64,000 nt of DNA, from positions 2,048,001 through 2,112,000 of the forward strand of contig CAXXLX010000001.1 of assembly GCA_963665235.2 (NCBI GenBank), written 5' to 3'. The notes beneath the pieces are model-generated. The model saw only the letters and a list, made by a program, of their open reading frames with translations, was not told where the DNA came from and searched no databases. The stretch comes from Candidatus Poribacteria bacterium. GTDB lineage: Bacteria; Poribacteria; WGA-4E; WGA-3G. Shown piece by piece: positions 1 to 64,000 of this stretch (the stretch's first letter is position 1; each line of letters starts with the position of its first letter). Both the position numbers and the translations under genes were made by a program.

Positions 1-493
1 CACTCTTATGCGAACCGGGGATTACAATGAGACCGCCATCCCCCGGATAGACATCCGTAAAATAGGGAAAACAGACGAAATTATCGCAGTAGATACGTCC
101 GTTGTTCACCTCGTAACGGGTGCTATACCAGCCGTAGTCATCGCGAGCACAGTGCAGGCCGCCGGGATTGACGTGCGCGTTTTCTCCCGCCTTCCACAAA
201 TCGTGCTTATCATGTTTCAGCGACCCCCGCCCAAATCGCGGCTGATTATCTGTCAACTCCTTGATAATCGGCCAGAGTGCTCTGTGCATCGTTAAACGTT
301 CAAGCGACTTGTCGAAAGCGAACCCGTGCTGATGAAGCCCGCGTTGTTCAAAGCCCGGTGGCAACGCATCAGGTGGGGTTGTGATATATCTATCAACCGC
401 CTCAGCCGCCTCCCCTAACGCATCCCCGGTGATGACATTTTCCAAGTGAAGATAACCGCTTACATCAAATAGATAACGTTGTTTCGGTGTCAT
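1..493 (-). CDS. Phytanoyl-CoA dioxygenase (PhyH) family protein, runs off the window edge
   Basis: Not in the ORF track. Manual translation from ATG at 493 (RBS AGAGGAG): MTPKQRYLFDVSGYLHLENV...LHCARD...DVYPGDGGLIVIPGSHKS, which carries PhyH-family motifs. Confidence 0.85.
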   Translation of the reverse strand, partial: MTPKQRYLFDVSGYLHLENVITGDALGEAAEAVDRYITTPPDALPPGFEQRGLHQHGFAFDKSLERLTMHRALWPIIKELTDNQPRFGRGSLKHDKHDLWKAGENAHVNPGGLHCARDDYGWYSTRYEVNNGRIYCDNFVCFPYFTDVYPGDGGLIVIPGSHKS

Positions 494-514
494 AGCCACA
501 ATTCTCCTCTATTT

Positions 515-1405
515 TCACAGTGCCATATCGAACGTTGTTCCTGTCACGTTGCCTTTCACAAAAGCGTCTCGGAAGAGCGTTTGACGTTTAGGGGGCATCG
601 TTTCCAGCAACGCCTGTGGCGGTTGTGACCGCGTCCACCGTTTATCCACAGAGTTGTACGCGTTGAAAACAGCGACGCGGTCCACGTCAGGATTTCGCCA
701 TGCTTGTCCGCTGTGCGTAATTGCCTCCGTAAAAATAATCACAGAACCGGCGGGACAAGAATAGGTGTCCCAAAACGGCCACTCTTCTGTGCGAACAACT
801 TCTGGAGCAGTATACGCTGCCTTATGGCTGCCCGTAATAAACAACGTGCCACCATCCCCCTTCTCCACAGGGTTAAGCTCCCAGACGACACGCGTTAAAC
901 CGCTATACGCTTGACCCGGCAAACAGTGATATTCGTGGCAATCCCCCGGCATCCGAAACATGCCGTTGCCGTTATGTGGACTGAATGCAAACGGAGGGTC
1001 ATCTGATGCGGCACGCAACGCCAGAAAACTCATCTCCATGCGGAACCCGTAGCATGTCTCCGAAGCGAGATACGGGGATGCAAGGAATTCGTTTCCGAAT
1101 GCTACGACAACCGGATGGTCCATAAGTGCCTCCAACGGCCCGCCGTAAGTAGAGCGGTGGAGTGAAGGAATCGTTTCGGGAGTGCGTTTTAACCGATAGC
1201 AGAAATCGCGCATCTCCTCAACTTCTGACTCTGTCAACACACCCGGAATTAAGAGCCACCCGTTCTTATCAAAAAGATATTTCTGTTCCTGTGTCAACGG
1301 AACGACGGATTTGCCATCAGCGTTTGTTGTCGTGAGGTCCGCAGCCGTTGTCCTTAGCGGGTTGCCAAAATCCTTGTTAAACTTAATGCCTATCTGTTTA
1401 GCCAT
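515..1405 (-). CDS. Phytanoyl-CoA dioxygenase (PhyH) family protein
   Basis: QKYLFDKNGWLLIPGVL, GDGGTLFITGSHK and AGSVIIFTEAITHSG motifs. Confidence 0.85.
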   Translation of the reverse strand: MAKQIGIKFNKDFGNPLRTTAADLTTTNADGKSVVPLTQEQKYLFDKNGWLLIPGVLTESEVEEMRDFCYRLKRTPETIPSLHRSTYGGPLEALMDHPVVVAFGNEFLASPYLASETCYGFRMEMSFLALRAASDDPPFAFSPHNGNGMFRMPGDCHEYHCLPGQAYSGLTRVVWELNPVEKGDGGTLFITGSHKAAYTAPEVVRTEEWPFWDTYSCPAGSVIIFTEAITHSGQAWRNPDVDRVAVFNAYNSVDKRWTRSQPPQALLETMPPKRQTLFRDAFVKGNVTGTTFDMAL

Positions 1406-1439
1406 AAAACTGTTCCCCTTTTGTCAGCGTGCCTTGTAA

Positions 1440-1818
1440 TACCATTTCTAATTGAAAATGTCTCTTTCTTGTAGCATAAACTTCCAGTTTGTGCGCTTTC
1501 TTGTAGCATAAACTTCCAGTTTGTGCGTCTTTGTAGTAGCATAAACTTCCAGTTTGTGCGTCTTTGTAGTAGCATAAACTTCCAGTTTGTGCGTCTTTGT
1601 AGTAGCATAAACTTCCAGTTTGTGCGTCTTTGTAGTAGCATAAACTTCCAGTTTGTGCGTCTTTGTAGTAGCATAAACTTCCAGTTTGTGCGTCTTTGTA
1701 GTAGCATAAACTTCCAGTTTGTGCGTCTTTGTAGTAGCATAAACTTCCAGTTTGTGTCTTCCGTTCTCCGTTTCATTTCTAACAACCGGTAATGATAGAA
1801 TAATTAATAAAAATGGTA
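1440..1818. mobile_element. MITE family A, copy 1, with 9 internal REP-like units (mostly 33-bp period)
   Basis: Termini TACCATTT...AAATGGTA with TAA on both sides. Unit GTAGCATAAACTTCCAGTTTGTGC plus linker. The same ends occur at 24746, 50993 and 57964. Confidence 0.9.
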
Positions 1819-1851
1819 TAAGCATGATGGAAGGCAAATCTCCCTATACGA

Positions 1852-1874
1852 CGGGCGATGAATCGCCCTACTAC
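1852..1874 (-). repeat. GTAG-type REP hairpin
   Basis: Reverse strand reads GTAGTAGGGCGATTCATCGCCCG. Confidence 0.6.
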
Positions 1875-1890
1875 GAACTAGAGGGCAGCT

Positions 1891-2646
1891 CTACCGATTT
1901 TTTAGCGATGCCCAACGGGTTGAAACGGTTGAAGCTGAAGGATCAACAGATAAAATGTCATCAAAAACTATCTTACCATCTTTAATCCGATAAGAGACCC
2001 TAAAATTCGTTTCGAAGTTAACAAACAGATTCCAGCCAATACCCTCAATAACCTTTACCATCAGTAGATTTTTCCCTGCCCTCAGCGGGACTGAAGGACG
2101 TTGCGGCATCTCCGATGCCTCATTACTCTGCATTCTCTCTCTAGAGGTATAGACAACTTTACCGTTGAGCCAAACCTTCGCGTAGTCGCTATAACCGAGA
2201 TGCATCGTTACCTGCGATGCTTTGTCAACATTAAAAGCGATAAGTCCGTAAAACACCGCATTTGAAAATCCCTCAGGATTTAATCCTACACCCCCAACAA
2301 GGTCGCCTATATTTTCAGTGAATATTTCGTGTCTACCCCCTAAAAATCCGCCATGCCAGCGCAAATGTCCCCCGACGAACAGGATGTCTATCGGTTTTAT
2401 CTCACCTTGTGCCAAGCTATTTTCCGCAACCCGCTCATCGGTATACCGAGAAAGAAAATCTATTTTGAGGCTCCCTATGTCCTCACAGTCAATTCTGCCA
2501 CACGAGACAACTGTGTAAATCCAAGGCCCACCGATATAATCGGGATTATGCTGAATACCGCCCTGTGCATACACCGTAGTCGTAACCAAGCAGATTAGTA
2601 GTCCAAGCATCACGCTAAGAACAGGACGTGTTTGGATTGTATACAT
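1891..2646 (-). CDS. Secreted beta-sandwich protein with C-terminal W-x-x-L-K tail
   Basis: Likely start MYTIQ at 2646. Signal peptide ends TVYA-Q. Contains MHLGYSDYAKVWLNGKVVY and ends SVDPSASTVSTRWASLKNR. Confidence 0.7.
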   Translation of the reverse strand: MYTIQTRPVLSVMLGLLICLVTTTVYAQGGIQHNPDYIGGPWIYTVVSCGRIDCEDIGSLKIDFLSRYTDERVAENSLAQGEIKPIDILFVGGHLRWHGGFLGGRHEIFTENIGDLVGGVGLNPEGFSNAVFYGLIAFNVDKASQVTMHLGYSDYAKVWLNGKVVYTSRERMQSNEASEMPQRPSVPLRAGKNLLMVKVIEGIGWNLFVNFETNFRVSYRIKDGKIVFDDILSVDPSASTVSTRWASLKNR

Positions 2647-2698
2647 TTTTACCCTCACTATTTGCTGTTGAACAAAGAAAAGCCCGACATAAGCCGTA

Positions 2699-3535
2699 CT
2701 ACATGCCAGCGCAAAGTTCTGTAACCAACGCAGCGTTTTCACCAACCTGATCGCCGAATTGCTGATACATACCGAGCAACAGCACATCAATCGGTTTCGC
2801 GTTCTCTATAGCGAACTTAACCTCGTCACGAATTTGCTGTTGACTTCCGATTGTTCTACCCGCCGCCAACACTTTGAAGAGGATACACGGTTTATCCGTC
2901 CGTTGTATCGCCTTACACATCTCATCGCGGTCCTCGCGCGCATAAATTTCGCCTAAAGGGTCATAACCAAACTTCTTTCTAAACTTTTCAGTGCCACCGT
3001 GTAGGTTATAGAGGGCAGTCATGTAGTAGTCTATATCCCACCCTTCATCTTCAGCAATATGCACCAATTTCGGGTCGTGAACGGATAAACCGACGAGAGC
3101 CCCGGTATCGCGAATCCGTTTCAGGATATCCTGCAACAGCGCAAGCCTATTTTCTCGCAGACACCGTTGTCCTACACCGCCTCCATGTGGTGCCATACCG
3201 AGCGGGTTGTGTTTCGCATCTTCAAAAACCCGGTCCGGTTCATCGTACCAAACGGAACTCCAGCTGAGACAAAAGTAGTGCATTGTGCCCCCCGCATCGC
3301 GGTACCGCTGTAGGTCAGAGATGGAACGTTCCGTTACGCTATTCTGCCAACCGTTAATCCCGACCGCCTCCGCTCTTTTGAGCGTCGCCACAACCCGTTC
3401 CGGGGTATGATACGCCTTCTGATGCTGTGACAGCAGTTGATTAAAGTGAGAATAACCGTAAATCGGATTATCTCCAATCAACAACTTACTGATTTGATGA
3501 TTACAAAATGCGACCTTCGGTAAGTTAGTTTCCAC
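2699..3535 (-). CDS. Hypothetical protein, aldo/keto-reductase-like TIM barrel
   Basis: GTG start at 3535 with RBS GGAGG. ISKLLIGDNPIYGYSH and FKVLAAGR motifs. Confidence 0.6.
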   Translation of the reverse strand: METNLPKVAFCNHQISKLLIGDNPIYGYSHFNQLLSQHQKAYHTPERVVATLKRAEAVGINGWQNSVTERSISDLQRYRDAGGTMHYFCLSWSSVWYDEPDRVFEDAKHNPLGMAPHGGGVGQRCLRENRLALLQDILKRIRDTGALVGLSVHDPKLVHIAEDEGWDIDYYMTALYNLHGGTEKFRKKFGYDPLGEIYAREDRDEMCKAIQRTDKPCILFKVLAAGRTIGSQQQIRDEVKFAIENAKPIDVLLLGMYQQFGDQVGENAALVTELCAGM

Positions 3536-3575
3536 TATATTTCCTCCAAGATAGAAAACAGCTCTCAAAACGTGT

Positions 3576-4646
3576 CTAACCGAACAGAAATCCCTCGAAA
3601 ACGGATGTATCAATTTCACGTACAAGCTGCATCGTCAAATCCAACGCTGCCGTGTAGTCATCAGTGTTAATAATTGAGACATGGCTATGGATATAACGTG
3701 AGGGCACACCGAGCACGACGGAGGGAACACCTCTGCCGAACTGATGAATTGCCCCGCCATCTGTTCCGCCAGATTGACGCACACCTAATTGATGCGGTAT
3801 TTCATGTTTCTTCGCTGTCTCAACCACGAAATCAGCCAACTTCGGATTGACAATCATAGAAGAATCAATTATCCGAATTTGTACGCCTGCGCCAAGCTTT
3901 CCCTGCGATTTACCGACGCTTAATCCTGGCGTATCATCGCCTGGCGGGCCCTCAAGTACAATTGCAAGGTCAGGTTGCACACTATTCACCATTGCCCGCG
4001 CTCCTCGTAAGCCAACCTCTTCCTGTACACTTCCTACCCCGATTACGGTGTTTGGGTGTTTCTCAAGCTGCAAAAGCGCATCAATCACAAGTGCAACCCC
4101 GACGCGGTTATCGAACGCCTTGGCTGATAACAATTTGCTGTTTTTCAACGGCATAAAGGGGCCGTAAGGTGCAATCGGGCACCCCGGTCGGATGCCATAC
4201 TCCTCCGTTGCCTGTTCTTCGTTCTCCGCGCCTACATCAATAAACAGGTCCTTCATATCCAAGACCTTATCACGGCCGCCTGAAAGTAGATGGGGCGGTG
4301 TTGAGCCGACAACGCCGTGCACTTTTCCCAATTTCGTTGTAATCCTGACGCGTTGTGCTAATAGCGTGTGCGCCCACCATCCACCGAGCGGCAGAAACTT
4401 GACGAACCCATCATCCGTGACATTTTGGACAACAAATCCGATTTCGTCTAAATGCGAATCGAGTAAAATCCGTGGGTGTTCCGCTTCTCCTGCGCGCGTG
4501 CAGAAAATATTTCCTAATCTATCTGTCTCTACTGGGCCCACATCGGCGACAGCGTCGCGAAAGACATCCCGTACTTCCGCTTCATATCCCGGAATTCCAT
4601 CAGCTTGTGTCAATGACTTGAGCAATTCTATTGAGGTTTCTTTCAT
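3576..4646 (-). CDS. M42 family metallopeptidase
   Basis: SHLDEIG, KAFDNR, VQEEVGLRGA, GGTDGG and RYIHSH motifs. Confidence 0.92.
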   Translation of the reverse strand: MKETSIELLKSLTQADGIPGYEAEVRDVFRDAVADVGPVETDRLGNIFCTRAGEAEHPRILLDSHLDEIGFVVQNVTDDGFVKFLPLGGWWAHTLLAQRVRITTKLGKVHGVVGSTPPHLLSGGRDKVLDMKDLFIDVGAENEEQATEEYGIRPGCPIAPYGPFMPLKNSKLLSAKAFDNRVGVALVIDALLQLEKHPNTVIGVGSVQEEVGLRGARAMVNSVQPDLAIVLEGPPGDDTPGLSVGKSQGKLGAGVQIRIIDSSMIVNPKLADFVVETAKKHEIPHQLGVRQSGGTDGGAIHQFGRGVPSVVLGVPSRYIHSHVSIINTDDYTAALDLTMQLVREIDTSVFEGFLFG

Positions 4647-4730
4647 CTTTGTGTTCCTTCACCAATCGTACTATAATTTGACAGCATTATAGCACGATTG
4701 ATATTTTTCAACAAGGTTTTTCCGAAAAAA

Positions 4731-4814
4731 GTAGCCCCAGCGGAGCGGGATGTTTATAGAAAACGCAACCACAACACATAAAGTAGCCCCAGCGGAGCGG
4801 GATGTTTATAGAAA
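4731..4814 (+). repeat. Two tandem REP-like units GTAGCCCCAGCGGAGCGGGATGTTTATAGAAA
   Basis: Direct repeats at 4731 and 4783. A related unit lies near 22200. Confidence 0.75.
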
Positions 4815-4826
4815 GAACAACACCCT

Positions 4827-4920
4827 ATCCGCGATTCAGACAACACACGCGAAATCCACTCCGCCGCTTCCACCCTTCCACCCTTCCACCCTTCCACCTA
4901 TTCCTTTGACAAAAACTTTA
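4827..4920 (+). repeat. Dispersed repeat with CCACCCTT microsatellite; second copy at ~44402-44505
   Basis: Shared ATCCGCGATTCAGACAACAC-CGCGAAATCCAC...CCTTTGACAAAAACTT. Confidence 0.7.
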
Positions 4921-5009
4921 CACACTCCTATCTTCTACCCCCTTTCTTTAAAATTGGAATTGTGATATAATTCTCAACGGTATACAAACTGTGAAAAGGA
5001 GAAACGTGA

Positions 5010-6224
5010 ATGAGCAATCCAGCTTACACCCTTTTAGCCGAAACATTAGAAAAACAGGGAATTCAGGTTGAAGCGATTAAAGCACACCTCAAACAACAAC
5101 ATATTGAAACACCGTCCTGGGGTTACGGCAATTCCGGCACCCGATTTGGCGTGTTTGAACAGCCCGGAGCAGCCAGAAACGCCGCGGAACGTTTAGAAGA
5201 TGCCGCTACCGTACACCGATTCACCGGCGTTGCCCCGACCGTAGCCCTTCATATTCCGTGGGATAAAACCGACGACTGGGGCGCGTTGAAACAGTACGCA
5301 GCAGATGTCGGCATCGGTATCGGCGCGATTAACCCGAACGTCTTTCAAGACCAAGCCTATAAACTCGGAAGCGTCTGCAATCCGAACGCGGATGTACGCC
5401 GCCTTGCAATTGACCACATGCTAGAGTGTGTTGACATCATGAAGAAAACAGGCTCAGATTTGTTGAGCTTGTGGTTTGCAGATGGCACTAATTTTCCCGG
5501 ACAAGCCAACTTCAGAAAACGTAAACAGTGGATGACTGAAGCGTTAATCGAGGTTTACGATGCCCTTCCCCAGGACACCCGTATGCTCATTGAATATAAA
5601 TTCTTTGAACCCGCCTTTTACCACACCGATTTACCTGACTGGGGCACTGCTTACCTAATGGCGGCAAAACTGGGACCAAAAGCACAAGTCCTCGTCGACC
5701 TCGGACATCATCCGCAAGGCACAAATATTGAATTCATCGTTGCATATCTTATTGACGAGGGAAAACTCGGCGGATTTCATTTCAACTGCCGAAAATATGC
5801 AGACGATGACCTAACGGTTGGGTCTATCAATCCGCAAGAGCTCTTTCTCATCTACACCGAACTTGTCGCTGCCGAGCTTGACCCGGAGACAAAAACCGAT
5901 ATCGCCTACATGATCGATCAGAGTCATAATTTGAAACCGAAGGTGGAAGCGAGCATTCAATCGGTATGCAACCTGCAAAAAGCATACTCAAAAGCGTTGT
6001 TAGTCGACCGCGAAGCACTCGCAGCAGCGCAAGATGCGGAGGACCTGATTGAAGCGGAGAGCATCCTTCAACGCGCGTACGAAACAGATGTGAACCCCTT
6101 GCTTGAGCAGGTCCGTTTAGAGCTGGGACGCGACCCGCATCCATTGACCGCCTATCGAAAAAGCGGCTACTACCAGAAGATTAGCAAAGCACGCATCGGC
6201 GGAGAGAGCCAAGGATGGGCATAA
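5010..6224 (+). CDS. rhaI: L-rhamnose isomerase (RhaI type)
   Basis: [34 protein letters not shown] and MIDQSHN motifs. Confidence 0.9.
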
Positions 6225-6295
6225 AACCTATTACAGCATCGCGAGACAATAGACATAGGCACGTGCAGTTGCCGTAACACAAACGTAGTTTTAGG

Positions 6296-6976
6296 ATGAA
6301 CACGGAACATTTGAAAAAAATCGCCGCAGAAAAAGCCATAGAAGCGGTTCAAGATGGTATGATTATCGGATTAGGCACAGGCTCTACCGTCTATTACGCG
6401 CTTTTGAAACTCGGCACGATGGTCCAAAACGGACTCAATATCATCGGTATCCCCACCTCAACGGGCACCGAGCAAATTGCGATAGAACAGGGCATTCCGC
6501 TCTCAACCCTGACGATTCATCCCACCATAGAACTGACAATTGATGGGGCAGATGAGGTAGATGCGCACCTCAACCTGATTAAAGGCGGCGGTGCAGCATT
6601 GGTCAGGGAGAAGATTATCGCCAACGTCTCCAAACGCATCCTAATCGTCGTTGATGAGAGTAAGGTCTCCCGCGTGCTTGGCACCTCGTTTGCACTGCCG
6701 GTAGAAATTGTCCGGTTCGGATGGGAAGCAACACATCGCGCAGTCGAGCAGGTATGTGAACACGCCGAATTGCGGGGCGGAATTCAGCAACCCTTGCTAA
6801 CGGATAACGGAAATTATATCTTAGATTGCAATTTCAATGGAATTCCTGACCCCGAAGCAGTCGAATTGCAACTCAACAACATCCCAGGAGTCGTCGAAAA
6901 CGGTATTTTCGTGAACCGCGCAGACAAAATTATTATCGGCACCCCTGCTGGCATTCAGTATATGGAGAAGAAATAG
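6296..6976 (+). CDS. rpiA: Ribose-5-phosphate isomerase A
   Basis: GLGTGST, DGADEVD, LIKGGGAALVREKI and PGVVENGIF motifs. Confidence 0.97.
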   Translation: MNTEHLKKIAAEKAIEAVQDGMIIGLGTGSTVYYALLKLGTMVQNGLNIIGIPTSTGTEQIAIEQGIPLSTLTIHPTIELTIDGADEVDAHLNLIKGGGAALVREKIIANVSKRILIVVDESKVSRVLGTSFALPVEIVRFGWEATHRAVEQVCEHAELRGGIQQPLLTDNGNYILDCNFNGIPDPEAVELQLNNIPGVVENGIFVNRADKIIIGTPAGIQYMEKK

Positions 6977-7845
6977 TGATTTACTGTCAAAAACTGAAAA
7001 CGGACGCGTTCACCCTCCAGCTCTGTCTGCTATTCATAGGATGTGTTACGTTGCTAAATCCCGCTACCGGAGAGATTTTTACAGAAACCGGCTTGATGGA
7101 CATCCCAACAGGCAAAGTGCTAAAACACGGTATATTCGACGCAGGGGTTTATGCCCCGTTCCAAAATTCATCACATTTCTCACGCGACGCTGTCGGGTTC
7201 CGAGCCAACTTTGGTATGTTTGATAGGGTTGAAGTGGGGTTGTCACATCTATTGCCTCAGGATAACACCGCGCCCCGCTACGCTTTGGTACACTTAAAGG
7301 CACAACTTCTCACGGAGGCCGGGATGATTCCGGATGTAGCCGTAGGGATTGACAACCTCGGTGACACGGTAAGTCAGACCGACACTGCATTTACAAAGGG
7401 GTGGCGGACCTATCAATCTCAATCCGCGTTTCTTGTTATCAGTAAAACCTTCAATCTGCCGCGCATTCCCCTTATGTCGGGTCACATCGGGATTGGCAAT
7501 CACCGTTTCGCGTTTGATGAGCAGCCCATCGGCGTGTTTGGCGGGGTGAGCACTACGTTCCAACCCGCTTTCGCGAGAGGTGATATTGCGTTCAGTCTAG
7601 CGTTTGATGGCGCGGGGGTGAACGCCGGCGTGCGGTACACTGCCGATACTGGATTTCAGATTGCATTCGGCAGTGAGACACTGAACAGGCCGGACGAGCT
7701 CCGCTACATCTTCGCGATTTCTTGGACGAATGCGCAGCTGATGGAGCAGATAGCCGGTGCGAAGCGGCTTGCACGACAGGCTGCGAAACTTGCAAGTCAG
7801 GCAAAACGCACACCGACAAAAAAAGAGGAAACGCCTGAACAGTAG
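6976..7845 (+). CDS. YjbH-like outer-membrane beta-barrel protein
   Basis: Signal peptide, TGLMDIPTG and PDVAVGIDNL, alternating beta-strand pattern. Confidence 0.55.
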   Translation: MIYCQKLKTDAFTLQLCLLFIGCVTLLNPATGEIFTETGLMDIPTGKVLKHGIFDAGVYAPFQNSSHFSRDAVGFRANFGMFDRVEVGLSHLLPQDNTAPRYALVHLKAQLLTEAGMIPDVAVGIDNLGDTVSQTDTAFTKGWRTYQSQSAFLVISKTFNLPRIPLMSGHIGIGNHRFAFDEQPIGVFGGVSTTFQPAFARGDIAFSLAFDGAGVNAGVRYTADTGFQIAFGSETLNRPDELRYIFAISWTNAQLMEQIAGAKRLARQAAKLASQAKRTPTKKEETPEQ

Positions 7846-7894
7846 GAATACTCTCTCTAGGAATAGCCTTCAGCGGTAAATAGGGATTGACTTC

Positions 7895-8812
7895 TTACTG
7901 CTTGGCACTAATAGATTCCATCACATTTTGAAGTGATTTCAACAATTCTGCCAAAAAATCTTGGGGTGGCACAAGAATAATTTCAATTCGCCGATTCTTC
8001 GCCTTCGCTTCCGGCGTATCCTCCGTATCTATCGGTTGATAGAACGCATAGCCTGTTGCAGCCAAACGCTCCGGATTAACACCCGCATTTTCCTGCAAAT
8101 ACTTCACCGCAGCAATTGACCGCTGGGTTGACAAATCCCAGTTTCGCAGTGCTGAACCAGCAATCGGGCTGTTATCTGTATGCCCCTCAACGCGAATTGC
8201 ATAATCCGAATAATCCACATTCAGCAACACCTCTTCCGAGATTGCGTCAAGGAGAGCTTTCCCCTCCGTACTCAGAATAGCACTGCCTGTTTCAAACAGG
8301 ATTTTGCCTTTCACATCAAGCCGCAGCCGGCCGGCTTCATCCAGCACAGCCCCGACCGTATCCTTAAACCTTTCCTGGATAGCCGTGATAGAACGTTGCG
8401 AATGCTCACGAATTCCCTGTAATTCCGTTTCAATATCGGTGAGTTTTGCACGGAGCTTCGCCTTTTCAAGTTCAAGCGCACTTTTGTCCTGCTGGAGTTT
8501 ATTCCGGTCCGCAGCAATTTTTCGCGCAGCCTCACTGGCATTTTCCAATATCTCTTTCGTCTGCTCCAGTTCTGTCTGCGTTTGACCGAGTTCTGTCCGT
8601 GTTTCTTCAAGCGTTTTCTCAGTTTTTGCTAACTTTTCTTCCAGCTCTGTCTTTGCTGTTTCCGTTGTCTTCAATGTCGCTTGGGTCGTATCCAAATCTG
8701 CCCGCGTTTTTTTAAGCGTGCGGGTCGTCGAATAAAGCGGTACCGCTAACCCAACGATAGCAATAACAGCAATGACTATAGAGGCAATTAAAAGAATCCT
8801 TTTTTTACTCAT
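7895..8812 (-). CDS. OmpA/MotB-family peptidoglycan-binding protein with TM anchor and coiled coil
   Basis: Start MSKKR at 8812. ILFETGSA, VEGHTDN, NWDLSTQRS and NRRIEI motifs. Confidence 0.88.
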   Translation of the reverse strand: MSKKRILLIASIVIAVIAIVGLAVPLYSTTRTLKKTRADLDTTQATLKTTETAKTELEEKLAKTEKTLEETRTELGQTQTELEQTKEILENASEAARKIAADRNKLQQDKSALELEKAKLRAKLTDIETELQGIREHSQRSITAIQERFKDTVGAVLDEAGRLRLDVKGKILFETGSAILSTEGKALLDAISEEVLLNVDYSDYAIRVEGHTDNSPIAGSALRNWDLSTQRSIAAVKYLQENAGVNPERLAATGYAFYQPIDTEDTPEAKAKNRRIEIILVPPQDFLAELLKSLQNVMESISAKQ

Positions 8813-9110
8813 GTAGTTCTCCTCGTAGATTAAGAATAGCATCAAATCTATCATTTTTTGATGCCTTATTCTTTTTTATAATGCCGCACTCAGTGCAGCG
8901 GTGAATCAGAATGTAATCCCCCCGTTTCATAGTAAACGCAATCGGTTCCATCAAACCGCGGCACCTTTCGGTCCGGTCGCCAGGGTTCACATCTACGTGT
9001 AAGCTCCAGAGACATTCCGGGCAGTGATTGGTATACCCATTTCCCTTTACAAATACCCTACAATTTCCGCATGTAAAATTTTCAATATGCCGTTGAAATT
9101 TTTTGTTCAC
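8805..9110 (-). CDS. RNHCP domain zinc-binding protein
   Basis: CGNC, TNHCPECLWSLHVD, PGDR and HRCTECG motifs. Confidence 0.88.
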   Translation of the reverse strand: MNKKFQRHIENFTCGNCRVFVKGNGYTNHCPECLWSLHVDVNPGDRTERCRGLMEPIAFTMKRGDYILIHRCTECGIIKKNKASKNDRFDAILNLRGELHE

Positions 9111-9724
9111 GGGTTAACCTCTACTTGCGTTTCATGGTGAAGACGGTCTAATGTTCGTTTTAGACTTGGTGATACGGTCGCAGCACGTTCCAAATCCCAA
9201 TGGTCTCGAACAAACTGGCTTAAACGCGCATTATATCCGTTTCCAGTTTTTGCACTTCTATTGTTTTGTTTTGGTACAAGTGCTTCTCGCAATTCTGTTT
9301 TATTACTTTTTCGGGCAAGTGTTACAAGGAATTCTTTGGGGTCTCCGATTTCATAAGTGTTCCGTGGAATACGATGCGTTGGTATTCCCAAGAAACCTGC
9401 AAAAGCCGTTCTATCTGCCATAATCCAAGATTCAACTTCCATGACTGCAACCCGTAGGAAAAACCAACGATTTAAAGGACCTTTTACCCAAGACTGAATA
9501 AGACCAGGGGCACAATCTCTAGGAGAATCCAAATCTGTCAACATAAAAACACCGCATTCCTGATATGCCGCTCGGTTGTACTCCTGTGCCTTTCGCTGAA
9601 GATAGGAATTTCCTCTATATGTGATTTTTTGCTGAATTCCAATACCGAGATGTCTCAGAATTTTGGTCGAAACTTCAGTGCTGAGTATATCTTCTGCTAC
9701 AAGTATTACGTTGTTTAATCCCAT
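9107..9724 (-). CDS. DUF4276-like TOPRIM-fold putative nuclease
   Basis: VAED, LTDLD and VMEVESWIMAD motifs. Overlaps the upstream ABC ATPase. Confidence 0.75.
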   Translation of the reverse strand: MGLNNVILVAEDILSTEVSTKILRHLGIGIQQKITYRGNSYLQRKAQEYNRAAYQECGVFMLTDLDSPRDCAPGLIQSWVKGPLNRWFFLRVAVMEVESWIMADRTAFAGFLGIPTHRIPRNTYEIGDPKEFLVTLARKSNKTELREALVPKQNNRSAKTGNGYNARLSQFVRDHWDLERAATVSPSLKRTLDRLHHETQVEVNP

Positions 9725-10875
9725 TTTAATAGGCTCAATTGTTCGTAATTTTCGGGACCGGTTCTTGAAAGAACGACCTCACCCACTGTTAAACCTGTTT
9801 CAAGTAGTTTTCGAATAGGTTTAGTATCCCAAGCAACGTTGACGACTGTTTCGGTTTGTGTAGGCGTAAGTATTAGCACCTCTGTCGCGTCAATGCCTGG
9901 TTCTGTAAGAAGCGCGTCGCTGTGTGTGCTAATAAAGACCTGCCGTTGCCTGATTTTTTGCATCTGGGAAATTAAAGGTGCCAGTTGGGAAACGATTCCA
10001 AGATTCAATGAAAGCTCCGGCTCCTCTAATAGGAGAACTGAATCGCTTTCAAGAAGCGACCACAAGAGCCCGATAAACCGGAGGGTGCCATCAGAAAACT
10101 GATCTTCTCGTTGCCACATTCCTTGTGCGCGCCAGTGGGAATAAAGTGCTCGCAAATGTGGACGTCCCGTGATTTCATCGCGAACAAGCTCCAACTGTTT
10201 AAACTGCGGTACAGCGATCTGGAGTGCCGATTCAATCTTTTTCAATCGTGAACGTCGTGTTTTTTCTGGGACGCTTGCAACCCGTTCAAGAAACCCCTGT
10301 CCAAACGGATCGGCTTCAACAAGCCTGCCCTGAATTGAATCTGCAAAACGGAGCAGCTGCGGCACTAAATGCAGATACGTAATGTTTCCGAAGAATTGTG
10401 CAATCTCTCGAAACTTGGCGTTCGTATTGATTTGTTCAAGAAACGTCTGGGTGAGGCGCGCTGGGTCTGCGGTATCCTCTGCATTTGGTCTATCAAGCAG
10501 CAATTCACCCGCTTTCCATACCCGTTCATGTGTGAGCAGGGTGCGGCGATACCCGCGCGGCTCTTGCTGAAAACCGAGCGCATATCGCCAAGTAGCAGGC
10601 GCGTCTGATGCATCCGCAATATGAACCTCAATTGAAACTTCAGGAGAACTTTTTGCTGCTAAACACCGTATCTTAGAGACACCGCCCCGGTCTTTAACAG
10701 CTTTCTGAAACCCGCCCCCTTCGGTTTTAGCAATATCGCGCAGAAACCGAAAAATATCCAGCAAATTCGATTTACCCGAAGCATTCGGCCCGACGATGAA
10801 CTGCCGTTCCCTGAGCGGCACATCTATCTGTTGAAAGTTTCGCCAGTTTTTGGCGATAAGATGTTTGATAATCAT
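9715..10875 (-). CDS. ABC/AAA_21-type ATPase (SMC/OLD-like)
   Basis: Walker A GPNASGKSN, signature FSDGT, Walker B LLLEEPE, H-loop STHS. Confidence 0.88.
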   Translation of the reverse strand: MIIKHLIAKNWRNFQQIDVPLRERQFIVGPNASGKSNLLDIFRFLRDIAKTEGGGFQKAVKDRGGVSKIRCLAAKSSPEVSIEVHIADASDAPATWRYALGFQQEPRGYRRTLLTHERVWKAGELLLDRPNAEDTADPARLTQTFLEQINTNAKFREIAQFFGNITYLHLVPQLLRFADSIQGRLVEADPFGQGFLERVASVPEKTRRSRLKKIESALQIAVPQFKQLELVRDEITGRPHLRALYSHWRAQGMWQREDQFSDGTLRFIGLLWSLLESDSVLLLEEPELSLNLGIVSQLAPLISQMQKIRQRQVFISTHSDALLTEPGIDATEVLILTPTQTETVVNVAWDTKPIRKLLETGLTVGEVVLSRTGPENYEQLSLLKWD

Positions 10876-10958
10876 AAATCAAAAGTTCCCCTAAAATAGA
10901 TGCGACCCCGAACGTGATACGCAAAGTGACACAATCCGGTAATTCCGCTACTTTGTGC

Positions 10959-12194
10959 TTAGAGTTCCGCGCGTGTCATAAAGGTCGCATAGATAACAGC
11001 AGTCCGAACCAGATCGGGAATATGCACACGTTCATTTATCGCATGGGCCCCCCTACCCTGCGGCCCATAACCGATTCCCGGCAAACCTGTATTGACAAAA
11101 TAATGCAAATCGGTAAATCCCGTGGTCGGTTTAAATTGGGTACGGTTAAAACGTACAGCCTGGACCGCCTGTGCAAATGCCTCAGCAAAAGGGGATGTCA
11201 CCTCGGTTATGCACGGTTCAATCCGCAAAGTTGTGCGTACATTTGCCTTTAAATCGGAATAGTATTCGCATGCACCGGAAATTGCTTCCCGCAACTCTAG
11301 CTCAGCTAACGGAAGTTCTTCATTAGGGGTAATCCGCCGGTCAATTGAGAATGTGGCATGTGCTGGTACTGTGTTGATTTTATCGCCTTCACTTCCGTGA
11401 AACGTCCCGCCTATATTCATTGTAGGGTAACGTTCGGTGCCATCAGGAAGCGTAAAGGCCCGCTTCGGGTTTTTAAGCCCCCGTTTCAGCCGGTCCAACG
11501 TTGTCACTAGTTCCACCATTTTCTCGAAGGCGTTTATCCCATCATCGGGTTGGGAGCCGTGTGCTGCTTTACCGTTAACAGCGACCTCCATCCAGATAAC
11601 GCCGTTATGTCCGTTCCCGATGTTCGTTCCCCCCCCGCCTTCGCAATTGATAACGTAGTTTGCCTTCACTAACTCCTTTTCAATGAGATAGCCTGCACCA
11701 AGTTCCCCCCCCGTTTCCTCATCACACGTGAACGAGCATTCAACGTTAAACTGCGGTTTTACGTCCATCTCCTTAAGGGCAGTGATTGCGAACAGAAGTG
11801 CAGCGATAGCATCCTTCATATCGTCCGCCCCGCGCCCGTAAAGCCACTCCCCGTTAATTTCACCACCGAACGGATTGAAACGCCAGCCTTCTGTAACAGG
11901 CACCACATCGTAATGTGCGTTGAAATGAACCGTCTTTTCTGCACCAACATTCCACCGGGCAATAAGGTTCAGTCGGGGATGACTCCCCGCGTTTGAGATA
12001 ACCTGCTGTGCACGTAATTTTGGAACCTTCACGATTTTTGTTTTCATGTCTAAGGCATTGCACTTCGCCTCAAGTAGCCCGACAATCTCAGCATAATTTT
12101 CACCCGGCGGATTGACGGTAGGTATCCGAACAAGTTCTTGCAGCAATGCACATAGCGCGTTTCTATTGTCCTTAATATAGGTTTGTACGGACAT
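10959..12194 (-). CDS. M20 family metallopeptidase (ArgE/DapE-like)
   Basis: Start MSVQ at 12194. HYDVVP, GRGADDMK, DEETGG and AHAINE motifs. Confidence 0.9.
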   Translation of the reverse strand: MSVQTYIKDNRNALCALLQELVRIPTVNPPGENYAEIVGLLEAKCNALDMKTKIVKVPKLRAQQVISNAGSHPRLNLIARWNVGAEKTVHFNAHYDVVPVTEGWRFNPFGGEINGEWLYGRGADDMKDAIAALLFAITALKEMDVKPQFNVECSFTCDEETGGELGAGYLIEKELVKANYVINCEGGGGTNIGNGHNGVIWMEVAVNGKAAHGSQPDDGINAFEKMVELVTTLDRLKRGLKNPKRAFTLPDGTERYPTMNIGGTFHGSEGDKINTVPAHATFSIDRRITPNEELPLAELELREAISGACEYYSDLKANVRTTLRIEPCITEVTSPFAEAFAQAVQAVRFNRTQFKPTTGFTDLHYFVNTGLPGIGYGPQGRGAHAINERVHIPDLVRTAVIYATFMTRAEL

Positions 12195-12222
12195 ATTCGA
12201 TGCCTCCTTCAGCAGGTAAATG

Positions 12223-12636
12223 TCAATTGACAACCGCTTGGTCACCTGCTGATAAATGTGCAACCGTTTTTCCAGTATCAGTAAAGGTGCGGGTCACATT
12301 GACAGAGGCATAGGTCCACAAAATTTTCATAGCGGTATCGCTTTCGTTCCAAAACCGGTGTGGGATGCCCGCCGGAACAAACGTCGTGTCGAAAGCTTTC
12401 ATTGTAAAAATGTCGCCATCCACTTCGCAGGTCGCTTCACCTTCCAAAATCGTGACAGATTCATCGCAGTTGTGGTAATGGCGGGCAATTGCTGCACCGG
12501 GCTCAAACATCGTCACACCGTTCGTTAAGGAGGTCGACTCGAGCCACTTCCCTGCGAGCGGCACAGTTTTTACACCGGTACCCCGGTCAATGGGAGTCTG
12601 TTCCGCAAAAGTGATAACGTGTGCACCTGTATTCAT
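12223..12636 (-). CDS. Cupin domain protein
   Basis: HYHNCDESVTILEG and VPAGIPHRF motifs. Confidence 0.88.
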   Translation of the reverse strand: MNTGAHVITFAEQTPIDRGTGVKTVPLAGKWLESTSLTNGVTMFEPGAAIARHYHNCDESVTILEGEATCEVDGDIFTMKAFDTTFVPAGIPHRFWNESDTAMKILWTYASVNVTRTFTDTGKTVAHLSAGDQAVVN

Positions 12637-12840
12637 ATCTGATATGTATCTCCTTATTATGGGTATTGGGTAGGTGTCTCCTTCCCTAGAAAATTATACC
12701 TCTTATCGGTTTAAATGTCAAGGTTAAATTGTGATGGTTTTCCAATTTTGAATTGCTTTTTTTTCTCAAATACGTTACAATACTTAACAATTCTATTCCA
12801 TACCACATACAGCTCGTTATTTTGCAAAAGGAGTATCACG

Positions 12841-14097
12841 ATGACCCGTTCTAACTTCAGCAGATTGTCTATAGTTATAGTTATGTGTGTCGCCCTTGTG
12901 TTTGCGACATCTTCTCAGTGTATAGCGAAAGCCAGCTTTTCAGGTAAAGTGATTGATGAGGCGGGGGAACCGGTGACTGATATTATCGTGGCACTTTCTC
13001 CTATAGCTCATGAGATGCATCACCTACACCGACATGCACCGCCGCCTGCTTTAGGGCTTGCGCTACAGAGTGAAACGGATGAGATGGGTGTGTTCAAGAT
13101 AACAGATATCGTCCCACAATCTAGGATGGTATTAGCCCTTGACCCCTTCCAAGATGAATCAGATTATGAGTTCCGGGGTATCAAAATTGGGGGCATAGCC
13201 TTCTATATCAACCATGAATTCCAATATCTAGGATTTCCATTTGCGATTGCCCCCGATGCCGAGGTAAAAGATGTAGAGATAACCGTGCTTCGCCGTATGC
13301 GAATTCGCGCGCGTGTCCTTTTGGAAGATGGCACCCCGCTCCGCGGCGCACGCGTAAACGTGGAGGTAAAACAGGGAGGCAGTCGCAGCAGTGGACCGGC
13401 TCCCTTGGATGAAGAAGGTTTCTTTGTGCGGTATCTGAACCGTCCGGGGACTTATACTGTCAATGTCTCACATCAGGGACAGACAGCAAAATCCAAACCG
13501 ATTGAGATTGAAGAGGGGCAGCGCATTGATGGCGTGGTCCTGAAGTTAGCGGAAGCGGCACCTGAAGCACAAGCGGAGCAACCGCAAAAACCGAAGCCGA
13601 GGGTTGTGATTGAGAAACCCGCTGGACAGGGACCGATGAACATACACGAATTTATTAAGTTGCAAAAAGAAGGGGTGTGGGCAATCAATCCTGAAAACCG
13701 ACACGCCTATAAAAAGGTTGAGTGCAAGTCGCTTGAGGATGCACAAACTATCGCCGATGAAGCGAACGCACATCTTGTCGCTATCAATGATGAAGCAGAA
13801 CAACGGTGGCTCCTCGCGGTGTTCGAAGAAGGAAATTTTTGGATCGGACTCAAAGCAGGGGCCGCAAAGTGGGACAACGGTGAACCGGTAACCTATACCA
13901 ATTGGAACACGCCGCAGAAACCCGCTGAGGAAGACACTGACAGTGAGGCGTATGCTGTCCTTATCGGAAAAACGCGGGCATGGGAAATTGCACGCGACGG
14001 AAGTCCCGTAGAACGTATCACCGAACATGCAATCTTAGAGAAAGCAGTATTCATCCTCGATGAACTGGTGCCAACGGACAATTCGGAAACCCGTTGA
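12841..14097 (+). CDS. Secreted protein with carboxypeptidase-regulatory-like domains and C-type lectin domain
   Basis: Start MTRSN at 12841 (RBS AAGGAG). SGKVIDEAGEPV; HLVAINDEAEQ...FWIGL...WDNGEPVTYTNW. Confidence 0.78.
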   Translation: MTRSNFSRLSIVIVMCVALVFATSSQCIAKASFSGKVIDEAGEPVTDIIVALSPIAHEMHHLHRHAPPPALGLALQSETDEMGVFKITDIVPQSRMVLALDPFQDESDYEFRGIKIGGIAFYINHEFQYLGFPFAIAPDAEVKDVEITVLRRMRIRARVLLEDGTPLRGARVNVEVKQGGSRSSGPAPLDEEGFFVRYLNRPGTYTVNVSHQGQTAKSKPIEIEEGQRIDGVVLKLAEAAPEAQAEQPQKPKPRVVIEKPAGQGPMNIHEFIKLQKEGVWAINPENRHAYKKVECKSLEDAQTIADEANAHLVAINDEAEQRWLLAVFEEGNFWIGLKAGAAKWDNGEPVTYTNWNTPQKPAEEDTDSEAYAVLIGKTRAWEIARDGSPVERITEHAILEKAVFILDELVPTDNSETR

Positions 14098-14122
14098 ATT
14101 ATATCCTATAGGAGGTCTTGAC

Positions 14123-15601
14123 ATGAAAAAAATAGCAGTCTTCATTTTGGCACTTCTGTTTGTTATCCACGGCACTGCCATTGCGGAAGAAGCCCCCGCT
14201 AAGCCTACAAACCCACAGGCCCTGAGCAGTTTTTCGGGGACGGTTGTTGATGTAAACGAAAAACCGGTTGCAGGATTTGTGTTCGCCGTTATACCGATGC
14301 ATCTCAACAATGGACACATGGAACCGGTGGATGCATCTCTAATTGGAGAGATATTTGGACGTATAGGTCGAATTCTATCCCCTAACCGAGACAAGGACGG
14401 TGAAGAAAATAAACGTTTACCCGGTACCGTTGAGACAGGGGAAGATGGAAAGTTTTCTATTCCGCGTATCTCGCCAGGGTTCGTTCAATTGATGATACAG
14501 CCAAACATACCCGGTGGTGATAAGTCAGATAAGAAAATTCTCTCGGTTCAATTCGGGCCGATCACCGTTTTTGAAAACAGAGGGGAGTTTGGGCCGGGTA
14601 TGGATGATAGACTCACGTTCGCGCTGCCCGCCGGTGTGCCGGTCAAAGACGTGAAAATCACCGTGATGCAGCGACTGCGGATTCACGCCCAGATTGTTTA
14701 TGCTGATGGGACGCCTATTGCTAACACTAACGTGAGCTTTCACATGAAGGTGAAAAGTGAGCACGGCAATAGTAGTATCGGCACTAGCGTTTCTACCAAT
14801 GCTGATGGATACTTTACGCGTTATATGGATAATCCCGGGGTTTACACCATTTCAGCGGAACATAAAGGGCTCTCTGGTGGTGCAACTCCTTTTCAACTGG
14901 ATGAGAAGCAGGCAGCACCTGAAAACCTCGTTATAAAACTCGATGGCAATCCACATGTCCCTGAGAAGGGGGCAGTCAGGAAACCGGGCTTAACGCCCGA
15001 CGGAAAGCCTGTTGATGTAAAAGCGATACCCCGAGAAATATTTGTCCCCGAGCAGGGGGAATTCGTACCGCTAGTGACACCGGAAGATATAGAGGCACGA
15101 AAGAAAGCACAGCAGAAGAAAGAACTCGAAAAAAGTGTATGGGTTGTTAACCCCGCAAATGGGCACGCTTATAAGAAAATACCGTGTACTAACTGGCACG
15201 ATGCCCAAAAAACGGCGATTAAGGAGGGCGCGCATCTCGTGTCCATTAACAACCGAGCCGAGCAGCTCTGGATACAAGTTATCTTCGGACACCAACCATT
15301 TTGGATTGGGTTGAACGATGTGGAAAAGGAGGGTGTCTGGCAGTGGGATAGCGGCGAACCCGTCACCTTCACTAATTGGACAGACCATGAAGTGTTTGGC
15401 GGGTCATCGCAGCCGGACTCCGAAAAGGATTATGTTGCGATGACGTTTCACTTCGGTGCATGGCAGGCAGTCGCACCTTCTAATAGAGATGGCAGGGGAC
15501 ACAGTCCGCTCTGGCACATTACGCGCCATGCAATCATAGAAAAGGACGGCCTAATTTCAAAGGTGCCTGAGCCAGCGGATACTACAGAGGAAGAAGAGTA
15601 G
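14123..15601 (+). CDS. Secreted protein with carboxypeptidase-regulatory-like domains and C-type lectin domain (paralog)
   Basis: Start MKKI at 14123 (RBS GGAGG). FWIGLNDVEKEGVWQWDSGEPVTFTNW...QPD. Confidence 0.82.
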   Translation: MKKIAVFILALLFVIHGTAIAEEAPAKPTNPQALSSFSGTVVDVNEKPVAGFVFAVIPMHLNNGHMEPVDASLIGEIFGRIGRILSPNRDKDGEENKRLPGTVETGEDGKFSIPRISPGFVQLMIQPNIPGGDKSDKKILSVQFGPITVFENRGEFGPGMDDRLTFALPAGVPVKDVKITVMQRLRIHAQIVYADGTPIANTNVSFHMKVKSEHGNSSIGTSVSTNADGYFTRYMDNPGVYTISAEHKGLSGGATPFQLDEKQAAPENLVIKLDGNPHVPEKGAVRKPGLTPDGKPVDVKAIPREIFVPEQGEFVPLVTPEDIEARKKAQQKKELEKSVWVVNPANGHAYKKIPCTNWHDAQKTAIKEGAHLVSINNRAEQLWIQVIFGHQPFWIGLNDVEKEGVWQWDSGEPVTFTNWTDHEVFGGSSQPDSEKDYVAMTFHFGAWQAVAPSNRDGRGHSPLWHITRHAIIEKDGLISKVPEPADTTEEEE

Positions 15602-15629
15602 TGTGTTTTCAGTTCTGCAAATATTAATC

Positions 15630-15658
15630 TTGACTTCTCTTTTGAGAGCTGCTATACT
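15630..15658 (+). promoter_or_regulatory. Sigma70-type promoter
   Basis: TTGACT-N17-TATACT. Confidence 0.7.
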
Positions 15659-15880
15659 ATCTAACAGTAATGGTTACAAACCCATGTTCTGTATGGGTGA
15701 GTTTGGTGATGTTTTTCAACGCAAAACGTGTTCTATATTTAGAAAAGAGCTAATTTTGGGAGTTGCGTAGCTGTTATCGTGCACCAACCGTTTTGGTGGC
15801 AAAAATTGAGAGCTTCCGTAATCTTTTCGGAAAAGCAGCTGGCAACTACGTAACCAAGACAAATAAGGAGAATTCCGAAC

Positions 15881-16654
15881 ATGAAAGTCTATAAGATGTC
15901 TGCTGTGCTTGTTGTGTTGCTGATGTTGACCGTATCAATGTCAGGTTTTGCACAAGTGCAAGAAAAAAACCTCGTCGGCTGGTGGCTTTTTGATAATGAT
16001 TCAGAGGAAACCGGCAATTGGGGAGATATAGTGTTTGAGGGTGCTGAGATTGAGAAGGGACAACTTGTCCTTGAGAGCGGAAAATGGGCACATGCCTTTG
16101 AGTATAGTGGTCCCGATATTAAAGAATTGACATTGGTCGTTTGGGTTAGTTTGGACAATCTGGATGTCAGGAGAGGTTCTGCACTGACCCTGGATCGGTG
16201 TTGTAACGTGGATCAGTTTTGTGGAATTATCTATGCTGAAAGACAACCGAGGCAATGGATGCCCGGCAGCAGTCATTTCCGACGCACGGATGATTTTCCC
16301 AATGTTGTGAATGAAGAAAAAACCGGTGAAATGCATTCCGTGGTAATAACATATAAGCTTGTCAACAACCTGTATGAGATCACCGGATATCGTAATGGCA
16401 AAAGCCTCGGCAGCTTCACAAAAGGGGATTCAAGAACATGGCGAAAAGATGAAGCTGAAGCAATCTGGGGCACGCGGCATAGCACCGGAAATGAGGATAA
16501 AGGAACCCGGGATTTCCTCGTCGCACATCTTGAAGAAGCTCGAATTTACAACGTCGCCTTGACAGAGGCGGAGGTCCAAAAACTGGAAATGGGTGGACTT
16601 GCAGTTGAAGCCCGCGATAAACTTGCAACCCGATGGGCAAAAATTAAGAGGTAG
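15881..16654 (+). CDS. Secreted LamG-like jelly-roll protein
   Basis: Signal peptide, LVGWWLFD and EEARIYNVALT motifs. Tail AVEARDKLATRWAKIKR. Confidence 0.8.
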   Translation: MKVYKMSAVLVVLLMLTVSMSGFAQVQEKNLVGWWLFDNDSEETGNWGDIVFEGAEIEKGQLVLESGKWAHAFEYSGPDIKELTLVVWVSLDNLDVRRGSALTLDRCCNVDQFCGIIYAERQPRQWMPGSSHFRRTDDFPNVVNEEKTGEMHSVVITYKLVNNLYEITGYRNGKSLGSFTKGDSRTWRKDEAEAIWGTRHSTGNEDKGTRDFLVAHLEEARIYNVALTEAEVQKLEMGGLAVEARDKLATRWAKIKR

Positions 16655-16817
16655 TAATTGCTTCGAACGGATTAAACATCTGTCCACCGAACCGAATTCT
16701 GAAGATTCAGAGTCCTCTATTACGTCCTTTAGGGGACTCTGATGAACTCAGGGTTCCGCTAAAATGTTGTTTATTAGGTTAAGTTTCAGATTAAAAATTT
16801 TAAAAGGAGTTGTTCAC

Positions 16818-17591
16818 ATGACAACAAAAATCTACTATCTCTGTGCAGTGTTGCTCCTGCTGGGTATGCCGATGGCAGGTTTTGCACAGGTGCAAGAGGG
16901 CAACCTCGTTGGCTGGTGGCGATTTGACGATGGCACAGACCAAACCGGTAATTGGGGTGATATAGCACTTGAGGGTGCCACAATTGAGGATGGACAGCTT
17001 GTCCTTAATGATGGAAAATGGGCACATTCTATAGAATACAGTGGACCTGATATTACAGAGTTAACATTAGTGGTATGGGTTACTTTAGACAACCTGGACC
17101 TCCGAAGAGGTTCCGCACTTACGCTGGACGCGCTCACCGTGGATCAGTTCTGTGGAATTATCTATGCTGAAAGGCAACCGAGACAATGGATGCCGGGGAG
17201 TAGTCATTTCCGACGCACGGATGATTTTCCCGATGTTGTGAATGAAGACAAAACCGGCGAAATGAATCTTGTAGCCATCACATACAAGAATGTCAACAAC
17301 CAATACCAAATCACCGGTTATCGGAATGGCGAGAGTCTCGGTAGTTTTAATAAAGGCGATCTCAGAACATGGAAAGCCGGGAACGCCGAAGCCATTTGGG
17401 GAACGCGGCACACAGCAGGCACAGATAATAAACAGACTCGGAACTTCATTGCCGCACATCTTGAAGAAGCTCGAATCTACAACGTCGCTTTGACTGCTGA
17501 CGAAGTTATGAGTTTGCACGAAGGCGGACTCACACCCGTTGAACCGAAAGGCAAGCTCGCTACGCAATGGGGTGCGCTGAAAACCCGATAA
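16818..17591 (+). CDS. Secreted LamG-like jelly-roll protein (tandem paralog)
   Basis: Start MTTK at 16818 (RBS AAGGAG). Highly similar to 15881..16654. Tail PVEPKGKLATQWGALKTR. Confidence 0.8.
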   Translation: MTTKIYYLCAVLLLLGMPMAGFAQVQEGNLVGWWRFDDGTDQTGNWGDIALEGATIEDGQLVLNDGKWAHSIEYSGPDITELTLVVWVTLDNLDLRRGSALTLDALTVDQFCGIIYAERQPRQWMPGSSHFRRTDDFPDVVNEDKTGEMNLVAITYKNVNNQYQITGYRNGESLGSFNKGDLRTWKAGNAEAIWGTRHTAGTDNKQTRNFIAAHLEEARIYNVALTADEVMSLHEGGLTPVEPKGKLATQWGALKTR

Positions 17592-17608
17592 TCTCTCTAA
17601 CCTCTTCA

Positions 17609-17633
17609 GTAGGAGCGAGCTGTGCTCGCGACC
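17609..17633 (+). repeat. GTAG-type REP (GTAGGAGCGAGCTGTGCTCGCGA)
   Basis: Same family at 61828 and 61865. Confidence 0.7.
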
Positions 17634-17672
17634 TCTATGTGCTTTGAAAACCCAATAATTTCTCTAACCCGC

Positions 17673-17718
17673 GTTCAAAGGCCGGTAGTTGAATCTACTG
17701 CTGGTCTTTGAACTTTTT
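17673..17718 (+). terminator. Intrinsic terminator between convergent genes
   Basis: GTTCAAAGGCCGGTAG...CTGGTCTTTGAAC hairpin followed by TTTTT. Confidence 0.65.
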
Positions 17719-17722
17719 CTTA

Positions 17723-19639
17723 TCAATCCGGCAGGATGCGATATCCGCTGCTAATACCTGTAACCATCCCGGTAATTGCCCATAACCCAGCACATACCAT
17801 CTCCCCGATAACCAACCCCAGAAACACAGGCCGTGCTTGTCGGTATGCCTTCAATCCGCCATATTTCACGATAGCGAATTTCATTCCCCATCCCAGAAAG
17901 ATTGAGAACCACAGTTTGAAGGTCGCCCATGAACTCAACATCGTATAGCCGAGGGGATGCAGGGGCCACCACACAAAGGTCTGCCGCATCCACATCAACC
18001 ATGCCGTGAACCCCCCGCCGAACATAATAAACCCTGTGTTCGTCCAATTGGTAGTCGTTTTCGGAGTAATGAGCAGCCCTTCAAGCTGCCGCATAAACCA
18101 GCTGCCGCCCATATAGGGGGCACCGTGTGCATAACCGACTTTAAGCGCGGAATAGTAAGAGATGCCAAGCCCGATAACCATTGCAACCGCCATTGCAATG
18201 AGCAGTTGTCGGCGTTTGACGCGTGCCTCGTCTGCCGCCTTCAGACCGTTCATAATGTTCGGCATCATAAACTCCCGCAGGTCAAGCGTTAGACACACCG
18301 GGTGCATCAATAACGATGTTAGGGTCGAGGGATGAATTTTTGAGGTGCCGAGGGTTGTGAGAAAAAAGCTTTGCGGTGAAAACGATGGATTGATGAACGG
18401 AATGCCACCGTTAATTACCTGCCACGTCAAGACCACATACATTGCAAGCAGGAATAGCACAAAACCTAACGCGAACAGAATGGACATCCCCATCATGTGA
18501 TTGAAAAAGACCAGCACACATACCCCACCTATAAGTCCAAAGATTGTAACCCCGTAGGGCATTGCCTCATCGGAGGTGCGGGATTGGAACATGTTTTTGA
18601 TGTGGTGTCGCGTTTTCCATAAGGCGATAGCAACAAACACTAAACATGCACCCGCCTCCTGTGCAGCACTGAACGACTTTCCTGTCCATTGAACACCCGG
18701 CCCGGAGGTCAGTTGAAAACCGAGTATTACCCCCAAAAGGCATTGCAGCTTGTAAAACAGAAAGAAAAACCAGATGCTGAAAGAGACCTCTAGGGTTAAC
18801 AGATAGCTAAATCCCACCATTGACCAAAAGATAACAATCTGAAATGGACGCAGGGCATTCCACGGTCTTTCTGTCAGATATTGATTGAGCCAAAAATCGC
18901 GGGGGATATGTGGCACGGCGGGGAAAAACGTGTGGAGCCCGTTCATAGTATGGAGAAATACCGGAAATGCCAATCCGAACCAGAACGCGCTGTTTTTAAA
19001 GAGCGGCCCGAGTCTACCGCTCCCTTGCACCGCCATCTCAACAGGCAATTTGACAAGCGGAAACGCGCAACGTTCATATTCCACCCACTGCTTACGGAGC
19101 AGGACTGAAAGGCACACCATCACGAAATAGATGACCAGCACATAACAACTCCAGATAAGGATAGGGGATATCCACGCGCCCCACGGCACCGCCTCACCTG
19201 CAAACAAGCCTTCATAAAAGGAGCGGATAGCGGACTCGTCACGTACCACACGCCAATGCGGAATATAGTGGTGGAATAGCGATTCCCAATCGTTTTCAGC
19301 CGTGGCAAAATACTGATAGGCTACCATCGGGCTGAGCGCGTAACGCATCATCCCTGAAGATGGGATGCCCGCCGGGGCAAGCATAATGCACCAGATTGTG
19401 ATAAGTTCACCCGGTGAAAAGGCGGATTGCGGGTGAATCTGTTTTAAAAGGACATTAACCCCCAATACAAACAACGTGAGCACAAAGAACGGCCCGACTG
19501 GGAAATGCCCGCCTGCAAGGAAAATGTTACGGATGACGTAATCGTTGTATGGGGCAAGGAGACATTCAATCGTGGCGCACACCAACCCGATGAGTACTGC
19601 ACGCCAAGAGAGACTTGTTCGTGTCCGTTGTTGTATCAC
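17723..19639 (-). CDS. Polytopic membrane protein (DUF6785/DUF6784-like, putative transporter)
   Basis: Many TM helices. LRKQWVEYERCAFPL, WWPLHPLGY and KYGGLKAYRQARPVFLGLVIGE motifs. Confidence 0.65.
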   Translation of the reverse strand: MIQQRTRTSLSWRAVLIGLVCATIECLLAPYNDYVIRNIFLAGGHFPVGPFFVLTLFVLGVNVLLKQIHPQSAFSPGELITIWCIMLAPAGIPSSGMMRYALSPMVAYQYFATAENDWESLFHHYIPHWRVVRDESAIRSFYEGLFAGEAVPWGAWISPILIWSCYVLVIYFVMVCLSVLLRKQWVEYERCAFPLVKLPVEMAVQGSGRLGPLFKNSAFWFGLAFPVFLHTMNGLHTFFPAVPHIPRDFWLNQYLTERPWNALRPFQIVIFWSMVGFSYLLTLEVSFSIWFFFLFYKLQCLLGVILGFQLTSGPGVQWTGKSFSAAQEAGACLVFVAIALWKTRHHIKNMFQSRTSDEAMPYGVTIFGLIGGVCVLVFFNHMMGMSILFALGFVLFLLAMYVVLTWQVINGGIPFINPSFSPQSFFLTTLGTSKIHPSTLTSLLMHPVCLTLDLREFMMPNIMNGLKAADEARVKRRQLLIAMAVAMVIGLGISYYSALKVGYAHGAPYMGGSWFMRQLEGLLITPKTTTNWTNTGFIMFGGGFTAWLMWMRQTFVWWPLHPLGYTMLSSWATFKLWFSIFLGWGMKFAIVKYGGLKAYRQARPVFLGLVIGEMVCAGLWAITGMVTGISSGYRILPD

Positions 19640-19704
19640 TATCTGCTCACTTTCGTATTGGTAATAGTGCTATAGTAAATTTTGAAAAAAGTTTTCATCT
19701 AGTA

Positions 19705-19937
19705 TGAGGAGCGGGCTGGTTGCCCGAATACTGGGCGATAAGTTTGCTCCTTAGGGACGCTATGTTTATAGGCACCTGGGTTTTTGTCCAGCTCTTAGTC
19801 CCGTAGGGACGCTATCTTTATAGAAAACCGTTTCCGCCCCGGCTCTTAGTCCCAGTATTCAGGCAAGCAGCCTGCTCTTAAGGACGATATCTTTATAGAA
19901 GTTAGTGCAAACGGACATTTATTATCAAGCTCACGTT
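19705..19937. repeat. Cluster of AGTCCCGTAGGGACG-type REP units containing two copies of the AGTATTCGGGC micro-element
   Basis: Units at ~19750, 19791 and 19842. Tail GTTAGTGCAAACGGACATTTATTATCAAGCTCACGTT is shared with 31237-31384 and 40985-41075. Confidence 0.75.
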
Positions 19938-19988
19938 TTTAATAATACACCGAGCATCAGATTTTGTAAAGCGGAAAATATGAGCACA

Positions 19989-20064
19989 GTGTCACACTTT
20001 TAACACAGAAAACGCGAGGGGTTGTCATAAAATAGTGGTTTAATTTAAAGAATTCGTTTAGAAT
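19989..20064 (+). promoter_or_regulatory. Candidate Pho-box array upstream of the phosphoesterase
   Basis: Half-sites in 11-bp phase: GTGTCAC (19989), TTAACAC (20000), TTGTCAT (20022). TAGAAT at 20059. Confidence 0.4.
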
Positions 20065-20095
20065 TGGCATATCAAATAAAAAAAAGAGGAGAAAA

Positions 20096-22021
20096 ATGAA
20101 AAATTTCTTAATATGCATCGGACTACTCTGTTTTAGCGCAGCAATACTTGCACAAGAACCGACTTTTACGGTAACAGAGTACCGGAAAGATATGCTCTTA
20201 GCAAAAGAGCCAGTTGTGACAGGATTTGAAGGGACATTAGCTGTTGTGGAGTTTGAGACGCTGCTTGACGCTCCACCCGCAATCGCTTACTACGGTGTTC
20301 CGCATACGGAGGGCAACTTGACAACGCCCCGGTATCGCAAAAGTGCGAAGGGAATATATATTGATGACAATAAAACACGACATCGCATTAAGCTGGATGT
20401 CTCTAAGCTAGAGGATGTGCATTACGATACAGGCCTCATTGCCAATGGCGGTGGCACGATAGTTTATCGTATAGAGGTTTTCGACACGCGCATACAGACG
20501 ACCCGTGCCTACGACCGGCATTTGCGTTATAAACGTGAAGGCGCGCCTAAAACCGGCACCTATACATCGCTTGTCACCCTGACAGAGGGACCTTTTGTCG
20601 ACCTCGTCACCCATGAGGCTGCCGTTATTTCTTGGGAAACGGACAGGCCGACAGAGGGGCGCGTTTTGTCGAAAAATCGGGAATTTTTATCCCTAGAGCC
20701 TGCTGTACGCCATGAAGTTCGACTCACCAAATTAGAGCCGAATACCGTCCATACCTATCAGGTACATTACGGTGTCTATACACCCACCTATACCTTCAAA
20801 ACTGCCCCCGAGCCGGGAAAAAGTGCCAATTTTAAGTTTGGGTTCATGTCAGATTCTCGGGCTGGCGTTGGCGGTGGCGAACGTGCACAGAATGGGGTCA
20901 ACGCGAAGGATTTAGGACGTTTCGCCATTGAGCTCTATAACAGAAACGCCGATTTCGTCTGTTTCGGGGGTGACCTCATAAACGGGTACACCTCTGACGT
21001 GCGCGATTTTGAATCACAACTTGAAACCTGGAAGCGCACAATTCAACCTGTCGGTGCAAATATTCCTTTTTACGAGGCAATTGGCAACCACGAACAGGTC
21101 GGCACATATTACAAGGTCAAAGCCCCGCATCTTAAGCCGGATGAATACTACATCCAATTCACAGGAACAGTCGGTGAAGAGAGTGCGGAGGCAATCTTTG
21201 CCCGAGAATTTGTCAATCCCACCGGCAGTCGATACGGAACCGGGGTACCGATGCCTGAAGCAAAAGTCGACAGTGATATGGGTGGACCTGAGACCGGGCC
21301 TACCTACGATGAAAATGTTTACTCCTTCAACTACGGACGTATCCATTTTATTTCTTTAAACACAAATTATTGGTCAACCGGTTATAGAAATTTAAGCGAG
21401 TTCGGCCAGAAATCGCAGGACAAAACGGCAATTAACATTGCGCTTAAACACCTCGGGGGCAACCGGGAGGGGTATGTTATGGCGAACCAGTTGGCCTGGT
21501 TGAAGCAGGAATTGGCCGCCGCTCAAAAAGATGACACCGTGGACTGGGTGTTCATTTTCCTCCACGAGCCGCCGTTTCCGAATGGGGGCCATGTCAAAGA
21601 TGCGATGTATTGGGGTACCCCCGGTGAGGGGAAGTTCGGAGGCTACAACGATAAAACCGCGCCACTCGGAGATGTGCTAGATATGCGGAATCGGTTTTGG
21701 AAAATTGTCGCTAGTACACCGAAGGTATTAGCCGTGCTTTGTGGAGACGAACACAATTATAGCCGAACGCTAATAGATTCATCGGTGCATCCGGAGTACC
21801 AACTTCCTGTATGGCAGATTATCAGCGGTGGATGTGGCGCGCCCTATTATGTTCAGGATAAATCCGTTCCGTGGGTTGACAACGTCAAGGCGTTCACAAT
21901 TGATAAACATTACTGCCTTTTCATCGTCGATGGCGATAAAATCGGGTTGGAGGTCTATAACGATAGCAATCAAAAGCTGGATAGCATCTCAAATCTGACA
22001 ACGATTCGCACCAAACGATAG
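20096..22021 (+). CDS. Secreted purple-acid-phosphatase-like metallophosphoesterase with FN3 domain
   Basis: Signal peptide. MSDSR, GGDLING, IGNHE, FLHEPP and CGDEHNY motifs. Adjacent to the pst operon. Confidence 0.85.
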   Translation: MKNFLICIGLLCFSAAILAQEPTFTVTEYRKDMLLAKEPVVTGFEGTLAVVEFETLLDAPPAIAYYGVPHTEGNLTTPRYRKSAKGIYIDDNKTRHRIKLDVSKLEDVHYDTGLIANGGGTIVYRIEVFDTRIQTTRAYDRHLRYKREGAPKTGTYTSLVTLTEGPFVDLVTHEAAVISWETDRPTEGRVLSKNREFLSLEPAVRHEVRLTKLEPNTVHTYQVHYGVYTPTYTFKTAPEPGKSANFKFGFMSDSRAGVGGGERAQNGVNAKDLGRFAIELYNRNADFVCFGGDLINGYTSDVRDFESQLETWKRTIQPVGANIPFYEAIGNHEQVGTYYKVKAPHLKPDEYYIQFTGTVGEESAEAIFAREFVNPTGSRYGTGVPMPEAKVDSDMGGPETGPTYDENVYSFNYGRIHFISLNTNYWSTGYRNLSEFGQKSQDKTAINIALKHLGGNREGYVMANQLAWLKQELAAAQKDDTVDWVFIFLHEPPFPNGGHVKDAMYWGTPGEGKFGGYNDKTAPLGDVLDMRNRFWKIVASTPKVLAVLCGDEHNYSRTLIDSSVHPEYQLPVWQIISGGCGAPYYVQDKSVPWVDNVKAFTIDKHYCLFIVDGDKIGLEVYNDSNQKLDSISNLTTIRTKR

Positions 22022-22045
22022 CTCTTTTGTCAAAAAGCCATACTT

Positions 22046-22079
22046 TTGTCCCATTTTTGCAACAATTACGCGCTATAAT
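22046..22079 (+). promoter_or_regulatory. Candidate Pho box plus -10 element for the pst operon
   Basis: TTGTCCC-ATTT-TTGCAAC, exactly 10 nt, then TATAAT, matching PhoB-box geometry. Confidence 0.5.
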
Positions 22080-22231
22080 TACTATAGTTTGGACAATATC
22101 TGTGAGGTTGATGCACGATTTTCAAAGCATTTCTGATTTTTCTCTAAGTTTCTCACACACGGACAAATAGGAGAAAAATAGGATAGGATGTGCGAAAACG
22201 CAGCCCCAGCGGGGCGTTATGTCTATAAGGC

Positions 22232-22345
22232 CAGGGCTTCACATCGCGTTGATAAAGTCCATAGATAATGGGATGTAAAGCGGGACCTAGCGGGCGAGGT
22301 GACCTCGCCCCTACGATGCTACATGCTAAATTTGCATAAGTCCTG
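22232..22345. mobile_element. MITE family B, degenerate copy
   Basis: Inverted homolog of 50560-50699 with TIR TGCATAAGTCCTG and an internal GTAG REP. Confidence 0.65.
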
Positions 22346-22401
22346 TAAGACATTATGCCGGTTTAATTGTAGTCCTTCTGTTTCGTTAGCAGTTGCGGTG
22401 T

Positions 22402-22471
22402 GTAGGGGCGGGGTTTCCCCGCCCGCTTTGAGGTTATCCGTATTCATAGGACGGGGGGACCCCGCCCCTAC
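22402..22471. repeat. Inverted REP doublet (REPIN-like)
   Basis: GTAGGGGCGGGGTTTCCCCGCCC ... GGACCCCGCCCCTAC. Confidence 0.7.
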
Positions 22472-22534
22472 GAGGTTCACAAGCAGACTCTGATTAAATC
22501 ATTATAATGTCTATTCAATAGGAGAGGCAGGCAC

Positions 22535-23458
22535 ATGGAAAAAGGAAGCTGGATTAGTTACGTTATTATAGGCGTTCTTGTTTTTTCAGTATACGGTTTT
22601 GTCTTTCGCGGGGGTTCATCAGAGCAGGCGGATGTGAACGGCGTGGATAAAGCATCGGGACACATCAGGATCAAGAACAAAGGCTCAGATACGATGGTAA
22701 ATTTGGCGCAAGCTTGGTCAGAGGCATATGAAGATGTCTCTGATACGGCATCCGTTGACGTGTCAGGCGGCGGCTCCGGAACAGGAGTTGCTGCGTTAAT
22801 CAACGGAACTGTGGATATCGCAAACTGTAGTCGTCAGATAAAACCCAAGGAGCTGGAACAAGCCGAGAAAAACACCGGCAAAGTGCCGCAGGAATTCATC
22901 GTTGGATATGATGCGCTTGCTGTTTACGTCCATAAGAATAACCCGCTGGACCGCGTTACTATTCGCGAGCTTGCGGAAATTTACGGTGAAGATGGTAAGA
23001 TAACCGAATGGAAGCATCTCGGGATTGCACATGCAGCCTGCCAAAGTGACAGAATTATCCGCATTAGTCGGCAGTCCAACTCCGGAACCTACTTCTATTT
23101 TCGGGAGGCACTGCTCGGCAAATCGCGCGACTTTGAACTAGGCTCTCTCGATTTGCACGGTTCTAAAGATGTGGTAGAGGTTGTCGGCCGAACGCCTTGT
23201 GCCATCGGTTATAGCGGAATGGGATATGCGACAACGCATGTCAAGATGTTAAAGGTTGCAATAGCCGATGGCGAAGCATATTACTCACCGAATCTTGAGA
23301 ACGTCATAGCGAAAACCTATCCCATTGCACGACCACTGTATATGTATTCGCTCGGTGAACCCATTGGACAAGTGAAGCTCTATCTGGATTGGATTTTATC
23401 GGAAGAGGGACAAAAAATTGTCGAAAAGCTCGGTTTTGTGCCGCTAGAACGCAACTAA
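22535..23458 (+). CDS. pstS: Phosphate ABC transporter substrate-binding protein
   Basis: KGSDTM, GGGSGTG, SRQSNSGT and YPIARPLY motifs. Confidence 0.93.
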   Translation: MEKGSWISYVIIGVLVFSVYGFVFRGGSSEQADVNGVDKASGHIRIKNKGSDTMVNLAQAWSEAYEDVSDTASVDVSGGGSGTGVAALINGTVDIANCSRQIKPKELEQAEKNTGKVPQEFIVGYDALAVYVHKNNPLDRVTIRELAEIYGEDGKITEWKHLGIAHAACQSDRIIRISRQSNSGTYFYFREALLGKSRDFELGSLDLHGSKDVVEVVGRTPCAIGYSGMGYATTHVKMLKVAIADGEAYYSPNLENVIAKTYPIARPLYMYSLGEPIGQVKLYLDWILSEEGQKIVEKLGFVPLERN

Positions 23459-23476
23459 GGAACGTTTAAACATCAC

Positions 23477-24745
23477 ATGAATTTTATACGAACCTGTTTC
23501 GGATTTAAAGGACGAATCAATAGAGCGGCATGGTGGTTGCTAAACGCACCAATCTTGGCTATCTTTGCAATAGCGGTAATTGCTTACGATTTTCCCGCTA
23601 AATTCTCACCTGAATTGATTCCGTTGTTCGCACTCGCTTGGGTACATTTAGCTGTCAGTGCCAAACGGTGGCAGGACAGAGGAAAATCTGCAGGGTGGCT
23701 CCTATTTCATCTTATCCCCCTAGTTGCTGTGATTTGTATGCTATTAGCCCAAGCATCCTCAGGCTGGTGGCGCCTGTTTTATCTCATCGCGATTGTTCAC
23801 GGACTCTGGACCCTCATAGAATTAGGTTTTAAGAGAGGCGTGAAGGGAGACAATCGGTTTGGCCCTGATTCAGAGACAACCTCTGAACCGGTAATTGACC
23901 TCTATATTCAACTATGCGGGATTAGCTCAATCCTCTTCGTTTTCGGTATCTTTTTCTTTGTCTTCAAGGAGGGTGCCGGTTTCCTTTTTAACGGTCTAAA
24001 TTTAGGGGAATTTTTGACCAGTGAAGAGTGGTATCCAACATCTCTTAAAAACAAAAGATACGGCACCTTTGCACTGATTTTGGGAACGCTCAGTGTAACT
24101 GGCTTAGCGATGTTTCTTGCAGTACCGTTTGGCCTTGGAGCAGCGATTTTTGTGTCAGAATTCTGTAGTCCTAAGTTGAGAGAGACGTTCAAAATTGTAA
24201 TCGAATTCCTCGCTGCGATTCCATCAGTCGTTTGGGGATTTATCGGTTTGACCTTGATGAATCAGTTGATAATAGAGGTTTTTAACGCACCTATCGGTTT
24301 AACGATGGTAAACGGGGGCATCATGCTAGCACTAATGAGCGTTCCGATAATCGTCTCCATAGCGGAAGATGCCCTGAAAGCGGTGCCGGACTCCTACCGT
24401 GAAGCAGCCGAGGCACTCGGTGCAACCCGATGGCAGGTAATTTACCGCGTACTTTTACCGGCAGCGAAAAATGGGTTGTTAGCCGCAGTCTTACTCGGCG
24501 CAGCGCGGTCTATCGGAGAAACGATGGCGGTTTTAATGGCAACCGGGCACTCGGTCAACCTCCCGACAAACCCACTCTCTTGGATTCGCACCCTCACAGC
24601 AACAATCGCCGCAGAATTGGGAGAAGTCGCAAGAGGTGCTGAACATTACCAAGTGCTATTTCTCATCGGGGTTCTGCTTTTTTCTATTACGTTTGTAGTA
24701 AACCTCATCGCAGATTTGGTTATCAAGGGTATACGGCAAAACTAA
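23477..24745 (+). CDS. pstC: Phosphate ABC permease PstC with N-terminal DUF805-like domain
   Basis: N-terminal FKGRINRAAWW...KRWQDRGKS...NRFGPD. Permease motifs LAAIPSVVWG and RSIGETMAV. Confidence 0.9.
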   Translation: MNFIRTCFGFKGRINRAAWWLLNAPILAIFAIAVIAYDFPAKFSPELIPLFALAWVHLAVSAKRWQDRGKSAGWLLFHLIPLVAVICMLLAQASSGWWRLFYLIAIVHGLWTLIELGFKRGVKGDNRFGPDSETTSEPVIDLYIQLCGISSILFVFGIFFFVFKEGAGFLFNGLNLGEFLTSEEWYPTSLKNKRYGTFALILGTLSVTGLAMFLAVPFGLGAAIFVSEFCSPKLRETFKIVIEFLAAIPSVVWGFIGLTLMNQLIIEVFNAPIGLTMVNGGIMLALMSVPIIVSIAEDALKAVPDSYREAAEALGATRWQVIYRVLLPAAKNGLLAAVLLGAARSIGETMAVLMATGHSVNLPTNPLSWIRTLTATIAAELGEVARGAEHYQVLFLIGVLLFSITFVVNLIADLVIKGIRQN

Positions 24746-25053
24746 TACCATTTTTATTAATTATTCTATCATTACCGGTTGTTAGAAATGAAACGGAGAA
24801 CGGAAGACCCAAACTGGAAGTTTATGCTACGATAAAACGCACAAACTGGAAGTTTATGCTACGATAAAACGCACAAACTGGAAGTTTATGCTACGATAAA
24901 ACGCACAAACTGGAAGTTTATGCTACGATAAAACGCACAAACTGGAAGTTTATGCTACGATAAAACGCACAAACTGGAAGTTTATGCTACGATAAAACGC
25001 ACAAACTGGAAGTTTATGCTACTACAAAGAGACATTTTCAATTAGAAATGGTA
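24746..25053. mobile_element. MITE family A, copy 2, with 7 REP-like units (32-bp period), inserted at the pstC stop codon
   Basis: TAA duplicated at 24743-45 and 25054-56. Linker GATAAAAC. Confidence 0.9.
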
Positions 25054-25071
25054 TAACAAAGTAGGAAATAT

Positions 25072-26007
25072 ATGGATAACAATACAGAGAATAACCCGCA
25101 GGAGCTCACGCCTACAGAAGCGATGTTTACGGAAACAGCTATCGGGCAGCGGAGCCGATTTATAGAAAACGGGGTGAAAATTTTTCTCCTCATCATGACA
25201 TGTTTGATGATTCTACCCCTGCTTCTCATCATCGGTTACCTTTTCTATAAGGCACTGCCAGTACTATCCTTCGATTTTCTGTTCACCAACCCAAAGGATA
25301 ACATGCGGGCAGGCGGATTATGGGCACCGTTTCTCGGCACGATATATCTCGTCGTGGTTTCGCTCTTAGTCGCAGCACCGATTGGTGTTTTCTCTGCTGT
25401 TTACCTCAACGAGTATGCCCGTGATAATTGGTTCACACGTCTAGTGAACTTGGCGGTTGTGAATCTTGCGGGGGTTCCAAGTATCGTTCACGCGCTCTTC
25501 GGTGTGGGGGCATTCGTTTTGTTTGCAGGTTTGGGCGAGTCCATTCTCGCCGCGTCCTTCACCTTAGCCATTATGACGTTGCCTGTTATCATCGCAAGCA
25601 CGAAAGAGGCACTCAACGCGGTGCCGATGGCTTTCCGGGAGGCGTGTTGGAACCTCGGCGCAACGCGCTGGCAAACTATTCGCCGGATTGTGCTTCCCAA
25701 CTCTATTAGCGGTATTCTAACAGGTGTTATCCTACAGGTCTCTCGGGCCGCCGGGGAAACTGCACCGATTATGTTTACTGGCGCGGTTTTTTATAAAGCT
25801 ATTGCAGAAGGAGACATTTTCGCATATAATGTAACTGACCAGTGTATGGCACTTTCATTGCACCTCTACACTATTTCAACACAGGTGCCAGACGTGACAG
25901 ACGGAATTCCTTACGGCACAGCGATTGTGCTTGTAGGGAGCGTACTCCTCGTTAACGCAGCAGCAATCGCGCTCCGGGTATATCTTAGAACGCGAAAGAA
26001 GTGGTAA
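25072..26007 (+). CDS. pstA: Phosphate ABC permease PstA
   Basis: NLAGVPSIV and RAAGETAPI motifs. Confidence 0.92.
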   Translation: MDNNTENNPQELTPTEAMFTETAIGQRSRFIENGVKIFLLIMTCLMILPLLLIIGYLFYKALPVLSFDFLFTNPKDNMRAGGLWAPFLGTIYLVVVSLLVAAPIGVFSAVYLNEYARDNWFTRLVNLAVVNLAGVPSIVHALFGVGAFVLFAGLGESILAASFTLAIMTLPVIIASTKEALNAVPMAFREACWNLGATRWQTIRRIVLPNSISGILTGVILQVSRAAGETAPIMFTGAVFYKAIAEGDIFAYNVTDQCMALSLHLYTISTQVPDVTDGIPYGTAIVLVGSVLLVNAAAIALRVYLRTRKKW

Positions 26008-26099
26008 CGTTTCGGCTCGGGCTGGCTTGAGGTGCCATTCACGGGTAACCTCAATTTCCTTAACGAGGTTGCTATCTCGCCGAAAAGGCGTAAAATAGG

Positions 26100-26885
26100 A
26101 TGCTACCTATGTTGAATTATGTTGAAGGGGAAATAACCGGTCTACGGAAAACGTTAGGAGATATTATAGAAGGGGCTATCTTTACCGGAATCATTCAATT
26201 TCTGATTCTTGCCTCTGCTGTTGCCTTCGTTCTGGAAACTGAAACCGAATTTGCTGAATACAAAAGACTTTTTGACATTGCAGATTGGGCCTTTCTGGTG
26301 TTGTTTTCGTTGGAATACATTTTACGTATCTACACCGCGCCTGACAGAAAAAAATTCATATTCAGTTTTTTCGGAATTGTCGACCTATTCGCCATTTTAC
26401 CATCGCTTGTGCTCATCCCAGGGTTGGGACAGGTGCCCGGGTTCCGCGTGCTACGGGTTCTCAGATTCTTGCGGGTCTTTAGAATCTTTAAGGCAACCCG
26501 GTTCATCCTGGCAGTCGATAGAATGATTGATGCCCTCGGGGAAGTCAAACGGGAAGTGCTAGCACTTGTCATTCTATCGTCAATGTTAGTCTACTTAGCT
26601 GCATGCGGTATCCACTACTTTGAAAGGAACGAACAACCTGAAAAGTTTGGCTCTATTCCGGATGCAATGTGGTGGGCTATTGTCACCCTTACTACAATCG
26701 GTTATGGCGATGTCTACCCTGTAACCGCAGGCGGAAAAGTATTCACCGCTCTCGTCGCTTTAGTCGGTGTAGGACTTATCGCTATCCCATCGGGACTGTT
26801 AGCCTCCGTTCTCACCAAAGCACGGGTTGAAGAGGAGAAAGCCGAAGAAAAAGAGGAACAGGATGAAACGGAAATCCCGGATTAA
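26100..26885 (+). CDS. Voltage-gated potassium channel (6TM)
   Basis: S4 segment RVLRVLRFLRVFRIFK and filter TTIGYGD. Confidence 0.9.
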   Translation: MLPMLNYVEGEITGLRKTLGDIIEGAIFTGIIQFLILASAVAFVLETETEFAEYKRLFDIADWAFLVLFSLEYILRIYTAPDRKKFIFSFFGIVDLFAILPSLVLIPGLGQVPGFRVLRVLRFLRVFRIFKATRFILAVDRMIDALGEVKREVLALVILSSMLVYLAACGIHYFERNEQPEKFGSIPDAMWWAIVTLTTIGYGDVYPVTAGGKVFTALVALVGVGLIAIPSGLLASVLTKARVEEEKAEEKEEQDETEIPD

Positions 26886-27213
26886 ACGATACGGCTCTAG
26901 AATACTTATCGGCATGTTTGTGTTAGTCCTTTTAGGCGGATGCGGCATCTACTACTTTGAAAAGAACGAACAACCTGAAATATTTGGTTCTTTTTGGGGT
27001 ACGATATGGTGGTCTATCCGCACAATCGGCCCAACCGAGGAGGAAGGTATGATCTCGGTAACCACTGGCGGCCAAATTGCCGAAGTCATAGTCGCTCTCG
27101 CCGGTTTCACGATTGTAATTACTGTAGCAGCATTGTTGATGTATATAATCATTGAAACACGGTTTGATATAGAACAACTCCGAAAAGAGATGAGAGACGA
27201 TGACCAAACTTGA
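26863..27213 (+). CDS. Pore-only K+ channel paralog with degenerate selectivity filter
   Basis: GIYYFEKNEQPEIFGS matches the upstream channel. The filter region reads TIGPTEEEG instead of TIGYGD. Confidence 0.6.
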   Translation: MKRKSRIKRYGSRILIGMFVLVLLGGCGIYYFEKNEQPEIFGSFWGTIWWSIRTIGPTEEEGMISVTTGGQIAEVIVALAGFTIVITVAALLMYIIIETRFDIEQLRKEMRDDDQT

Positions 27214-27259
27214 CTATAATCTACTTTTTCAGAAAACACACATCAGAATTACAACAAAC

Positions 27260-27282
27260 GTAAGGGTTGGGTCCCCCAACCC
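27260..27282 (+). repeat. REP-like GTA(A/G)GGGTTGGG-TCC-CCCAACCC
   Basis: Same family at 28860 and 28917. Confidence 0.65.
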
Positions 27283-27301
27283 GTCCTAAAATGGAGAAAA
27301 C

Positions 27302-28057
27302 GTGCAAAGCAAAATAGAGATTTTGGACTTAAAAGTACGTTACGGGGATAAACAAGCATTGAACGGAATTTCCTTCGATGTTTATGAAAACGAAATCCTC
27401 GGTATCATCGGACCAGCGCAATCCGGTAAAACGACCCTGCTAAAGGTCATCAATCGAACGTTGGAATTTACGCAGGGGACAACCGTTGAAGGCTCCGTGA
27501 AACTAGATGGTGTCGATATCAATTCAATCGCAGATGTACACGGTCTGCGGAGACGTATCGGTATGGTCCTGCCTTTACCGGTAGGGTTGCCGTTATCCAT
27601 CTACGACAACGTTGCCTTTGCCCCTCGAACAGCAGGACTTCGCAATAAGGCGGAGTTAGATGAAATTGTTGAAAGGTGTCTGCAGCAAGCAGCACTCTGG
27701 GACGAAGTAAAAGACCGACTGAATAGCATCGGCACGAAACTCTCAGGCGGACAACAGCAACGTTTGACGATTGCAAGAGCCCTTTCACATCAACCAGAGA
27801 TTTTGTGTCTCGATGAATTCTCCATCGCAGTAGACCCGGTAACAACGATGCGTATTGAAGATGTGCTTAAGACACTGCGTACAGACATGACAATTCTGCT
27901 CGTCACTAACTTGGTGCAGCAGGCAAAACGTTTGGCAGACCGCACCGCTTTTATGCTAAACGGCAATTTAATTGAAATCGATACAACGGATGTCATTTTC
28001 TCCGAAAATCCAGCAGAGCAGGCCACTTACGACTATGTCAGCGGCAACTTTGGATAG
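27302..28057 (+). CDS. pstB: Phosphate ABC ATPase PstB (copy 1; H-loop His replaced by Asn)
   Basis: GPAQSGKT, LSGGQQQRL, LDEF and LVTN. Confidence 0.85.
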   Translation: MQSKIEILDLKVRYGDKQALNGISFDVYENEILGIIGPAQSGKTTLLKVINRTLEFTQGTTVEGSVKLDGVDINSIADVHGLRRRIGMVLPLPVGLPLSIYDNVAFAPRTAGLRNKAELDEIVERCLQQAALWDEVKDRLNSIGTKLSGGQQQRLTIARALSHQPEILCLDEFSIAVDPVTTMRIEDVLKTLRTDMTILLVTNLVQQAKRLADRTAFMLNGNLIEIDTTDVIFSENPAEQATYDYVSGNFG

Positions 28058-28079
28058 GAGCAGCGAGGAGGACTCTCAC

Positions 28080-28853
28080 TTGGAGACGAATAACTACAGC
28101 ATTGAAACCGAGAATCTCAGCCTCTGGTACGGGGATTTTCAGGCACTCATCGATGTGAACGTGAAAGTTTTAGCGGGGCAAATTACGTCACTGATTGGCC
28201 CCTCTGGGTGTGGCAAAACAACGCTATTGCGCTGTTTCAACCGTGTCAACGAACGCTACGGCAACGTTACCACAAAAGGGGAAATTCATATTTTAGGGAA
28301 AAATATCTACGATGCGAATGTATCGCTCCCCGAACTCCGAAAAACAGTCGGCATGGTCTTCCAACGGCCGAACCCGTTGCCGATTTCGGTATACGAGAAT
28401 GTACTATTTGGATTGCGCATTCACTCGCCGATGCGCAGTTTCACACGAACAGAAGCAGACCAAATCGTTGAAGAAGCACTTACCTCTGTTTTCTTGTGGG
28501 ACGACCTGAAGGATAAACTGAAAACGCGGGCAACATCCCTTCAACTCGAACAGCAACAAAAACTCTGTATCGCGCGCCTCTTGCCCCTCAAACCGAAGAT
28601 TATCCTGATGGACGAACCCTGCTCCGCCCTGGATGCAAAAGGCACGCTTGCAGTTGAAGAACTCATGTCAGTCCTCGCGGGGACCTACACATTTTTAATC
28701 GTAACGCATAACATGGCACAAGCCCGCCGGGTCAGCAACGAGTGTATCTTCATGTTCCTCGGAGAACTTATTGAACACAGAGAAACGCAGGCACTATTTG
28801 AAACCCCAGAACACCCGAAAACAGAGGATTATGTGCAAATGCGATACGGCTAA
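28080..28853 (+). CDS. pstB: Phosphate ABC ATPase PstB (copy 2; degenerate signature)
   Basis: TTG start at 28080. GPSGCGKT, LQLEQQQKL, MDEPCSALD and VTHN. Confidence 0.85.
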   Translation: METNNYSIETENLSLWYGDFQALIDVNVKVLAGQITSLIGPSGCGKTTLLRCFNRVNERYGNVTTKGEIHILGKNIYDANVSLPELRKTVGMVFQRPNPLPISVYENVLFGLRIHSPMRSFTRTEADQIVEEALTSVFLWDDLKDKLKTRATSLQLEQQQKLCIARLLPLKPKIILMDEPCSALDAKGTLAVEELMSVLAGTYTFLIVTHNMAQARRVSNECIFMFLGELIEHRETQALFETPEHPKTEDYVQMRYG

Positions 28854-28859
28854 TTTATC

Positions 28860-28939
28860 GTAGGGGTTGGGTCTCCCAACCCATCGTAATGGAAACTAAT
28901 CGCTAATTGCTATTACGTAGGGGTTGGGTCTCCCGACCC
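28860..28939 (+). repeat. Two REP units GTAGGGGTTGGGTCTCCC(A/G)ACCC
   Basis: Direct repeats at 28860 and 28917. Confidence 0.7.
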
Positions 28940-28966
28940 GTATTGTAGAGAGTAGACACACGTCGT

Positions 28967-29680
28967 GTGCCGCACAGAAAAATGGAAAAAACTAAACCTA
29001 TTTTCCATAGCATTGCCTTAATAACACTTATTGCAACATTCCTGCTTTTTTGGCATTTTTCTACCAAAGAAGCAGATATCGCTAAGCAGCCATCGGAGAT
29101 AATGCCTACGTTATTCAGACATCTCTCTGTTATGCTATTTGTGAGTCTCTTGGCAATTCCCTTAGGATTTGGGAGTGCATTTTACATAGAGGAATGGCTT
29201 GCCGAGACAAATTGGATTCGGCGTTTTATTGAGAGCAAAATCGCAATTTTAGAGACGATACCCTCGCTTCTGTATGGACTTTTGGTAGTTCTACTGTTCA
29301 TCTTTCAAAGTGGGAACACGTTGCTGCTTTTAGGAACGTTAACGTTTGTTCTAATAGTTTTACCGGTTGTGATGCTGACAACACAACGCGCACTCCGTTC
29401 AATTCCTACACCGATGCGAGAAGCGGCGTACGCCCTGGGAGCAAGCCGAGGACGAGTCCTAGCCGAACAGGTCATCCGGCCTGCCCTCCCCGCAATTCTT
29501 GCCGGGGCATGCCGGGGACTCTCTAGAGCATTCGCCACAGCTGCCCTGCTTATCGGCATCCATGCATGGGGATATACAACGGATACCACCGTTTCAAGGG
29601 ACACATTGACAAAATTCCTCCTATTCTTAGGGGGAGCCCTACTACTTAGCGTACCTTTTAGTTTGCGCAATCAACGATAG
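28967..29680 (+). CDS. Divergent PstA-like permease
   Basis: LETIPSLLYG and EAA motif REAAYALGASR. Short, and lacks GETAP. Confidence 0.7.
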   Translation: MPHRKMEKTKPIFHSIALITLIATFLLFWHFSTKEADIAKQPSEIMPTLFRHLSVMLFVSLLAIPLGFGSAFYIEEWLAETNWIRRFIESKIAILETIPSLLYGLLVVLLFIFQSGNTLLLLGTLTFVLIVLPVVMLTTQRALRSIPTPMREAAYALGASRGRVLAEQVIRPALPAILAGACRGLSRAFATAALLIGIHAWGYTTDTTVSRDTLTKFLLFLGGALLLSVPFSLRNQR

Positions 29681-29697
29681 GTAGGTACGACGGAAAA

Positions 29698-30468
29698 ATG
29701 GAACCTGTGAAAAAGCACACCGTTTTAAGCATACGGAACTTAAATGTCTGGTACGGTGATAAACAGATTCTCCAGGACCTCTCACTTGAGGTTCAACACC
29801 AACAAGTGACCGCCCTGATTGGGCCCTCTAACAGCGGTAAAAGCACCCTCGTTCGGTGTATCAATCGCTTAAACGACTTTACGTCGAACTTCCAATTCAC
29901 TGGCGAAATCCTGTTCAACGGCCGAGCTCTGTACGCATCGGAAACAGATGCAACTGCACTCCGACGGCAGATAGGCATGGTGTTCAGCAAACCGATGCCG
30001 TTTCAGCGGTCTATCTATGAGAATGTCGCTTATGGCCCTCGAACATCAGGCGTAAAGCGGCATGTTCAGCTTGATGGCATTGTTGAGGAATGCCTCAGAA
30101 AGGTACAACTCTGGGATGCGGTGAGCCAAGACCTTCATGCATTGCCCAATGCACTGTCTAATGGGCAGCAACAGCAGCTTTGCATCGCACGTGCCTTAGC
30201 AAACTCCCCAGAAGTGTTGATATTTGACGAACCTTGTGAACAGCTCGATTCGGCTGAAACCGCCAAAGTTGAAGCCATCTTTCAACGGCTGAAAGGCGAC
30301 TATACCATCATCTTTGTTACGCACAAAAGACGACAAGCCGCACGCGTATCGGATGTCGCAGGACTCCTCTATGGCGGCGAATTGATAGAATTTGGACAGA
30401 CCGAGCAGATTTTTACCAACCCCAAAGATAAACTGACCGAAAACTATGTGACCGGTAGATTAGGCTAA
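29698..30468 (+). CDS. pstB: Phosphate ABC ATPase PstB (copy 3)
   Basis: GPSNSGKST, LSNGQQQ, FDEP and TENYVTGRLG. Confidence 0.82.
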   Translation: MEPVKKHTVLSIRNLNVWYGDKQILQDLSLEVQHQQVTALIGPSNSGKSTLVRCINRLNDFTSNFQFTGEILFNGRALYASETDATALRRQIGMVFSKPMPFQRSIYENVAYGPRTSGVKRHVQLDGIVEECLRKVQLWDAVSQDLHALPNALSNGQQQQLCIARALANSPEVLIFDEPCEQLDSAETAKVEAIFQRLKGDYTIIFVTHKRRQAARVSDVAGLLYGGELIEFGQTEQIFTNPKDKLTENYVTGRLG

Positions 30469-30492
30469 TCTAAAATTCATAAGGATTCAACG

Positions 30493-31155
30493 ATGCTACG
30501 CCACCTCGACGCAGAACTCAAAGCTCTTCAACACCAACTCCTCGAAATGGGCGGAATTGCCGAAAACATGCTGCGCGATGCCGTTCAATCTGTCCTGAAT
30601 CGGGACGAAAAACTAGCACGGAGCGTCATCGATGCCGACGATATCGTCGATCGGATGGAAAACGAAATTGAAGCCACATGCATCCAACTTATCGTTCGAC
30701 ATCAACCGGTAGTCTTTGAATTGCGTTTTTTGACGATGGCATTGAAGGTAAACCAGAACATCGAAAGGTTAGCTGACAAGTGTGTCGCTATTGCCAAACG
30801 CAGCCTGGAACTCTTAGCACATCCTCCCATGCAAACCTTTGTTGACCTCCCCTCTGTCAACCAAATTATTCAGGAGATGGTCAAAGATGCCTTGGATGCA
30901 CTTGTCCGACGCGATGCCGAACTTGCCGAAGAACTCCGAAAACGGGATAGTAAGGTTGATGCTATCTATAAACAGATGCACCGAGAACTTTGTACTATTT
31001 TGAGCGAGCAACCGAAACTCATCGAACCCGGCATCAGCATTCTGCTGCTCTTTCGGCATTTAGAACGTGTTGGCGACTTAGCGGTCAATATCGGGGAAGA
31101 GGTCTATTACCTCGTTAAAGGCGATGTCATCCGACATTCAAACGTTGCACTGTAA
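30493..31155 (+). CDS. phoU: Phosphate signalling protein PhoU
   Basis: DDIVDRME, HQPV, ERLAD and HLERVGDLAVNIGE motifs. Confidence 0.93.
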   Translation: MLRHLDAELKALQHQLLEMGGIAENMLRDAVQSVLNRDEKLARSVIDADDIVDRMENEIEATCIQLIVRHQPVVFELRFLTMALKVNQNIERLADKCVAIAKRSLELLAHPPMQTFVDLPSVNQIIQEMVKDALDALVRRDAELAEELRKRDSKVDAIYKQMHRELCTILSEQPKLIEPGISILLLFRHLERVGDLAVNIGEEVYYLVKGDVIRHSNVAL

Positions 31156-31158
31156 AGT

Positions 31159-31196
31159 GGCTGTTGGCTGTTGGCTGTTGGCACTTGGCTATTAGC
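31159..31196 (+). repeat. Heptamer microsatellite (GGCTGTT)n
   Basis: GGCTGTT x3 followed by degenerate units after phoU. Confidence 0.6.
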
Positions 31197-31236
31197 AAGA
31201 GAAAGCGAACAAGAGAGGAAAAAGAGTTCTCTTTCT

Positions 31237-31384
31237 TAACTGAGTTTGATAATAAATGTCCGTTCGCACTAACCTCTATAAACATATCGTCCATACTGGA
31301 CTAAGAGGAGGGGGTAGAAACCGCCGCTTCTATAAACATATCGTCCATACTGGACTAAAGAAAACTTCTTCCAAACTCACGTTA
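31237..31384. mobile_element. MITE-like element with two REP units
   Basis: Inverted ends TAACTGAGTTTG / CAAACTCACGTTA. Two CTATAAACATATCGTCCATACTGGACTAA units. Confidence 0.6.
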
Positions 31385-34300
31385 ATTGACTAGAAGCTGA
31401 TTGAAAAGTGCCCGAGTTGCCTCTGTCCACTTCCCGTAATCCTGCAAAAACGTCTCCACGCCCGGAGTGTCTTCAGTTTCGATGTATCCGAGGCGACGTG
31501 CCAATTGTGCCAATTCCGTACGATTTGTGGGCAACGCATCCAGGGCACGGTCGTGAACAATTCGGAGGGCGTTTTCAACACGTCTCAGAAATTGATACGC
31601 CTCCGATAAGTTGGCACTTTGCTCCGCTGTAAGAACACCGATAGCATGCAATCTCTCAATAGCAAGCGGCATATTTGCTACGCGGATAGAGGGCGCATCT
31701 GTCCCGTGCATAAGTTGAAGCGTTTGCACAGCGAATTCAATATCAACAAGGCCACCGTACCCCGATTTGACGTTAGCCGCCTGTTTCTGAACTTTTCCGC
31801 TCCGTTTCCGCCGTGATTTTGTCTTGCGGGTGGCTTGTGCCTCTTTTCGGCTACGGGTATGCACAATCTCAGCGATTTCTTCGGACGTGAGCGGTTGCCC
31901 GTAGGCGAAGGTGTGTGCAATTTGCAAAAATTGGTCTCCCACTCCTTCCGCGTCGCCTGCAACAACCCGGGCGCGGGTCAGTGCCTGACGTTCCCAAACT
32001 TGGGCTGCCTGGTCGTAGTAATTTTGATAACCAGCAAGGGGCAGAGCAATTGCACCGCCTGTCCCATAAGGGCGAAGCCGTAGGTCAAATTCATAAATCC
32101 CCATGCCGTGATTTCCACCTAATTGATTGACCAGCTCCAAACCGAGCGTTGAGAAATATTCCGAATTCGGCATCTTCTCTGTTGTTTCGCCATCCGCTGT
32201 ATACACGAGCATCACATCCAAATCGGAACTGAAATTGAGTTCACGCCCGCCAAATTTCCCCATGCCAATTATCGCAAACGTCACAGGTGTGCCATCTTTG
32301 CTGAGCGGTGTACCGTGCTCTACGCGCAGCTGCGCATCAATCTTTGGATAGAGACCTTGCAGTATCGCCTCCGCTAAATCGGACAGCTCTTCGGTCGTCT
32401 TCGGGAGGTCAGCATGGCCGAGTATGTTTCGTAAGGCGATGCGCCAGATTTCATCGTTCTTGTAACGGCGCAGCATATCCAGAGTCTGCGTGGGCTGCCC
32501 ATCATCAAGGATGTGTAAAACCTCTCTCTGTTTCTCAGCGAGTGTCTTAGGAGATTCAATGAAAGTCGGTATTGTCAACAGATCGAACAGTTCCGGGCTT
32601 GCAATCAGCAAATCTGCAAGGTAAAGACTTGAACCACAAACGCTTATCAGAGCTTCAAGTGCCTCCGGTTTTTCTAAAAACATCGTGTAATAGCTACTGC
32701 GTGCACCAACCTTTGCGGTAAACGCTTCAAAATAGCGGAGTGCCATGTCCGGGTCAGGGGCTTCGCTCAAACATTTCAGAAAAGCGGGAGCAAGTTTAAG
32801 GAAAGTCCGTTTGACGACGGGAGAGAACTGCCGACCCTCACTGCCTGTGGCAAGCTGCTTTAGCAACCGATGCGCCTCTCGCACATTCTCAAAACCGAAC
32901 CTGCCTAAGTGCGTCTGCATCTCTTCAACGTTATCTTGGCTAAGCAAAACCGCCACATCCAATTCACCGGGGGCTTGAATATTCATTACCTTCTCAAAAG
33001 TTTCACGGACACGGGTTTTATGTGCTTGGTAATCTTGCCTGAACGTTTCAAGTGCATCCTCCCGATACCCTACACGTTTGGCAAGTTGCAACTCCTCTTC
33101 CACCTTGGCAGGCACAGAATAACGTTGCTGGTCCGCCTCAATTTGGATACAGTTTTCAACTTTTCGTAAAAACCGATAAGCTTCGGTAAGGGCATCGGCT
33201 TCTTCAGGTTCCAAAAGTTCGTTAGCTTTCAACGCCTCCAGCGTTTCTAGCGTGTTCTGTGAACAGAGCGATTTTCGTTTACCCCCATGAATCATCTGGA
33301 GGCACTGTATAGTAAACTCAATATCCCGAATGCCGCCGGGGCCGAGTTTCACGTGTTTTTCCAGCTCCGCCTTCTCCTTTACAAGCCTTTCCTCTATGCG
33401 TGCTTTAGTGTTGCGAATGTCTACCTTAATCTCACTGAGCGTCACGCCATCCAGATAGCGTTGATAAACAAACGGCTGAATCATTCGGATAAATTCATCA
33501 CCGAACACCATATCGCCGGCGACCGGGCGTGCCTTAATCAATGCCTGCCGTTCCCATAAATCTCCCCATCCCTCATAATAACTTTCGTAGCTTTCCATAG
33601 AGCGGATGATGACTCCCGCACTGCTTTCCGGACGTAATCGGATATCCACCCGAAACACATATCCATCTGCTGTTACCTCACTCATCGCTTTAATGAGAAA
33701 CTCACACAACCGGGCGTAGTATTCGCTATTATCAATACCGGTATCGGTTTGCCCTTCGTCCGAATAAACAAAGATGAGGTCAATATCGGAACTGAAGTTC
33801 AGTTCATATCCCCCGAATTTTCCCATACCGACAATAGCGAAGCGACAGGGGCCGTTGCCATCTTCATTGAGGGGTGTCCCGAACTTCGGTTTTATTACCT
33901 GTTCCTGTCCAATTTCGTAGCAGTGTTGCAATGTTGCCTCTGCTAAATTGCTCATCTCCAGAGTCGTCGTCTCGACATCTGCAGCGTTAAGCAGGTCGCG
34001 CACGGCGATGCGGAGGCTTTCGCGCCGCTTATATTGCCGAAGGATACAAAGCTTCTGCTCGATGGAATTGTATCTGCCGAGTATCGTCCCGAGCTCGTCA
34101 TACATACGGTCCTGTGTTTTCGGGGCATCCATCACATTTGCATCGATGAGGTCATAAAAATAGAGCGGGTTGCGAATCAGAATATCTGACAGATAGGTAG
34201 ACGCGCCGAAACTCAGCAGCACCGTCGGCATCAGAAACGGGGCATCCCGGAACAGGTGATAAACCCATCTCCGATTAGATGTTGCAAGCATAAAACGGGA

Positions 34301-34519
34301 AAAATGGTTGAGTGCAGCGTCCGGGTTAGGCGTGTCCAGTGCTGCGGTCAATAGTGGTATCACAATATCGGCAAAAGCTTTTTGCGTGTATATGTCATCG
34401 GTAACCAGTTCTTCCAAACTTCGCCAGACAAGTTCACTATCTACGGGGGTGTCAGATAAGAGCCGATCAATTTCTTCTCTCTGCTCTTGTGAAAATACCA
34501 ATTCTACTGATGAATTCAT
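31382..34519 (-). CDS. glnE: Bifunctional glutamine synthetase adenylyltransferase/deadenylase
   Basis: Start MNSS at 34519. Two nucleotidyltransferase domains with GMGKFGG-x-ELNFSSD-x-D and WERQAL. Confidence 0.95.
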   Translation of the reverse strand: MNSSVELVFSQEQREEIDRLLSDTPVDSELVWRSLEELVTDDIYTQKAFADIVIPLLTAALDTPNPDAALNHFSRFMLATSNRRWVYHLFRDAPFLMPTVLLSFGASTYLSDILIRNPLYFYDLIDANVMDAPKTQDRMYDELGTILGRYNSIEQKLCILRQYKRRESLRIAVRDLLNAADVETTTLEMSNLAEATLQHCYEIGQEQVIKPKFGTPLNEDGNGPCRFAIVGMGKFGGYELNFSSDIDLIFVYSDEGQTDTGIDNSEYYARLCEFLIKAMSEVTADGYVFRVDIRLRPESSAGVIIRSMESYESYYEGWGDLWERQALIKARPVAGDMVFGDEFIRMIQPFVYQRYLDGVTLSEIKVDIRNTKARIEERLVKEKAELEKHVKLGPGGIRDIEFTIQCLQMIHGGKRKSLCSQNTLETLEALKANELLEPEEADALTEAYRFLRKVENCIQIEADQQRYSVPAKVEEELQLAKRVGYREDALETFRQDYQAHKTRVRETFEKVMNIQAPGELDVAVLLSQDNVEEMQTHLGRFGFENVREAHRLLKQLATGSEGRQFSPVVKRTFLKLAPAFLKCLSEAPDPDMALRYFEAFTAKVGARSSYYTMFLEKPEALEALISVCGSSLYLADLLIASPELFDLLTIPTFIESPKTLAEKQREVLHILDDGQPTQTLDMLRRYKNDEIWRIALRNILGHADLPKTTEELSDLAEAILQGLYPKIDAQLRVEHGTPLSKDGTPVTFAIIGMGKFGGRELNFSSDLDVMLVYTADGETTEKMPNSEYFSTLGLELVNQLGGNHGMGIYEFDLRLRPYGTGGAIALPLAGYQNYYDQAAQVWERQALTRARVVAGDAEGVGDQFLQIAHTFAYGQPLTSEEIAEIVHTRSRKEAQATRKTKSRRKRSGKVQKQAANVKSGYGGLVDIEFAVQTLQLMHGTDAPSIRVANMPLAIERLHAIGVLTAEQSANLSEAYQFLRRVENALRIVHDRALDALPTNRTELAQLARRLGYIETEDTPGVETFLQDYGKWTEATRALFNQLLVN

Positions 34520-34529
34520 TTTTTCTCTC

Positions 34530-35219
34530 CTATTCCGTATCCTCAAGAATTTGTGCAATAATAGGTTGGAGCGGGGGAATCAGTTCCGTTGCGGTTTGCC
34601 AGACGATGGAAAAGTTAACGTCAAAGTCCTCGTGGATAGGCCGGTCTTGCATCCCCGCCATTTGCCGCCAGGGCACCTGTGGATACCTTTGTCGAATCTC
34701 TTCTGGAACACCCTTCGTTGCTTCCCCGATAATCTCAAGTTTCCGGACGACAGCAGAAGCGGTTTTATCATCCGCAGCAAACGTATCAAAGTCTATCTCT
34801 TCGATAAATGCCTGGACAGCCAGCATTGCTTCAGAGATGTCCTTCAGATAAAGGTGATAGTTTCTCTTACGCGTATCGTTTGTTGGCGGACTACAACGTA
34901 ATTGGAAGTTAGCGAGGGCCTCTAGGCCGTTTTCACAGTCTATCATTTCCTTGAAAACGGAGTCCCGAATTTCCTCGCGGAGTGAACGGCTCGGTACCAC
35001 ATCTACCTTGCACCCCAGTCTATCTTCCAAAAATTGCTGAAGGCCGACAAGATGTAGCAATGTTGCATCGGCATCCACATCGACCAAGAGATCCAGATCG
35101 CTGTCGGCGTGAAAATCTCCTCGCGAATATGAACCGAAGACAGCTTTAATTTCAGTCTTGTATTGCCTCCGAATTTCGTCCTTTTCCTCTGTGACTATTT
35201 TCTTGAATTCCTCAATCAT
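34530..35219 (-). CDS. In-frame fusion of MNT nucleotidyltransferase and degenerate HEPN (DUF86) toxin; possibly a pseudogene
   Basis: FGSYSRGD...SDLDLLVD, an unrelated linker, then KRNYHLYLKDI...LEIIGEA...GMQDRPIHEDF. Confidence 0.8.
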   Translation of the reverse strand: MIEEFKKIVTEEKDEIRRQYKTEIKAVFGSYSRGDFHADSDLDLLVDVDADATLLHLVGLQQFLEDRLGCKVDVVPSRSLREEIRDSVFKEMIDCENGLEALANFQLRCSPPTNDTRKRNYHLYLKDISEAMLAVQAFIEEIDFDTFAADDKTASAVVRKLEIIGEATKGVPEEIRQRYPQVPWRQMAGMQDRPIHEDFDVNFSIVWQTATELIPPLQPIIAQILEDTE

Positions 35220-35258
35220 GACGCATTCCCTCGGAATAGGTTGTAAGACAGTCCACCG

Positions 35259-35498
35259 TTACGAATTAAGTATGACAATCAGACTAATTATTATCGCCGC
35301 GGCTGACATTGCTATGGCGGCGATGGAGAGGCTCAATCTTTTACTGCTGCCCTCCTGCTTTCTATCCTGCTCCATTCCATCTATGCGGGTATCCAGAGAA
35401 TCAAGACGTTTTTCTAAGCGGTCGTAACGCTCTTTTTCTCGTTCCTTAATTTCAGCCAAGGCAGCAAGGACCGTATCCCGGAAATCCTGCTCTGTCAT
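35259..35498 (-). CDS. Small coiled-coil protein with C-terminal TM helix
   Basis: RBS GGAGGTG, heptad-rich middle, hydrophobic C-terminus. Confidence 0.7.
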   Translation of the reverse strand: MTEQDFRDTVLAALAEIKEREKERYDRLEKRLDSLDTRIDGMEQDRKQEGSSKRLSLSIAAIAMSAAAIIISLIVILNS

Positions 35499-35537
35499 TA
35501 TGTATCACCTCCACTCTGTATTATGTATCATATAGTT

Positions 35538-35581
35538 AAGTTTAACACGATTCGCAGGTTAAATTCAAACGGAATTCGCAA
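35538..35581 (-). promoter_or_regulatory. Promoter with TGCGAAT direct repeats, near-duplicated at 41096-41139
   Basis: TTGAAT-N17-TAAACT with extended TG. 36/44 identical to the second copy by manual alignment. Confidence 0.6.
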
Positions 35582-35598
35582 GGTATTGAAAAATTCGC

Positions 35599-35862
35599 TT
35601 GACTTTTTTTTCTGTATGTGGTAAACTAATTATAAAGCTACTAAATGAGACTTAACGAACGCGGTTGAAAAGGGTTTCCCGTGTTCGCGCAGGATTCGTT
35701 GTCTCATGACTTAGGTAAAACCCTGAATTCAGGAGGTTTAGAAAAAAATGCGAATGAAAAAGGACATACACGCCTAGATGATTTCAGGCATCGCGTCTCC
35801 TTACCGGAAGGCGTGATGCCTGAATGCCACTACACCTATTGTTGCAGAGGCATTCAGTTTTT
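35599..35862 (+). ncRNA. Candidate small transcript or attenuator-like leader with a 9-aa ORF (35748-35777, MRMKKDIHA)
   Basis: TTGACT-N17-TAAACT promoter, hairpin 35641-35714, RBS AGGAGG, hairpin 35783-35824, terminator 35820-35862. Confidence 0.45.
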
Positions 35863-35943
35863 GGTTTTCTGAGTGATTATCACGGATAGGCGCGTGTTAT
35901 TATCGGTAAGAATCGAAGAGTCAAACCCCTCCACAAGAACGGA

Positions 35944-37494
35944 TCATTCTATTGTTTTTTTCGTCAACATTTCGGCGATGTCTGGCGGCAAATCCGTCTC
36001 ATTTGCCTCCGTCAAAGCCCTCCCATTTATTTTCTTGAATTCTTCAACACTCTCGTAATCATCCCCGAATATAGAGGCGTTATCTACACCCTTTTCCTTT
36101 GCGGTTTTCATGTCCTTTCGCGCGTTTTCCCAGTCGAACTTGTGTAAGTAAGCCTCACCGCGATTTTGATAGGCTAGGGCAGTAAATTCATTCTCCGCTT
36201 TAATCACAGTGGTGTAGTAACTGATAGCTTCATCGAAACAAGCATTAGCGTTCTCCGAATCGCCGCGCCGCCTCGCCAACACCCCTTTTGATGCGTAAGC
36301 ATTGCCAAGATTGTTATCGACTTTGGTAGATTCATCATCCTCGATGACTTTTTTGTAGTAATCCTCGGCTTCGTTGTAGTCCTTGATGGCTTTGTTGAAA
36401 AAATCATCAACCTTCGATGCTACCTCATCTGCAATTTCCGTTGACTTACTCTGTTTCATTATTGCATTCCCCTTTGCTACTTGGGCAATGCCGAGCAAGT
36501 TATACACAAAGGCACGGTCTGAGGTCAAAGTTTCCGCAGTATTTATTGCCATGTTATAGTCGCCGATGGCTTCGTCGTAATTTTTCGCAGCGTAGTAAGC
36601 CCGGCCGCGCTCTCTATAATTTTCGACGTTTTCCGAATCTAACCCCATCTCTTTATTTATCTTTATGGCTTCAGTGAGGTAGTCAATAGCCTTTTCCGCA
36701 TCTCCCTTTTGGCGTGCCTTAATCCCTTTTCGCCTATAAGCTTCCGCAGTGGGTTCAATATAGGATTTATCCCCGGCGTTCAGCCAAGCATAACCATAGA
36801 AGTCTGCAAACAACCTCTCGCCAGTGATACCTGATAAGTCTTCCAACGCTTCCAAGATCTCTACCTTCTTACTCGCTTCGATCTCACATTCGTCATCTAT
36901 TTTAATCGCAGCACGCCCAAACACGAAAACAGATTGTTGGGCAATAATCCGGTTGTTCTGGTGTTGCGGTTGCCATCGATAGCGTGGATATCTCCCCATG
37001 TCATCGGTTTCAAAAAAGTAATCAATGTTTTTATTCGCGCTCATGTCATAGTCGACCTCCTTTAGCGGTTTTAGCCCGTCACTACGTAGAACGACGACTT
37101 TGCCATTTTCCTGTTTTTTTCCAGCTTCTTGCTGCTCTTGCTGACAGGCAAACCAGAGCGCAATCAAGGCACTGTATGTAAAGTCGATGAGGCATGTAGC
37201 TGCACCGAAGTGCTGAAGCTCCGCCAATAAATTCAGATCCGAGAGTTTTTTCCCATCTTTTTGATCGTGTCCAATACTGCGAACTTTTTCCAGCAGCTCC
37301 TCATTGAGCTCAAGGAGTCGCTCCGGGTTTATAGGTTTCTCCTCCTTCGGTAGGCGGCGCTCGGACGACGTTTCTACTTTCCGGTCTTCTATATAAGACG
37401 TTTTCTTCACACCTCGAAACAAATATTCACCTTTGTTGAATTTCGCAGCCCAATCCATGAATTCGGAGAGACTGCTAAGAGTTTTCACTGCCAT
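35944..37494 (-). CDS. FRG domain protein with C-terminal TPR repeats
   Basis: YLFRG, LQHFGAATCLIDFT...ALWFAC and NNRIIAQQSVF motifs, followed by TPR helices. Confidence 0.85.
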   Translation of the reverse strand: MAVKTLSSLSEFMDWAAKFNKGEYLFRGVKKTSYIEDRKVETSSERRLPKEEKPINPERLLELNEELLEKVRSIGHDQKDGKKLSDLNLLAELQHFGAATCLIDFTYSALIALWFACQQEQQEAGKKQENGKVVVLRSDGLKPLKEVDYDMSANKNIDYFFETDDMGRYPRYRWQPQHQNNRIIAQQSVFVFGRAAIKIDDECEIEASKKVEILEALEDLSGITGERLFADFYGYAWLNAGDKSYIEPTAEAYRRKGIKARQKGDAEKAIDYLTEAIKINKEMGLDSENVENYRERGRAYYAAKNYDEAIGDYNMAINTAETLTSDRAFVYNLLGIAQVAKGNAIMKQSKSTEIADEVASKVDDFFNKAIKDYNEAEDYYKKVIEDDESTKVDNNLGNAYASKGVLARRRGDSENANACFDEAISYYTTVIKAENEFTALAYQNRGEAYLHKFDWENARKDMKTAKEKGVDNASIFGDDYESVEEFKKINGRALTEANETDLPPDIAEMLTKKTIE

Positions 37495-37551
37495 TTATTT
37501 TCTCCTTGCCCTCGAAAAAGTGTCCAACCCGGAAAGAGAATATCAAGAACG

Positions 37552-40500
37552 TTACGCTGTCTCAAATTTCAACGGATCGGCCACCTTCTGAAGTGCCGCA
37601 TTCACCTGTTCCAACACTTCATCTGATGGCGGTTCGCCTTCGGCGGTAATTGAAATGCGAAACTTAAAATCAAGTTCAGGCGCGATATCAAGTAAATCGC
37701 CAACCGTTTCAGCTAAATCTTGAATTTGGGATCCGGTGAGATGTGACTCAGCACGCTTTAACCATGCAGGCCGCCGCACTTTAGTTTTGTACCAGTCTTC
37801 GGATGACTGACCTTCACGAACGATTATTCCACTTTCGATGGCTCGGTCGACAGCCTCGCGAAATACGTCCTCCGGGATAGAAACCCCCCGCTTAGATTCA
37901 AGTGCCGCTTTTATGGATTCAAGGGTAGGCTGACTGGATGCCCAGACATCTGCTGCATCTTGTCCGATTAGCTCCGCCGGCGTTATCTTCACAGGCACAG
38001 CTACCTCTAAAACTTTTAAACCGACTTTATCCGCTTCTTCAGCAGAACACGGCCACACGGGGCTTCCACTACTGAATTCAAAGAGATTATTAGATATGCC
38101 ATCACTCACAGCTTCCCTAATCAACGGCCACGGAATTGGCGTCCCTTTACGCACCGCCAATGCATCCATTATTTTAGATAGAGATGTGGTGTCGTTCTCC
38201 CACACGTCAGGCAAGGTTTTGTGGGTAAGTTCTGAACCGCTAATCGGGACTAACGGTGTTAGCAACTCTGTATCGTCGGTTATATCCGTGTCAGGAATTT
38301 TTTCCTTAAGATAGGCTTTGCCTTGGTGACGCGCCATCACTAAGCCGTTTTGAACAGCATCCTGAATTGCGTCCAAAAGCACATCGTCAGAAACGAGTTT
38401 TGGCACCTCGTCTCCATCAAAAAATCCCCGAATTACCCCTATCGTTGTCGGAACACTATCATCCGGCCACACTTCTGACAATTGCCCGGGACGCAATAAC
38501 TCCGCGCTAAGGTTGTGAAGTTCTGCATGTTCAATCGGGACGATTTCTACTTTTTTCCAGAAATCGTCAGCATCAGTATCAGCGGCGGGAGGGGGTTCAC
38601 GCCAATAAGTTTTCAGAGACGTGTCCGGTCGAACTATACGCAACACAATCCTCCCTTCCGCAACACCACGTCGAAGGGTGTCAACGAACACCTGCCAATT
38701 CAATAATCTCGGAAGGCGGGGCATGCTGCCAAACATGCTGTACAGCACTTGCGCCGGTTTCTCAGTTTGCCTGTCTCCCCACAAATCAAAGTAGCTCTCC
38801 GGCGTGAGGAGCTCTGGATCGAGTACTGTTGTTAGTAATCTCTCTTCGTCGACCAGCGCAGCTTTGACCCGTTCAAACGCTGAGTCCCTGCCGGGTGGTA
38901 ACAAACTCGCTTTAATGTCACCATCTTCGTCAACAGCGATCAACACGCTATAAGCGGATATGACAGATTCTAAAATATCAGCTTCATCCTCTTTTTTACG
39001 TTGTAACAGCAGGGCCTTCTGCGGTTCACTTAAAAGGTCCATATCGTCACCGCTTTCGATGTTTTGCCAGCCAAGGATTTTACGGATACGTCCTTGCAAT
39101 CCTAGCAATCGTGATTTTTCGGGGGCGAGGATGATAACGTTATTACGGTAGGTACTCTTAAAAAACTCGGCAAGTGATTCGGAAACCTCTTCCCCCGGGA
39201 CTGCTGCATATTCGGGTGCAGCGAGCACGAAGCGAAGTTCAGGCGTGTCCGGAATATCGGTAGATGCCTGAGGCAGTGTGTGGACATTCATCCTGTCTAC
39301 GGTTCGACCGAGTTTCGCATCTCTTATACATTTCACTAAATCTTCGCTGATCTGAGCGTCGGTGACCCGCCGCATTGCATGAAAGTGCATGTTGGTGAGG
39401 TTAGGGTTCGTCCCCAAAGCCCAGCTGTCCTTGTTTTCTTTGAGAAACCATGAGGCAGCTCGCCATTCGGAGAGCCCTTTATCTACTGACACCACGTCAA
39501 TGTCAGCGTGTGCTAGTAGAAGGTAGAGGTCTGCTAACTCTGCTTTCTGCCCGATAGGCTGTGAATGCAAAAAGGTAGCGATGACTGCAGCTTCAATTTC
39601 TCGGGATTTGAGCAGCGGCAGCTCTTTCTGAACAGCACGCGCTCTTTCGAGCTCTCCCGTGAGAATGGGGGGCCACTGAGTGCCTTCATCACAAGCTCCA
39701 ACGAGCTCTCGAATGACCTCTGATAATTCGCCATCAGTACCGAGGAGTGTGGTAGGTCCAATAAACTCGCTGATATCTTTCCCATCAGCTTCTCTGAGGG
39801 CAATTGCGAATGTCCGGAGGACACCACGTGTCCTTTGGAAGTGAGTCAACTGCGTCCACTTTTGGTAGAATACTTCAATAAGATCGGGATGAAATGGATA
39901 GGATTCTAAAAGCCGGTTAGCCGCGCGTGAATCTTTCTGTGATGCCCGAAGAGGTAACTTTTTCATTGACTCAACAAGACAATTTACAACGGCGCGCCGT
40001 TCTTTCTCAGGTGGAATATATTCAAACAAACGCCGTCGAAGCAATTCTGAAACATCTTTGCGATCAACTGGTTCAACGCTTTCTCGGACACGTTGGAAAA
40101 TATTTCCTATTTCACTTAAGACCTGCGTTCCAGTGGGATCGTTCGCTGCCTTATCAAAGGATAGGAGGCTTGCCACGATCGCAGTGCGATCAACACTTGC
40201 CACCGCTTGTGTGAGTCCTTGAAAGAAATCTTGAAAGATACCCAATCGATTCGGATCGTCAATTACAGCATTTCGCATATACATGAGAGCTTCATCGAGT
40301 AAAATAAGGGTAGATAAATCCTCATCTCGGGGTGCTTTCAATAATTCGGTAAGAAGAGGTTGAGTAGGTGCGATATAATCGGTTTCGTGCTCGGCGATTT
40401 TTTTCAATCCTTCATCACCGGCAAGTTGATATGCCAATGCGCCCCATGGGGTTTTAACCCACCTTTTCTTACCGTCAGGACTTACGACTTCAAGTCCAGC

Positions 40501-40917
40501 TTTCACGTCAAATTTGTCAAAAGGAAGGATGGCAACGCGCGCCCGGGGCAACGTGTCTAAGCCGCTGAATCTCATAAACTCCTGCACAATGGGATGCGTT
40601 TGTAATTCAGCACCGTGTTCTGCCAAATGTAGCAAGGCAATGAGGGCATGCGTTTTTCCACCGCCGTAAGCGACCTGAACGTTAATAACGGAAGGGCCGC
40701 CTTTTCCAGTTAACCGGAGAAGGACATCTCGTACCAATTTTTTCAGATTATGGGGCGCATAGGTTCGATCGAAAAAAAGATCTGGCACACGATAGACGTT
40801 GAGTGCGTCTCCCGTTCGTACTGCATAGAGATCAGCCGCGAATTCAGAGAGTTCAAGTGTCCCTTGTCTTACATCATCTCTCAAAATACACTGTTCATGC
40901 CAAGCATTTTTGTCCAT
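37552..40917 (-). CDS. DUF499 family AAA+ ATPase
   Basis: FAADLY, AYGGGKTH, LILLDE, SYPFHP and FQRTRGVLR motifs. Confidence 0.88.
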   Translation of the reverse strand: MDKNAWHEQCILRDDVRQGTLELSEFAADLYAVRTGDALNVYRVPDLFFDRTYAPHNLKKLVRDVLLRLTGKGGPSVINVQVAYGGGKTHALIALLHLAEHGAELQTHPIVQEFMRFSGLDTLPRARVAILPFDKFDVKAGLEVVSPDGKKRWVKTPWGALAYQLAGDEGLKKIAEHETDYIAPTQPLLTELLKAPRDEDLSTLILLDEALMYMRNAVIDDPNRLGIFQDFFQGLTQAVASVDRTAIVASLLSFDKAANDPTGTQVLSEIGNIFQRVRESVEPVDRKDVSELLRRRLFEYIPPEKERRAVVNCLVESMKKLPLRASQKDSRAANRLLESYPFHPDLIEVFYQKWTQLTHFQRTRGVLRTFAIALREADGKDISEFIGPTTLLGTDGELSEVIRELVGACDEGTQWPPILTGELERARAVQKELPLLKSREIEAAVIATFLHSQPIGQKAELADLYLLLAHADIDVVSVDKGLSEWRAASWFLKENKDSWALGTNPNLTNMHFHAMRRVTDAQISEDLVKCIRDAKLGRTVDRMNVHTLPQASTDIPDTPELRFVLAAPEYAAVPGEEVSESLAEFFKSTYRNNVIILAPEKSRLLGLQGRIRKILGWQNIESGDDMDLLSEPQKALLLQRKKEDEADILESVISAYSVLIAVDEDGDIKASLLPPGRDSAFERVKAALVDEERLLTTVLDPELLTPESYFDLWGDRQTEKPAQVLYSMFGSMPRLPRLLNWQVFVDTLRRGVAEGRIVLRIVRPDTSLKTYWREPPPAADTDADDFWKKVEIVPIEHAELHNLSAELLRPGQLSEVWPDDSVPTTIGVIRGFFDGDEVPKLVSDDVLLDAIQDAVQNGLVMARHQGKAYLKEKIPDTDITDDTELLTPLVPISGSELTHKTLPDVWENDTTSLSKIMDALAVRKGTPIPWPLIREAVSDGISNNLFEFSSGSPVWPCSAEEADKVGLKVLEVAVPVKITPAELIGQDAADVWASSQPTLESIKAALESKRGVSIPEDVFREAVDRAIESGIIVREGQSSEDWYKTKVRRPAWLKRAESHLTGSQIQDLAETVGDLLDIAPELDFKFRISITAEGEPPSDEVLEQVNAALQKVADPLKFETA

Positions 40918-40984
40918 GGATTCCCTCCTTCACTTTTTCCGCATTGTAAGGGCAATATATTTATAGGAACAGGATTTCCCCATT

Positions 40985-41075
40985 AGTCCCAGTATTCGGG
41001 CAAGCAGCCCGCTCCTTAAAGACGATATGTTTATAGAGGTTAGTGCGAATAGACATTTATTATCAAGCTCACGTT
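40985..41075 (+). repeat. REP/MITE remnant carrying the AGTATTCGGGC micro-element
   Basis: Homologous to 19848-19937. Confidence 0.7.
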
Positions 41076-41095
41076 ATATTAGGCATTGTCCAGTC

Positions 41096-41139
41096 AAGTT
41101 TAGCACGATTCGCATGCTAACGTCAAGCAAAATTCGCAA
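41096..41139 (-). promoter_or_regulatory. Promoter with TGCGAAT direct repeats upstream of the DUF499 gene
   Basis: TTGACG-N17-TAAACT with extended TG. Near-copy of 35538-35581. Confidence 0.6.
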
Positions 41140-41261
41140 AAAAATATTCTGTTCTCATACACTGTTCTGTCTATGAACACAGAGCAACCCGTGAACGGTT
41201 ATTGGCTACCGGGCAGCCCCTTAAGCAGATGTTGCACACCTGCTTCTCTCTGAGATCATAA

Positions 41262-44180
41262 TCACATCTTTTCAAACGTAAGCTGCCCTTCGGGTTCACT
41301 GGTCCGGCCTGGACCCGAGCGGACCGGGCTTACCGATTCTCCCGGTTCATAATTGATGAGTGTTTCCAAAAGCGATCTCTCGCTAGAATCTTGGGGACTC
41401 GTTTCGATAAGTGCCTGAACGACAGCCTTGAAGAGTGTGTTTTCTTGAAGGCCGTACTCCTGGAAGTAACCGTTGATTTGTGCTGTTTCGCCCGCGTCCC
41501 AAAGATTCATGATTCGGTGAAGCATGTCTATCATAGGAAGCCTACCAGAGGGGTGAGCATAACCAACCCGCTCTGAAGTACGCTCGGTGTGTCCCAGCAA
41601 CTTGAGCGCGCTACCTGACGACGCTTTCTTGAGTATGCCGATCTGTGCCGCCCTTAAATCGTCAAGTGATAACCCATATCCTTGCGCCAATAGAATGCAC
41701 TCCCCCACCGGTGCGTTTTCTGTCCCAAAGTGATTTCTGTGCATCAGATAATAGCGGGTCCATTCGTCTAGTGCTTCGGTGCGTGCACCGTGCAGAATCT
41801 GCCCTAAGGCGAAGTCAGTGACGATACGCCGGACCTCTGTAAGAAATTCCGTTACAGTGAACGCCGTCCCATCCATGCGTTTAACTTCCTTGTAACTGGA
41901 ATAGCTTTCCAGGGCGGGCCCGATTGCTGCCCAAACGAAGTCAGGCCCTTGAATCCCAACGTCCCAAAAATAGCGGAGACGTTCGGTAATCCGTTCCTGC
42001 ATCTCGCGTTTAACTTTGCCATAGTGCCCTACTTTCGCTTTTGTGGGACGCTTTCGGCAGACGAGCCAAAGTGAGGTAGCAAGTGCAGCACTTCCCTGAG
42101 CACTCTGCCTGTTCCCTTTTTCAGTGTCAATCGGCCAAGAGGCCGTAACCACTAAACCGGATCCAATCATCGCTTTAACAAGGGTTTCCCAAGCATCCGG
42201 ATCCTTATGAGCAAACACAATAACTATCCTACCATCGTCACACAATGAATCGTTGGCTGCTTGGAAGCTTTCCGCCATACCATTCTCGTAAAATTCTTTA
42301 CCAATCCTACCTCTTTCACCCGTTTTGTGTTGTTGAACTAACTCATCCTCTTTCGGAACCAACTCATTCCCTAAAAACTCTGGAAAGCAATCTTTGATAG
42401 CTCGACGGAGCCATACGTAGAAGAAGTCGGAAATGTCTGAATAAGGTATTGCATCATAGTAGGGCGGATCAGTGATGATGGTTTCAACTTGTAAGTTTAT
42501 TGGATGAGTAGCAGATTGACGTAGAATTGTACAATTTGGAGTTCCCTCTCCGTGAACTCGGCTGGCTGTTTCCATAGAATCAAGAATTTTGTCAAGACAG
42601 AATTGGTAACTCCCACGCACTTCATGCGGAATGGCCGCCTCGCTGAAATCCCAAGTCATTGGAAGAGCATATCTGACGAAAGCATGCCCGATTGCCTCTG
42701 AGCTCAAAAGCCAATAAATCAAGGTCGAGCTGTGAGCCAACATTCTGTCAAATGTACAAGCCAAATATCCGTTAATCGCCTCCACCCACTTTGACGAATA
42801 TCCATTTTGTTTCATTTCTTCTTGCGCTGCGTGCGTCCATTTCACAAATTGCATCAACGTTAACAACTGTCGATCTGTAAACAAATGGGACCACGTCTTG
42901 AATCCATAATCAGGCAACTGAGAACCGACAGCCCTGTGCCGCTCTTTGCTTGGTAAGGGTTCATCGGGTAGTCCATGCAGGATTTCGCCAGCACTCGCTT
43001 TTAATACTTCTGTCGGTATTTTCGCTGCCTCCATTTCCTCTTGTGTCGGTGGACGATACTCCTTGCCGTATTCCTCTTGGTAAACAACAGTTGTCAGCTG
43101 TGCATTAAGTTTTCCCTCATGGCCACATCGCTTGATGTAGTCCGTCGGTTGCTGCGATTCACAAAATGGACAGGTTGCTGTTGAACCTGACATTGTAGGT
43201 TTGCCAACATCGTCTGCATTTTTCGGCACAACAATCTCAAAGTGAACCCGCTTCGTCTTGTGATCGGGATAAAGTTTAAGATTACGCTTGCTGTTGATAA
43301 TGACTTTCGTCTGTTTTTTTAATTTTTTAATTCGGAGGAAGTCAGGACGGTTCCGATTTTCGGGTGTATCTTTAAGGGTTTTCTCCGCCTCCGTGCAAAT
43401 CTTCAACGTCTTGAGTAACGGCACCGTCGCTCCACACTGTGGGTCTTGACACGGAATTGTTCTTGCCCAGAGATAGGCAACCGTCAGTTTGTTATCAATT
43501 GTTGGATAGTATTGTACAAGCTCTTTGCGGGCATTTTCCAAGACCCACTGTCCCCACAATCGGACATGATCAGCAAGATCACCGTTTCCGACATCCGGTT
43601 TTTCATCAAACTCCAAAACAGGGAGCGGATACGTTTTTCCGGCAAGACGTTGCGGATATTCAAGTGTACATTTGAGAATAAACCATGCAACCGGGTTATA
43701 GTCGTTTGCTATGACTTCACAACCGAGCCGCATCGCTTCAAGCGGAATTGCCCCACCACCTGCAAACATATCTAAAACTTTCGGAGGTTTTCCATCATAA
43801 GCTAGCAGGATGAGCTCTCTGGCGATTCGAAGTTTATTAACCCACCGGCCCTTCTTGTCTTTCGCGTCCCAATCACCGTGGCCGTTTTCGTCCTTCCACC
43901 GGGTCAGTGAACCGATGAGGGTATTACAGAGATAATCGCGCTGTTTTTCAGGTAAGGGTGAACCAGAAAGACGCGTGTATTCCGCCTTCATTTTTTCAGG
44001 GGCATCGGCAGGATCTGGGAGCAATGTCGCTATCGTTACGGCTCGACATGCAGCGAGTGGCCGGCGTGCTGGCCAAACGTGAAGCGAGGAGATATGTCCG
44101 TGGTTTATCCTCTTTTCATGTTTTGAATCTTCGGAGACCTTTTTCAGTGGAAAGGCTTCCTCGATGAGTCTACGTGCCAA
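41262..44180 (-). CDS. DUF1156 domain adenine DNA methyltransferase
   Basis: LHVWPARRPLAACRA, DMFAGGGAIPLE and catalytic TDPPYY motifs. Confidence 0.9.
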   Translation of the reverse strand: MARRLIEEAFPLKKVSEDSKHEKRINHGHISSLHVWPARRPLAACRAVTIATLLPDPADAPEKMKAEYTRLSGSPLPEKQRDYLCNTLIGSLTRWKDENGHGDWDAKDKKGRWVNKLRIARELILLAYDGKPPKVLDMFAGGGAIPLEAMRLGCEVIANDYNPVAWFILKCTLEYPQRLAGKTYPLPVLEFDEKPDVGNGDLADHVRLWGQWVLENARKELVQYYPTIDNKLTVAYLWARTIPCQDPQCGATVPLLKTLKICTEAEKTLKDTPENRNRPDFLRIKKLKKQTKVIINSKRNLKLYPDHKTKRVHFEIVVPKNADDVGKPTMSGSTATCPFCESQQPTDYIKRCGHEGKLNAQLTTVVYQEEYGKEYRPPTQEEMEAAKIPTEVLKASAGEILHGLPDEPLPSKERHRAVGSQLPDYGFKTWSHLFTDRQLLTLMQFVKWTHAAQEEMKQNGYSSKWVEAINGYLACTFDRMLAHSSTLIYWLLSSEAIGHAFVRYALPMTWDFSEAAIPHEVRGSYQFCLDKILDSMETASRVHGEGTPNCTILRQSATHPINLQVETIITDPPYYDAIPYSDISDFFYVWLRRAIKDCFPEFLGNELVPKEDELVQQHKTGERGRIGKEFYENGMAESFQAANDSLCDDGRIVIVFAHKDPDAWETLVKAMIGSGLVVTASWPIDTEKGNRQSAQGSAALATSLWLVCRKRPTKAKVGHYGKVKREMQERITERLRYFWDVGIQGPDFVWAAIGPALESYSSYKEVKRMDGTAFTVTEFLTEVRRIVTDFALGQILHGARTEALDEWTRYYLMHRNHFGTENAPVGECILLAQGYGLSLDDLRAAQIGILKKASSGSALKLLGHTERTSERVGYAHPSGRLPMIDMLHRIMNLWDAGETAQINGYFQEYGLQENTLFKAVVQALIETSPQDSSERSLLETLINYEPGESVSPVRSGPGRTSEPEGQLTFEKM

Positions 44181-44237
44181 TTCGGTTTTTCCTTTCGGTC
44201 AGTGCTGCCGCTAGTGCTTTGTTACCTTTCAATAAGC

Positions 44238-44319
44238 TGCTATAAACATATCGTCCCTACGGGACTGATAGGGGAGGGTTGGTCTTTGCTGCTATAAATA
44301 TATCGTCCCTACGGGACTG
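44238..44319 (-). repeat. Two REP units (AGTCCCGTAGGGACGATAT-TTTATAGC)
   Basis: Direct repeats at ~44238 and ~44291. Confidence 0.72.
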
Positions 44320-44651
44320 AAGAGCATCATTCCTATTTAGAAAAATCCTTTTGCCATTCGCTAATTTGCTAATTGCCAAAGAGATTGTTACGCACCTTAA
44401 AATCCGCGATTTGCGGCGTACTCGCCCAAATGCGACGTGCATTCAGACAACACCCGCGAAATCCACCCTTCCACTTTTCCACCACTCCCTTTGACAAAAA
44501 CTTCACTCCCCTAAAATTGCCCAAAGTTTAGTATAACACAATTTGACAAAACATAGCAAACTTTTTTTGCCGACCCCCTATGGCGTGAACGAAACATCAT
44601 AGCAATTGCGTTCTCAGTGCTTGTGTTTTGTAGCCTCTTCCAGGTAGGAAA

Positions 44652-47600
44652 CTAAACAGAGCCCTTTATGATATCACCGGCTTTAATAATTACACTCCCC
44701 GTGGGTTTCGCAATAAGATTAGCAAAGGGGTCTCGGCATGGGTATAGCTTCGGTTCAGTGTCACAATGATAGACAACATAGAGCCAATAGCGATTGCCAT
44801 GATTTGCAGCTTGCCGCCATTCATTTGCTGTCAACTCGACATTAGCAAGGCCTGCACGACCTTTGACTTCAATATAACGCACCTCACCGTTTGGGCGTGT
44901 AGATTGTAAATCAAACCCCTTTTTGAGGTTTGGGTTGGAAACATCTTTGACCACCGCCCCGTGCTGGCGTTCATATTCTAGAGCAGTTTTAAGTGCTATA
45001 GCCTCGGTATCTCGTAATATTTTCGTTGCCCCCGCGTCGTCAGCTGGTGGTGGCATTACAAAGGCGCGGACATAAATGCTTACCGGCCCCAGTTGAAGGT
45101 TTTCTATTTCTGCTTTGAGTTTCGCTTCCGCCTCCTCACGTTTTTCAGGAAGTGCTTTGAGTTCCTGCTCACAGTGGTTTAGCTTTGTCTGTGCTGCGGG
45201 AGTGCCTTTTTCAACAGCGTCTCTGAGAATACCTCGCTGTTTAAGCAGTTCTGACTCACGCAAGTTAGAGGAGACTTTAATCTGTTCCCTTCTCTTTTCC
45301 AACTCGCTCTGGAGTTCATTTTGGATATGAATCAATTTCGGGTTTCCGGAGTTTTCACGTACGAAATTTTTAACGGATTCTGTTTCGTCAGCAAGTTCAA
45401 TCCATTCGGTGGACAAAGTTGTAGGAACGTGCGATTCTGCCGTTCTCGGCGTTAAGGTCAATAAGAGGTGCGCCGGTGTTTTCTCACAGCGTCCATCCGC
45501 AAAACGTTTAATTCCGACAAGCATTTCATCAAGGACATGCGATTCGTTATCAGTTTGTCGCATCAGAGGCACTCTCGTTAAATAGAATAGATACGGCTCA
45601 TCTGTTTCCGGATCGAAATAGATTGCGCCGCGTTCCCCTTCGGCGTTGAATTTTTCCAGAAAGCGGGCGCGAATTACGTCAAAAATCGGTTCGCCGGGGT
45701 GTAGAAAAATCGCTTCGGGTTTGTCAGATGCGGCGGGCAGCGCGAGCTCGCGTGAGAACGTTAAGCGGTCTTGCAAATCTATTGGATATTGATTGATAGC
45801 ATTTTTCAAAAACGTAGGACACTCGACTAGCTTGAACGTCTCTTCAATATTGCCCTCAATATTGTAACCGAGATGGGGGGCTGCATCCTCAAGGAATCCG
45901 CGCACATAAGCAGGGAGCATCCGCAGCGTTTCAGCGGATTCCCGCTGCTGCCGAACAGTGCCGAGTAAACGTTTGACTTCACTACACGACACAAATTTCT
46001 GCTGAGCGTCAAGCTGGTTTCGTATATTTTCCGGTGTTAATTGGGTGTTGATAGCTCGAATTGAGGTGTCGACTTGATTCTCTGCGATAGCTTTTGTAAT
46101 AAGCTCGGACAAAGAAATTTCGCTAAATTGTTGTCCGATGACATCAAAGACCTTATCGTCTTTCAATTCTTCACGCATCTTCTCTAATTTTTCCAATAAC
46201 ACTTTTAACACGCGGCCCTCACGTGTCCCTTCGGCGACAAGATTTAACAAAACCACCGTGCGTGTCTGTTTATATCGGTGAATCCGTCCCATCCGCTGTT
46301 CAAGTCGTGCGGGGTTCCACGGAATATCGTAGTTGACCATGAGCCAGCAGAATTGAAGATTGATGCCCTCCCCGGCGGCATCAGTTGCGACAAGGTATTG
46401 CGCGCCGTTCGGGTCACGAAAGAATTTGACCTCTTCTTCGCGTTCACTATATTTCATGCCACCGTGGATCTGAGCAATTCTTCCGGTAAATCCCAATGCC
46501 TCTAAGCGTCTAATGACAAAATTCATCGTGTCGCGATGTTCTGTAAAAATCAGAACTTTTGTGTCTGGATACCTCTTTAATGCCTCCCATAGCTTTTCAA
46601 ACTTACTTTCGGTTTTGAGGTTGTAAACTTTGTTTGCAAGTTCCGTTAGGGCTTGAACGTGAGCGATTTCCGTTTCAAGCTCGTCAATAGAACGTGCGGC
46701 GGTAGCACGTTCAAGCTCCTCATCAACCTGTTCAGCTTCCTCTTTTCCATCAATGATTTCCTCTTCATCCCCCGTTTTTTCTGCTCTGATATCGACGTAT
46801 GTCAATTCCGATTGTGCTTTCTGTAGCTGTTGTGTCGACAAGCTTCCATCTTGAAGGTTTCGGAGAATGGTTTGTAGTTTTTTCGCGCGTCTGATAAGGC
46901 TCTGCCATAGTGCAAATGTTGAGCTGGCAAGTCGTCTTTGTAAAACCATCGTCGCCATCTTTGCCGCGTGCTGGTTATATTGGCCAGCAAGATCGAAATA
47001 GGTTTCACAATACTCCGTGACCGCATTGTACAACGATTGCTCACTAATTTCCCCCTGCTTCAGCGGGTAAGCGATAGTCCGGCTAAGCCGAGGCGGGTAG
47101 ATAAGTTTTTCATCAAAAGTAATCATCTCCTCCTTCATACGTCGGAGCAGATGTTTCGATTTGTCGTCGGCACTCAAACGTTCGAACGCTTTTTGTGCAG
47201 CGAGGTGTTCAGGCAGAAGTAGCCGCCAGAGAAAATAGTAGGCATCATCTTTCCCCATGTGGGGTGTTGCTGTCAGCAATAGTAAACTCTTTTCCTGTTC
47301 TGCGATTTTTTCAGCAAGTTGGTATCGCTTCGATTTCGTTACCGTTCCATCTAACTCAAATCGCGCGGAGAGTTTGTGTGCCTCGTCAAAAACAATTAAA
47401 TCGTAAGGTGGCGCGTCAAAAAGGCAGTCCTGCATTCGCGATTGCCTTAGGGTATCAAGACTTACAATGGCGAGCCGATTTTTGTCATCCATAAACGGAT
47501 TTGCATCGGCAGCATCACTCCCCGACAAAATGCGGAATTGGAGTCGAAAACAGACGCGTAGTTCACGTTCCCAGTTGCCAATCAATCCCGCTGGTGGCAC

Positions 47601-48080
47601 AATTAGGATACGCTCAACTCGCTGCCGCAGTAAAAGCTCCTGGATATAGAGGCCTGTCATAATCGTCTTTCCAGCCCCCGCATCATCAGCCAACAGAAAA
47701 CGCAGCGGAAAATGTTTCAGTAGATGTTCATAGACCGCGATATATTGATGAGGCAATGGATCGATAAGTGATGTTTCCGTTCCAAACAGCGGATTGAACA
47801 GATAGGCGTGGCGAAGGCGATACGCTTCAGCGACAAGCCTTACTAAATTTGCCTCAGCTTCAAAAGCATCTGATACAATCTCAAACCGTGCTCCAAATTC
47901 TTCGATGGAATAGGTAAACGGCCCAGCAGCATCGTTCTGAAAATAGAGACAAACGGATGAACTATGCTTTTGAACCTGCGAAATTACCAACTCCCTCTTC
48001 CGATATTTATCAATCAAGGACATCCCGGGTTGAAGGGTGTCAATATGAATTGCGTTTGTTTGTCGTTCTAGAGAATTCAT
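44652..48080 (-). CDS. SNF2-family helicase with C-terminal DUF3883 PD-(D/E)xK nuclease domain
   Basis: LLADDAGAGKT, FDEAH, LTATPH and EQRMGRIHR; C-terminal GFDLQS...YIEVKGR. Confidence 0.9.
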   Translation of the reverse strand: MNSLERQTNAIHIDTLQPGMSLIDKYRKRELVISQVQKHSSSVCLYFQNDAAGPFTYSIEEFGARFEIVSDAFEAEANLVRLVAEAYRLRHAYLFNPLFGTETSLIDPLPHQYIAVYEHLLKHFPLRFLLADDAGAGKTIMTGLYIQELLLRQRVERILIVPPAGLIGNWERELRVCFRLQFRILSGSDAADANPFMDDKNRLAIVSLDTLRQSRMQDCLFDAPPYDLIVFDEAHKLSARFELDGTVTKSKRYQLAEKIAEQEKSLLLLTATPHMGKDDAYYFLWRLLLPEHLAAQKAFERLSADDKSKHLLRRMKEEMITFDEKLIYPPRLSRTIAYPLKQGEISEQSLYNAVTEYCETYFDLAGQYNQHAAKMATMVLQRRLASSTFALWQSLIRRAKKLQTILRNLQDGSLSTQQLQKAQSELTYVDIRAEKTGDEEEIIDGKEEAEQVDEELERATAARSIDELETEIAHVQALTELANKVYNLKTESKFEKLWEALKRYPDTKVLIFTEHRDTMNFVIRRLEALGFTGRIAQIHGGMKYSEREEEVKFFRDPNGAQYLVATDAAGEGINLQFCWLMVNYDIPWNPARLEQRMGRIHRYKQTRTVVLLNLVAEGTREGRVLKVLLEKLEKMREELKDDKVFDVIGQQFSEISLSELITKAIAENQVDTSIRAINTQLTPENIRNQLDAQQKFVSCSEVKRLLGTVRQQRESAETLRMLPAYVRGFLEDAAPHLGYNIEGNIEETFKLVECPTFLKNAINQYPIDLQDRLTFSRELALPAASDKPEAIFLHPGEPIFDVIRARFLEKFNAEGERGAIYFDPETDEPYLFYLTRVPLMRQTDNESHVLDEMLVGIKRFADGRCEKTPAHLLLTLTPRTAESHVPTTLSTEWIELADETESVKNFVRENSGNPKLIHIQNELQSELEKRREQIKVSSNLRESELLKQRGILRDAVEKGTPAAQTKLNHCEQELKALPEKREEAEAKLKAEIENLQLGPVSIYVRAFVMPPPADDAGATKILRDTEAIALKTALEYERQHGAVVKDVSNPNLKKGFDLQSTRPNGEVRYIEVKGRAGLANVELTANEWRQAANHGNRYWLYVVYHCDTEPKLYPCRDPFANLIAKPTGSVIIKAGDIIKGSV

Positions 48081-48138
48081 GCTACTGTCCGGAAATTTTC
48101 ACTGTTTAGGACTCTGGTGCGAATTAGATTGCCACAAA

Positions 48139-49437
48139 TCATTTTTTCATAACCGCTTCAATTTCATCAATCTCTTTCGGAATCGTATCCGTTAGAATTT
48201 CACAACCGTCCTCCGTCACCAAAATATCATCCTCAATACGCACCCCTATCCCGAGATATTCAGGCGGCACCCGTTTCGTCTTCTCGGCAACATACAGCCC
48301 GGGTTCAATTGTTATCACCATCCCCGGTTGAAAAGTTTTGTACTCACCATCCCGTTCATGGACACAATTCACATCGTGAACATCCAAACCGAGCATGTGT
48401 CCAATCCTGTACATATAAAACTTCCTGTATGCCTTTTTCTTAATCAATTTCTCTTTTTTACCTGCTAAAAGACCGAGGTGAAGCATACCCTCTGTCAGCA
48501 ACTCGATCGATTTTTGGTGCGGTTCGTCAATAGAAACGCCAGGGCCGATACCCTCAATAATAGCTTTTTCTGCCTCCAGGACAACCTGATAGATTTGCCG
48601 TTGTGCTTCAGTAAAAGTGCTGTTTGCGGGAAAAGTTCGGGTGACATCTCCGCAGTATCGGTCATATTCAGCCCCCGCATCGAGGAGCACAAGGTCGCCA
48701 TCCTGAATTTGACGGTTGTTCGTTCTATAGTGGAGCGTCGTTGCATTTCCGCCGCTTGCCACAATACTCGGAAAAGCCGTACCGTTTGCCCCATTTTGTC
48801 GGAACGTAGCCTCAACAATCGCCTCTAATTCGTATTCGTACATGCCCGGGCGCACCGCCTGCATCGCCGCGATATGTCCAGCTGACGTAATGTCCGCAGC
48901 CCGTCGGATGCGGTCGAGTTCTGTCTCATTTTTGATTAACCGCATCTCACTCAGGATTGGACTCGGGTCCGTGAGTGTATCAAACCCCTTCCCCGTTCTG
49001 ATTCGAGCTCTGACAGCCTGCTGAAACCGTGTAAGGATTTCTGTATCAAGGTTTGTATTTGAACCCAGCGTATAATAGAGCCTTTCCGCCTTTTTCAGGT
49101 ACCGGTTTATCCTTTTGGGAAATTTGTCTATCGGATACGCCTTATCCGCGCCGTAATGTTTACAAGCATTTCGTACACCGACCCGTTTACCGTCCCAGAT
49201 TTCTGCCTTTTTGTTCTTCGGCAGAACGAATAGGATATATTGATGTTTCGGGTGGTCCGGAGCAAGTACACATATAGCGTTCGGTTCTTCAAACCCCGTT
49301 AGGTAATAAAAATTGGGGTCCGGGTTATAAATATGTGTTGTATCGTGGTTTCGCATAGCCGGCGTAGCATTCGCGAAGATTGCCACACTACCCGGAGCCA
49401 TCTGTTTCATAAATTTCTTACGATTTTTTTCGTGCAT
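48139..49437 (-). CDS. pepP: Xaa-Pro aminopeptidase
   Basis: LLDAG, GDVTRTFP, GHMLGLDVHD, TIEPGLY and GVRIEDD motifs. Confidence 0.92.
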   Translation of the reverse strand: MHEKNRKKFMKQMAPGSVAIFANATPAMRNHDTTHIYNPDPNFYYLTGFEEPNAICVLAPDHPKHQYILFVLPKNKKAEIWDGKRVGVRNACKHYGADKAYPIDKFPKRINRYLKKAERLYYTLGSNTNLDTEILTRFQQAVRARIRTGKGFDTLTDPSPILSEMRLIKNETELDRIRRAADITSAGHIAAMQAVRPGMYEYELEAIVEATFRQNGANGTAFPSIVASGGNATTLHYRTNNRQIQDGDLVLLDAGAEYDRYCGDVTRTFPANSTFTEAQRQIYQVVLEAEKAIIEGIGPGVSIDEPHQKSIELLTEGMLHLGLLAGKKEKLIKKKAYRKFYMYRIGHMLGLDVHDVNCVHERDGEYKTFQPGMVITIEPGLYVAEKTKRVPPEYLGIGVRIEDDILVTEDGCEILTDTIPKEIDEIEAVMKK

Positions 49438-49493
49438 ACTGTTTTCCTAGATATATCAGGCGATTGTAACCGTCGCCTGCCTTTACAATATTT

Positions 49494-50477
49494 TCAGAGA
49501 TAGTTGATGGGTGTTCCGATTTTGCCGATGACCCCGCCGCTGGCGACCATCGGATAGATCGAGTGCGCCCAGAAAATGCCCTCCACCGGAGCACGTATGA
49601 CTTCAACGACATTCCCAAACACGTCACAGATTTCCGCTATCGGTTGGCGAGATTCAAGCCGTTCATACAGTGCCGCTTTGTAGTAGATAAAGCCGCCTTT
49701 ATTGCTGATAAGCGGTACGAATCGGTGGACGACAATTTGCTTATCAGGAATTTCAGGCGTACCCTCAATAAACTGGTACTGTTTTAGCACATTAAGAACG
49801 CCTTGAACCCCTTTGTTGATGCTGGTTGTGTCCCAGCCATGTGTTCCGCCGAGTTCCGGGTCAATTGTCGGTATCCCAATATCTGGAGCGGCCTGTGCCA
49901 GTTGTCCTTTCGGTCCCTTTTGATTGAGGATATAACCGATGCCGAAGGTGCGTGCCAATGCAAGGCATGCCTTGTGGCATTGATGTTTTTCTGAGACTCG
50001 AACGCGCACCTCATCAATCATCGGATGAACGCCACCTTGATGCAGGTCAATGCAGTAGTCAGCATTCGATATAACTTTTTGAAAGAGCTGGTACGCAATC
50101 CGTTCGCTTGATGTTCCATCGGATCTTCCGGGAAAGCAGCGGTTCATCTTAACGTTATCAACTGGACTAAACGCCTGTTTTGCGTGAAAGGCGTGAAAGT
50201 TGACAATCGGTACCACGATGAGACTGCCGCGTAATTGTGAGGGAACAATCTCTCGAAGGATTTGATGAATAACAGCGATGCCGTTTAGTTCGTCGCCATC
50301 GCTAATAGCTTGTATATAGAGCGTTTTGCCCGGGTGTTGTCCGTTGATAAGAACGACTGGCACCCGAATTGCGGTACCATCAGGCAAAGTGCCCATCGCT
50401 AAATGGCCTTCTACCCGTGTGTCCGGTTCCGCTGTCAAATCGCCTATGACTAATTTTTTAGAGTTCGTCTTGTGCAT
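49494..50477 (-). CDS. Succinylglutamate desuccinylase/aspartoacylase family (M14) protein
   Basis: DGDELNG, MNRCFPG, IDLH and PELGG motifs; C-terminal biotinyl-like hairpin. Confidence 0.85.
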   Translation of the reverse strand: MHKTNSKKLVIGDLTAEPDTRVEGHLAMGTLPDGTAIRVPVVLINGQHPGKTLYIQAISDGDELNGIAVIHQILREIVPSQLRGSLIVVPIVNFHAFHAKQAFSPVDNVKMNRCFPGRSDGTSSERIAYQLFQKVISNADYCIDLHQGGVHPMIDEVRVRVSEKHQCHKACLALARTFGIGYILNQKGPKGQLAQAAPDIGIPTIDPELGGTHGWDTTSINKGVQGVLNVLKQYQFIEGTPEIPDKQIVVHRFVPLISNKGGFIYYKAALYERLESRQPIAEICDVFGNVVEVIRAPVEGIFWAHSIYPMVASGGVIGKIGTPINYL

Positions 50478-50559
50478 TATATTGGTTATCAGGTTTGGTT
50501 ACTGGTTATTTATATCGGGCGAGTTGTCGGAAAGAGAAACCCGACACCTTCTATTTAAT

Positions 50560-50699
50560 CAGGACTTACGCAAATTTAGCAGAAACCTCAGTATTCGGGC
50601 AAACGGTTTCCCGCTCTTCTGGGCGGGGTTTCCCCGCCCGCTAGGTCTCGTCTAGATCCCACTATCATTAGGGTTTATCAACGCGCTGCGTAAGTCCTG
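50560..50699. mobile_element. MITE family B
   Basis: Perfect 13-bp TIR CAGGACTTACGCA/TGCGTAAGTCCTG with TTAAT on both sides. Confidence 0.85.
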
Positions 50700-50746
50700 T
50701 TAATGTATCAGAATTTGTGAAAAGTGTCAAGTCGAAAATCTACATT

Positions 50747-51326
50747 GGATGTGTAAAGTTTTTGTACAAAACCGGTGCATAAGTTACACTTTTGACACAA
50801 AGTGTAACATTTGGTTTTCGGTTCTGAATACCCACAAACGCACGCCACGTCTATCTTTTCAAGCAGTTTGTACCTACCTTGGACGATTTCGAAAAAAGTG
50901 AAATGTCACACTTTCGCTATCGAGGGATAAGCAGGTGAGTTGCAAAACGCACCGCTTTCCTCCGAAAAAGGGTTTGGTGTGCTGTTATGTTATACCATTT
51001 CTAATTGAAAATGTCTTTTTCTTGTAGCATAAACTTCCAGTTTGTGCCGTTCTCCGTTTCATTTCTAACAACTGGTAATGGTAGAATAATTAATAAAAAT
51101 GGTATTAGTTGCTAAATGTTTGATTTTTCTTCAGAAAAAATAGGGTGTTGTTTTGGTTGAAGTATTACCCCTCTTAAGAAACGCACCCGTTTTTTCTCTA
51201 GCTTGTCTAAACATGTCGTAGCGATTGGCAATCAGAAATATACTAGCGGGGCGGTCTCGGTTTCTATAGACATATCGCCCATACTGGGCTAATACTGAAC
51301 AACTTGTACAAAAATTTTACGCACTC
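50747..51326. mobile_element. Non-autonomous element with IS256-like ends, containing nested MITE A and a REP
   Basis: Imperfect TIR GGATGTGTAAAGTTTTTGTACAA / TTGTACAAAAATTTTACGCACTC. 9-bp direct repeat ATCTACATT at 50738-46 and 51327-35. Confidence 0.75.
50993..51104. mobile_element. MITE family A, copy 3 (minimal 112-bp form, single REP unit)
   Basis: Same termini as the other copies, with TTA duplication. Confidence 0.9.
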
Positions 51327-51348
51327 ATCTACATTTCTCTGGAAAAAA

Positions 51349-51377
51349 TTGACATTTTCTTGGCAACGTGATAAAAT
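51349..51377 (+). promoter_or_regulatory. Sigma70-type promoter
   Basis: TTGACA-N17-TAAAAT with extended TG. Confidence 0.7.
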
Positions 51378-51484
51378 ATTGAAAAGCGTAGGGAGAACTT
51401 TGTGTGAAAGTGTGCTTGCAAAGCACGGCACTTAAAAACACTCCCTATTAGCGTATAAAACCCTATTAGAAAGGAAATTTAATT

Positions 51485-52258
51485 ATGAAAAAAATCCTTT
51501 ATATCTTTTCCATTTTCGTTTTATCAGTCTGTGTTGTCCATCCCGTTTTCTCGCAAAACTTAAAGAGCGATGAATTTGATGGAGGCGATCAAGATATTGC
51601 GTCCTTCTGGAAAGTCAACAACGGCGATAAAAGCGAATGGGAATTGAACGATGGAAAACTCACTGTCAAGGCTGGTTTCAACCAAAACCTTTGGGCAAAC
51701 GATGATAGCACTCGGTATTATCAGGTCGTTGACCAGGATGAATTTGACATTGAAACCTCAATGATTGCTGATTACGCGGATGGCTCCATAGTTGCGGGAC
51801 TGATCGTCTATTCCGCAGGAACAAAGGATAGTAGAGGCCGCGATGGTGAATGGGTAACCTTGAAGTTATGGGGCCGTGGGGCAGCCCAAGGCAACAATGC
51901 CGTGCTACAGTATCAACGCCGCGAAAATGATGCCGCAAATCTCGGATACGTCGGCACACAGCCAGGCTACAACCCCGCACAAGGTGTCATTCCGATTGAA
52001 ATGCGCCTCAAACGTCAAGGCAACGACTATGAAGCATGGTTCAAGCCGAACGCAGAAGGCGATTGGGTCTCCGTTAGTAAAGTCACAAGCGAACTCAAAG
52101 AACCGCTTGAAGTCGGTATCTATGCCGGCGTTGCCGATGGCGGGCCTCCGGGCAGACTCTCTGTTACGTTTGACTACTTCCGTGAGGCTTCTACACCAGC
52201 ACCCGTAGACCCGCGGGACCGACTCACTGTCACGTGGGGTGAACTTAAAAATTGGTAA
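51485..52258 (+). CDS. Secreted DUF1349/ConA-like jelly-roll protein
   Basis: Signal peptide, SDEFDG, LKRQGNDYEAW and VGIYAG motifs. Tail PVDPRDRLTVTWGELKNW. Confidence 0.72.
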   Translation: MKKILYIFSIFVLSVCVVHPVFSQNLKSDEFDGGDQDIASFWKVNNGDKSEWELNDGKLTVKAGFNQNLWANDDSTRYYQVVDQDEFDIETSMIADYADGSIVAGLIVYSAGTKDSRGRDGEWVTLKLWGRGAAQGNNAVLQYQRRENDAANLGYVGTQPGYNPAQGVIPIEMRLKRQGNDYEAWFKPNAEGDWVSVSKVTSELKEPLEVGIYAGVADGGPPGRLSVTFDYFREASTPAPVDPRDRLTVTWGELKNW

Positions 52259-52333
52259 TCGGGTATCCTATATTTTTAGAACGTAGGTGGCGGCCCTCGG
52301 GCTGCCAACTACCTTCCTAAATGGAGACACATT

Positions 52334-53122
52334 TTGAAACCGATAATTATAGTATTAGTCTTTATGAGTGTAACGATGTTTTTCGGCACGTTTTCTGTAG
52401 AGGGCGCAACCTCACTTGCCGACCCTTTTGATGGAAAAACCTTACAGAACCGGAACTGGAAATGGAAAACTTCTGACGCGAAAGGCGTTGAACCCAAAGA
52501 GTGGGATGTCGGTAAAACCAGAGACGGTTGGTTACACATCACCGGTGAACTCAACCGAAATCTTTGGCCCTCTGATACAACAAATCGCCTCTATCAGGAA
52601 CACAATGATGATTTTGATATAGAAACGCATGTCTATATGGATTACGAAGGCGGCTGCGTTGTTACAGGTTTCGCCGCATATTCCCCTACCACAAAAGACC
52701 GTCAAGGCCGAGATGGTGAATGGGTGACGGTTAAGTTCTGGGGACGAGGCGGCGACGCTATTATCCAATGGCAAAAACGACAGTTCCATGGCGGGGAAGG
52801 ACTGGTAGGACAGGTACCAGGATTTCTAGAACCGGCAGGCGAAATGGATCTCTACATACGCCTTCGCAGAACAGGCAACACCTTTACCGCCTGGTGGAAA
52901 CGTGAAGCCGGTGACGAGTGGATTCAGATTGGTGAAACCCAGCACGACTTTAATGATGACCTTGAAGTCGGAATTTATGCGGGTATCTGTGGCGGCGGCG
53001 GAAAACTCGCTGCACAATACGAATACTTTGAAGACCTCATTACACCGTTTGATGTTTCCCCACGAGCAAAACTGCCAATTGCATGGGGCGACTTGAAACG
53101 AAGGCATGATTTGACCCGCTAA
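52334..53122 (+). CDS. Secreted DUF1349/ConA-like jelly-roll protein (paralog)
   Basis: Shares GRDGEWVT.K.WGRG with the upstream gene. Tail DVSPRAKLPIAWGDLKRR. Confidence 0.72.
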   Translation: MKPIIIVLVFMSVTMFFGTFSVEGATSLADPFDGKTLQNRNWKWKTSDAKGVEPKEWDVGKTRDGWLHITGELNRNLWPSDTTNRLYQEHNDDFDIETHVYMDYEGGCVVTGFAAYSPTTKDRQGRDGEWVTVKFWGRGGDAIIQWQKRQFHGGEGLVGQVPGFLEPAGEMDLYIRLRRTGNTFTAWWKREAGDEWIQIGETQHDFNDDLEVGIYAGICGGGGKLAAQYEYFEDLITPFDVSPRAKLPIAWGDLKRRHDLTR

Positions 53123-53146
53123 TGGTCAAAAGTACTTTTGCAAAGC

Positions 53147-53188
53147 GGTAACTGACAGCACTCCCGGCTGCCAGTTACCCTACCTTTT
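53147..53188 (+). terminator. Terminator-like hairpin
   Basis: GGTAACTGACAGC...GCTGCCAGTTACC followed by a pyrimidine run. Confidence 0.5.
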
Positions 53189-53201
53189 CGGCTATTTATT
53201 T

Positions 53202-53759
53202 ATGGCGACATTTTACAGAGGTGCGGGGATTGGCACACATTGGCATATCCGAGATTCACGACAGGTAGGGTTTACGGCAAGAGCCCCGCACAATACACCG
53301 ACTACAGAAGCACTAGTAGCCCATATTGCTACAGGGACGGTTAACAGTCCGTATATTTCACTGACATCCTCCTACGCGGTGGCATGGCATTATGCAGTAT
53401 TTAGTGGTAGGAGAGAACCAACATCAGGAGACCCAGCTTACATTTACGAGCTAGAGATTGACGACTCACTTCCACATGGGCTTAATCTGCTAAATCCGGT
53501 CAAAGAAGTTGTGCATATCTTACCGCAACCTTTACGAGGGGTTGTAGACCTGGGATATATGGAACATCTTCTAGCTGGACAAACACCACAGCGACCTGAT
53601 CATATCGAAACTTCTTCACTTCTAACGGCACTTACGTTTGCACAACGGGATGCAGAAGTGCTCGCGCATGGTTACATACCTCCGTTTTGTGTGAAACACC
53701 GTTTTGAAATAGAGTTTTCTCTATCAGATTTACCCCTTGCCGAGGAGAATTTAAAATGA
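53202..53759 (+). CDS. Putative R-S-E class (cholera/pertussis-toxin-like) ADP-ribosyltransferase
   Basis: FYRG, GF, YISLTSS, YIYEL and DAEVLAHGYIP are collinear with CT-A1 LYRA/YVSTS/YIYVI/EQEVSALGGIP. No signal peptide. Confidence 0.7.
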   Translation: MATFYRGAGIGTHWHIRDSRQVGFTARAPHNTPTTEALVAHIATGTVNSPYISLTSSYAVAWHYAVFSGRREPTSGDPAYIYELEIDDSLPHGLNLLNPVKEVVHILPQPLRGVVDLGYMEHLLAGQTPQRPDHIETSSLLTALTFAQRDAEVLAHGYIPPFCVKHRFEIEFSLSDLPLAEENLK

Positions 53760-54346
53760 ACATGTTTAACATTCGTAACGTTGACCTAAATGACGTGTCA
53801 GATGGCAACTTCATTAAGTTCCTTAGGATAGAAATACCTGAGCGGAAGGGTTACGGGCCTATACCCTTTGCTAGAGTTCGCTATGCCTTGAACGGAGATA
53901 GACGTGAAGAAGAAAACGGTTTACCTATCGATCTGGGTAAAGGTATCTTTACGGCTACACTTGAGGATGAGGAACTTGGCGAAATTCCACGGGAAGAACT
54001 AGAAGATACCCTGCAAAAAGCAGCAAAAGAGATTGTTAAAATCGTCCGGAAAGAATTAGATCCGCCTGCTATTCTCAAGTGCATCTTAAAAGATTACGCG
54101 TACCTCGAATATAGTGAAAAGCACTCTAAACCGCCAGATTTTTTAAGGTGCAACGTTATCGATCCAGAAAGTTCACGCCAGGCAGCCGATATTTTCGAAA
54201 TAGCTCGTAGATTAAGGACCGCCACAGGTATAGGTTATGATGTCAATTATGGCGGTCCCTCTAGTGATGGCGATGATTTTGATAAAGTCTGGACAAGTTT
54301 CTCTTTAAGAAAACTCAATTTTGGAGAAAAATCCAGCGAAAATTAA
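53756..54346 (+). CDS. Hypothetical acidic protein translationally coupled to the ART
   Basis: ATGA overlap and RBS GAGGAG inside the upstream gene. Confidence 0.7.
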   Translation: MNMFNIRNVDLNDVSDGNFIKFLRIEIPERKGYGPIPFARVRYALNGDRREEENGLPIDLGKGIFTATLEDEELGEIPREELEDTLQKAAKEIVKIVRKELDPPAILKCILKDYAYLEYSEKHSKPPDFLRCNVIDPESSRQAADIFEIARRLRTATGIGYDVNYGGPSSDGDDFDKVWTSFSLRKLNFGEKSSEN

Positions 54347-54352
54347 AGGATT

Positions 54353-55243
54353 TTGTCTACCGTGCGATGCGCCTGTCTTCCGCTTCTGATATATCTGCTC
54401 AGCATTTGGGGAGGTTTTGTCACTGCCGAATTGGGCCCGGATGCTGAAAAAGTGTCTGCCACCATAGAATGGATTCGCATTTCGGAAGGCGAATTCCTTA
54501 TGGGCTCAACACCCAACGAAGCAGAAGCCGCTTATACAAACGCAAAATTACGCAGCTCCCTGCTAGAAAAGCATAACTTCGACGCTGAAGTGCCACAACA
54601 CCGCGTCCATCTCGCCGCCTACCAAATCTCGCGTTATGAAATCACGAATGCCCAATACCGCGCCTTCATTGCCGCAACAGACCGCCCCACCCCTCGTGGG
54701 CATCAAGGCGAGGAGACCTGGGCAGATGACACCCTTAACGCAGACGATCAGCCGGTTGTCGGGGTGACCTGGTTTGATGCACAAGCGTTTGCAGAGTGGA
54801 TTGGCGGGAGCTTGCCGACAGAAGCGCAATGGGAACGCGCTGCACGAGGGGCAGATAGGCGGATATATCCCTGGGGCAACGAACCGCCGAAAGCACGGCA
54901 CCATGCCAATTTCGCCAGACGTTACAACCGACCGATGCCTGTTGGACACTTTCCGAAAGGCGCGACACCAGATGGCATCGAAGACCTCGCCGGAAATGTC
55001 TGGGAGTGGTGTCTTGATGAATACGATCCGAGCTTCTATCAACAAAACCGCGAGGATATCAAGCGAAATCCGCTCAACCTCCGTTTTCGCGATGTTTTAC
55101 GCCCGCGCGTCATTCGCGGAGGAGCTTGGGATGTTGGCAGGACATTCCTACGTTCCGGGTTACGGTTTAAATTCTATCCGTTAGATTCAACACACACAAT
55201 TGGGTTTCGGGTAGTGCGCCCGCGTCCAAAAATAGAAAAATAA
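54353..55243 (+). CDS. FGE-sulfatase (SUMF1/PvdO-like) domain protein
   Basis: FLMGS, LPTEAQWERAARG, GNVWEW, RGGAW and IGFR motifs. Lacks the catalytic FGE cysteines. Confidence 0.88.
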   Translation: MSTVRCACLPLLIYLLSIWGGFVTAELGPDAEKVSATIEWIRISEGEFLMGSTPNEAEAAYTNAKLRSSLLEKHNFDAEVPQHRVHLAAYQISRYEITNAQYRAFIAATDRPTPRGHQGEETWADDTLNADDQPVVGVTWFDAQAFAEWIGGSLPTEAQWERAARGADRRIYPWGNEPPKARHHANFARRYNRPMPVGHFPKGATPDGIEDLAGNVWEWCLDEYDPSFYQQNREDIKRNPLNLRFRDVLRPRVIRGGAWDVGRTFLRSGLRFKFYPLDSTHTIGFRVVRPRPKIEK

Positions 55244-55263
55244 CCCCTTTTCCGCTATAAACA

Positions 55264-56907
55264 ATGGCTATTCCAACCCTGCGAACCTACTTAATCCTTT
55301 GTCTGCACCTTATATTGCCGATGCTAGCGACTGCCGCCCCCTATTTTCGGGATGTTACGGTTGAGATGGGCCTCGATTTTCGCCATGTTAACGGCTTTTC
55401 CGAAGAACGCCGCCTCGTTGAAACGATGGGCAGCGGCGGCGTACTCTTTGACTTCGATAACGACGGGGACCTAGACCTTTATCTCGTTCAAGGCAATTCC
55501 CTTTCACCTCCAGCGGGCAAAGAAAAATCCCCAAAAAACCGCCTCTATCGCAACGATGCCGGGAGCTTTGTTGACATTACCGAATCAGCAAAAGTCGGGG
55601 ACACCGGGTACGGGCTCGGTGCCGTGGCAGCCGATTACAACGGCGATGGACATAGAGACCTCTATGTGACAAATCTCGGCGCGAATGTGCTTTACCGTAA
55701 TAATGGCGATGGCACATTCACCGATGTAACCGAAAAAGCACAAGTTGGCTGCCCACTGCTGAGTGCCAGTGCCGCCTTTGCTGATATTGACAGAGATGGC
55801 GCACTCGATTTGTACGTTTGCAACTACGTCGAGTACGCGTTGGAGACAGATGTTCCGTGCTACTTCAAAAACGACCTACGCATCTATTGCGGACCGAACG
55901 AATATCACGGTATAGCCGATGTACTTTATCGAAACAACGGAGATGGCACATTCACAGATATTACAAAATCAGCAGGGGTTTATCAACCCACCACGCGTGG
56001 ACTCGGGGTTGTTTTTACAGACATAAACAACGATGGATGGGCCGATATCTACGTCGCCAACGATATGTCCCCCAATACACTTTTCATCAACCAGCAAAAC
56101 GGCACCTTTAAGGAGGAAGGCGTTGCCCGCGGGGTTGCCTATAACGGGGACGGCATTGCAAACGGCTCTATGGGAGTGGATGCTGGCGACTACGACAACG
56201 ACGGCGACATTGACCTGTGGGTGACGAACTTCTCGCTCGAAGCAAACTGTCTCATGCAAAACGACGGCACCGGCTATTTTGACGATGTGACGTTCGATTT
56301 AGGCCTCGCGAAACCTTCATTTTATCCACTCGGTTTTGGCACCCGTTTTATCGATTTTGATAACGATGGATGGCTCGATATACTCGTTGGCAATGGACAT
56401 ATCTGGGATAACGTGGCACAGATTGACGCGAAACTCCAGTATGCGCAGCCTGTGCAGCTGTTCCGTAATCACGCTGGAACATTTACAGAGATGACAACTG
56501 CTGCAGGGTTACACGAAACAGCTTATGTAGTACGCGGCATGCTGTTCGGCGATATTGATACAGATGGGGATGTTGATGTTATTTTGTGTCAATCAAACCG
56601 CCCGGCGGTTATTCTCCGCAACGAGGTTGGCACTACAAATGCGTGGGTGTCGTTGAAATTAGTTGGCGCAGATGGAAATACCGATGCTATCGGGGCACAA
56701 GTTCGGTTAAACGTAGGTGACCTAACGCTCGTACGCGAGGTTATCTGTGGGGCAAGTTATCTGTCCGGAAACGACTTACGGGTCACCTTCGGTTTGGCAA
56801 ATGCCTCGCGTGTAGATAGTCTCCAGATACGCTGGCCTGATGGAACCGTGCAGCAATTAAATGAGGTGCCGATTCGGCAATGTTTAACGTTAGAACGCGG
56901 AAAGTAG
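55264..56907 (+). CDS. CRTAC1-family FG-GAP repeat protein with ASPIC/UnbV domain
   Basis: Repeated DxDxDGxxDL and NNGDGTFTD motifs; C-terminal DAIGAQV...SYLSGND...FGL. Confidence 0.9.
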   Translation: MAIPTLRTYLILCLHLILPMLATAAPYFRDVTVEMGLDFRHVNGFSEERRLVETMGSGGVLFDFDNDGDLDLYLVQGNSLSPPAGKEKSPKNRLYRNDAGSFVDITESAKVGDTGYGLGAVAADYNGDGHRDLYVTNLGANVLYRNNGDGTFTDVTEKAQVGCPLLSASAAFADIDRDGALDLYVCNYVEYALETDVPCYFKNDLRIYCGPNEYHGIADVLYRNNGDGTFTDITKSAGVYQPTTRGLGVVFTDINNDGWADIYVANDMSPNTLFINQQNGTFKEEGVARGVAYNGDGIANGSMGVDAGDYDNDGDIDLWVTNFSLEANCLMQNDGTGYFDDVTFDLGLAKPSFYPLGFGTRFIDFDNDGWLDILVGNGHIWDNVAQIDAKLQYAQPVQLFRNHAGTFTEMTTAAGLHETAYVVRGMLFGDIDTDGDVDVILCQSNRPAVILRNEVGTTNAWVSLKLVGADGNTDAIGAQVRLNVGDLTLVREVICGASYLSGNDLRVTFGLANASRVDSLQIRWPDGTVQQLNEVPIRQCLTLERGK

Positions 56908-56924
56908 AATTTTTGCTTGCATCC

Positions 56925-58357
56925 TTAGCAGACTTTAAGGCAGCATTAGATGAGGATACCTTCCTATCTGCTGCCACGTTAGACAAGCGATTTAATCAAA
57001 GAAAAAAATCGTATGAGTGGACCTCTGATATGGATCAGGTTGTCGCGCAAAAAAGCATTTTTGTTAACTTGGCTGCTGCCATCAAGAACTGGGTAGACAA
57101 ACAGGCAAGGTTCCCGAGGTTTAAGCGGCGCGGCAAGAAAGAGAGTTTCACAACAAATAATCAATTCGTTGAAGTTCGGGGCAAATATATCAAGTTACCC
57201 AAGATTGGTTGGGTGCGAATGCATCAATCATTAAGAGCGGGCTGTTTGCCCGAATACTGTTTCGTAGGCAAAATCATAAAAGTGACCATAAGTCGCACGG
57301 CCCATCGTTGGTTCGTCTCTATAACCGTTGAAGTGGAGGACACCGAAGCAGTTGACACCTCAACGCACCCCATAATCGGTATAGATGTCGGTATCAACAC
57401 GTTGGCGACGTGCAGTGATGGGACACAATATGAGAATCCGAGACCTTTACAGTGCTTAGAACGCAAGTTAGCCCGTGCTCAACGGAAGTTAAGTCGGCAA
57501 GTGCCCTACTCCAAAAACTGGTTCAAACAGAAGTTGAAAGTTGCTAAGTTGCACTATCGGATTGTTTGTATCCGCCGGGATGCGCACCATAAAGCCAGCA
57601 CAGATATTGTCAATCGTGCGTCAGGCATTGTCATTGAGACGCTAAAAGTGTCTAACCTGCTAAAGAATAGGAAACTTGCTAAAGCGTTGAGTGATAGTGC
57701 GTTAGGCGGTTTTCTATCGTTGCTAAAGACGAAAGCCGAGGCGCGCGGTATCCTTGTAACCGAAGCCTCCCAGTTCTTTGCGAGCAGCAAGACTTGCAGC
57801 AGTTGTGGGAAACCTAAGAAAACAGACTTAACACTGTCAGAAAGAACATACCATTGCAGCGAATGTGGTGTGTCAATAGATAGAGACCTGAACGCTGCTA
57901 TAAACTTACGAAACCTCGCGGCAGGGCATGCCGAGAGCCAAAACGCCTGTGGAGTCCAAGTAATACCATTTTTATTAATTATTCTATCATTACCGGTTGT
58001 TAGCAATGAAACGGAGAACGGAAGACCCAAACTGGAAGTTTATGCTACTATAAAGTGCACAAACTGGAAGTTTATGCTACTATAAAGTGCACAAACTGGA
58101 AGTTTATGCTACTATAAAGTGCACAAACTGGAAGTTTATGCTACTATAAAGTGCACAAACTGGAAGTTTATGCTACTATAAGGCACCCAAACTGGAAGTT
58201 TATGGGACAATAAAGAGACATTTTCAATTAGAAATGGTATAAGCCCTCAATCGGAGGCACGAGAGATGGAAGCAGGAAAAGCCACTTGGAAACAACTCCG
58301 TTTGTTTCCAAGATAAGAGCTAAGAATCCCAATGCTTTAGCTTTGGGAGTATGTCAA
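56925..58357 (+). mobile_element. tnpB: IS200/IS605-family remnant: 5'-truncated tnpB with right end
   Basis: RuvC motifs IGIDVG, IVIETL and DRDLNAAINL, plus Zn ribbon. N-terminus missing. Right-end hairpin AATCCCAATGCTTTAGCTTTGGGAGTATGTCAA ends at 58357. Confidence 0.85.
57964..58239. mobile_element. MITE family A, copy 4, with 6 REP-like units (32-bp period), inserted in the tnpB 3' end
   Basis: TAA duplicated at 57961-63 and 58240-42. Linker TATAAAGT. Confidence 0.9.
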
Positions 58358-58629
58358 CTCACTTAACCCCCCGCGCCACTTACTTGAAAGACCTTAGGTT
58401 CTTCATAGACCTAGTGGTCGCCTGATGGAAAATATACGTTTACACAATATCCGGTGAGTGGAATTACAATATCGCAGTCCCACTTAACGGCGGGCCTCAT
58501 GAAGAAATCTTGGATATAGAAGATGGCAGCACCTATCTTTTCGATTGGGCCCCCTCAGCGTATGCCGTTGAACCCATGAACCGACTGACCACACTCTGGG
58601 GAGCCCTGAAAACAGGTGCCCTAAAATAG
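58358..58629 (+). pseudogene. 3' remnant of a TolB/PD40-like secreted protein with the W-G-x-L-K tail
   Basis: Frameshifted WSPDGK, then FDWAPSAYAVEPMNRLTTLWGALKTGALK-stop at 58629. Confidence 0.6.
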
Positions 58630-58659
58630 GCAGCATCAAGGACACACACCTAATAGATT

Positions 58660-59016
58660 ATGCAAATTATTGAGGAACGAGAAGTGTGGATACACACACA
58701 CTTCATCGTTGATAGCTTTTACATCACGGCACAGGAACAGCGACAGGTTTCTCTGACGGTTGAGCCTGAACTCTTACTGATGGGGCTCCAGTACGGTCTG
58801 ACGTACAACATCGCTCCTGCCAAACACCGTGCTATCATCGTCTTGGAGTGTATCCCGTTTGACCCGGTTAAAGCGGTAATTAAACAGTTGATTAATGAAG
58901 TTATAGAAGACTTCCCGGTTCGGCACCCGGAGCAACGGAACGTCGTCACCAATATTACCGTCGCGGCTGCGGAAACAGAGGATACGGATATCAGTGCCCA
59001 AGCCCTGGACCCTTAA
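58660..59016 (+). CDS. Hypothetical protein
   Basis: 118-aa ATG ORF with plausible composition. Confidence 0.6.
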   Translation: MQIIEEREVWIHTHFIVDSFYITAQEQRQVSLTVEPELLLMGLQYGLTYNIAPAKHRAIIVLECIPFDPVKAVIKQLINEVIEDFPVRHPEQRNVVTNITVAAAETEDTDISAQALDP

Positions 59017-60344
59017 GGACTTGTGTCCCCACGGTGCCATCGGTAATGTTAAAAATTGATGGAAATGTGTCGCGCCATCCATCGTTTGCACCTGGACAAA
59101 ATTGACGTGCGTTGCCTTCAATCGCTGTCACACCCGGTATCCGTGCAGCCAGCCCGGCTGAATGCAGAAAGGATGCCCCCGGACACGTCAAATCTTGCAC
59201 CGCGAGAAACATATCGTATTCGGCAGCCGCGGCCCCCATCAGCAACGCTTGTGACTGCCCCTTGCATGCTTTAAGTGCAACACCGGAATACCCCTGCTCG
59301 CGTGCAAGTAGGAACGTTTCAAAGTCTGTAAGCGATTCGTCAATAACGACCGGTTTTATCTCCGCAGCTTTGTGCATCCGATTTTCAGGGTGTGCCTTCA
59401 GGTCTCGGTCGGTCGGTTGTTCAATGTATGCGAGCCGTTCAAAGGCGTGCCCCTCCCCCTCCTGAATTCGCTTGAGAAATTCCAACAGATATTCCACATC
59501 TTGGCATGTTTCATTGAAGTCGGCGGAGTAGTGCCATGTGCTAACCCCTCGTTTCGCCTGTGTTTCTGCGGTGATTTTGTCAATCGCCAGCACACGTGCC
59601 ACATCCCACGCTAAGTCGTCGCCATTCAGTTTTATTTTAAGATGTGTCAAACCGTCTGCCTCAATCCATTCGGGGAGCGTTTCAGGCAAGCTGTCATTGA
59701 GGCGGTTTGCGATATCAGCTTCTGTGAGCGGGTCAAGCGCGCCGATGAGGTGATAGAGCGGCATACGCTGCTTCGGATGTCGTGAAGTATACCGGTCGAG
59801 GTATTTTCCGCTGAACCGTTCATTCAAAAAATGCGATAAATCTGCTTGAATAAAATCTGTCCCTAATCCGTTATAGCTATTGATGCCGTTTGCCTTCCCG
59901 AACCCGTCGTGAATGGCAGCATCTATTGGGCTTGTCGTAACAACGGTGCAGAGTTTCGGTATTGGCGCGTCAATTTGCATGTGTTGTGCCAATTCGTCAG
60001 CGATTTTTAGAAATTCGGGTTCAAGTGTTTCGGAGAGTTCAAGCGGATGTGCACAAAGGGAGCAATCCTGCGCTGCTGCCGACTGCAAGTTCAGCGAGCT
60101 GTTTCATCGCCGCGAGGCTCTGTTCAAAGGGTGCGTAGCGTGGCGGAAATGCCCAGACATTGCCGAGAGGCATTGAACCGCTCCCTTCCGCCTCCTTCCC
60201 ATCCCGCGTTTGGACCTGCATCCGTACGTTAAAAAGCACACAATGTTCTGTCGGCACCCCGCCAAATTTGAGCGGTGTACGGTATTGGTGTTCCTCAAAG
60301 TCGTAATGAACATCAAGAATGCGAATATCGGTGGGTTTTGACAT
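58991..60344 (-). pseudogene. Enolase-superfamily (mandelate racemase-like) protein split by a frameshift near 60085
   Basis: N-part RTPLKFGG...GSMPLGNVWAFP; C-part HLKIKL, DFNE, IEQP, IDES and ALKACK. Could be a sequencing error. Confidence 0.75.
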
Positions 60345-60455
60345 GGTTTCCTCATAGACGTGAGATAGCCCGAAATGAACATAGGTGGGTAAATCTTTTT
60401 GGAAAGGCGCGGTTTGAAACCGCGCCTATAAACGTGTAACCTGAAAATGTACGCC

Positions 60456-61625
60456 TTACTCAATGCCCAACTTGTCGTTAATTTCCTTCTGATAGCCTTC
60501 CAATTCGCAGTTCTCAATTTCCGCAATTGTTACAGGTCGTCCGAACCATCCGGATTCATAGGCTGCCATGCAGATAGCTTCAGACCGCATGCCTTCCACA
60601 GCGTCCACTTCAGGTTTACCGCCTGTGCGGATTGCGTCAGCGAAGTATTTGAGCTCAATTGCGACCGTATCGCCCATGCCAGCGGGGAAGTAGTATTCCC
60701 GTTCCTCATCGGTGAGGCTGTCCATGAACTCCTTCTGAAGGTCATCATTAGAAATCGGTTCACCGCCGCGCGGTATGAGCCCTCTGCCCCAATCCAGCGC
60801 ACCCTCACTGCCGTAGACGGTATGTTGTCCGAAGCCATGTGCTGGGGCTGAGCCGACCCATGTCCACTGTGCGGTAACGCCTTGTTCGAACTTGATCGTA
60901 GCAATCATAGCGTCTTCAACATCAACTGAGTAGCCGCCTTCACGTGCACCGGGGTTATCGTAGCGGTAAGGTTCGTAGGCTTTGTTGATAGCGTAGACCT
61001 CTTCAGCTTCCAGGCCGAGGATATAACGCATAAGGTCGGTAAAATGCACGCCGCCATCTAGTGCCCATCCGCCGCCTGCATCCATTTTGAAGTTGCGCCA
61101 TCCCCATTTTCCCATAGCTTCGCCGACTTCAATCCAGAAAAACATCCGCGGGTCACCGATGCGTCCCTGTGCAATTACCCAGCTACGCGTACGTTGAATG
61201 CGGGCTAATCGATAGTTTTCGGCGACAGAGATAATTTTATCGTTGCGCTCCGCTGCTTCCATCATCAGTTTGCAGGCACGCATCGTTATACCGAACGGTT
61301 TCTCGATAATGACATGCTTACCCGCTTCAAGTGCCGGCACAGCGAGAATATGATGTGCACTGTGAAGTGCACAGATGTCAACACACTCTAAATCGGGATG
61401 CTTCGCCAGCATCTCGTCGAGGTCCGTATAGACAGCGGGTTTCGTGCCGCCTTGGAATTCGTGTGCCTGATTTGCACGCTGCTCGGCTCGTCCTTTGTCT
61501 ATATCGCATGCCGCGATGATATCGAAATCTCTCAACTCTTTCGACCAGAGTTCGCGGTAACCGTTCATGTGGGCACCGGACATACCGCCACATCCGACTA
61601 ATCCCATTTTAATTCGCTCAGCCAT
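60456..61625 (-). CDS. Gfo/Idh/MocA family oxidoreductase
   Basis: GLVGCGGM, HVIIEKP and DGGVHFTD motifs. Confidence 0.92.
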   Translation of the reverse strand: MAERIKMGLVGCGGMSGAHMNGYRELWSKELRDFDIIAACDIDKGRAEQRANQAHEFQGGTKPAVYTDLDEMLAKHPDLECVDICALHSAHHILAVPALEAGKHVIIEKPFGITMRACKLMMEAAERNDKIISVAENYRLARIQRTRSWVIAQGRIGDPRMFFWIEVGEAMGKWGWRNFKMDAGGGWALDGGVHFTDLMRYILGLEAEEVYAINKAYEPYRYDNPGAREGGYSVDVEDAMIATIKFEQGVTAQWTWVGSAPAHGFGQHTVYGSEGALDWGRGLIPRGGEPISNDDLQKEFMDSLTDEEREYYFPAGMGDTVAIELKYFADAIRTGGKPEVDAVEGMRSEAICMAAYESGWFGRPVTIAEIENCELEGYQKEINDKLGIE

Positions 61626-61827
61626 ATAGGCCTCCTTCTGTAATTCTTCCGACAGTTATGAATAAAATTCATTAAATTTCTTCACTCGGCGCGCTTTAGA
61701 AGTCCGCGCCGCCACACTACAAAATAACTTCTGCCCAAAATTGTATAGGATATGTGATTACAAGTCAACGTTTTTTTCTTTTTTCCAAGGTCATTTTTTT
61801 CGTTGTTTATTCACCCTCCCCTTTTCT

Positions 61828-61889
61828 GTAGGAGCGTGCTATGCACGCGACCTCCGCCTCTTATGTAGGAGCGAGCTGTGCTCGCGATT
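61828..61889 (+). repeat. Two GTAG-type REP units
   Basis: GTAGGAGCGTGCTATGCACGCGA and GTAGGAGCGAGCTGTGCTCGCGA, with a compensatory stem change. Confidence 0.72.
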
Positions 61890-62052
61890 TCCACCGCCAA
61901 TTCTATTTTTTGTATGTAACCGAAGTGCGGGGACATTCGAAAGACGTGTCTTGTGTCACGGGCTTTTTTCTTATTATGCACAACGATAAGCTATAACAGA
62001 GCAATTAACGCTTCGATGCAACTTGACAGATTTTAGCGGAGGATATAGAATT

Positions 62053-62469
62053 GTGAAAACGAAACTTTTAACAACGAACGTCAATAGAGCCGCCGTGGCT
62101 GCATTCGGAGGTCTCATCGTTAGCTCGCTCTGTGCGCTCTTTTTTGCGCAGCATGTGCTCCGCCTCAGTGTCGTCGCCTTTGCTATTTCGTTATGGGGGT
62201 TTCTGTCCCTAAAACATCAGGACACTCCGCAACCGAAAGGGCACCGCTGGCGCAAGATAGGACTCACCACGGCTCTGATTGTTTTGATGGGTGGGTGCCT
62301 GCTGTTTGGCACAATCAAACGGATTGCTGCGACACAGACAGACGTTCCCGCCTGTACGGGATGGACACACCCGGATTGTAATAAGGAGAGACCGGAAAAA
62401 TCACCGTGTCCATCTGTCAAATGCCCTCTATCGCAGCACCGCAGCGATATAAGGGATAGTCGAAAATAA
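62053..62469 (+). CDS. Hypothetical membrane protein with Cys-rich C-terminus
   Basis: Probable GTG start after GGAGG; three hydrophobic segments. Confidence 0.5.
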   Translation: MKTKLLTTNVNRAAVAAFGGLIVSSLCALFFAQHVLRLSVVAFAISLWGFLSLKHQDTPQPKGHRWRKIGLTTALIVLMGGCLLFGTIKRIAATQTDVPACTGWTHPDCNKERPEKSPCPSVKCPLSQHRSDIRDSRK

Positions 62470-62481
62470 GGAGGATTTACT

Positions 62482-63378
62482 ATGCGTAGAAAAATGTATT
62501 GGGGACTTGCTGTCTTTATTGTTATCCTATTCACGGCTGGTGTTTTCCTGCTGACACAGCGGAACATCGACATGGAACCTGATGTTGTTTATGAGCCGCC
62601 GTCACCGGAAGTTATCCAAAAGATAAAGGATGACATCGCTGAACGGAACGCAGAGGAGGGTGCCAAACCCCCGCCACCTGGTGCCTCCCCGAATGGGCAT
62701 TGGCACGATGGTGTATGGCACAATGAACCGCATGCTGTAGATATTTCAAAGCCGGAATCTCTGCCCATCCGTTTTGGAACGCGCCTCCCCTTACTAGTGG
62801 AAACAGAAAACCCTGTGCTGCTGAAACCTATCCCATTACGAACAACCAATGGTGATGATATTGATATCGATTGGGTGTCGCTTTCCCCCGCAGAACTATC
62901 TGATACGATTGCGAAACTTCAACAAAGGGAAATATCCGCCCCCGACGGGTATCACTATACACGTAACATTGAAGGATTACTCATCTTGGATGAAAGCGGT
63001 TACCCTATTATCCATAAAGATGGGGAAGATTCTTTCTCTGTTGCCTGGAAGATGGCGTTCAAACCAACACGGGAACAACTATCGGAATACCAACAACTTG
63101 CAAGGCGGTATTATCAACTAGAAGGAGATATACCACCTTCACCCGAACTCGATCAAGTCAAAGCACGGATGGATTATATGGAACGCACATACGTCGGCCC
63201 GCTCCCTATTAGCTTTGGGAGTTCATTTTCTATCCCAGCTGAATCATTTTCTATCTCAGATGAAATGGCGAGGGAGGAATATAAAGCGGCAATGAAGCGT
63301 AATAGTGAAATCAATTTACAATTGAAAGCCGAAATTTTTAGACAGTTAGGCATTGAGTATCTATTAGAACTCTACTAG
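62482..63378 (+). CDS. Hypothetical membrane-anchored protein with GHWHDGVWHNEPH motif
   Basis: RBS AGGAGG, N-terminal TM helix, Pro-rich linker. Confidence 0.75.
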   Translation: MRRKMYWGLAVFIVILFTAGVFLLTQRNIDMEPDVVYEPPSPEVIQKIKDDIAERNAEEGAKPPPPGASPNGHWHDGVWHNEPHAVDISKPESLPIRFGTRLPLLVETENPVLLKPIPLRTTNGDDIDIDWVSLSPAELSDTIAKLQQREISAPDGYHYTRNIEGLLILDESGYPIIHKDGEDSFSVAWKMAFKPTREQLSEYQQLARRYYQLEGDIPPSPELDQVKARMDYMERTYVGPLPISFGSSFSIPAESFSISDEMAREEYKAAMKRNSEINLQLKAEIFRQLGIEYLLELY

Positions 63379-63404
63379 GCTCTTCAACATAAAGGAGAAC
63401 TGTT

Positions 63405-64000
63405 ATGAAAATGAAACAGATAGGATGGGATACACACTTACTCATAATCAGCGCACTGCTGATACTACTTTTGGGAACGGTCGTATGGGGAAAGATCGAA
63501 TTCTCCTCTGATGCGGGGTATACGGCACCTGTAATATCCGGTTCAGATCCGCTGCGAAAAAAAGTGGAGATTACCACAGGTGCTGCGGAGTGGCCGGATG
63601 GCAAAGAAGTATCCGTAAAGATTGCAGCCCTTGTAGGAGGACTGGGGATTGGACAGGGCACGTTGGCACCGGTCACTATACTTGGACAAACGTATGCGAC
63701 ATGGCAGGGTTCCCCCAAGGAAATCGGCACCAAAACCACTTCGGGCCGCTGGAAATATGAGGGTGATACCGTAACGGCAGTCAAGAGGGAATCCATACCC
63801 TCCAACAACCAACAGACTACTTTTGATTGGAGTGCTGAGGGCAGTGTGAAAATCACGCCTTATGTTTGGCAAGAGAGTGTCTCTATTGGTGGTGCTATCC
63901 GGTGGCCGTTTGCAATACAGGGGTCGTTTGGCACGACGGGAACCTGGGCGAGTAGTGCCAACCATTCTACCACCCGGAGCGCAGCGTCAGGAAAAAAGGG
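63405..64000 (+). CDS. Hypothetical secreted protein, runs off the window edge
   Basis: RBS AAGGAG. MKMKQIGWDTHLLIISALLILLLGTVVWG... is open to the window end. Confidence 0.7.
   Translation, partial: MKMKQIGWDTHLLIISALLILLLGTVVWGKIEFSSDAGYTAPVISGSDPLRKKVEITTGAAEWPDGKEVSVKIAALVGGLGIGQGTLAPVTILGQTYATWQGSPKEIGTKTTSGRWKYEGDTVTAVKRESIPSNNQQTTFDWSAEGSVKITPYVWQESVSIGGAIRWPFAIQGSFGTTGTWASSANHSTTRSAASGKK

Follow-up and report, generated by a model that had tools for sequence, protein, structure and literature searches.

How does a hairpin of only 24 nucleotides come to sit inside a tnpB gene and to recur, always behind a C, across a 64-kb stretch of DNA (the window, C1:2048001-2112000)? An earlier note, made from the letters of the window, proposed that this element overwrites GTAG sites by a site-specific process in which a trans-encoded template supplies the new letters. 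Here we describe the element, its target and its distribution across the 5.3 Mb genome and related genomes. Our results indicate that it is very probably mobile and site-specific, taking the place of GTAG, and we favor the view, to which we give a probability of about 0.5, that it is a non-autonomous REP-like micro-transposon of this lineage, mobilized by an HUH Y1 enzyme acting in trans.

Results

All five copies in the window lie where the earlier note had placed them, each with a C immediately on its 5' side. Copy 1 (19704..19733, minus strand) comprises this C, a 24-nt core (19709-19732) and the tail CTCAT, and lies where a MITE A array ends, in a nested arrangement with a degenerate reverse copy. 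Copy 2 (19853..19881, plus strand; C, core 19854-19877, tail TTAA) has the covarying stem AGGC/GCCT and occupies the loop position of a REP-A unit, REP-A to REP-D being labels coined in this analysis for four resident repeat families that carry GTAG. Copy 3 (40990..41019, plus strand; C, 24-nt core 40991-41014, tail CTTAA) is likewise within a REP-A unit, and copy 4 (50589..50620, plus strand), which has the 27-nt core variant GGGCAAACGGTTTCCC (50590-50616) between its C and the tail TTCT, stands in place of the GTAG that tags a REP-B hairpin of MITE B. Copy 5 (57231..57259, minus strand; C, 24-nt core 57235-57258, tail TTAA 57231-57234) lies inside a tnpB relic. When up to three mismatches are allowed, the window contains the 24-mer 4 times; 100 shuffles gave an expectation of 0.00.

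The element is built from a constant head, AGTATTC, a hairpin, a constant GCTC and a tail of 3-6 nt, most commonly CTCAA, TTTAA, TTAA or CTCTA. Within the head, GTAT is followed by TC and then by a perfect stem of 4-5 bp; across copies the stem measures 4-8 bp, and its sequence is free to vary if pairing is kept. The core occurs in 24-, 27- and 30-nt versions, longer-stem forms among them, and the full element, tail included, spans 28-34 nt. Comparison of copies revealed compensatory changes at three of the four stem pairs, in agreement with the covariation noted before, and in four of the five window copies the folding energy of the 5-bp hairpin is -6.2 to -6.5 kcal/mol (z -2.0 to -2.7). The 5' junction is exact (C|AGTATTC), its C being the sole conserved letter of the left flank, and on the 3' side, where C/T-T comes after GCTC, there is no constant dinucleotide at the junction.

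A genome-wide search recovered ~217 copies, compared with 0 for a reversed-pattern control. One stem-loop is common to 76 of the 217, and in a first census 68 of 127 copies shared the identical 24-nt core. These numbers bear on the suspicion, raised by the earlier note itself, that the 24-mer might be an artefact. We give next to no credence to an adapter, a chimera or an assembly error, in favor of which we found no supporting point: the 217 copies have covarying stems, fall into three length classes and show target specificity, a contig from an independent study (run X4) covers 57057-57402, and with it the tnpB copy, without a gap and with 22 differences, and the exact 24-mer had 0 matches in genome, metagenome and viral contig collections. 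Contigs of four runs covering 40500-58000 showed no gap of 24-29 nt at 40991, 50590 or 57235; since the X1-X3 contigs break at repeats, this absence of polymorphic alleles says little.

The copies are mostly intergenic. Few lie in real coding sequence, and true intragenic copies are rare, being limited to tnpB relics and one N-terminal region. This placement, together with the compensatory changes that keep the stem, would suit a functional hairpin (a terminator, an RNA element or a protein-binding site) placed by host selection, an explanation to which we assign a very slight chance, given that identical 24-mers at 200 places require a copying mechanism anyway. Moreover, copies are also found inside tnpB relics and other repeats, no Rfam family matched in the window at gathering scores, and the family is at background level in the other 175 genomes of the phylum. 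The cumulative GC skew of C1 and C2 showed no clear origin or terminus to which the orientation of the copies, relative to the lagging strand, could be related.

The proposal that GTAG is replaced without duplication was drawn from two sister pairs, both of which hold. The empty REP-A unit cttagtcccGTAGggacg, which adjoins the filled unit of copy 2, retains GTAG at 19803..19806 (plus strand), and the empty counterpart of copy 4, another copy of MITE B, carries it ahead of its REP-B hairpin at 22311..22314 (minus strand; CTAC on the plus strand). Throughout the genome, an empty paralogue exists for 98 of the 217 copies, and we compared these filled and empty pairs by anchored trimming, global alignment being too ambiguous. 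GTAG was present in the element's orientation in the junction zone of 70 of the 98 empty sites (CTAC in one), and the missing letters were exactly GTAG in 49 of the pairs. Filled and empty copies differ only by the element across 60-70 nt of near-identical flank on each side; target duplication is absent, and four letters are lost. GTAG thus stands as the main target, in REP-A to REP-D alike, although not as the exclusive one that had been proposed, rare insertions having occurred at GTAA, TTAT/ATAC, TTA and GAAT, with two sites in tnpB copies included.

Two further observations support this specificity. Among REP-A units with T/A stems, 368 are empty (295 with a GTAG loop) and 94 filled, whereas among those with C/G stems 303 are empty (24 with a GTAG loop) and only 6 filled; occupancy therefore tracks GTAG loops and not the number of hairpins. 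In addition, CTCAA and TTAA are shared as tails by copies in REP-A, REP-B and REP-C contexts and in tnpB, which indicates that the tail travels with the element and that GTAG is truly lost.

REP-A units with an AGTAT loop form a separate class of 53, confined to this genome among the 112 of the family. We considered these loops as a general footprint of excision and rejected the idea, because AGTAT does not replace GTAG at REP-B, REP-C or REP-D, and in REP-A it amounts to the closing pair having changed from C-G to A-T.

The copy in tnpB provides a view of the replacement at the protein level. Copy 5 lies in an open frame of 401 aa (56880..58085, plus strand) that matches the TnpB model NF040570 with 253 bits (cut-off 100) from profile position 51 onward. 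This frame is a relic, having no N-terminal HTH part of the kind present in its relatives, and at the 3' end it passes into a 33-nt tandem repeat. The element replaces GTAA/GTAG-like letters here, with a net gain of 24 nt. The earlier note had stated that restoring GTAG yields QSLRFVGK, and this holds: the eight residues AGCLPEYC are missing from 119 of 119 aligned database TnpB relatives, two of which read exactly QSLRFVGK, and the three closest paralogues in the genome read ...LR--------FVGK or LAGK. That the insertion is in frame is correct for copy 5, and this may be due to chance, since the host is a relic without its N-terminal part; a second tnpB site with the element has a net gain of 23 nt and is out of frame.

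An exact 5' junction beside 3' tails of variable length (3-6 nt), combined with the loss of four target letters without duplication, is also what a templated write-in might leave behind, if C^GTAG were nicked by an HUH enzyme or another nuclease, its 3'-OH extended by a polymerase or reverse transcriptase on a template in trans, and the strand rejoined minus GTAG. HUH enzymes are described as leaving such a free 3'-OH (passages of PMC3479197). Nevertheless, we consider this mechanism, which the earlier note had preferred, unlikely. No master copy was found in the genome beside an enzyme gene, save for a variant upstream of an IS200-like gene; the one reverse transcriptase gene adjoins what appears to be a Cas1-like open frame, with no template there, and no Rfam group II intron matched in the 6 kb around it. 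Furthermore, copies are full length: 202 of 237 5' halves have GCTC downstream, the remaining 35 orphans are mostly point-mutated copies or chance matches, and no class of truncated copies exists. The presence of the same tails in unrelated contexts is also more readily explained by a fixed element end than by imprecise rejoining.

A different possibility is that the hairpin never inserted by itself, having arisen once in a REP-A or MITE unit and spread passively through multiplication of the host repeat and gene conversion. About half of the copies (111 of 217) do lie within REP-A units, often in neighboring units 75-77 nt apart, and core subtype is linked to tail inside REP-A, the tail being TTAA in 7 of 7 AGGC/GCCT copies in REP-A-type units. 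Many REP-A copies may indeed have multiplied with their host arrays, so that independent insertions may number far below 217. As an explanation for the family, passive spread is quite improbable in our view, as the element is found in at least 10 unrelated contexts, two tnpB sites among them; the same core occurs in REP-B, REP-C, REP-D and ~49 other contexts with unrelated flanks. Adjoining filled units, moreover, sometimes have different core variants, and the near-identical flanks of filled and empty pairs set the element apart as the only difference.

Outside this genome, 95 of 111 sister genomes contain an empty REP-A target, with the element itself at no more than background level. Insertion is therefore derived and specific to this lineage. 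A looser pattern gave at least 21 single matches in unrelated taxa, about the number expected by chance by the analysis's own arithmetic, and the single convincing one among the matches listed is one copy in a Candidatus Poribacteria MAG.

The genome contains 13 matches to PF01797, all of them outside the window, consistent with the earlier statement that no enzyme for the element is encoded there. Beyond the window, the genome has two RAYT-like genes and IS200-type tnpA genes in at least six intact copies. A search for IS91-type Y2 transposases gave zero matches here and zero in control genomes too, so that it carries no information. One of the 13 matches, at C1:831739-832152, qualifies as a true RAYT (NF047646, 136 bits, cut-off 80; best PDB match 4er8) and has REP-C arrays on both flanks. 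Another, an IS200-like Y1 gene of 157 aa (C1:1178437-1178910), lies between inverted REP-A units, and a variant element is found 45 nt before its ATG, inside the upstream REP-A unit, with no other element there; relatives have an AGCG loop in the REP-A unit at that position. The element appears not to flank Y1 genes in inverted pairs, the layout usual for REPs. The IS200-like gene has orthologues in 68 of 111 genomes of the family, and their co-occurrence with REP-A is imperfect, genome G091, for example, combining 484 REP-A matches with the lack of an orthologue at E<=1e-20. Since REP-A and these orthologues are family-wide and the burst of the element took place in a single genome, a long-resident enzyme does not by itself account for it.

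Discussion

The element integrates in one orientation at (C)GTAG, the tag of resident REP and MITE families, in a form that we propose to be single-stranded, and integration deletes four letters without duplicating the target. Its movement would be catalyzed by a trans-acting HUH Y1 enzyme that works on hairpin DNA and has its gene at another locus of the genome; a RAYT and an IS200-type TnpA are the candidates. That GTAG is a tag bound by RAYTs, as the earlier note had stated, is supported by passages of PMC3479197 and PMC8266576. TnpA-REP is described as binding GTAG base-specifically and as needing it for cleavage, any change of a GTAG base abolishing cleavage by the E. coli enzyme (PMC3479197); the Marinomonas enzyme is described as tolerating such changes (PMC8266576). 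On this biochemistry, each insertion would destroy the tag that a RAYT requires in the REP concerned and install the GTAT-type head of the element in its place.

The part played by a Y1 enzyme in the replacement is the more tentative component of this model, at somewhat less than an even chance. RAYTs cut at CT or CA, yet the target here is opened at C|G and G|G, which speaks against a Y1 reading, as do the GTAT rather than GTAG head of the element and its variable 3' junction. We know of no Y1 reaction that removes a target tetranucleotide.

A bolder and rather doubtful version is that the element is a hyperparasite of REPs, in which the HUH enzyme swaps the GTAG tag it has bound for a new module of tag plus hairpin. 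If so, this would be a four-letter replacement reaction undescribed for any Y1 transposase, the old REP would be disabled as a RAYT substrate and a competitor installed, and REP lineages would be fighting over one enzyme. The 53 REP-A units with AGTAT loops would then be by-products of the same reaction.

Whichever enzyme moves the micro-transposon, this genome gives unusually clean before-and-after pairs for studying the spread of REPs and other tiny repeats. Its advantages are a recent burst whose copies are nearly identical, sister sites, filled or empty, that number in the hundreds and have exact junctions, a defined four-letter target, sister genomes that have the target minus the element, and a short list of candidate enzymes, all of which make the mechanism directly testable with oligonucleotides. 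Should replacement be confirmed as a reaction, it would represent natural, site-specific overwriting of a few bases by a cassette of ~30 nt.

Among known systems, the earlier note had measured the element against MITEs. These have terminal inverted repeats and a target-site duplication and are usually 70-300 nt long, whereas the element has no duplication, its sole inverted repeat is the hairpin, and its 28-34 nt are better compared with REPs and with the small dispersed repeats (SDRs) of cyanobacteria. IS200/IS605 elements and their miniature derivatives, which move by peel-and-paste Y1 transposition, share with it dependence on hairpins, the use of one strand, a tetranucleotide-specific target and the lack of target duplication, and the genome has tnpA and tnpB copies that look active. 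In passages of PMC8266576 and PMC3479197, however, IS200/IS605 elements are described as needing two different hairpin ends and as keeping the target tetranucleotide at the left flank; the element has one hairpin instead of two subterminal ones, and rather than keeping a tetra- or pentanucleotide at its left flank it removes the target letters. Rickettsia palindromic elements and intragenic REPs, as described in part of PMC3733652, resemble it as small palindromic repeats in frame inside protein genes, although here intragenic copies are rare and the main targets are other repeats.

The likeness to REPs is closer. REPs are given as 20-40 nt long (passages of PMC8266576, PMC3479197 and PMC3733652), and group-3 REPs as having perfect 5-bp stems 2 nt from GTAG, with cuts at C^T and C^A (PMC8266576, in part). 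We count it in favor of a Y1 link that the element has a comparable layout, GTAT, TC and a perfect stem of 4-5 bp, with C|A as its 5' junction and C/T-T after GCTC. The element, too, is a short, high-copy, mostly intergenic hairpin repeat: it falls in the same size range, and it resembles group-3 members such as Marinomonas REP-Mb in its short, perfectly paired hairpin preceded by an unpaired tag at a distance of 2 nt, its hundreds of copies mostly between genes and its occasional in-frame position within genes. RAYT-like genes are present in this genome, as in REP/RAYT systems. A further parallel is GTAG-23 of T. roseum, whose REPs are reported to sit in small palindromes of which hundreds of empty copies also occur (passages of PMC8266576, PMC3479197 and PMC3733652). 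The element differs from REPs in that its tag is GTAT, within the constant AGTATTC, rather than an unpaired GTAG at the 5' foot, and in that it does not appear to occur in inverted pairs flanking a RAYT gene. It also lands on and deletes the GTAG of other REP families, a behavior of which we found no description in the literature searched, known REPs being compared by description.

The other relatives are the SDRs of Nostocaceae, of which SDR4-6 were reportedly presented by Elhai et al. in 2008 (Genome Res 18:1484). In passages of PMC4390886, PMC5861425 and PMC13756078, SDRs are repeated modules of 21-27 nt that are considered mobile, SDR5 interrupts HIP1 (GCGATCGC) exactly between letters 3 and 4, and the function of SDR5 is given as unknown; part of PMC5861425 reports them from Nostocaceae only. 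Both are very small modules put precisely into a short host motif, which for the element means a core of 24-30 nt at C|GTAG. The two differ, when compared by description only, in host phylum (probably Candidatus Poribacteria here), in the use of GTAG and not HIP1, and in the replacement of four letters. The element is a new form of known kinds, namely REPs and cyanobacterial SDRs.

A small hairpin family of uniform build

The five copies of the hairpin element that the earlier note had located in the window (19709-19732, minus strand; 19854-19877; 40991-41014; 50590-50616; 57235-57258, minus strand) were all recovered, each with a C before it and a short tail after it. A search with the 24-mer allowing at most three mismatches returns four window matches, against 0.00 expected from 100 shuffles, and the fifth copy (50590) is a 27-nt variant. 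Across the whole genome (5.31 Mb in four contigs, 47.6% G+C), in which the window occupies C1:2048001-2112000, a pattern made up of the head AGTATTC with at most one mismatch, a middle of 11-19 nt that starts with RGG and whose ends pair over at least 3 bp, and the closing GCTC finds 217 copies, against none for the same pattern read backwards. Most of these are 24 nt (152) or 27 nt long (58, with the middle mostly GGGCAAACGGTTTCCC), the remainder being 30 nt (three) or of other lengths (four). The most frequent middle, GGGCAAGCAGCCC, accounts for 76 of the 217, and in a first census a single identical 24-nt core made up 68 of 127 copies.

The stem covariation proposed from the window copies also holds on this larger scale. 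Paired changes preserve the stem among 153 24-nt matches, pair 8-20 being G-C in 132 and A-T in 10, pair 11-17 C-G in 137 and G-C in six, and pair 10-18 T-A twice; alternative stems among the copies include GGTGC/GCACC, GGGGT/ACCCC and a perfect GGGAAACC/GGTTTCCC. Single-stranded DNA folding gives a 5-bp hairpin (-6.2 to -6.5 kcal/mol, z -2.0 to -2.7) for four of the five window copies, and the 27-nt window copy folds unremarkably (z -0.5). An Rfam search of the whole window gave no family match. Three copies (at C1:3796343 and C2:191761, C1 and C2 being contigs of the genome, and on the minus strand of C1) stop at one loop point, after AAGCAG, and run on into unrelated sequence; for two of them a full copy with an identical left flank lies 69 nt further on, an arrangement that looks like duplication around an insert of 35-50 nt.

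The element takes the place of GTAG

Empty counterparts were sought as places in the genome where the 70-nt left and right flanks of a copy adjoin, and such a paralogue was found for 98 of the 217 copies. Within about 20 nt around the junction of each copy's best empty paralogue, 70 of the 98 sites have GTAG in the orientation of the element, one has its reverse complement CTAC, and 10 have GTAA or GTAT only; the remaining 18 sites mostly have ATAG, ATCG or AGCG loops or badly aligned flanks. The earlier note had proposed that the element replaces GTAG rather than duplicating its target, and the paired comparison agrees: once identical flanks are trimmed, what the filled copy lacks is exactly GTAG in 49 of 98 pairs, and no copy has a target duplication. 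Counted by distinct flank keys, exactly GTAG is lost in 16 of 51, most of the other keys being GTAG plus a few flank mismatches.

The 5' junction is invariably flank|AGTATTC; position -1 is C in 116 of 125 copies, and the second tail position is T in 122 of 125. The most frequent tails among the 217 copies are CTCAA (57), TTTAA (31), CTCAT (17), CTCTA (13), TTCAA (12) and TTAA(G) (11). Since CTCAA and TTAA recur after the core in REP-A, REP-B and REP-C repeats as well as in tnpB, contexts that are unrelated, the tail is part of the element itself, and the loss of the four target letters is real, the net gain with a 24-nt core being +24 or +25 nt. This recurrence bears on a rival account, templated write-in, according to which the 3' side of the insertion is finished by synthesis and rejoining; the sharing of tails between unrelated contexts, together with the absence of truncated copies, favours a fixed element end instead.

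Resident GTAG repeats as targets

Target classes were assigned with approximate regular expressions on the flanks, and the family labels are our own. REP-A units (cttagtccc-GTAG-ggacgatat.tttataga), which are 5-bp hairpins with GTAG at the top and stand in arrays, hold 111 of the 217 copies. Another 23 lie in REP-B (c-GTAG-gggcggggtctccccgccc-gctagg), within the larger window repeat MITE B, five in REP-C (ctcttct-GTAG-gagcgtgctgtgcacgc) and 10 in REP-D (acccgtt-GTAG-tagggcgattcat), with 19 at the ends of a second larger repeat, MITE A, nested against a reverse element copy, and 49 elsewhere. Empty GTAG sites number about 320, 177, 226 and 74 for REP-A, REP-B, REP-C and REP-D.

REP-A occurs in two stem types, T/A with 368 empty units (295 with a GTAG loop) and 94 filled, and C/G with 303 empty units (24 with a GTAG loop, 199 with AGCG) and six filled. 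The filled share is 20% versus 1.9% of all units, and 24% versus 20% when GTAG-loop units only are counted, although filled units are not independent events, since REP-A subfamilies amplify as units too; occupancy of REP-A tracks GTAG, not the hairpin. Other targets are GTAA (at the first tnpB site and one other repeat), TTAT or ATAC (at a second tnpB site), TTA (at C1:3756807) and GAAT (where the element entered a reverse copy of itself), and all targets share C followed by N-(T/A)-A-N.

The MITE A ends (window 19700-19760; C2:51200, C2:824248, C1:3172394) take three forms: a lone reverse element abutting C-GTAG-GGAC, its AGT overlapping the TTAGT arm of REP-A; a forward element within such a reverse copy, with GAAT replaced; and a forward element 5 nt past an intact CTAC loop. 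The lone reverse element could be the birthplace of the family.

A loose pattern also finds 53 REP-A units with AGTAT, the sequence with which the element begins, in place of CGTAG, among them units at C1:2589234-2590598 and in the window at 31288-31357 and 51276-51291 (C1:2079288, 2079342, 2099276); the difference is a swap of the closing pair from C-G to A-T. With a stricter pattern, 36 occur in this genome and none in 111 sister genomes, and this confinement to the sole element-bearing genome suggests that they are linked to the element, as precursor, by-product or conversion. We rejected a general excision scar as their origin because no AGTAT replacement was found at REP-B, REP-C or REP-D tags.

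Copies in tnpB and other genes

The copy at 57235-57258 is part of a TnpB frame of 401 aa, which scores 253 bits with NF040570 (cut-off 100) and in which the earlier note had read an in-frame insertion. The insertion itself stands: the eight residues AGCLPEYC are absent from the three nearest TnpB paralogues in the genome, whose DNA shows aaac-GTAA-cgc, or a close variant of it, in place of the window's aaac-[core+TTAA]-tga, and from all 119 relatives aligned with the window's own protein (the best 120 database relatives including that protein), two of which have exactly ...HQSLRFVGK.... Its being in frame may be chance, since the frame is a relic; its match to the family models begins only at profile position 44-51, it has no N-terminal PF12323 domain, which most relatives possess, and it extends into a repeat over its final 40 residues. 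Contigs from three runs of one study are identical to the window where they match it and may be its source. A 347-nt marine metagenome contig from a separate study spans window 57057-57402 with 22 differences and no gap, so a diverged relative has the same insertion. Two further paralogues (C1:2460292, C1:3254855) carry the element at the second tnpB site, in the 3' part of the gene, where it adds a net +23 nt and breaks the frame.

Within open frames of at least 150 codons there are 21 copies, most of them in the first 13 codons and therefore probably upstream of the true start. The copy at C1:3350018, whose stem is mispaired, reads like an in-frame element in the first codons of a putative cysteine-desulfurase-type gene (…QYSGKRPAP-IYLDYNATTP). 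Far more than 100 genome places match the last ~40 residues of the window TnpB (57960-58085) with 76-95% identity, the tblastn search giving 175 rows in total. The 3' end of this IS family has thus given rise to an abundant short repeat, which is likely a relative of MITE B.

An old target and a recent expansion

In a phylum sample of 176 species genomes including this one, a stem-specific pattern gives 118 matches here and none in the other 175. With a more general one (C, head, 11-19 nt, GCTC, YT) there are 181 matches here against a control of 0, and 0-3 in the other phylum genomes, the same as their own controls. Searches with the exact 24-mer came back empty for 185,579 species genomes, for the JGI metagenome contigs and for IMG/VR. 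One convincing lone copy was found outside, intergenic in a Candidatus Poribacteria genome of the same family (MAG record L030, 6964-6991; stem GGGGT/ACCC, tail CTATAG, a tail also found here), flanked by genes for a 2-hydroxyacid-dehydrogenase-like protein and for a 183-aa protein and touching the ATG of the latter, which suggests that the family persists at low copy beyond the burst genome.

The empty REP-A target TAGYCCCGTAGGGRCG, present 293 times in this genome, occurs in 95 of 111 other family genomes (up to 484 copies; all controls 0) and in two of 64 genomes outside the family. With the target family-wide and the element in one lineage, the target is old and the element a recent expansion. 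REP-A units are spaced about 50 nt apart in relatives, versus 75-77 nt between filled neighbours here.

Y1 enzymes and a possible route of mobilisation

None of the genome's 13 PF01797 (Y1_Tnp) matches, 12 of them above cut-off, lies in the window, in keeping with the earlier note, which had seen no enzyme for the element there. One is a true RAYT at C1:831739-832152 (sequence piece L022; NF047646, 136 bits, cut-off 80), whose sole PDB match is E. coli TnpA-REP (4er8) and which is bordered on both sides by tandem REP-C arrays in inverted orientation, a textbook REPtron; among the literature matches listed, no paper joins Poribacteria with REP, RAYT or REPIN. A 157-aa IS200-like protein is encoded at C1:1178437-1178910 (NF033573, 80 bits, cut-off 55; best PDB matches the ISDra2 and IS608 transposases), preceded by a single forward REP-A unit and followed by a long reverse REP-A array, as in the classical REP-RAYT layout. 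The REP-A unit 45 nt before its ATG contains a variant element (middle GGGGTGAAACTCC, tail TTAA). Orthologues of this gene exist in 68 of 111 sister genomes (57-75% identity), and the unit before them has an AGCG loop and no element in three of five relatives, the other two loci not being clearly readable. The remaining Y1 matches are six intact IS200/IS605 TnpA genes of 134-137 aa and several fragments.

The genome has one reverse transcriptase gene, adjoining a frame read as putative Cas1-like. Between the two, at C2:259116-259718 (piece L021, 1617-2219), lies an array of the 33-nt tandem repeat caaactggaagtttatgctactataaagtgca, a shorter run of which, about five units, is found 3' of the tnpB relic (window 58020-58200).

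TnpA-REP is described as binding GTAG 5' of the REP hairpin in a base-specific manner, and the E. coli enzyme as losing cleavage with any tag change, cutting at C^T to either side of the hairpin and being capable of strand transfer (PMC3479197). For Marinomonas, group-3 REPs are described with 5-bp perfect stems, a 4-nt loop and 2 nt between stem and GTAG, and with an enzyme that cuts C^T and C^A and whose sites are re-aimed by a tag change (PMC8266576). The element shares this build, with GTAT, TC, a perfect stem of 4-5 bp and a 5-nt loop; its 5' end forms a C|A joint, and C/T-T comes directly after GCTC. The use of RAYT-held tags as targets, the single orientation, the lack of duplication and the REP-like build point to single-strand HUH chemistry, and we therefore favour mobilisation of the element in trans by one of the genome's Y1 enzymes. 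We know of no described Y1 reaction that fits the loss of four target letters or a 3' joint without a constant dinucleotide. Either the target is cut to the left and to the right of the bound tag, or synthesis and rejoining resolve the 3' end, as in templated write-in. If the published tag requirement applies, each insertion strips the resident REP of its tag and sets a different head there, whatever the enzyme.

Comparison with known small repeats

The element lacks the GTAG tag of REPs, and the features that define MITEs and IS200/IS605 derivatives are missing from it too. The literature searched, as far as its accessible parts go and with SDRs compared by description only, describes no REP-like module that takes the GTAG tag of other REPs as its target and deletes it. 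The nearest known repeats are GTAG-tagged REPs with their RAYTs, the SDR modules of Nostocaceae (21-27 nt), whose SDR5 is described as sitting precisely inside HIP1, and REP families described inside small palindromes that also exist empty, such as T. roseum GTAG-23.
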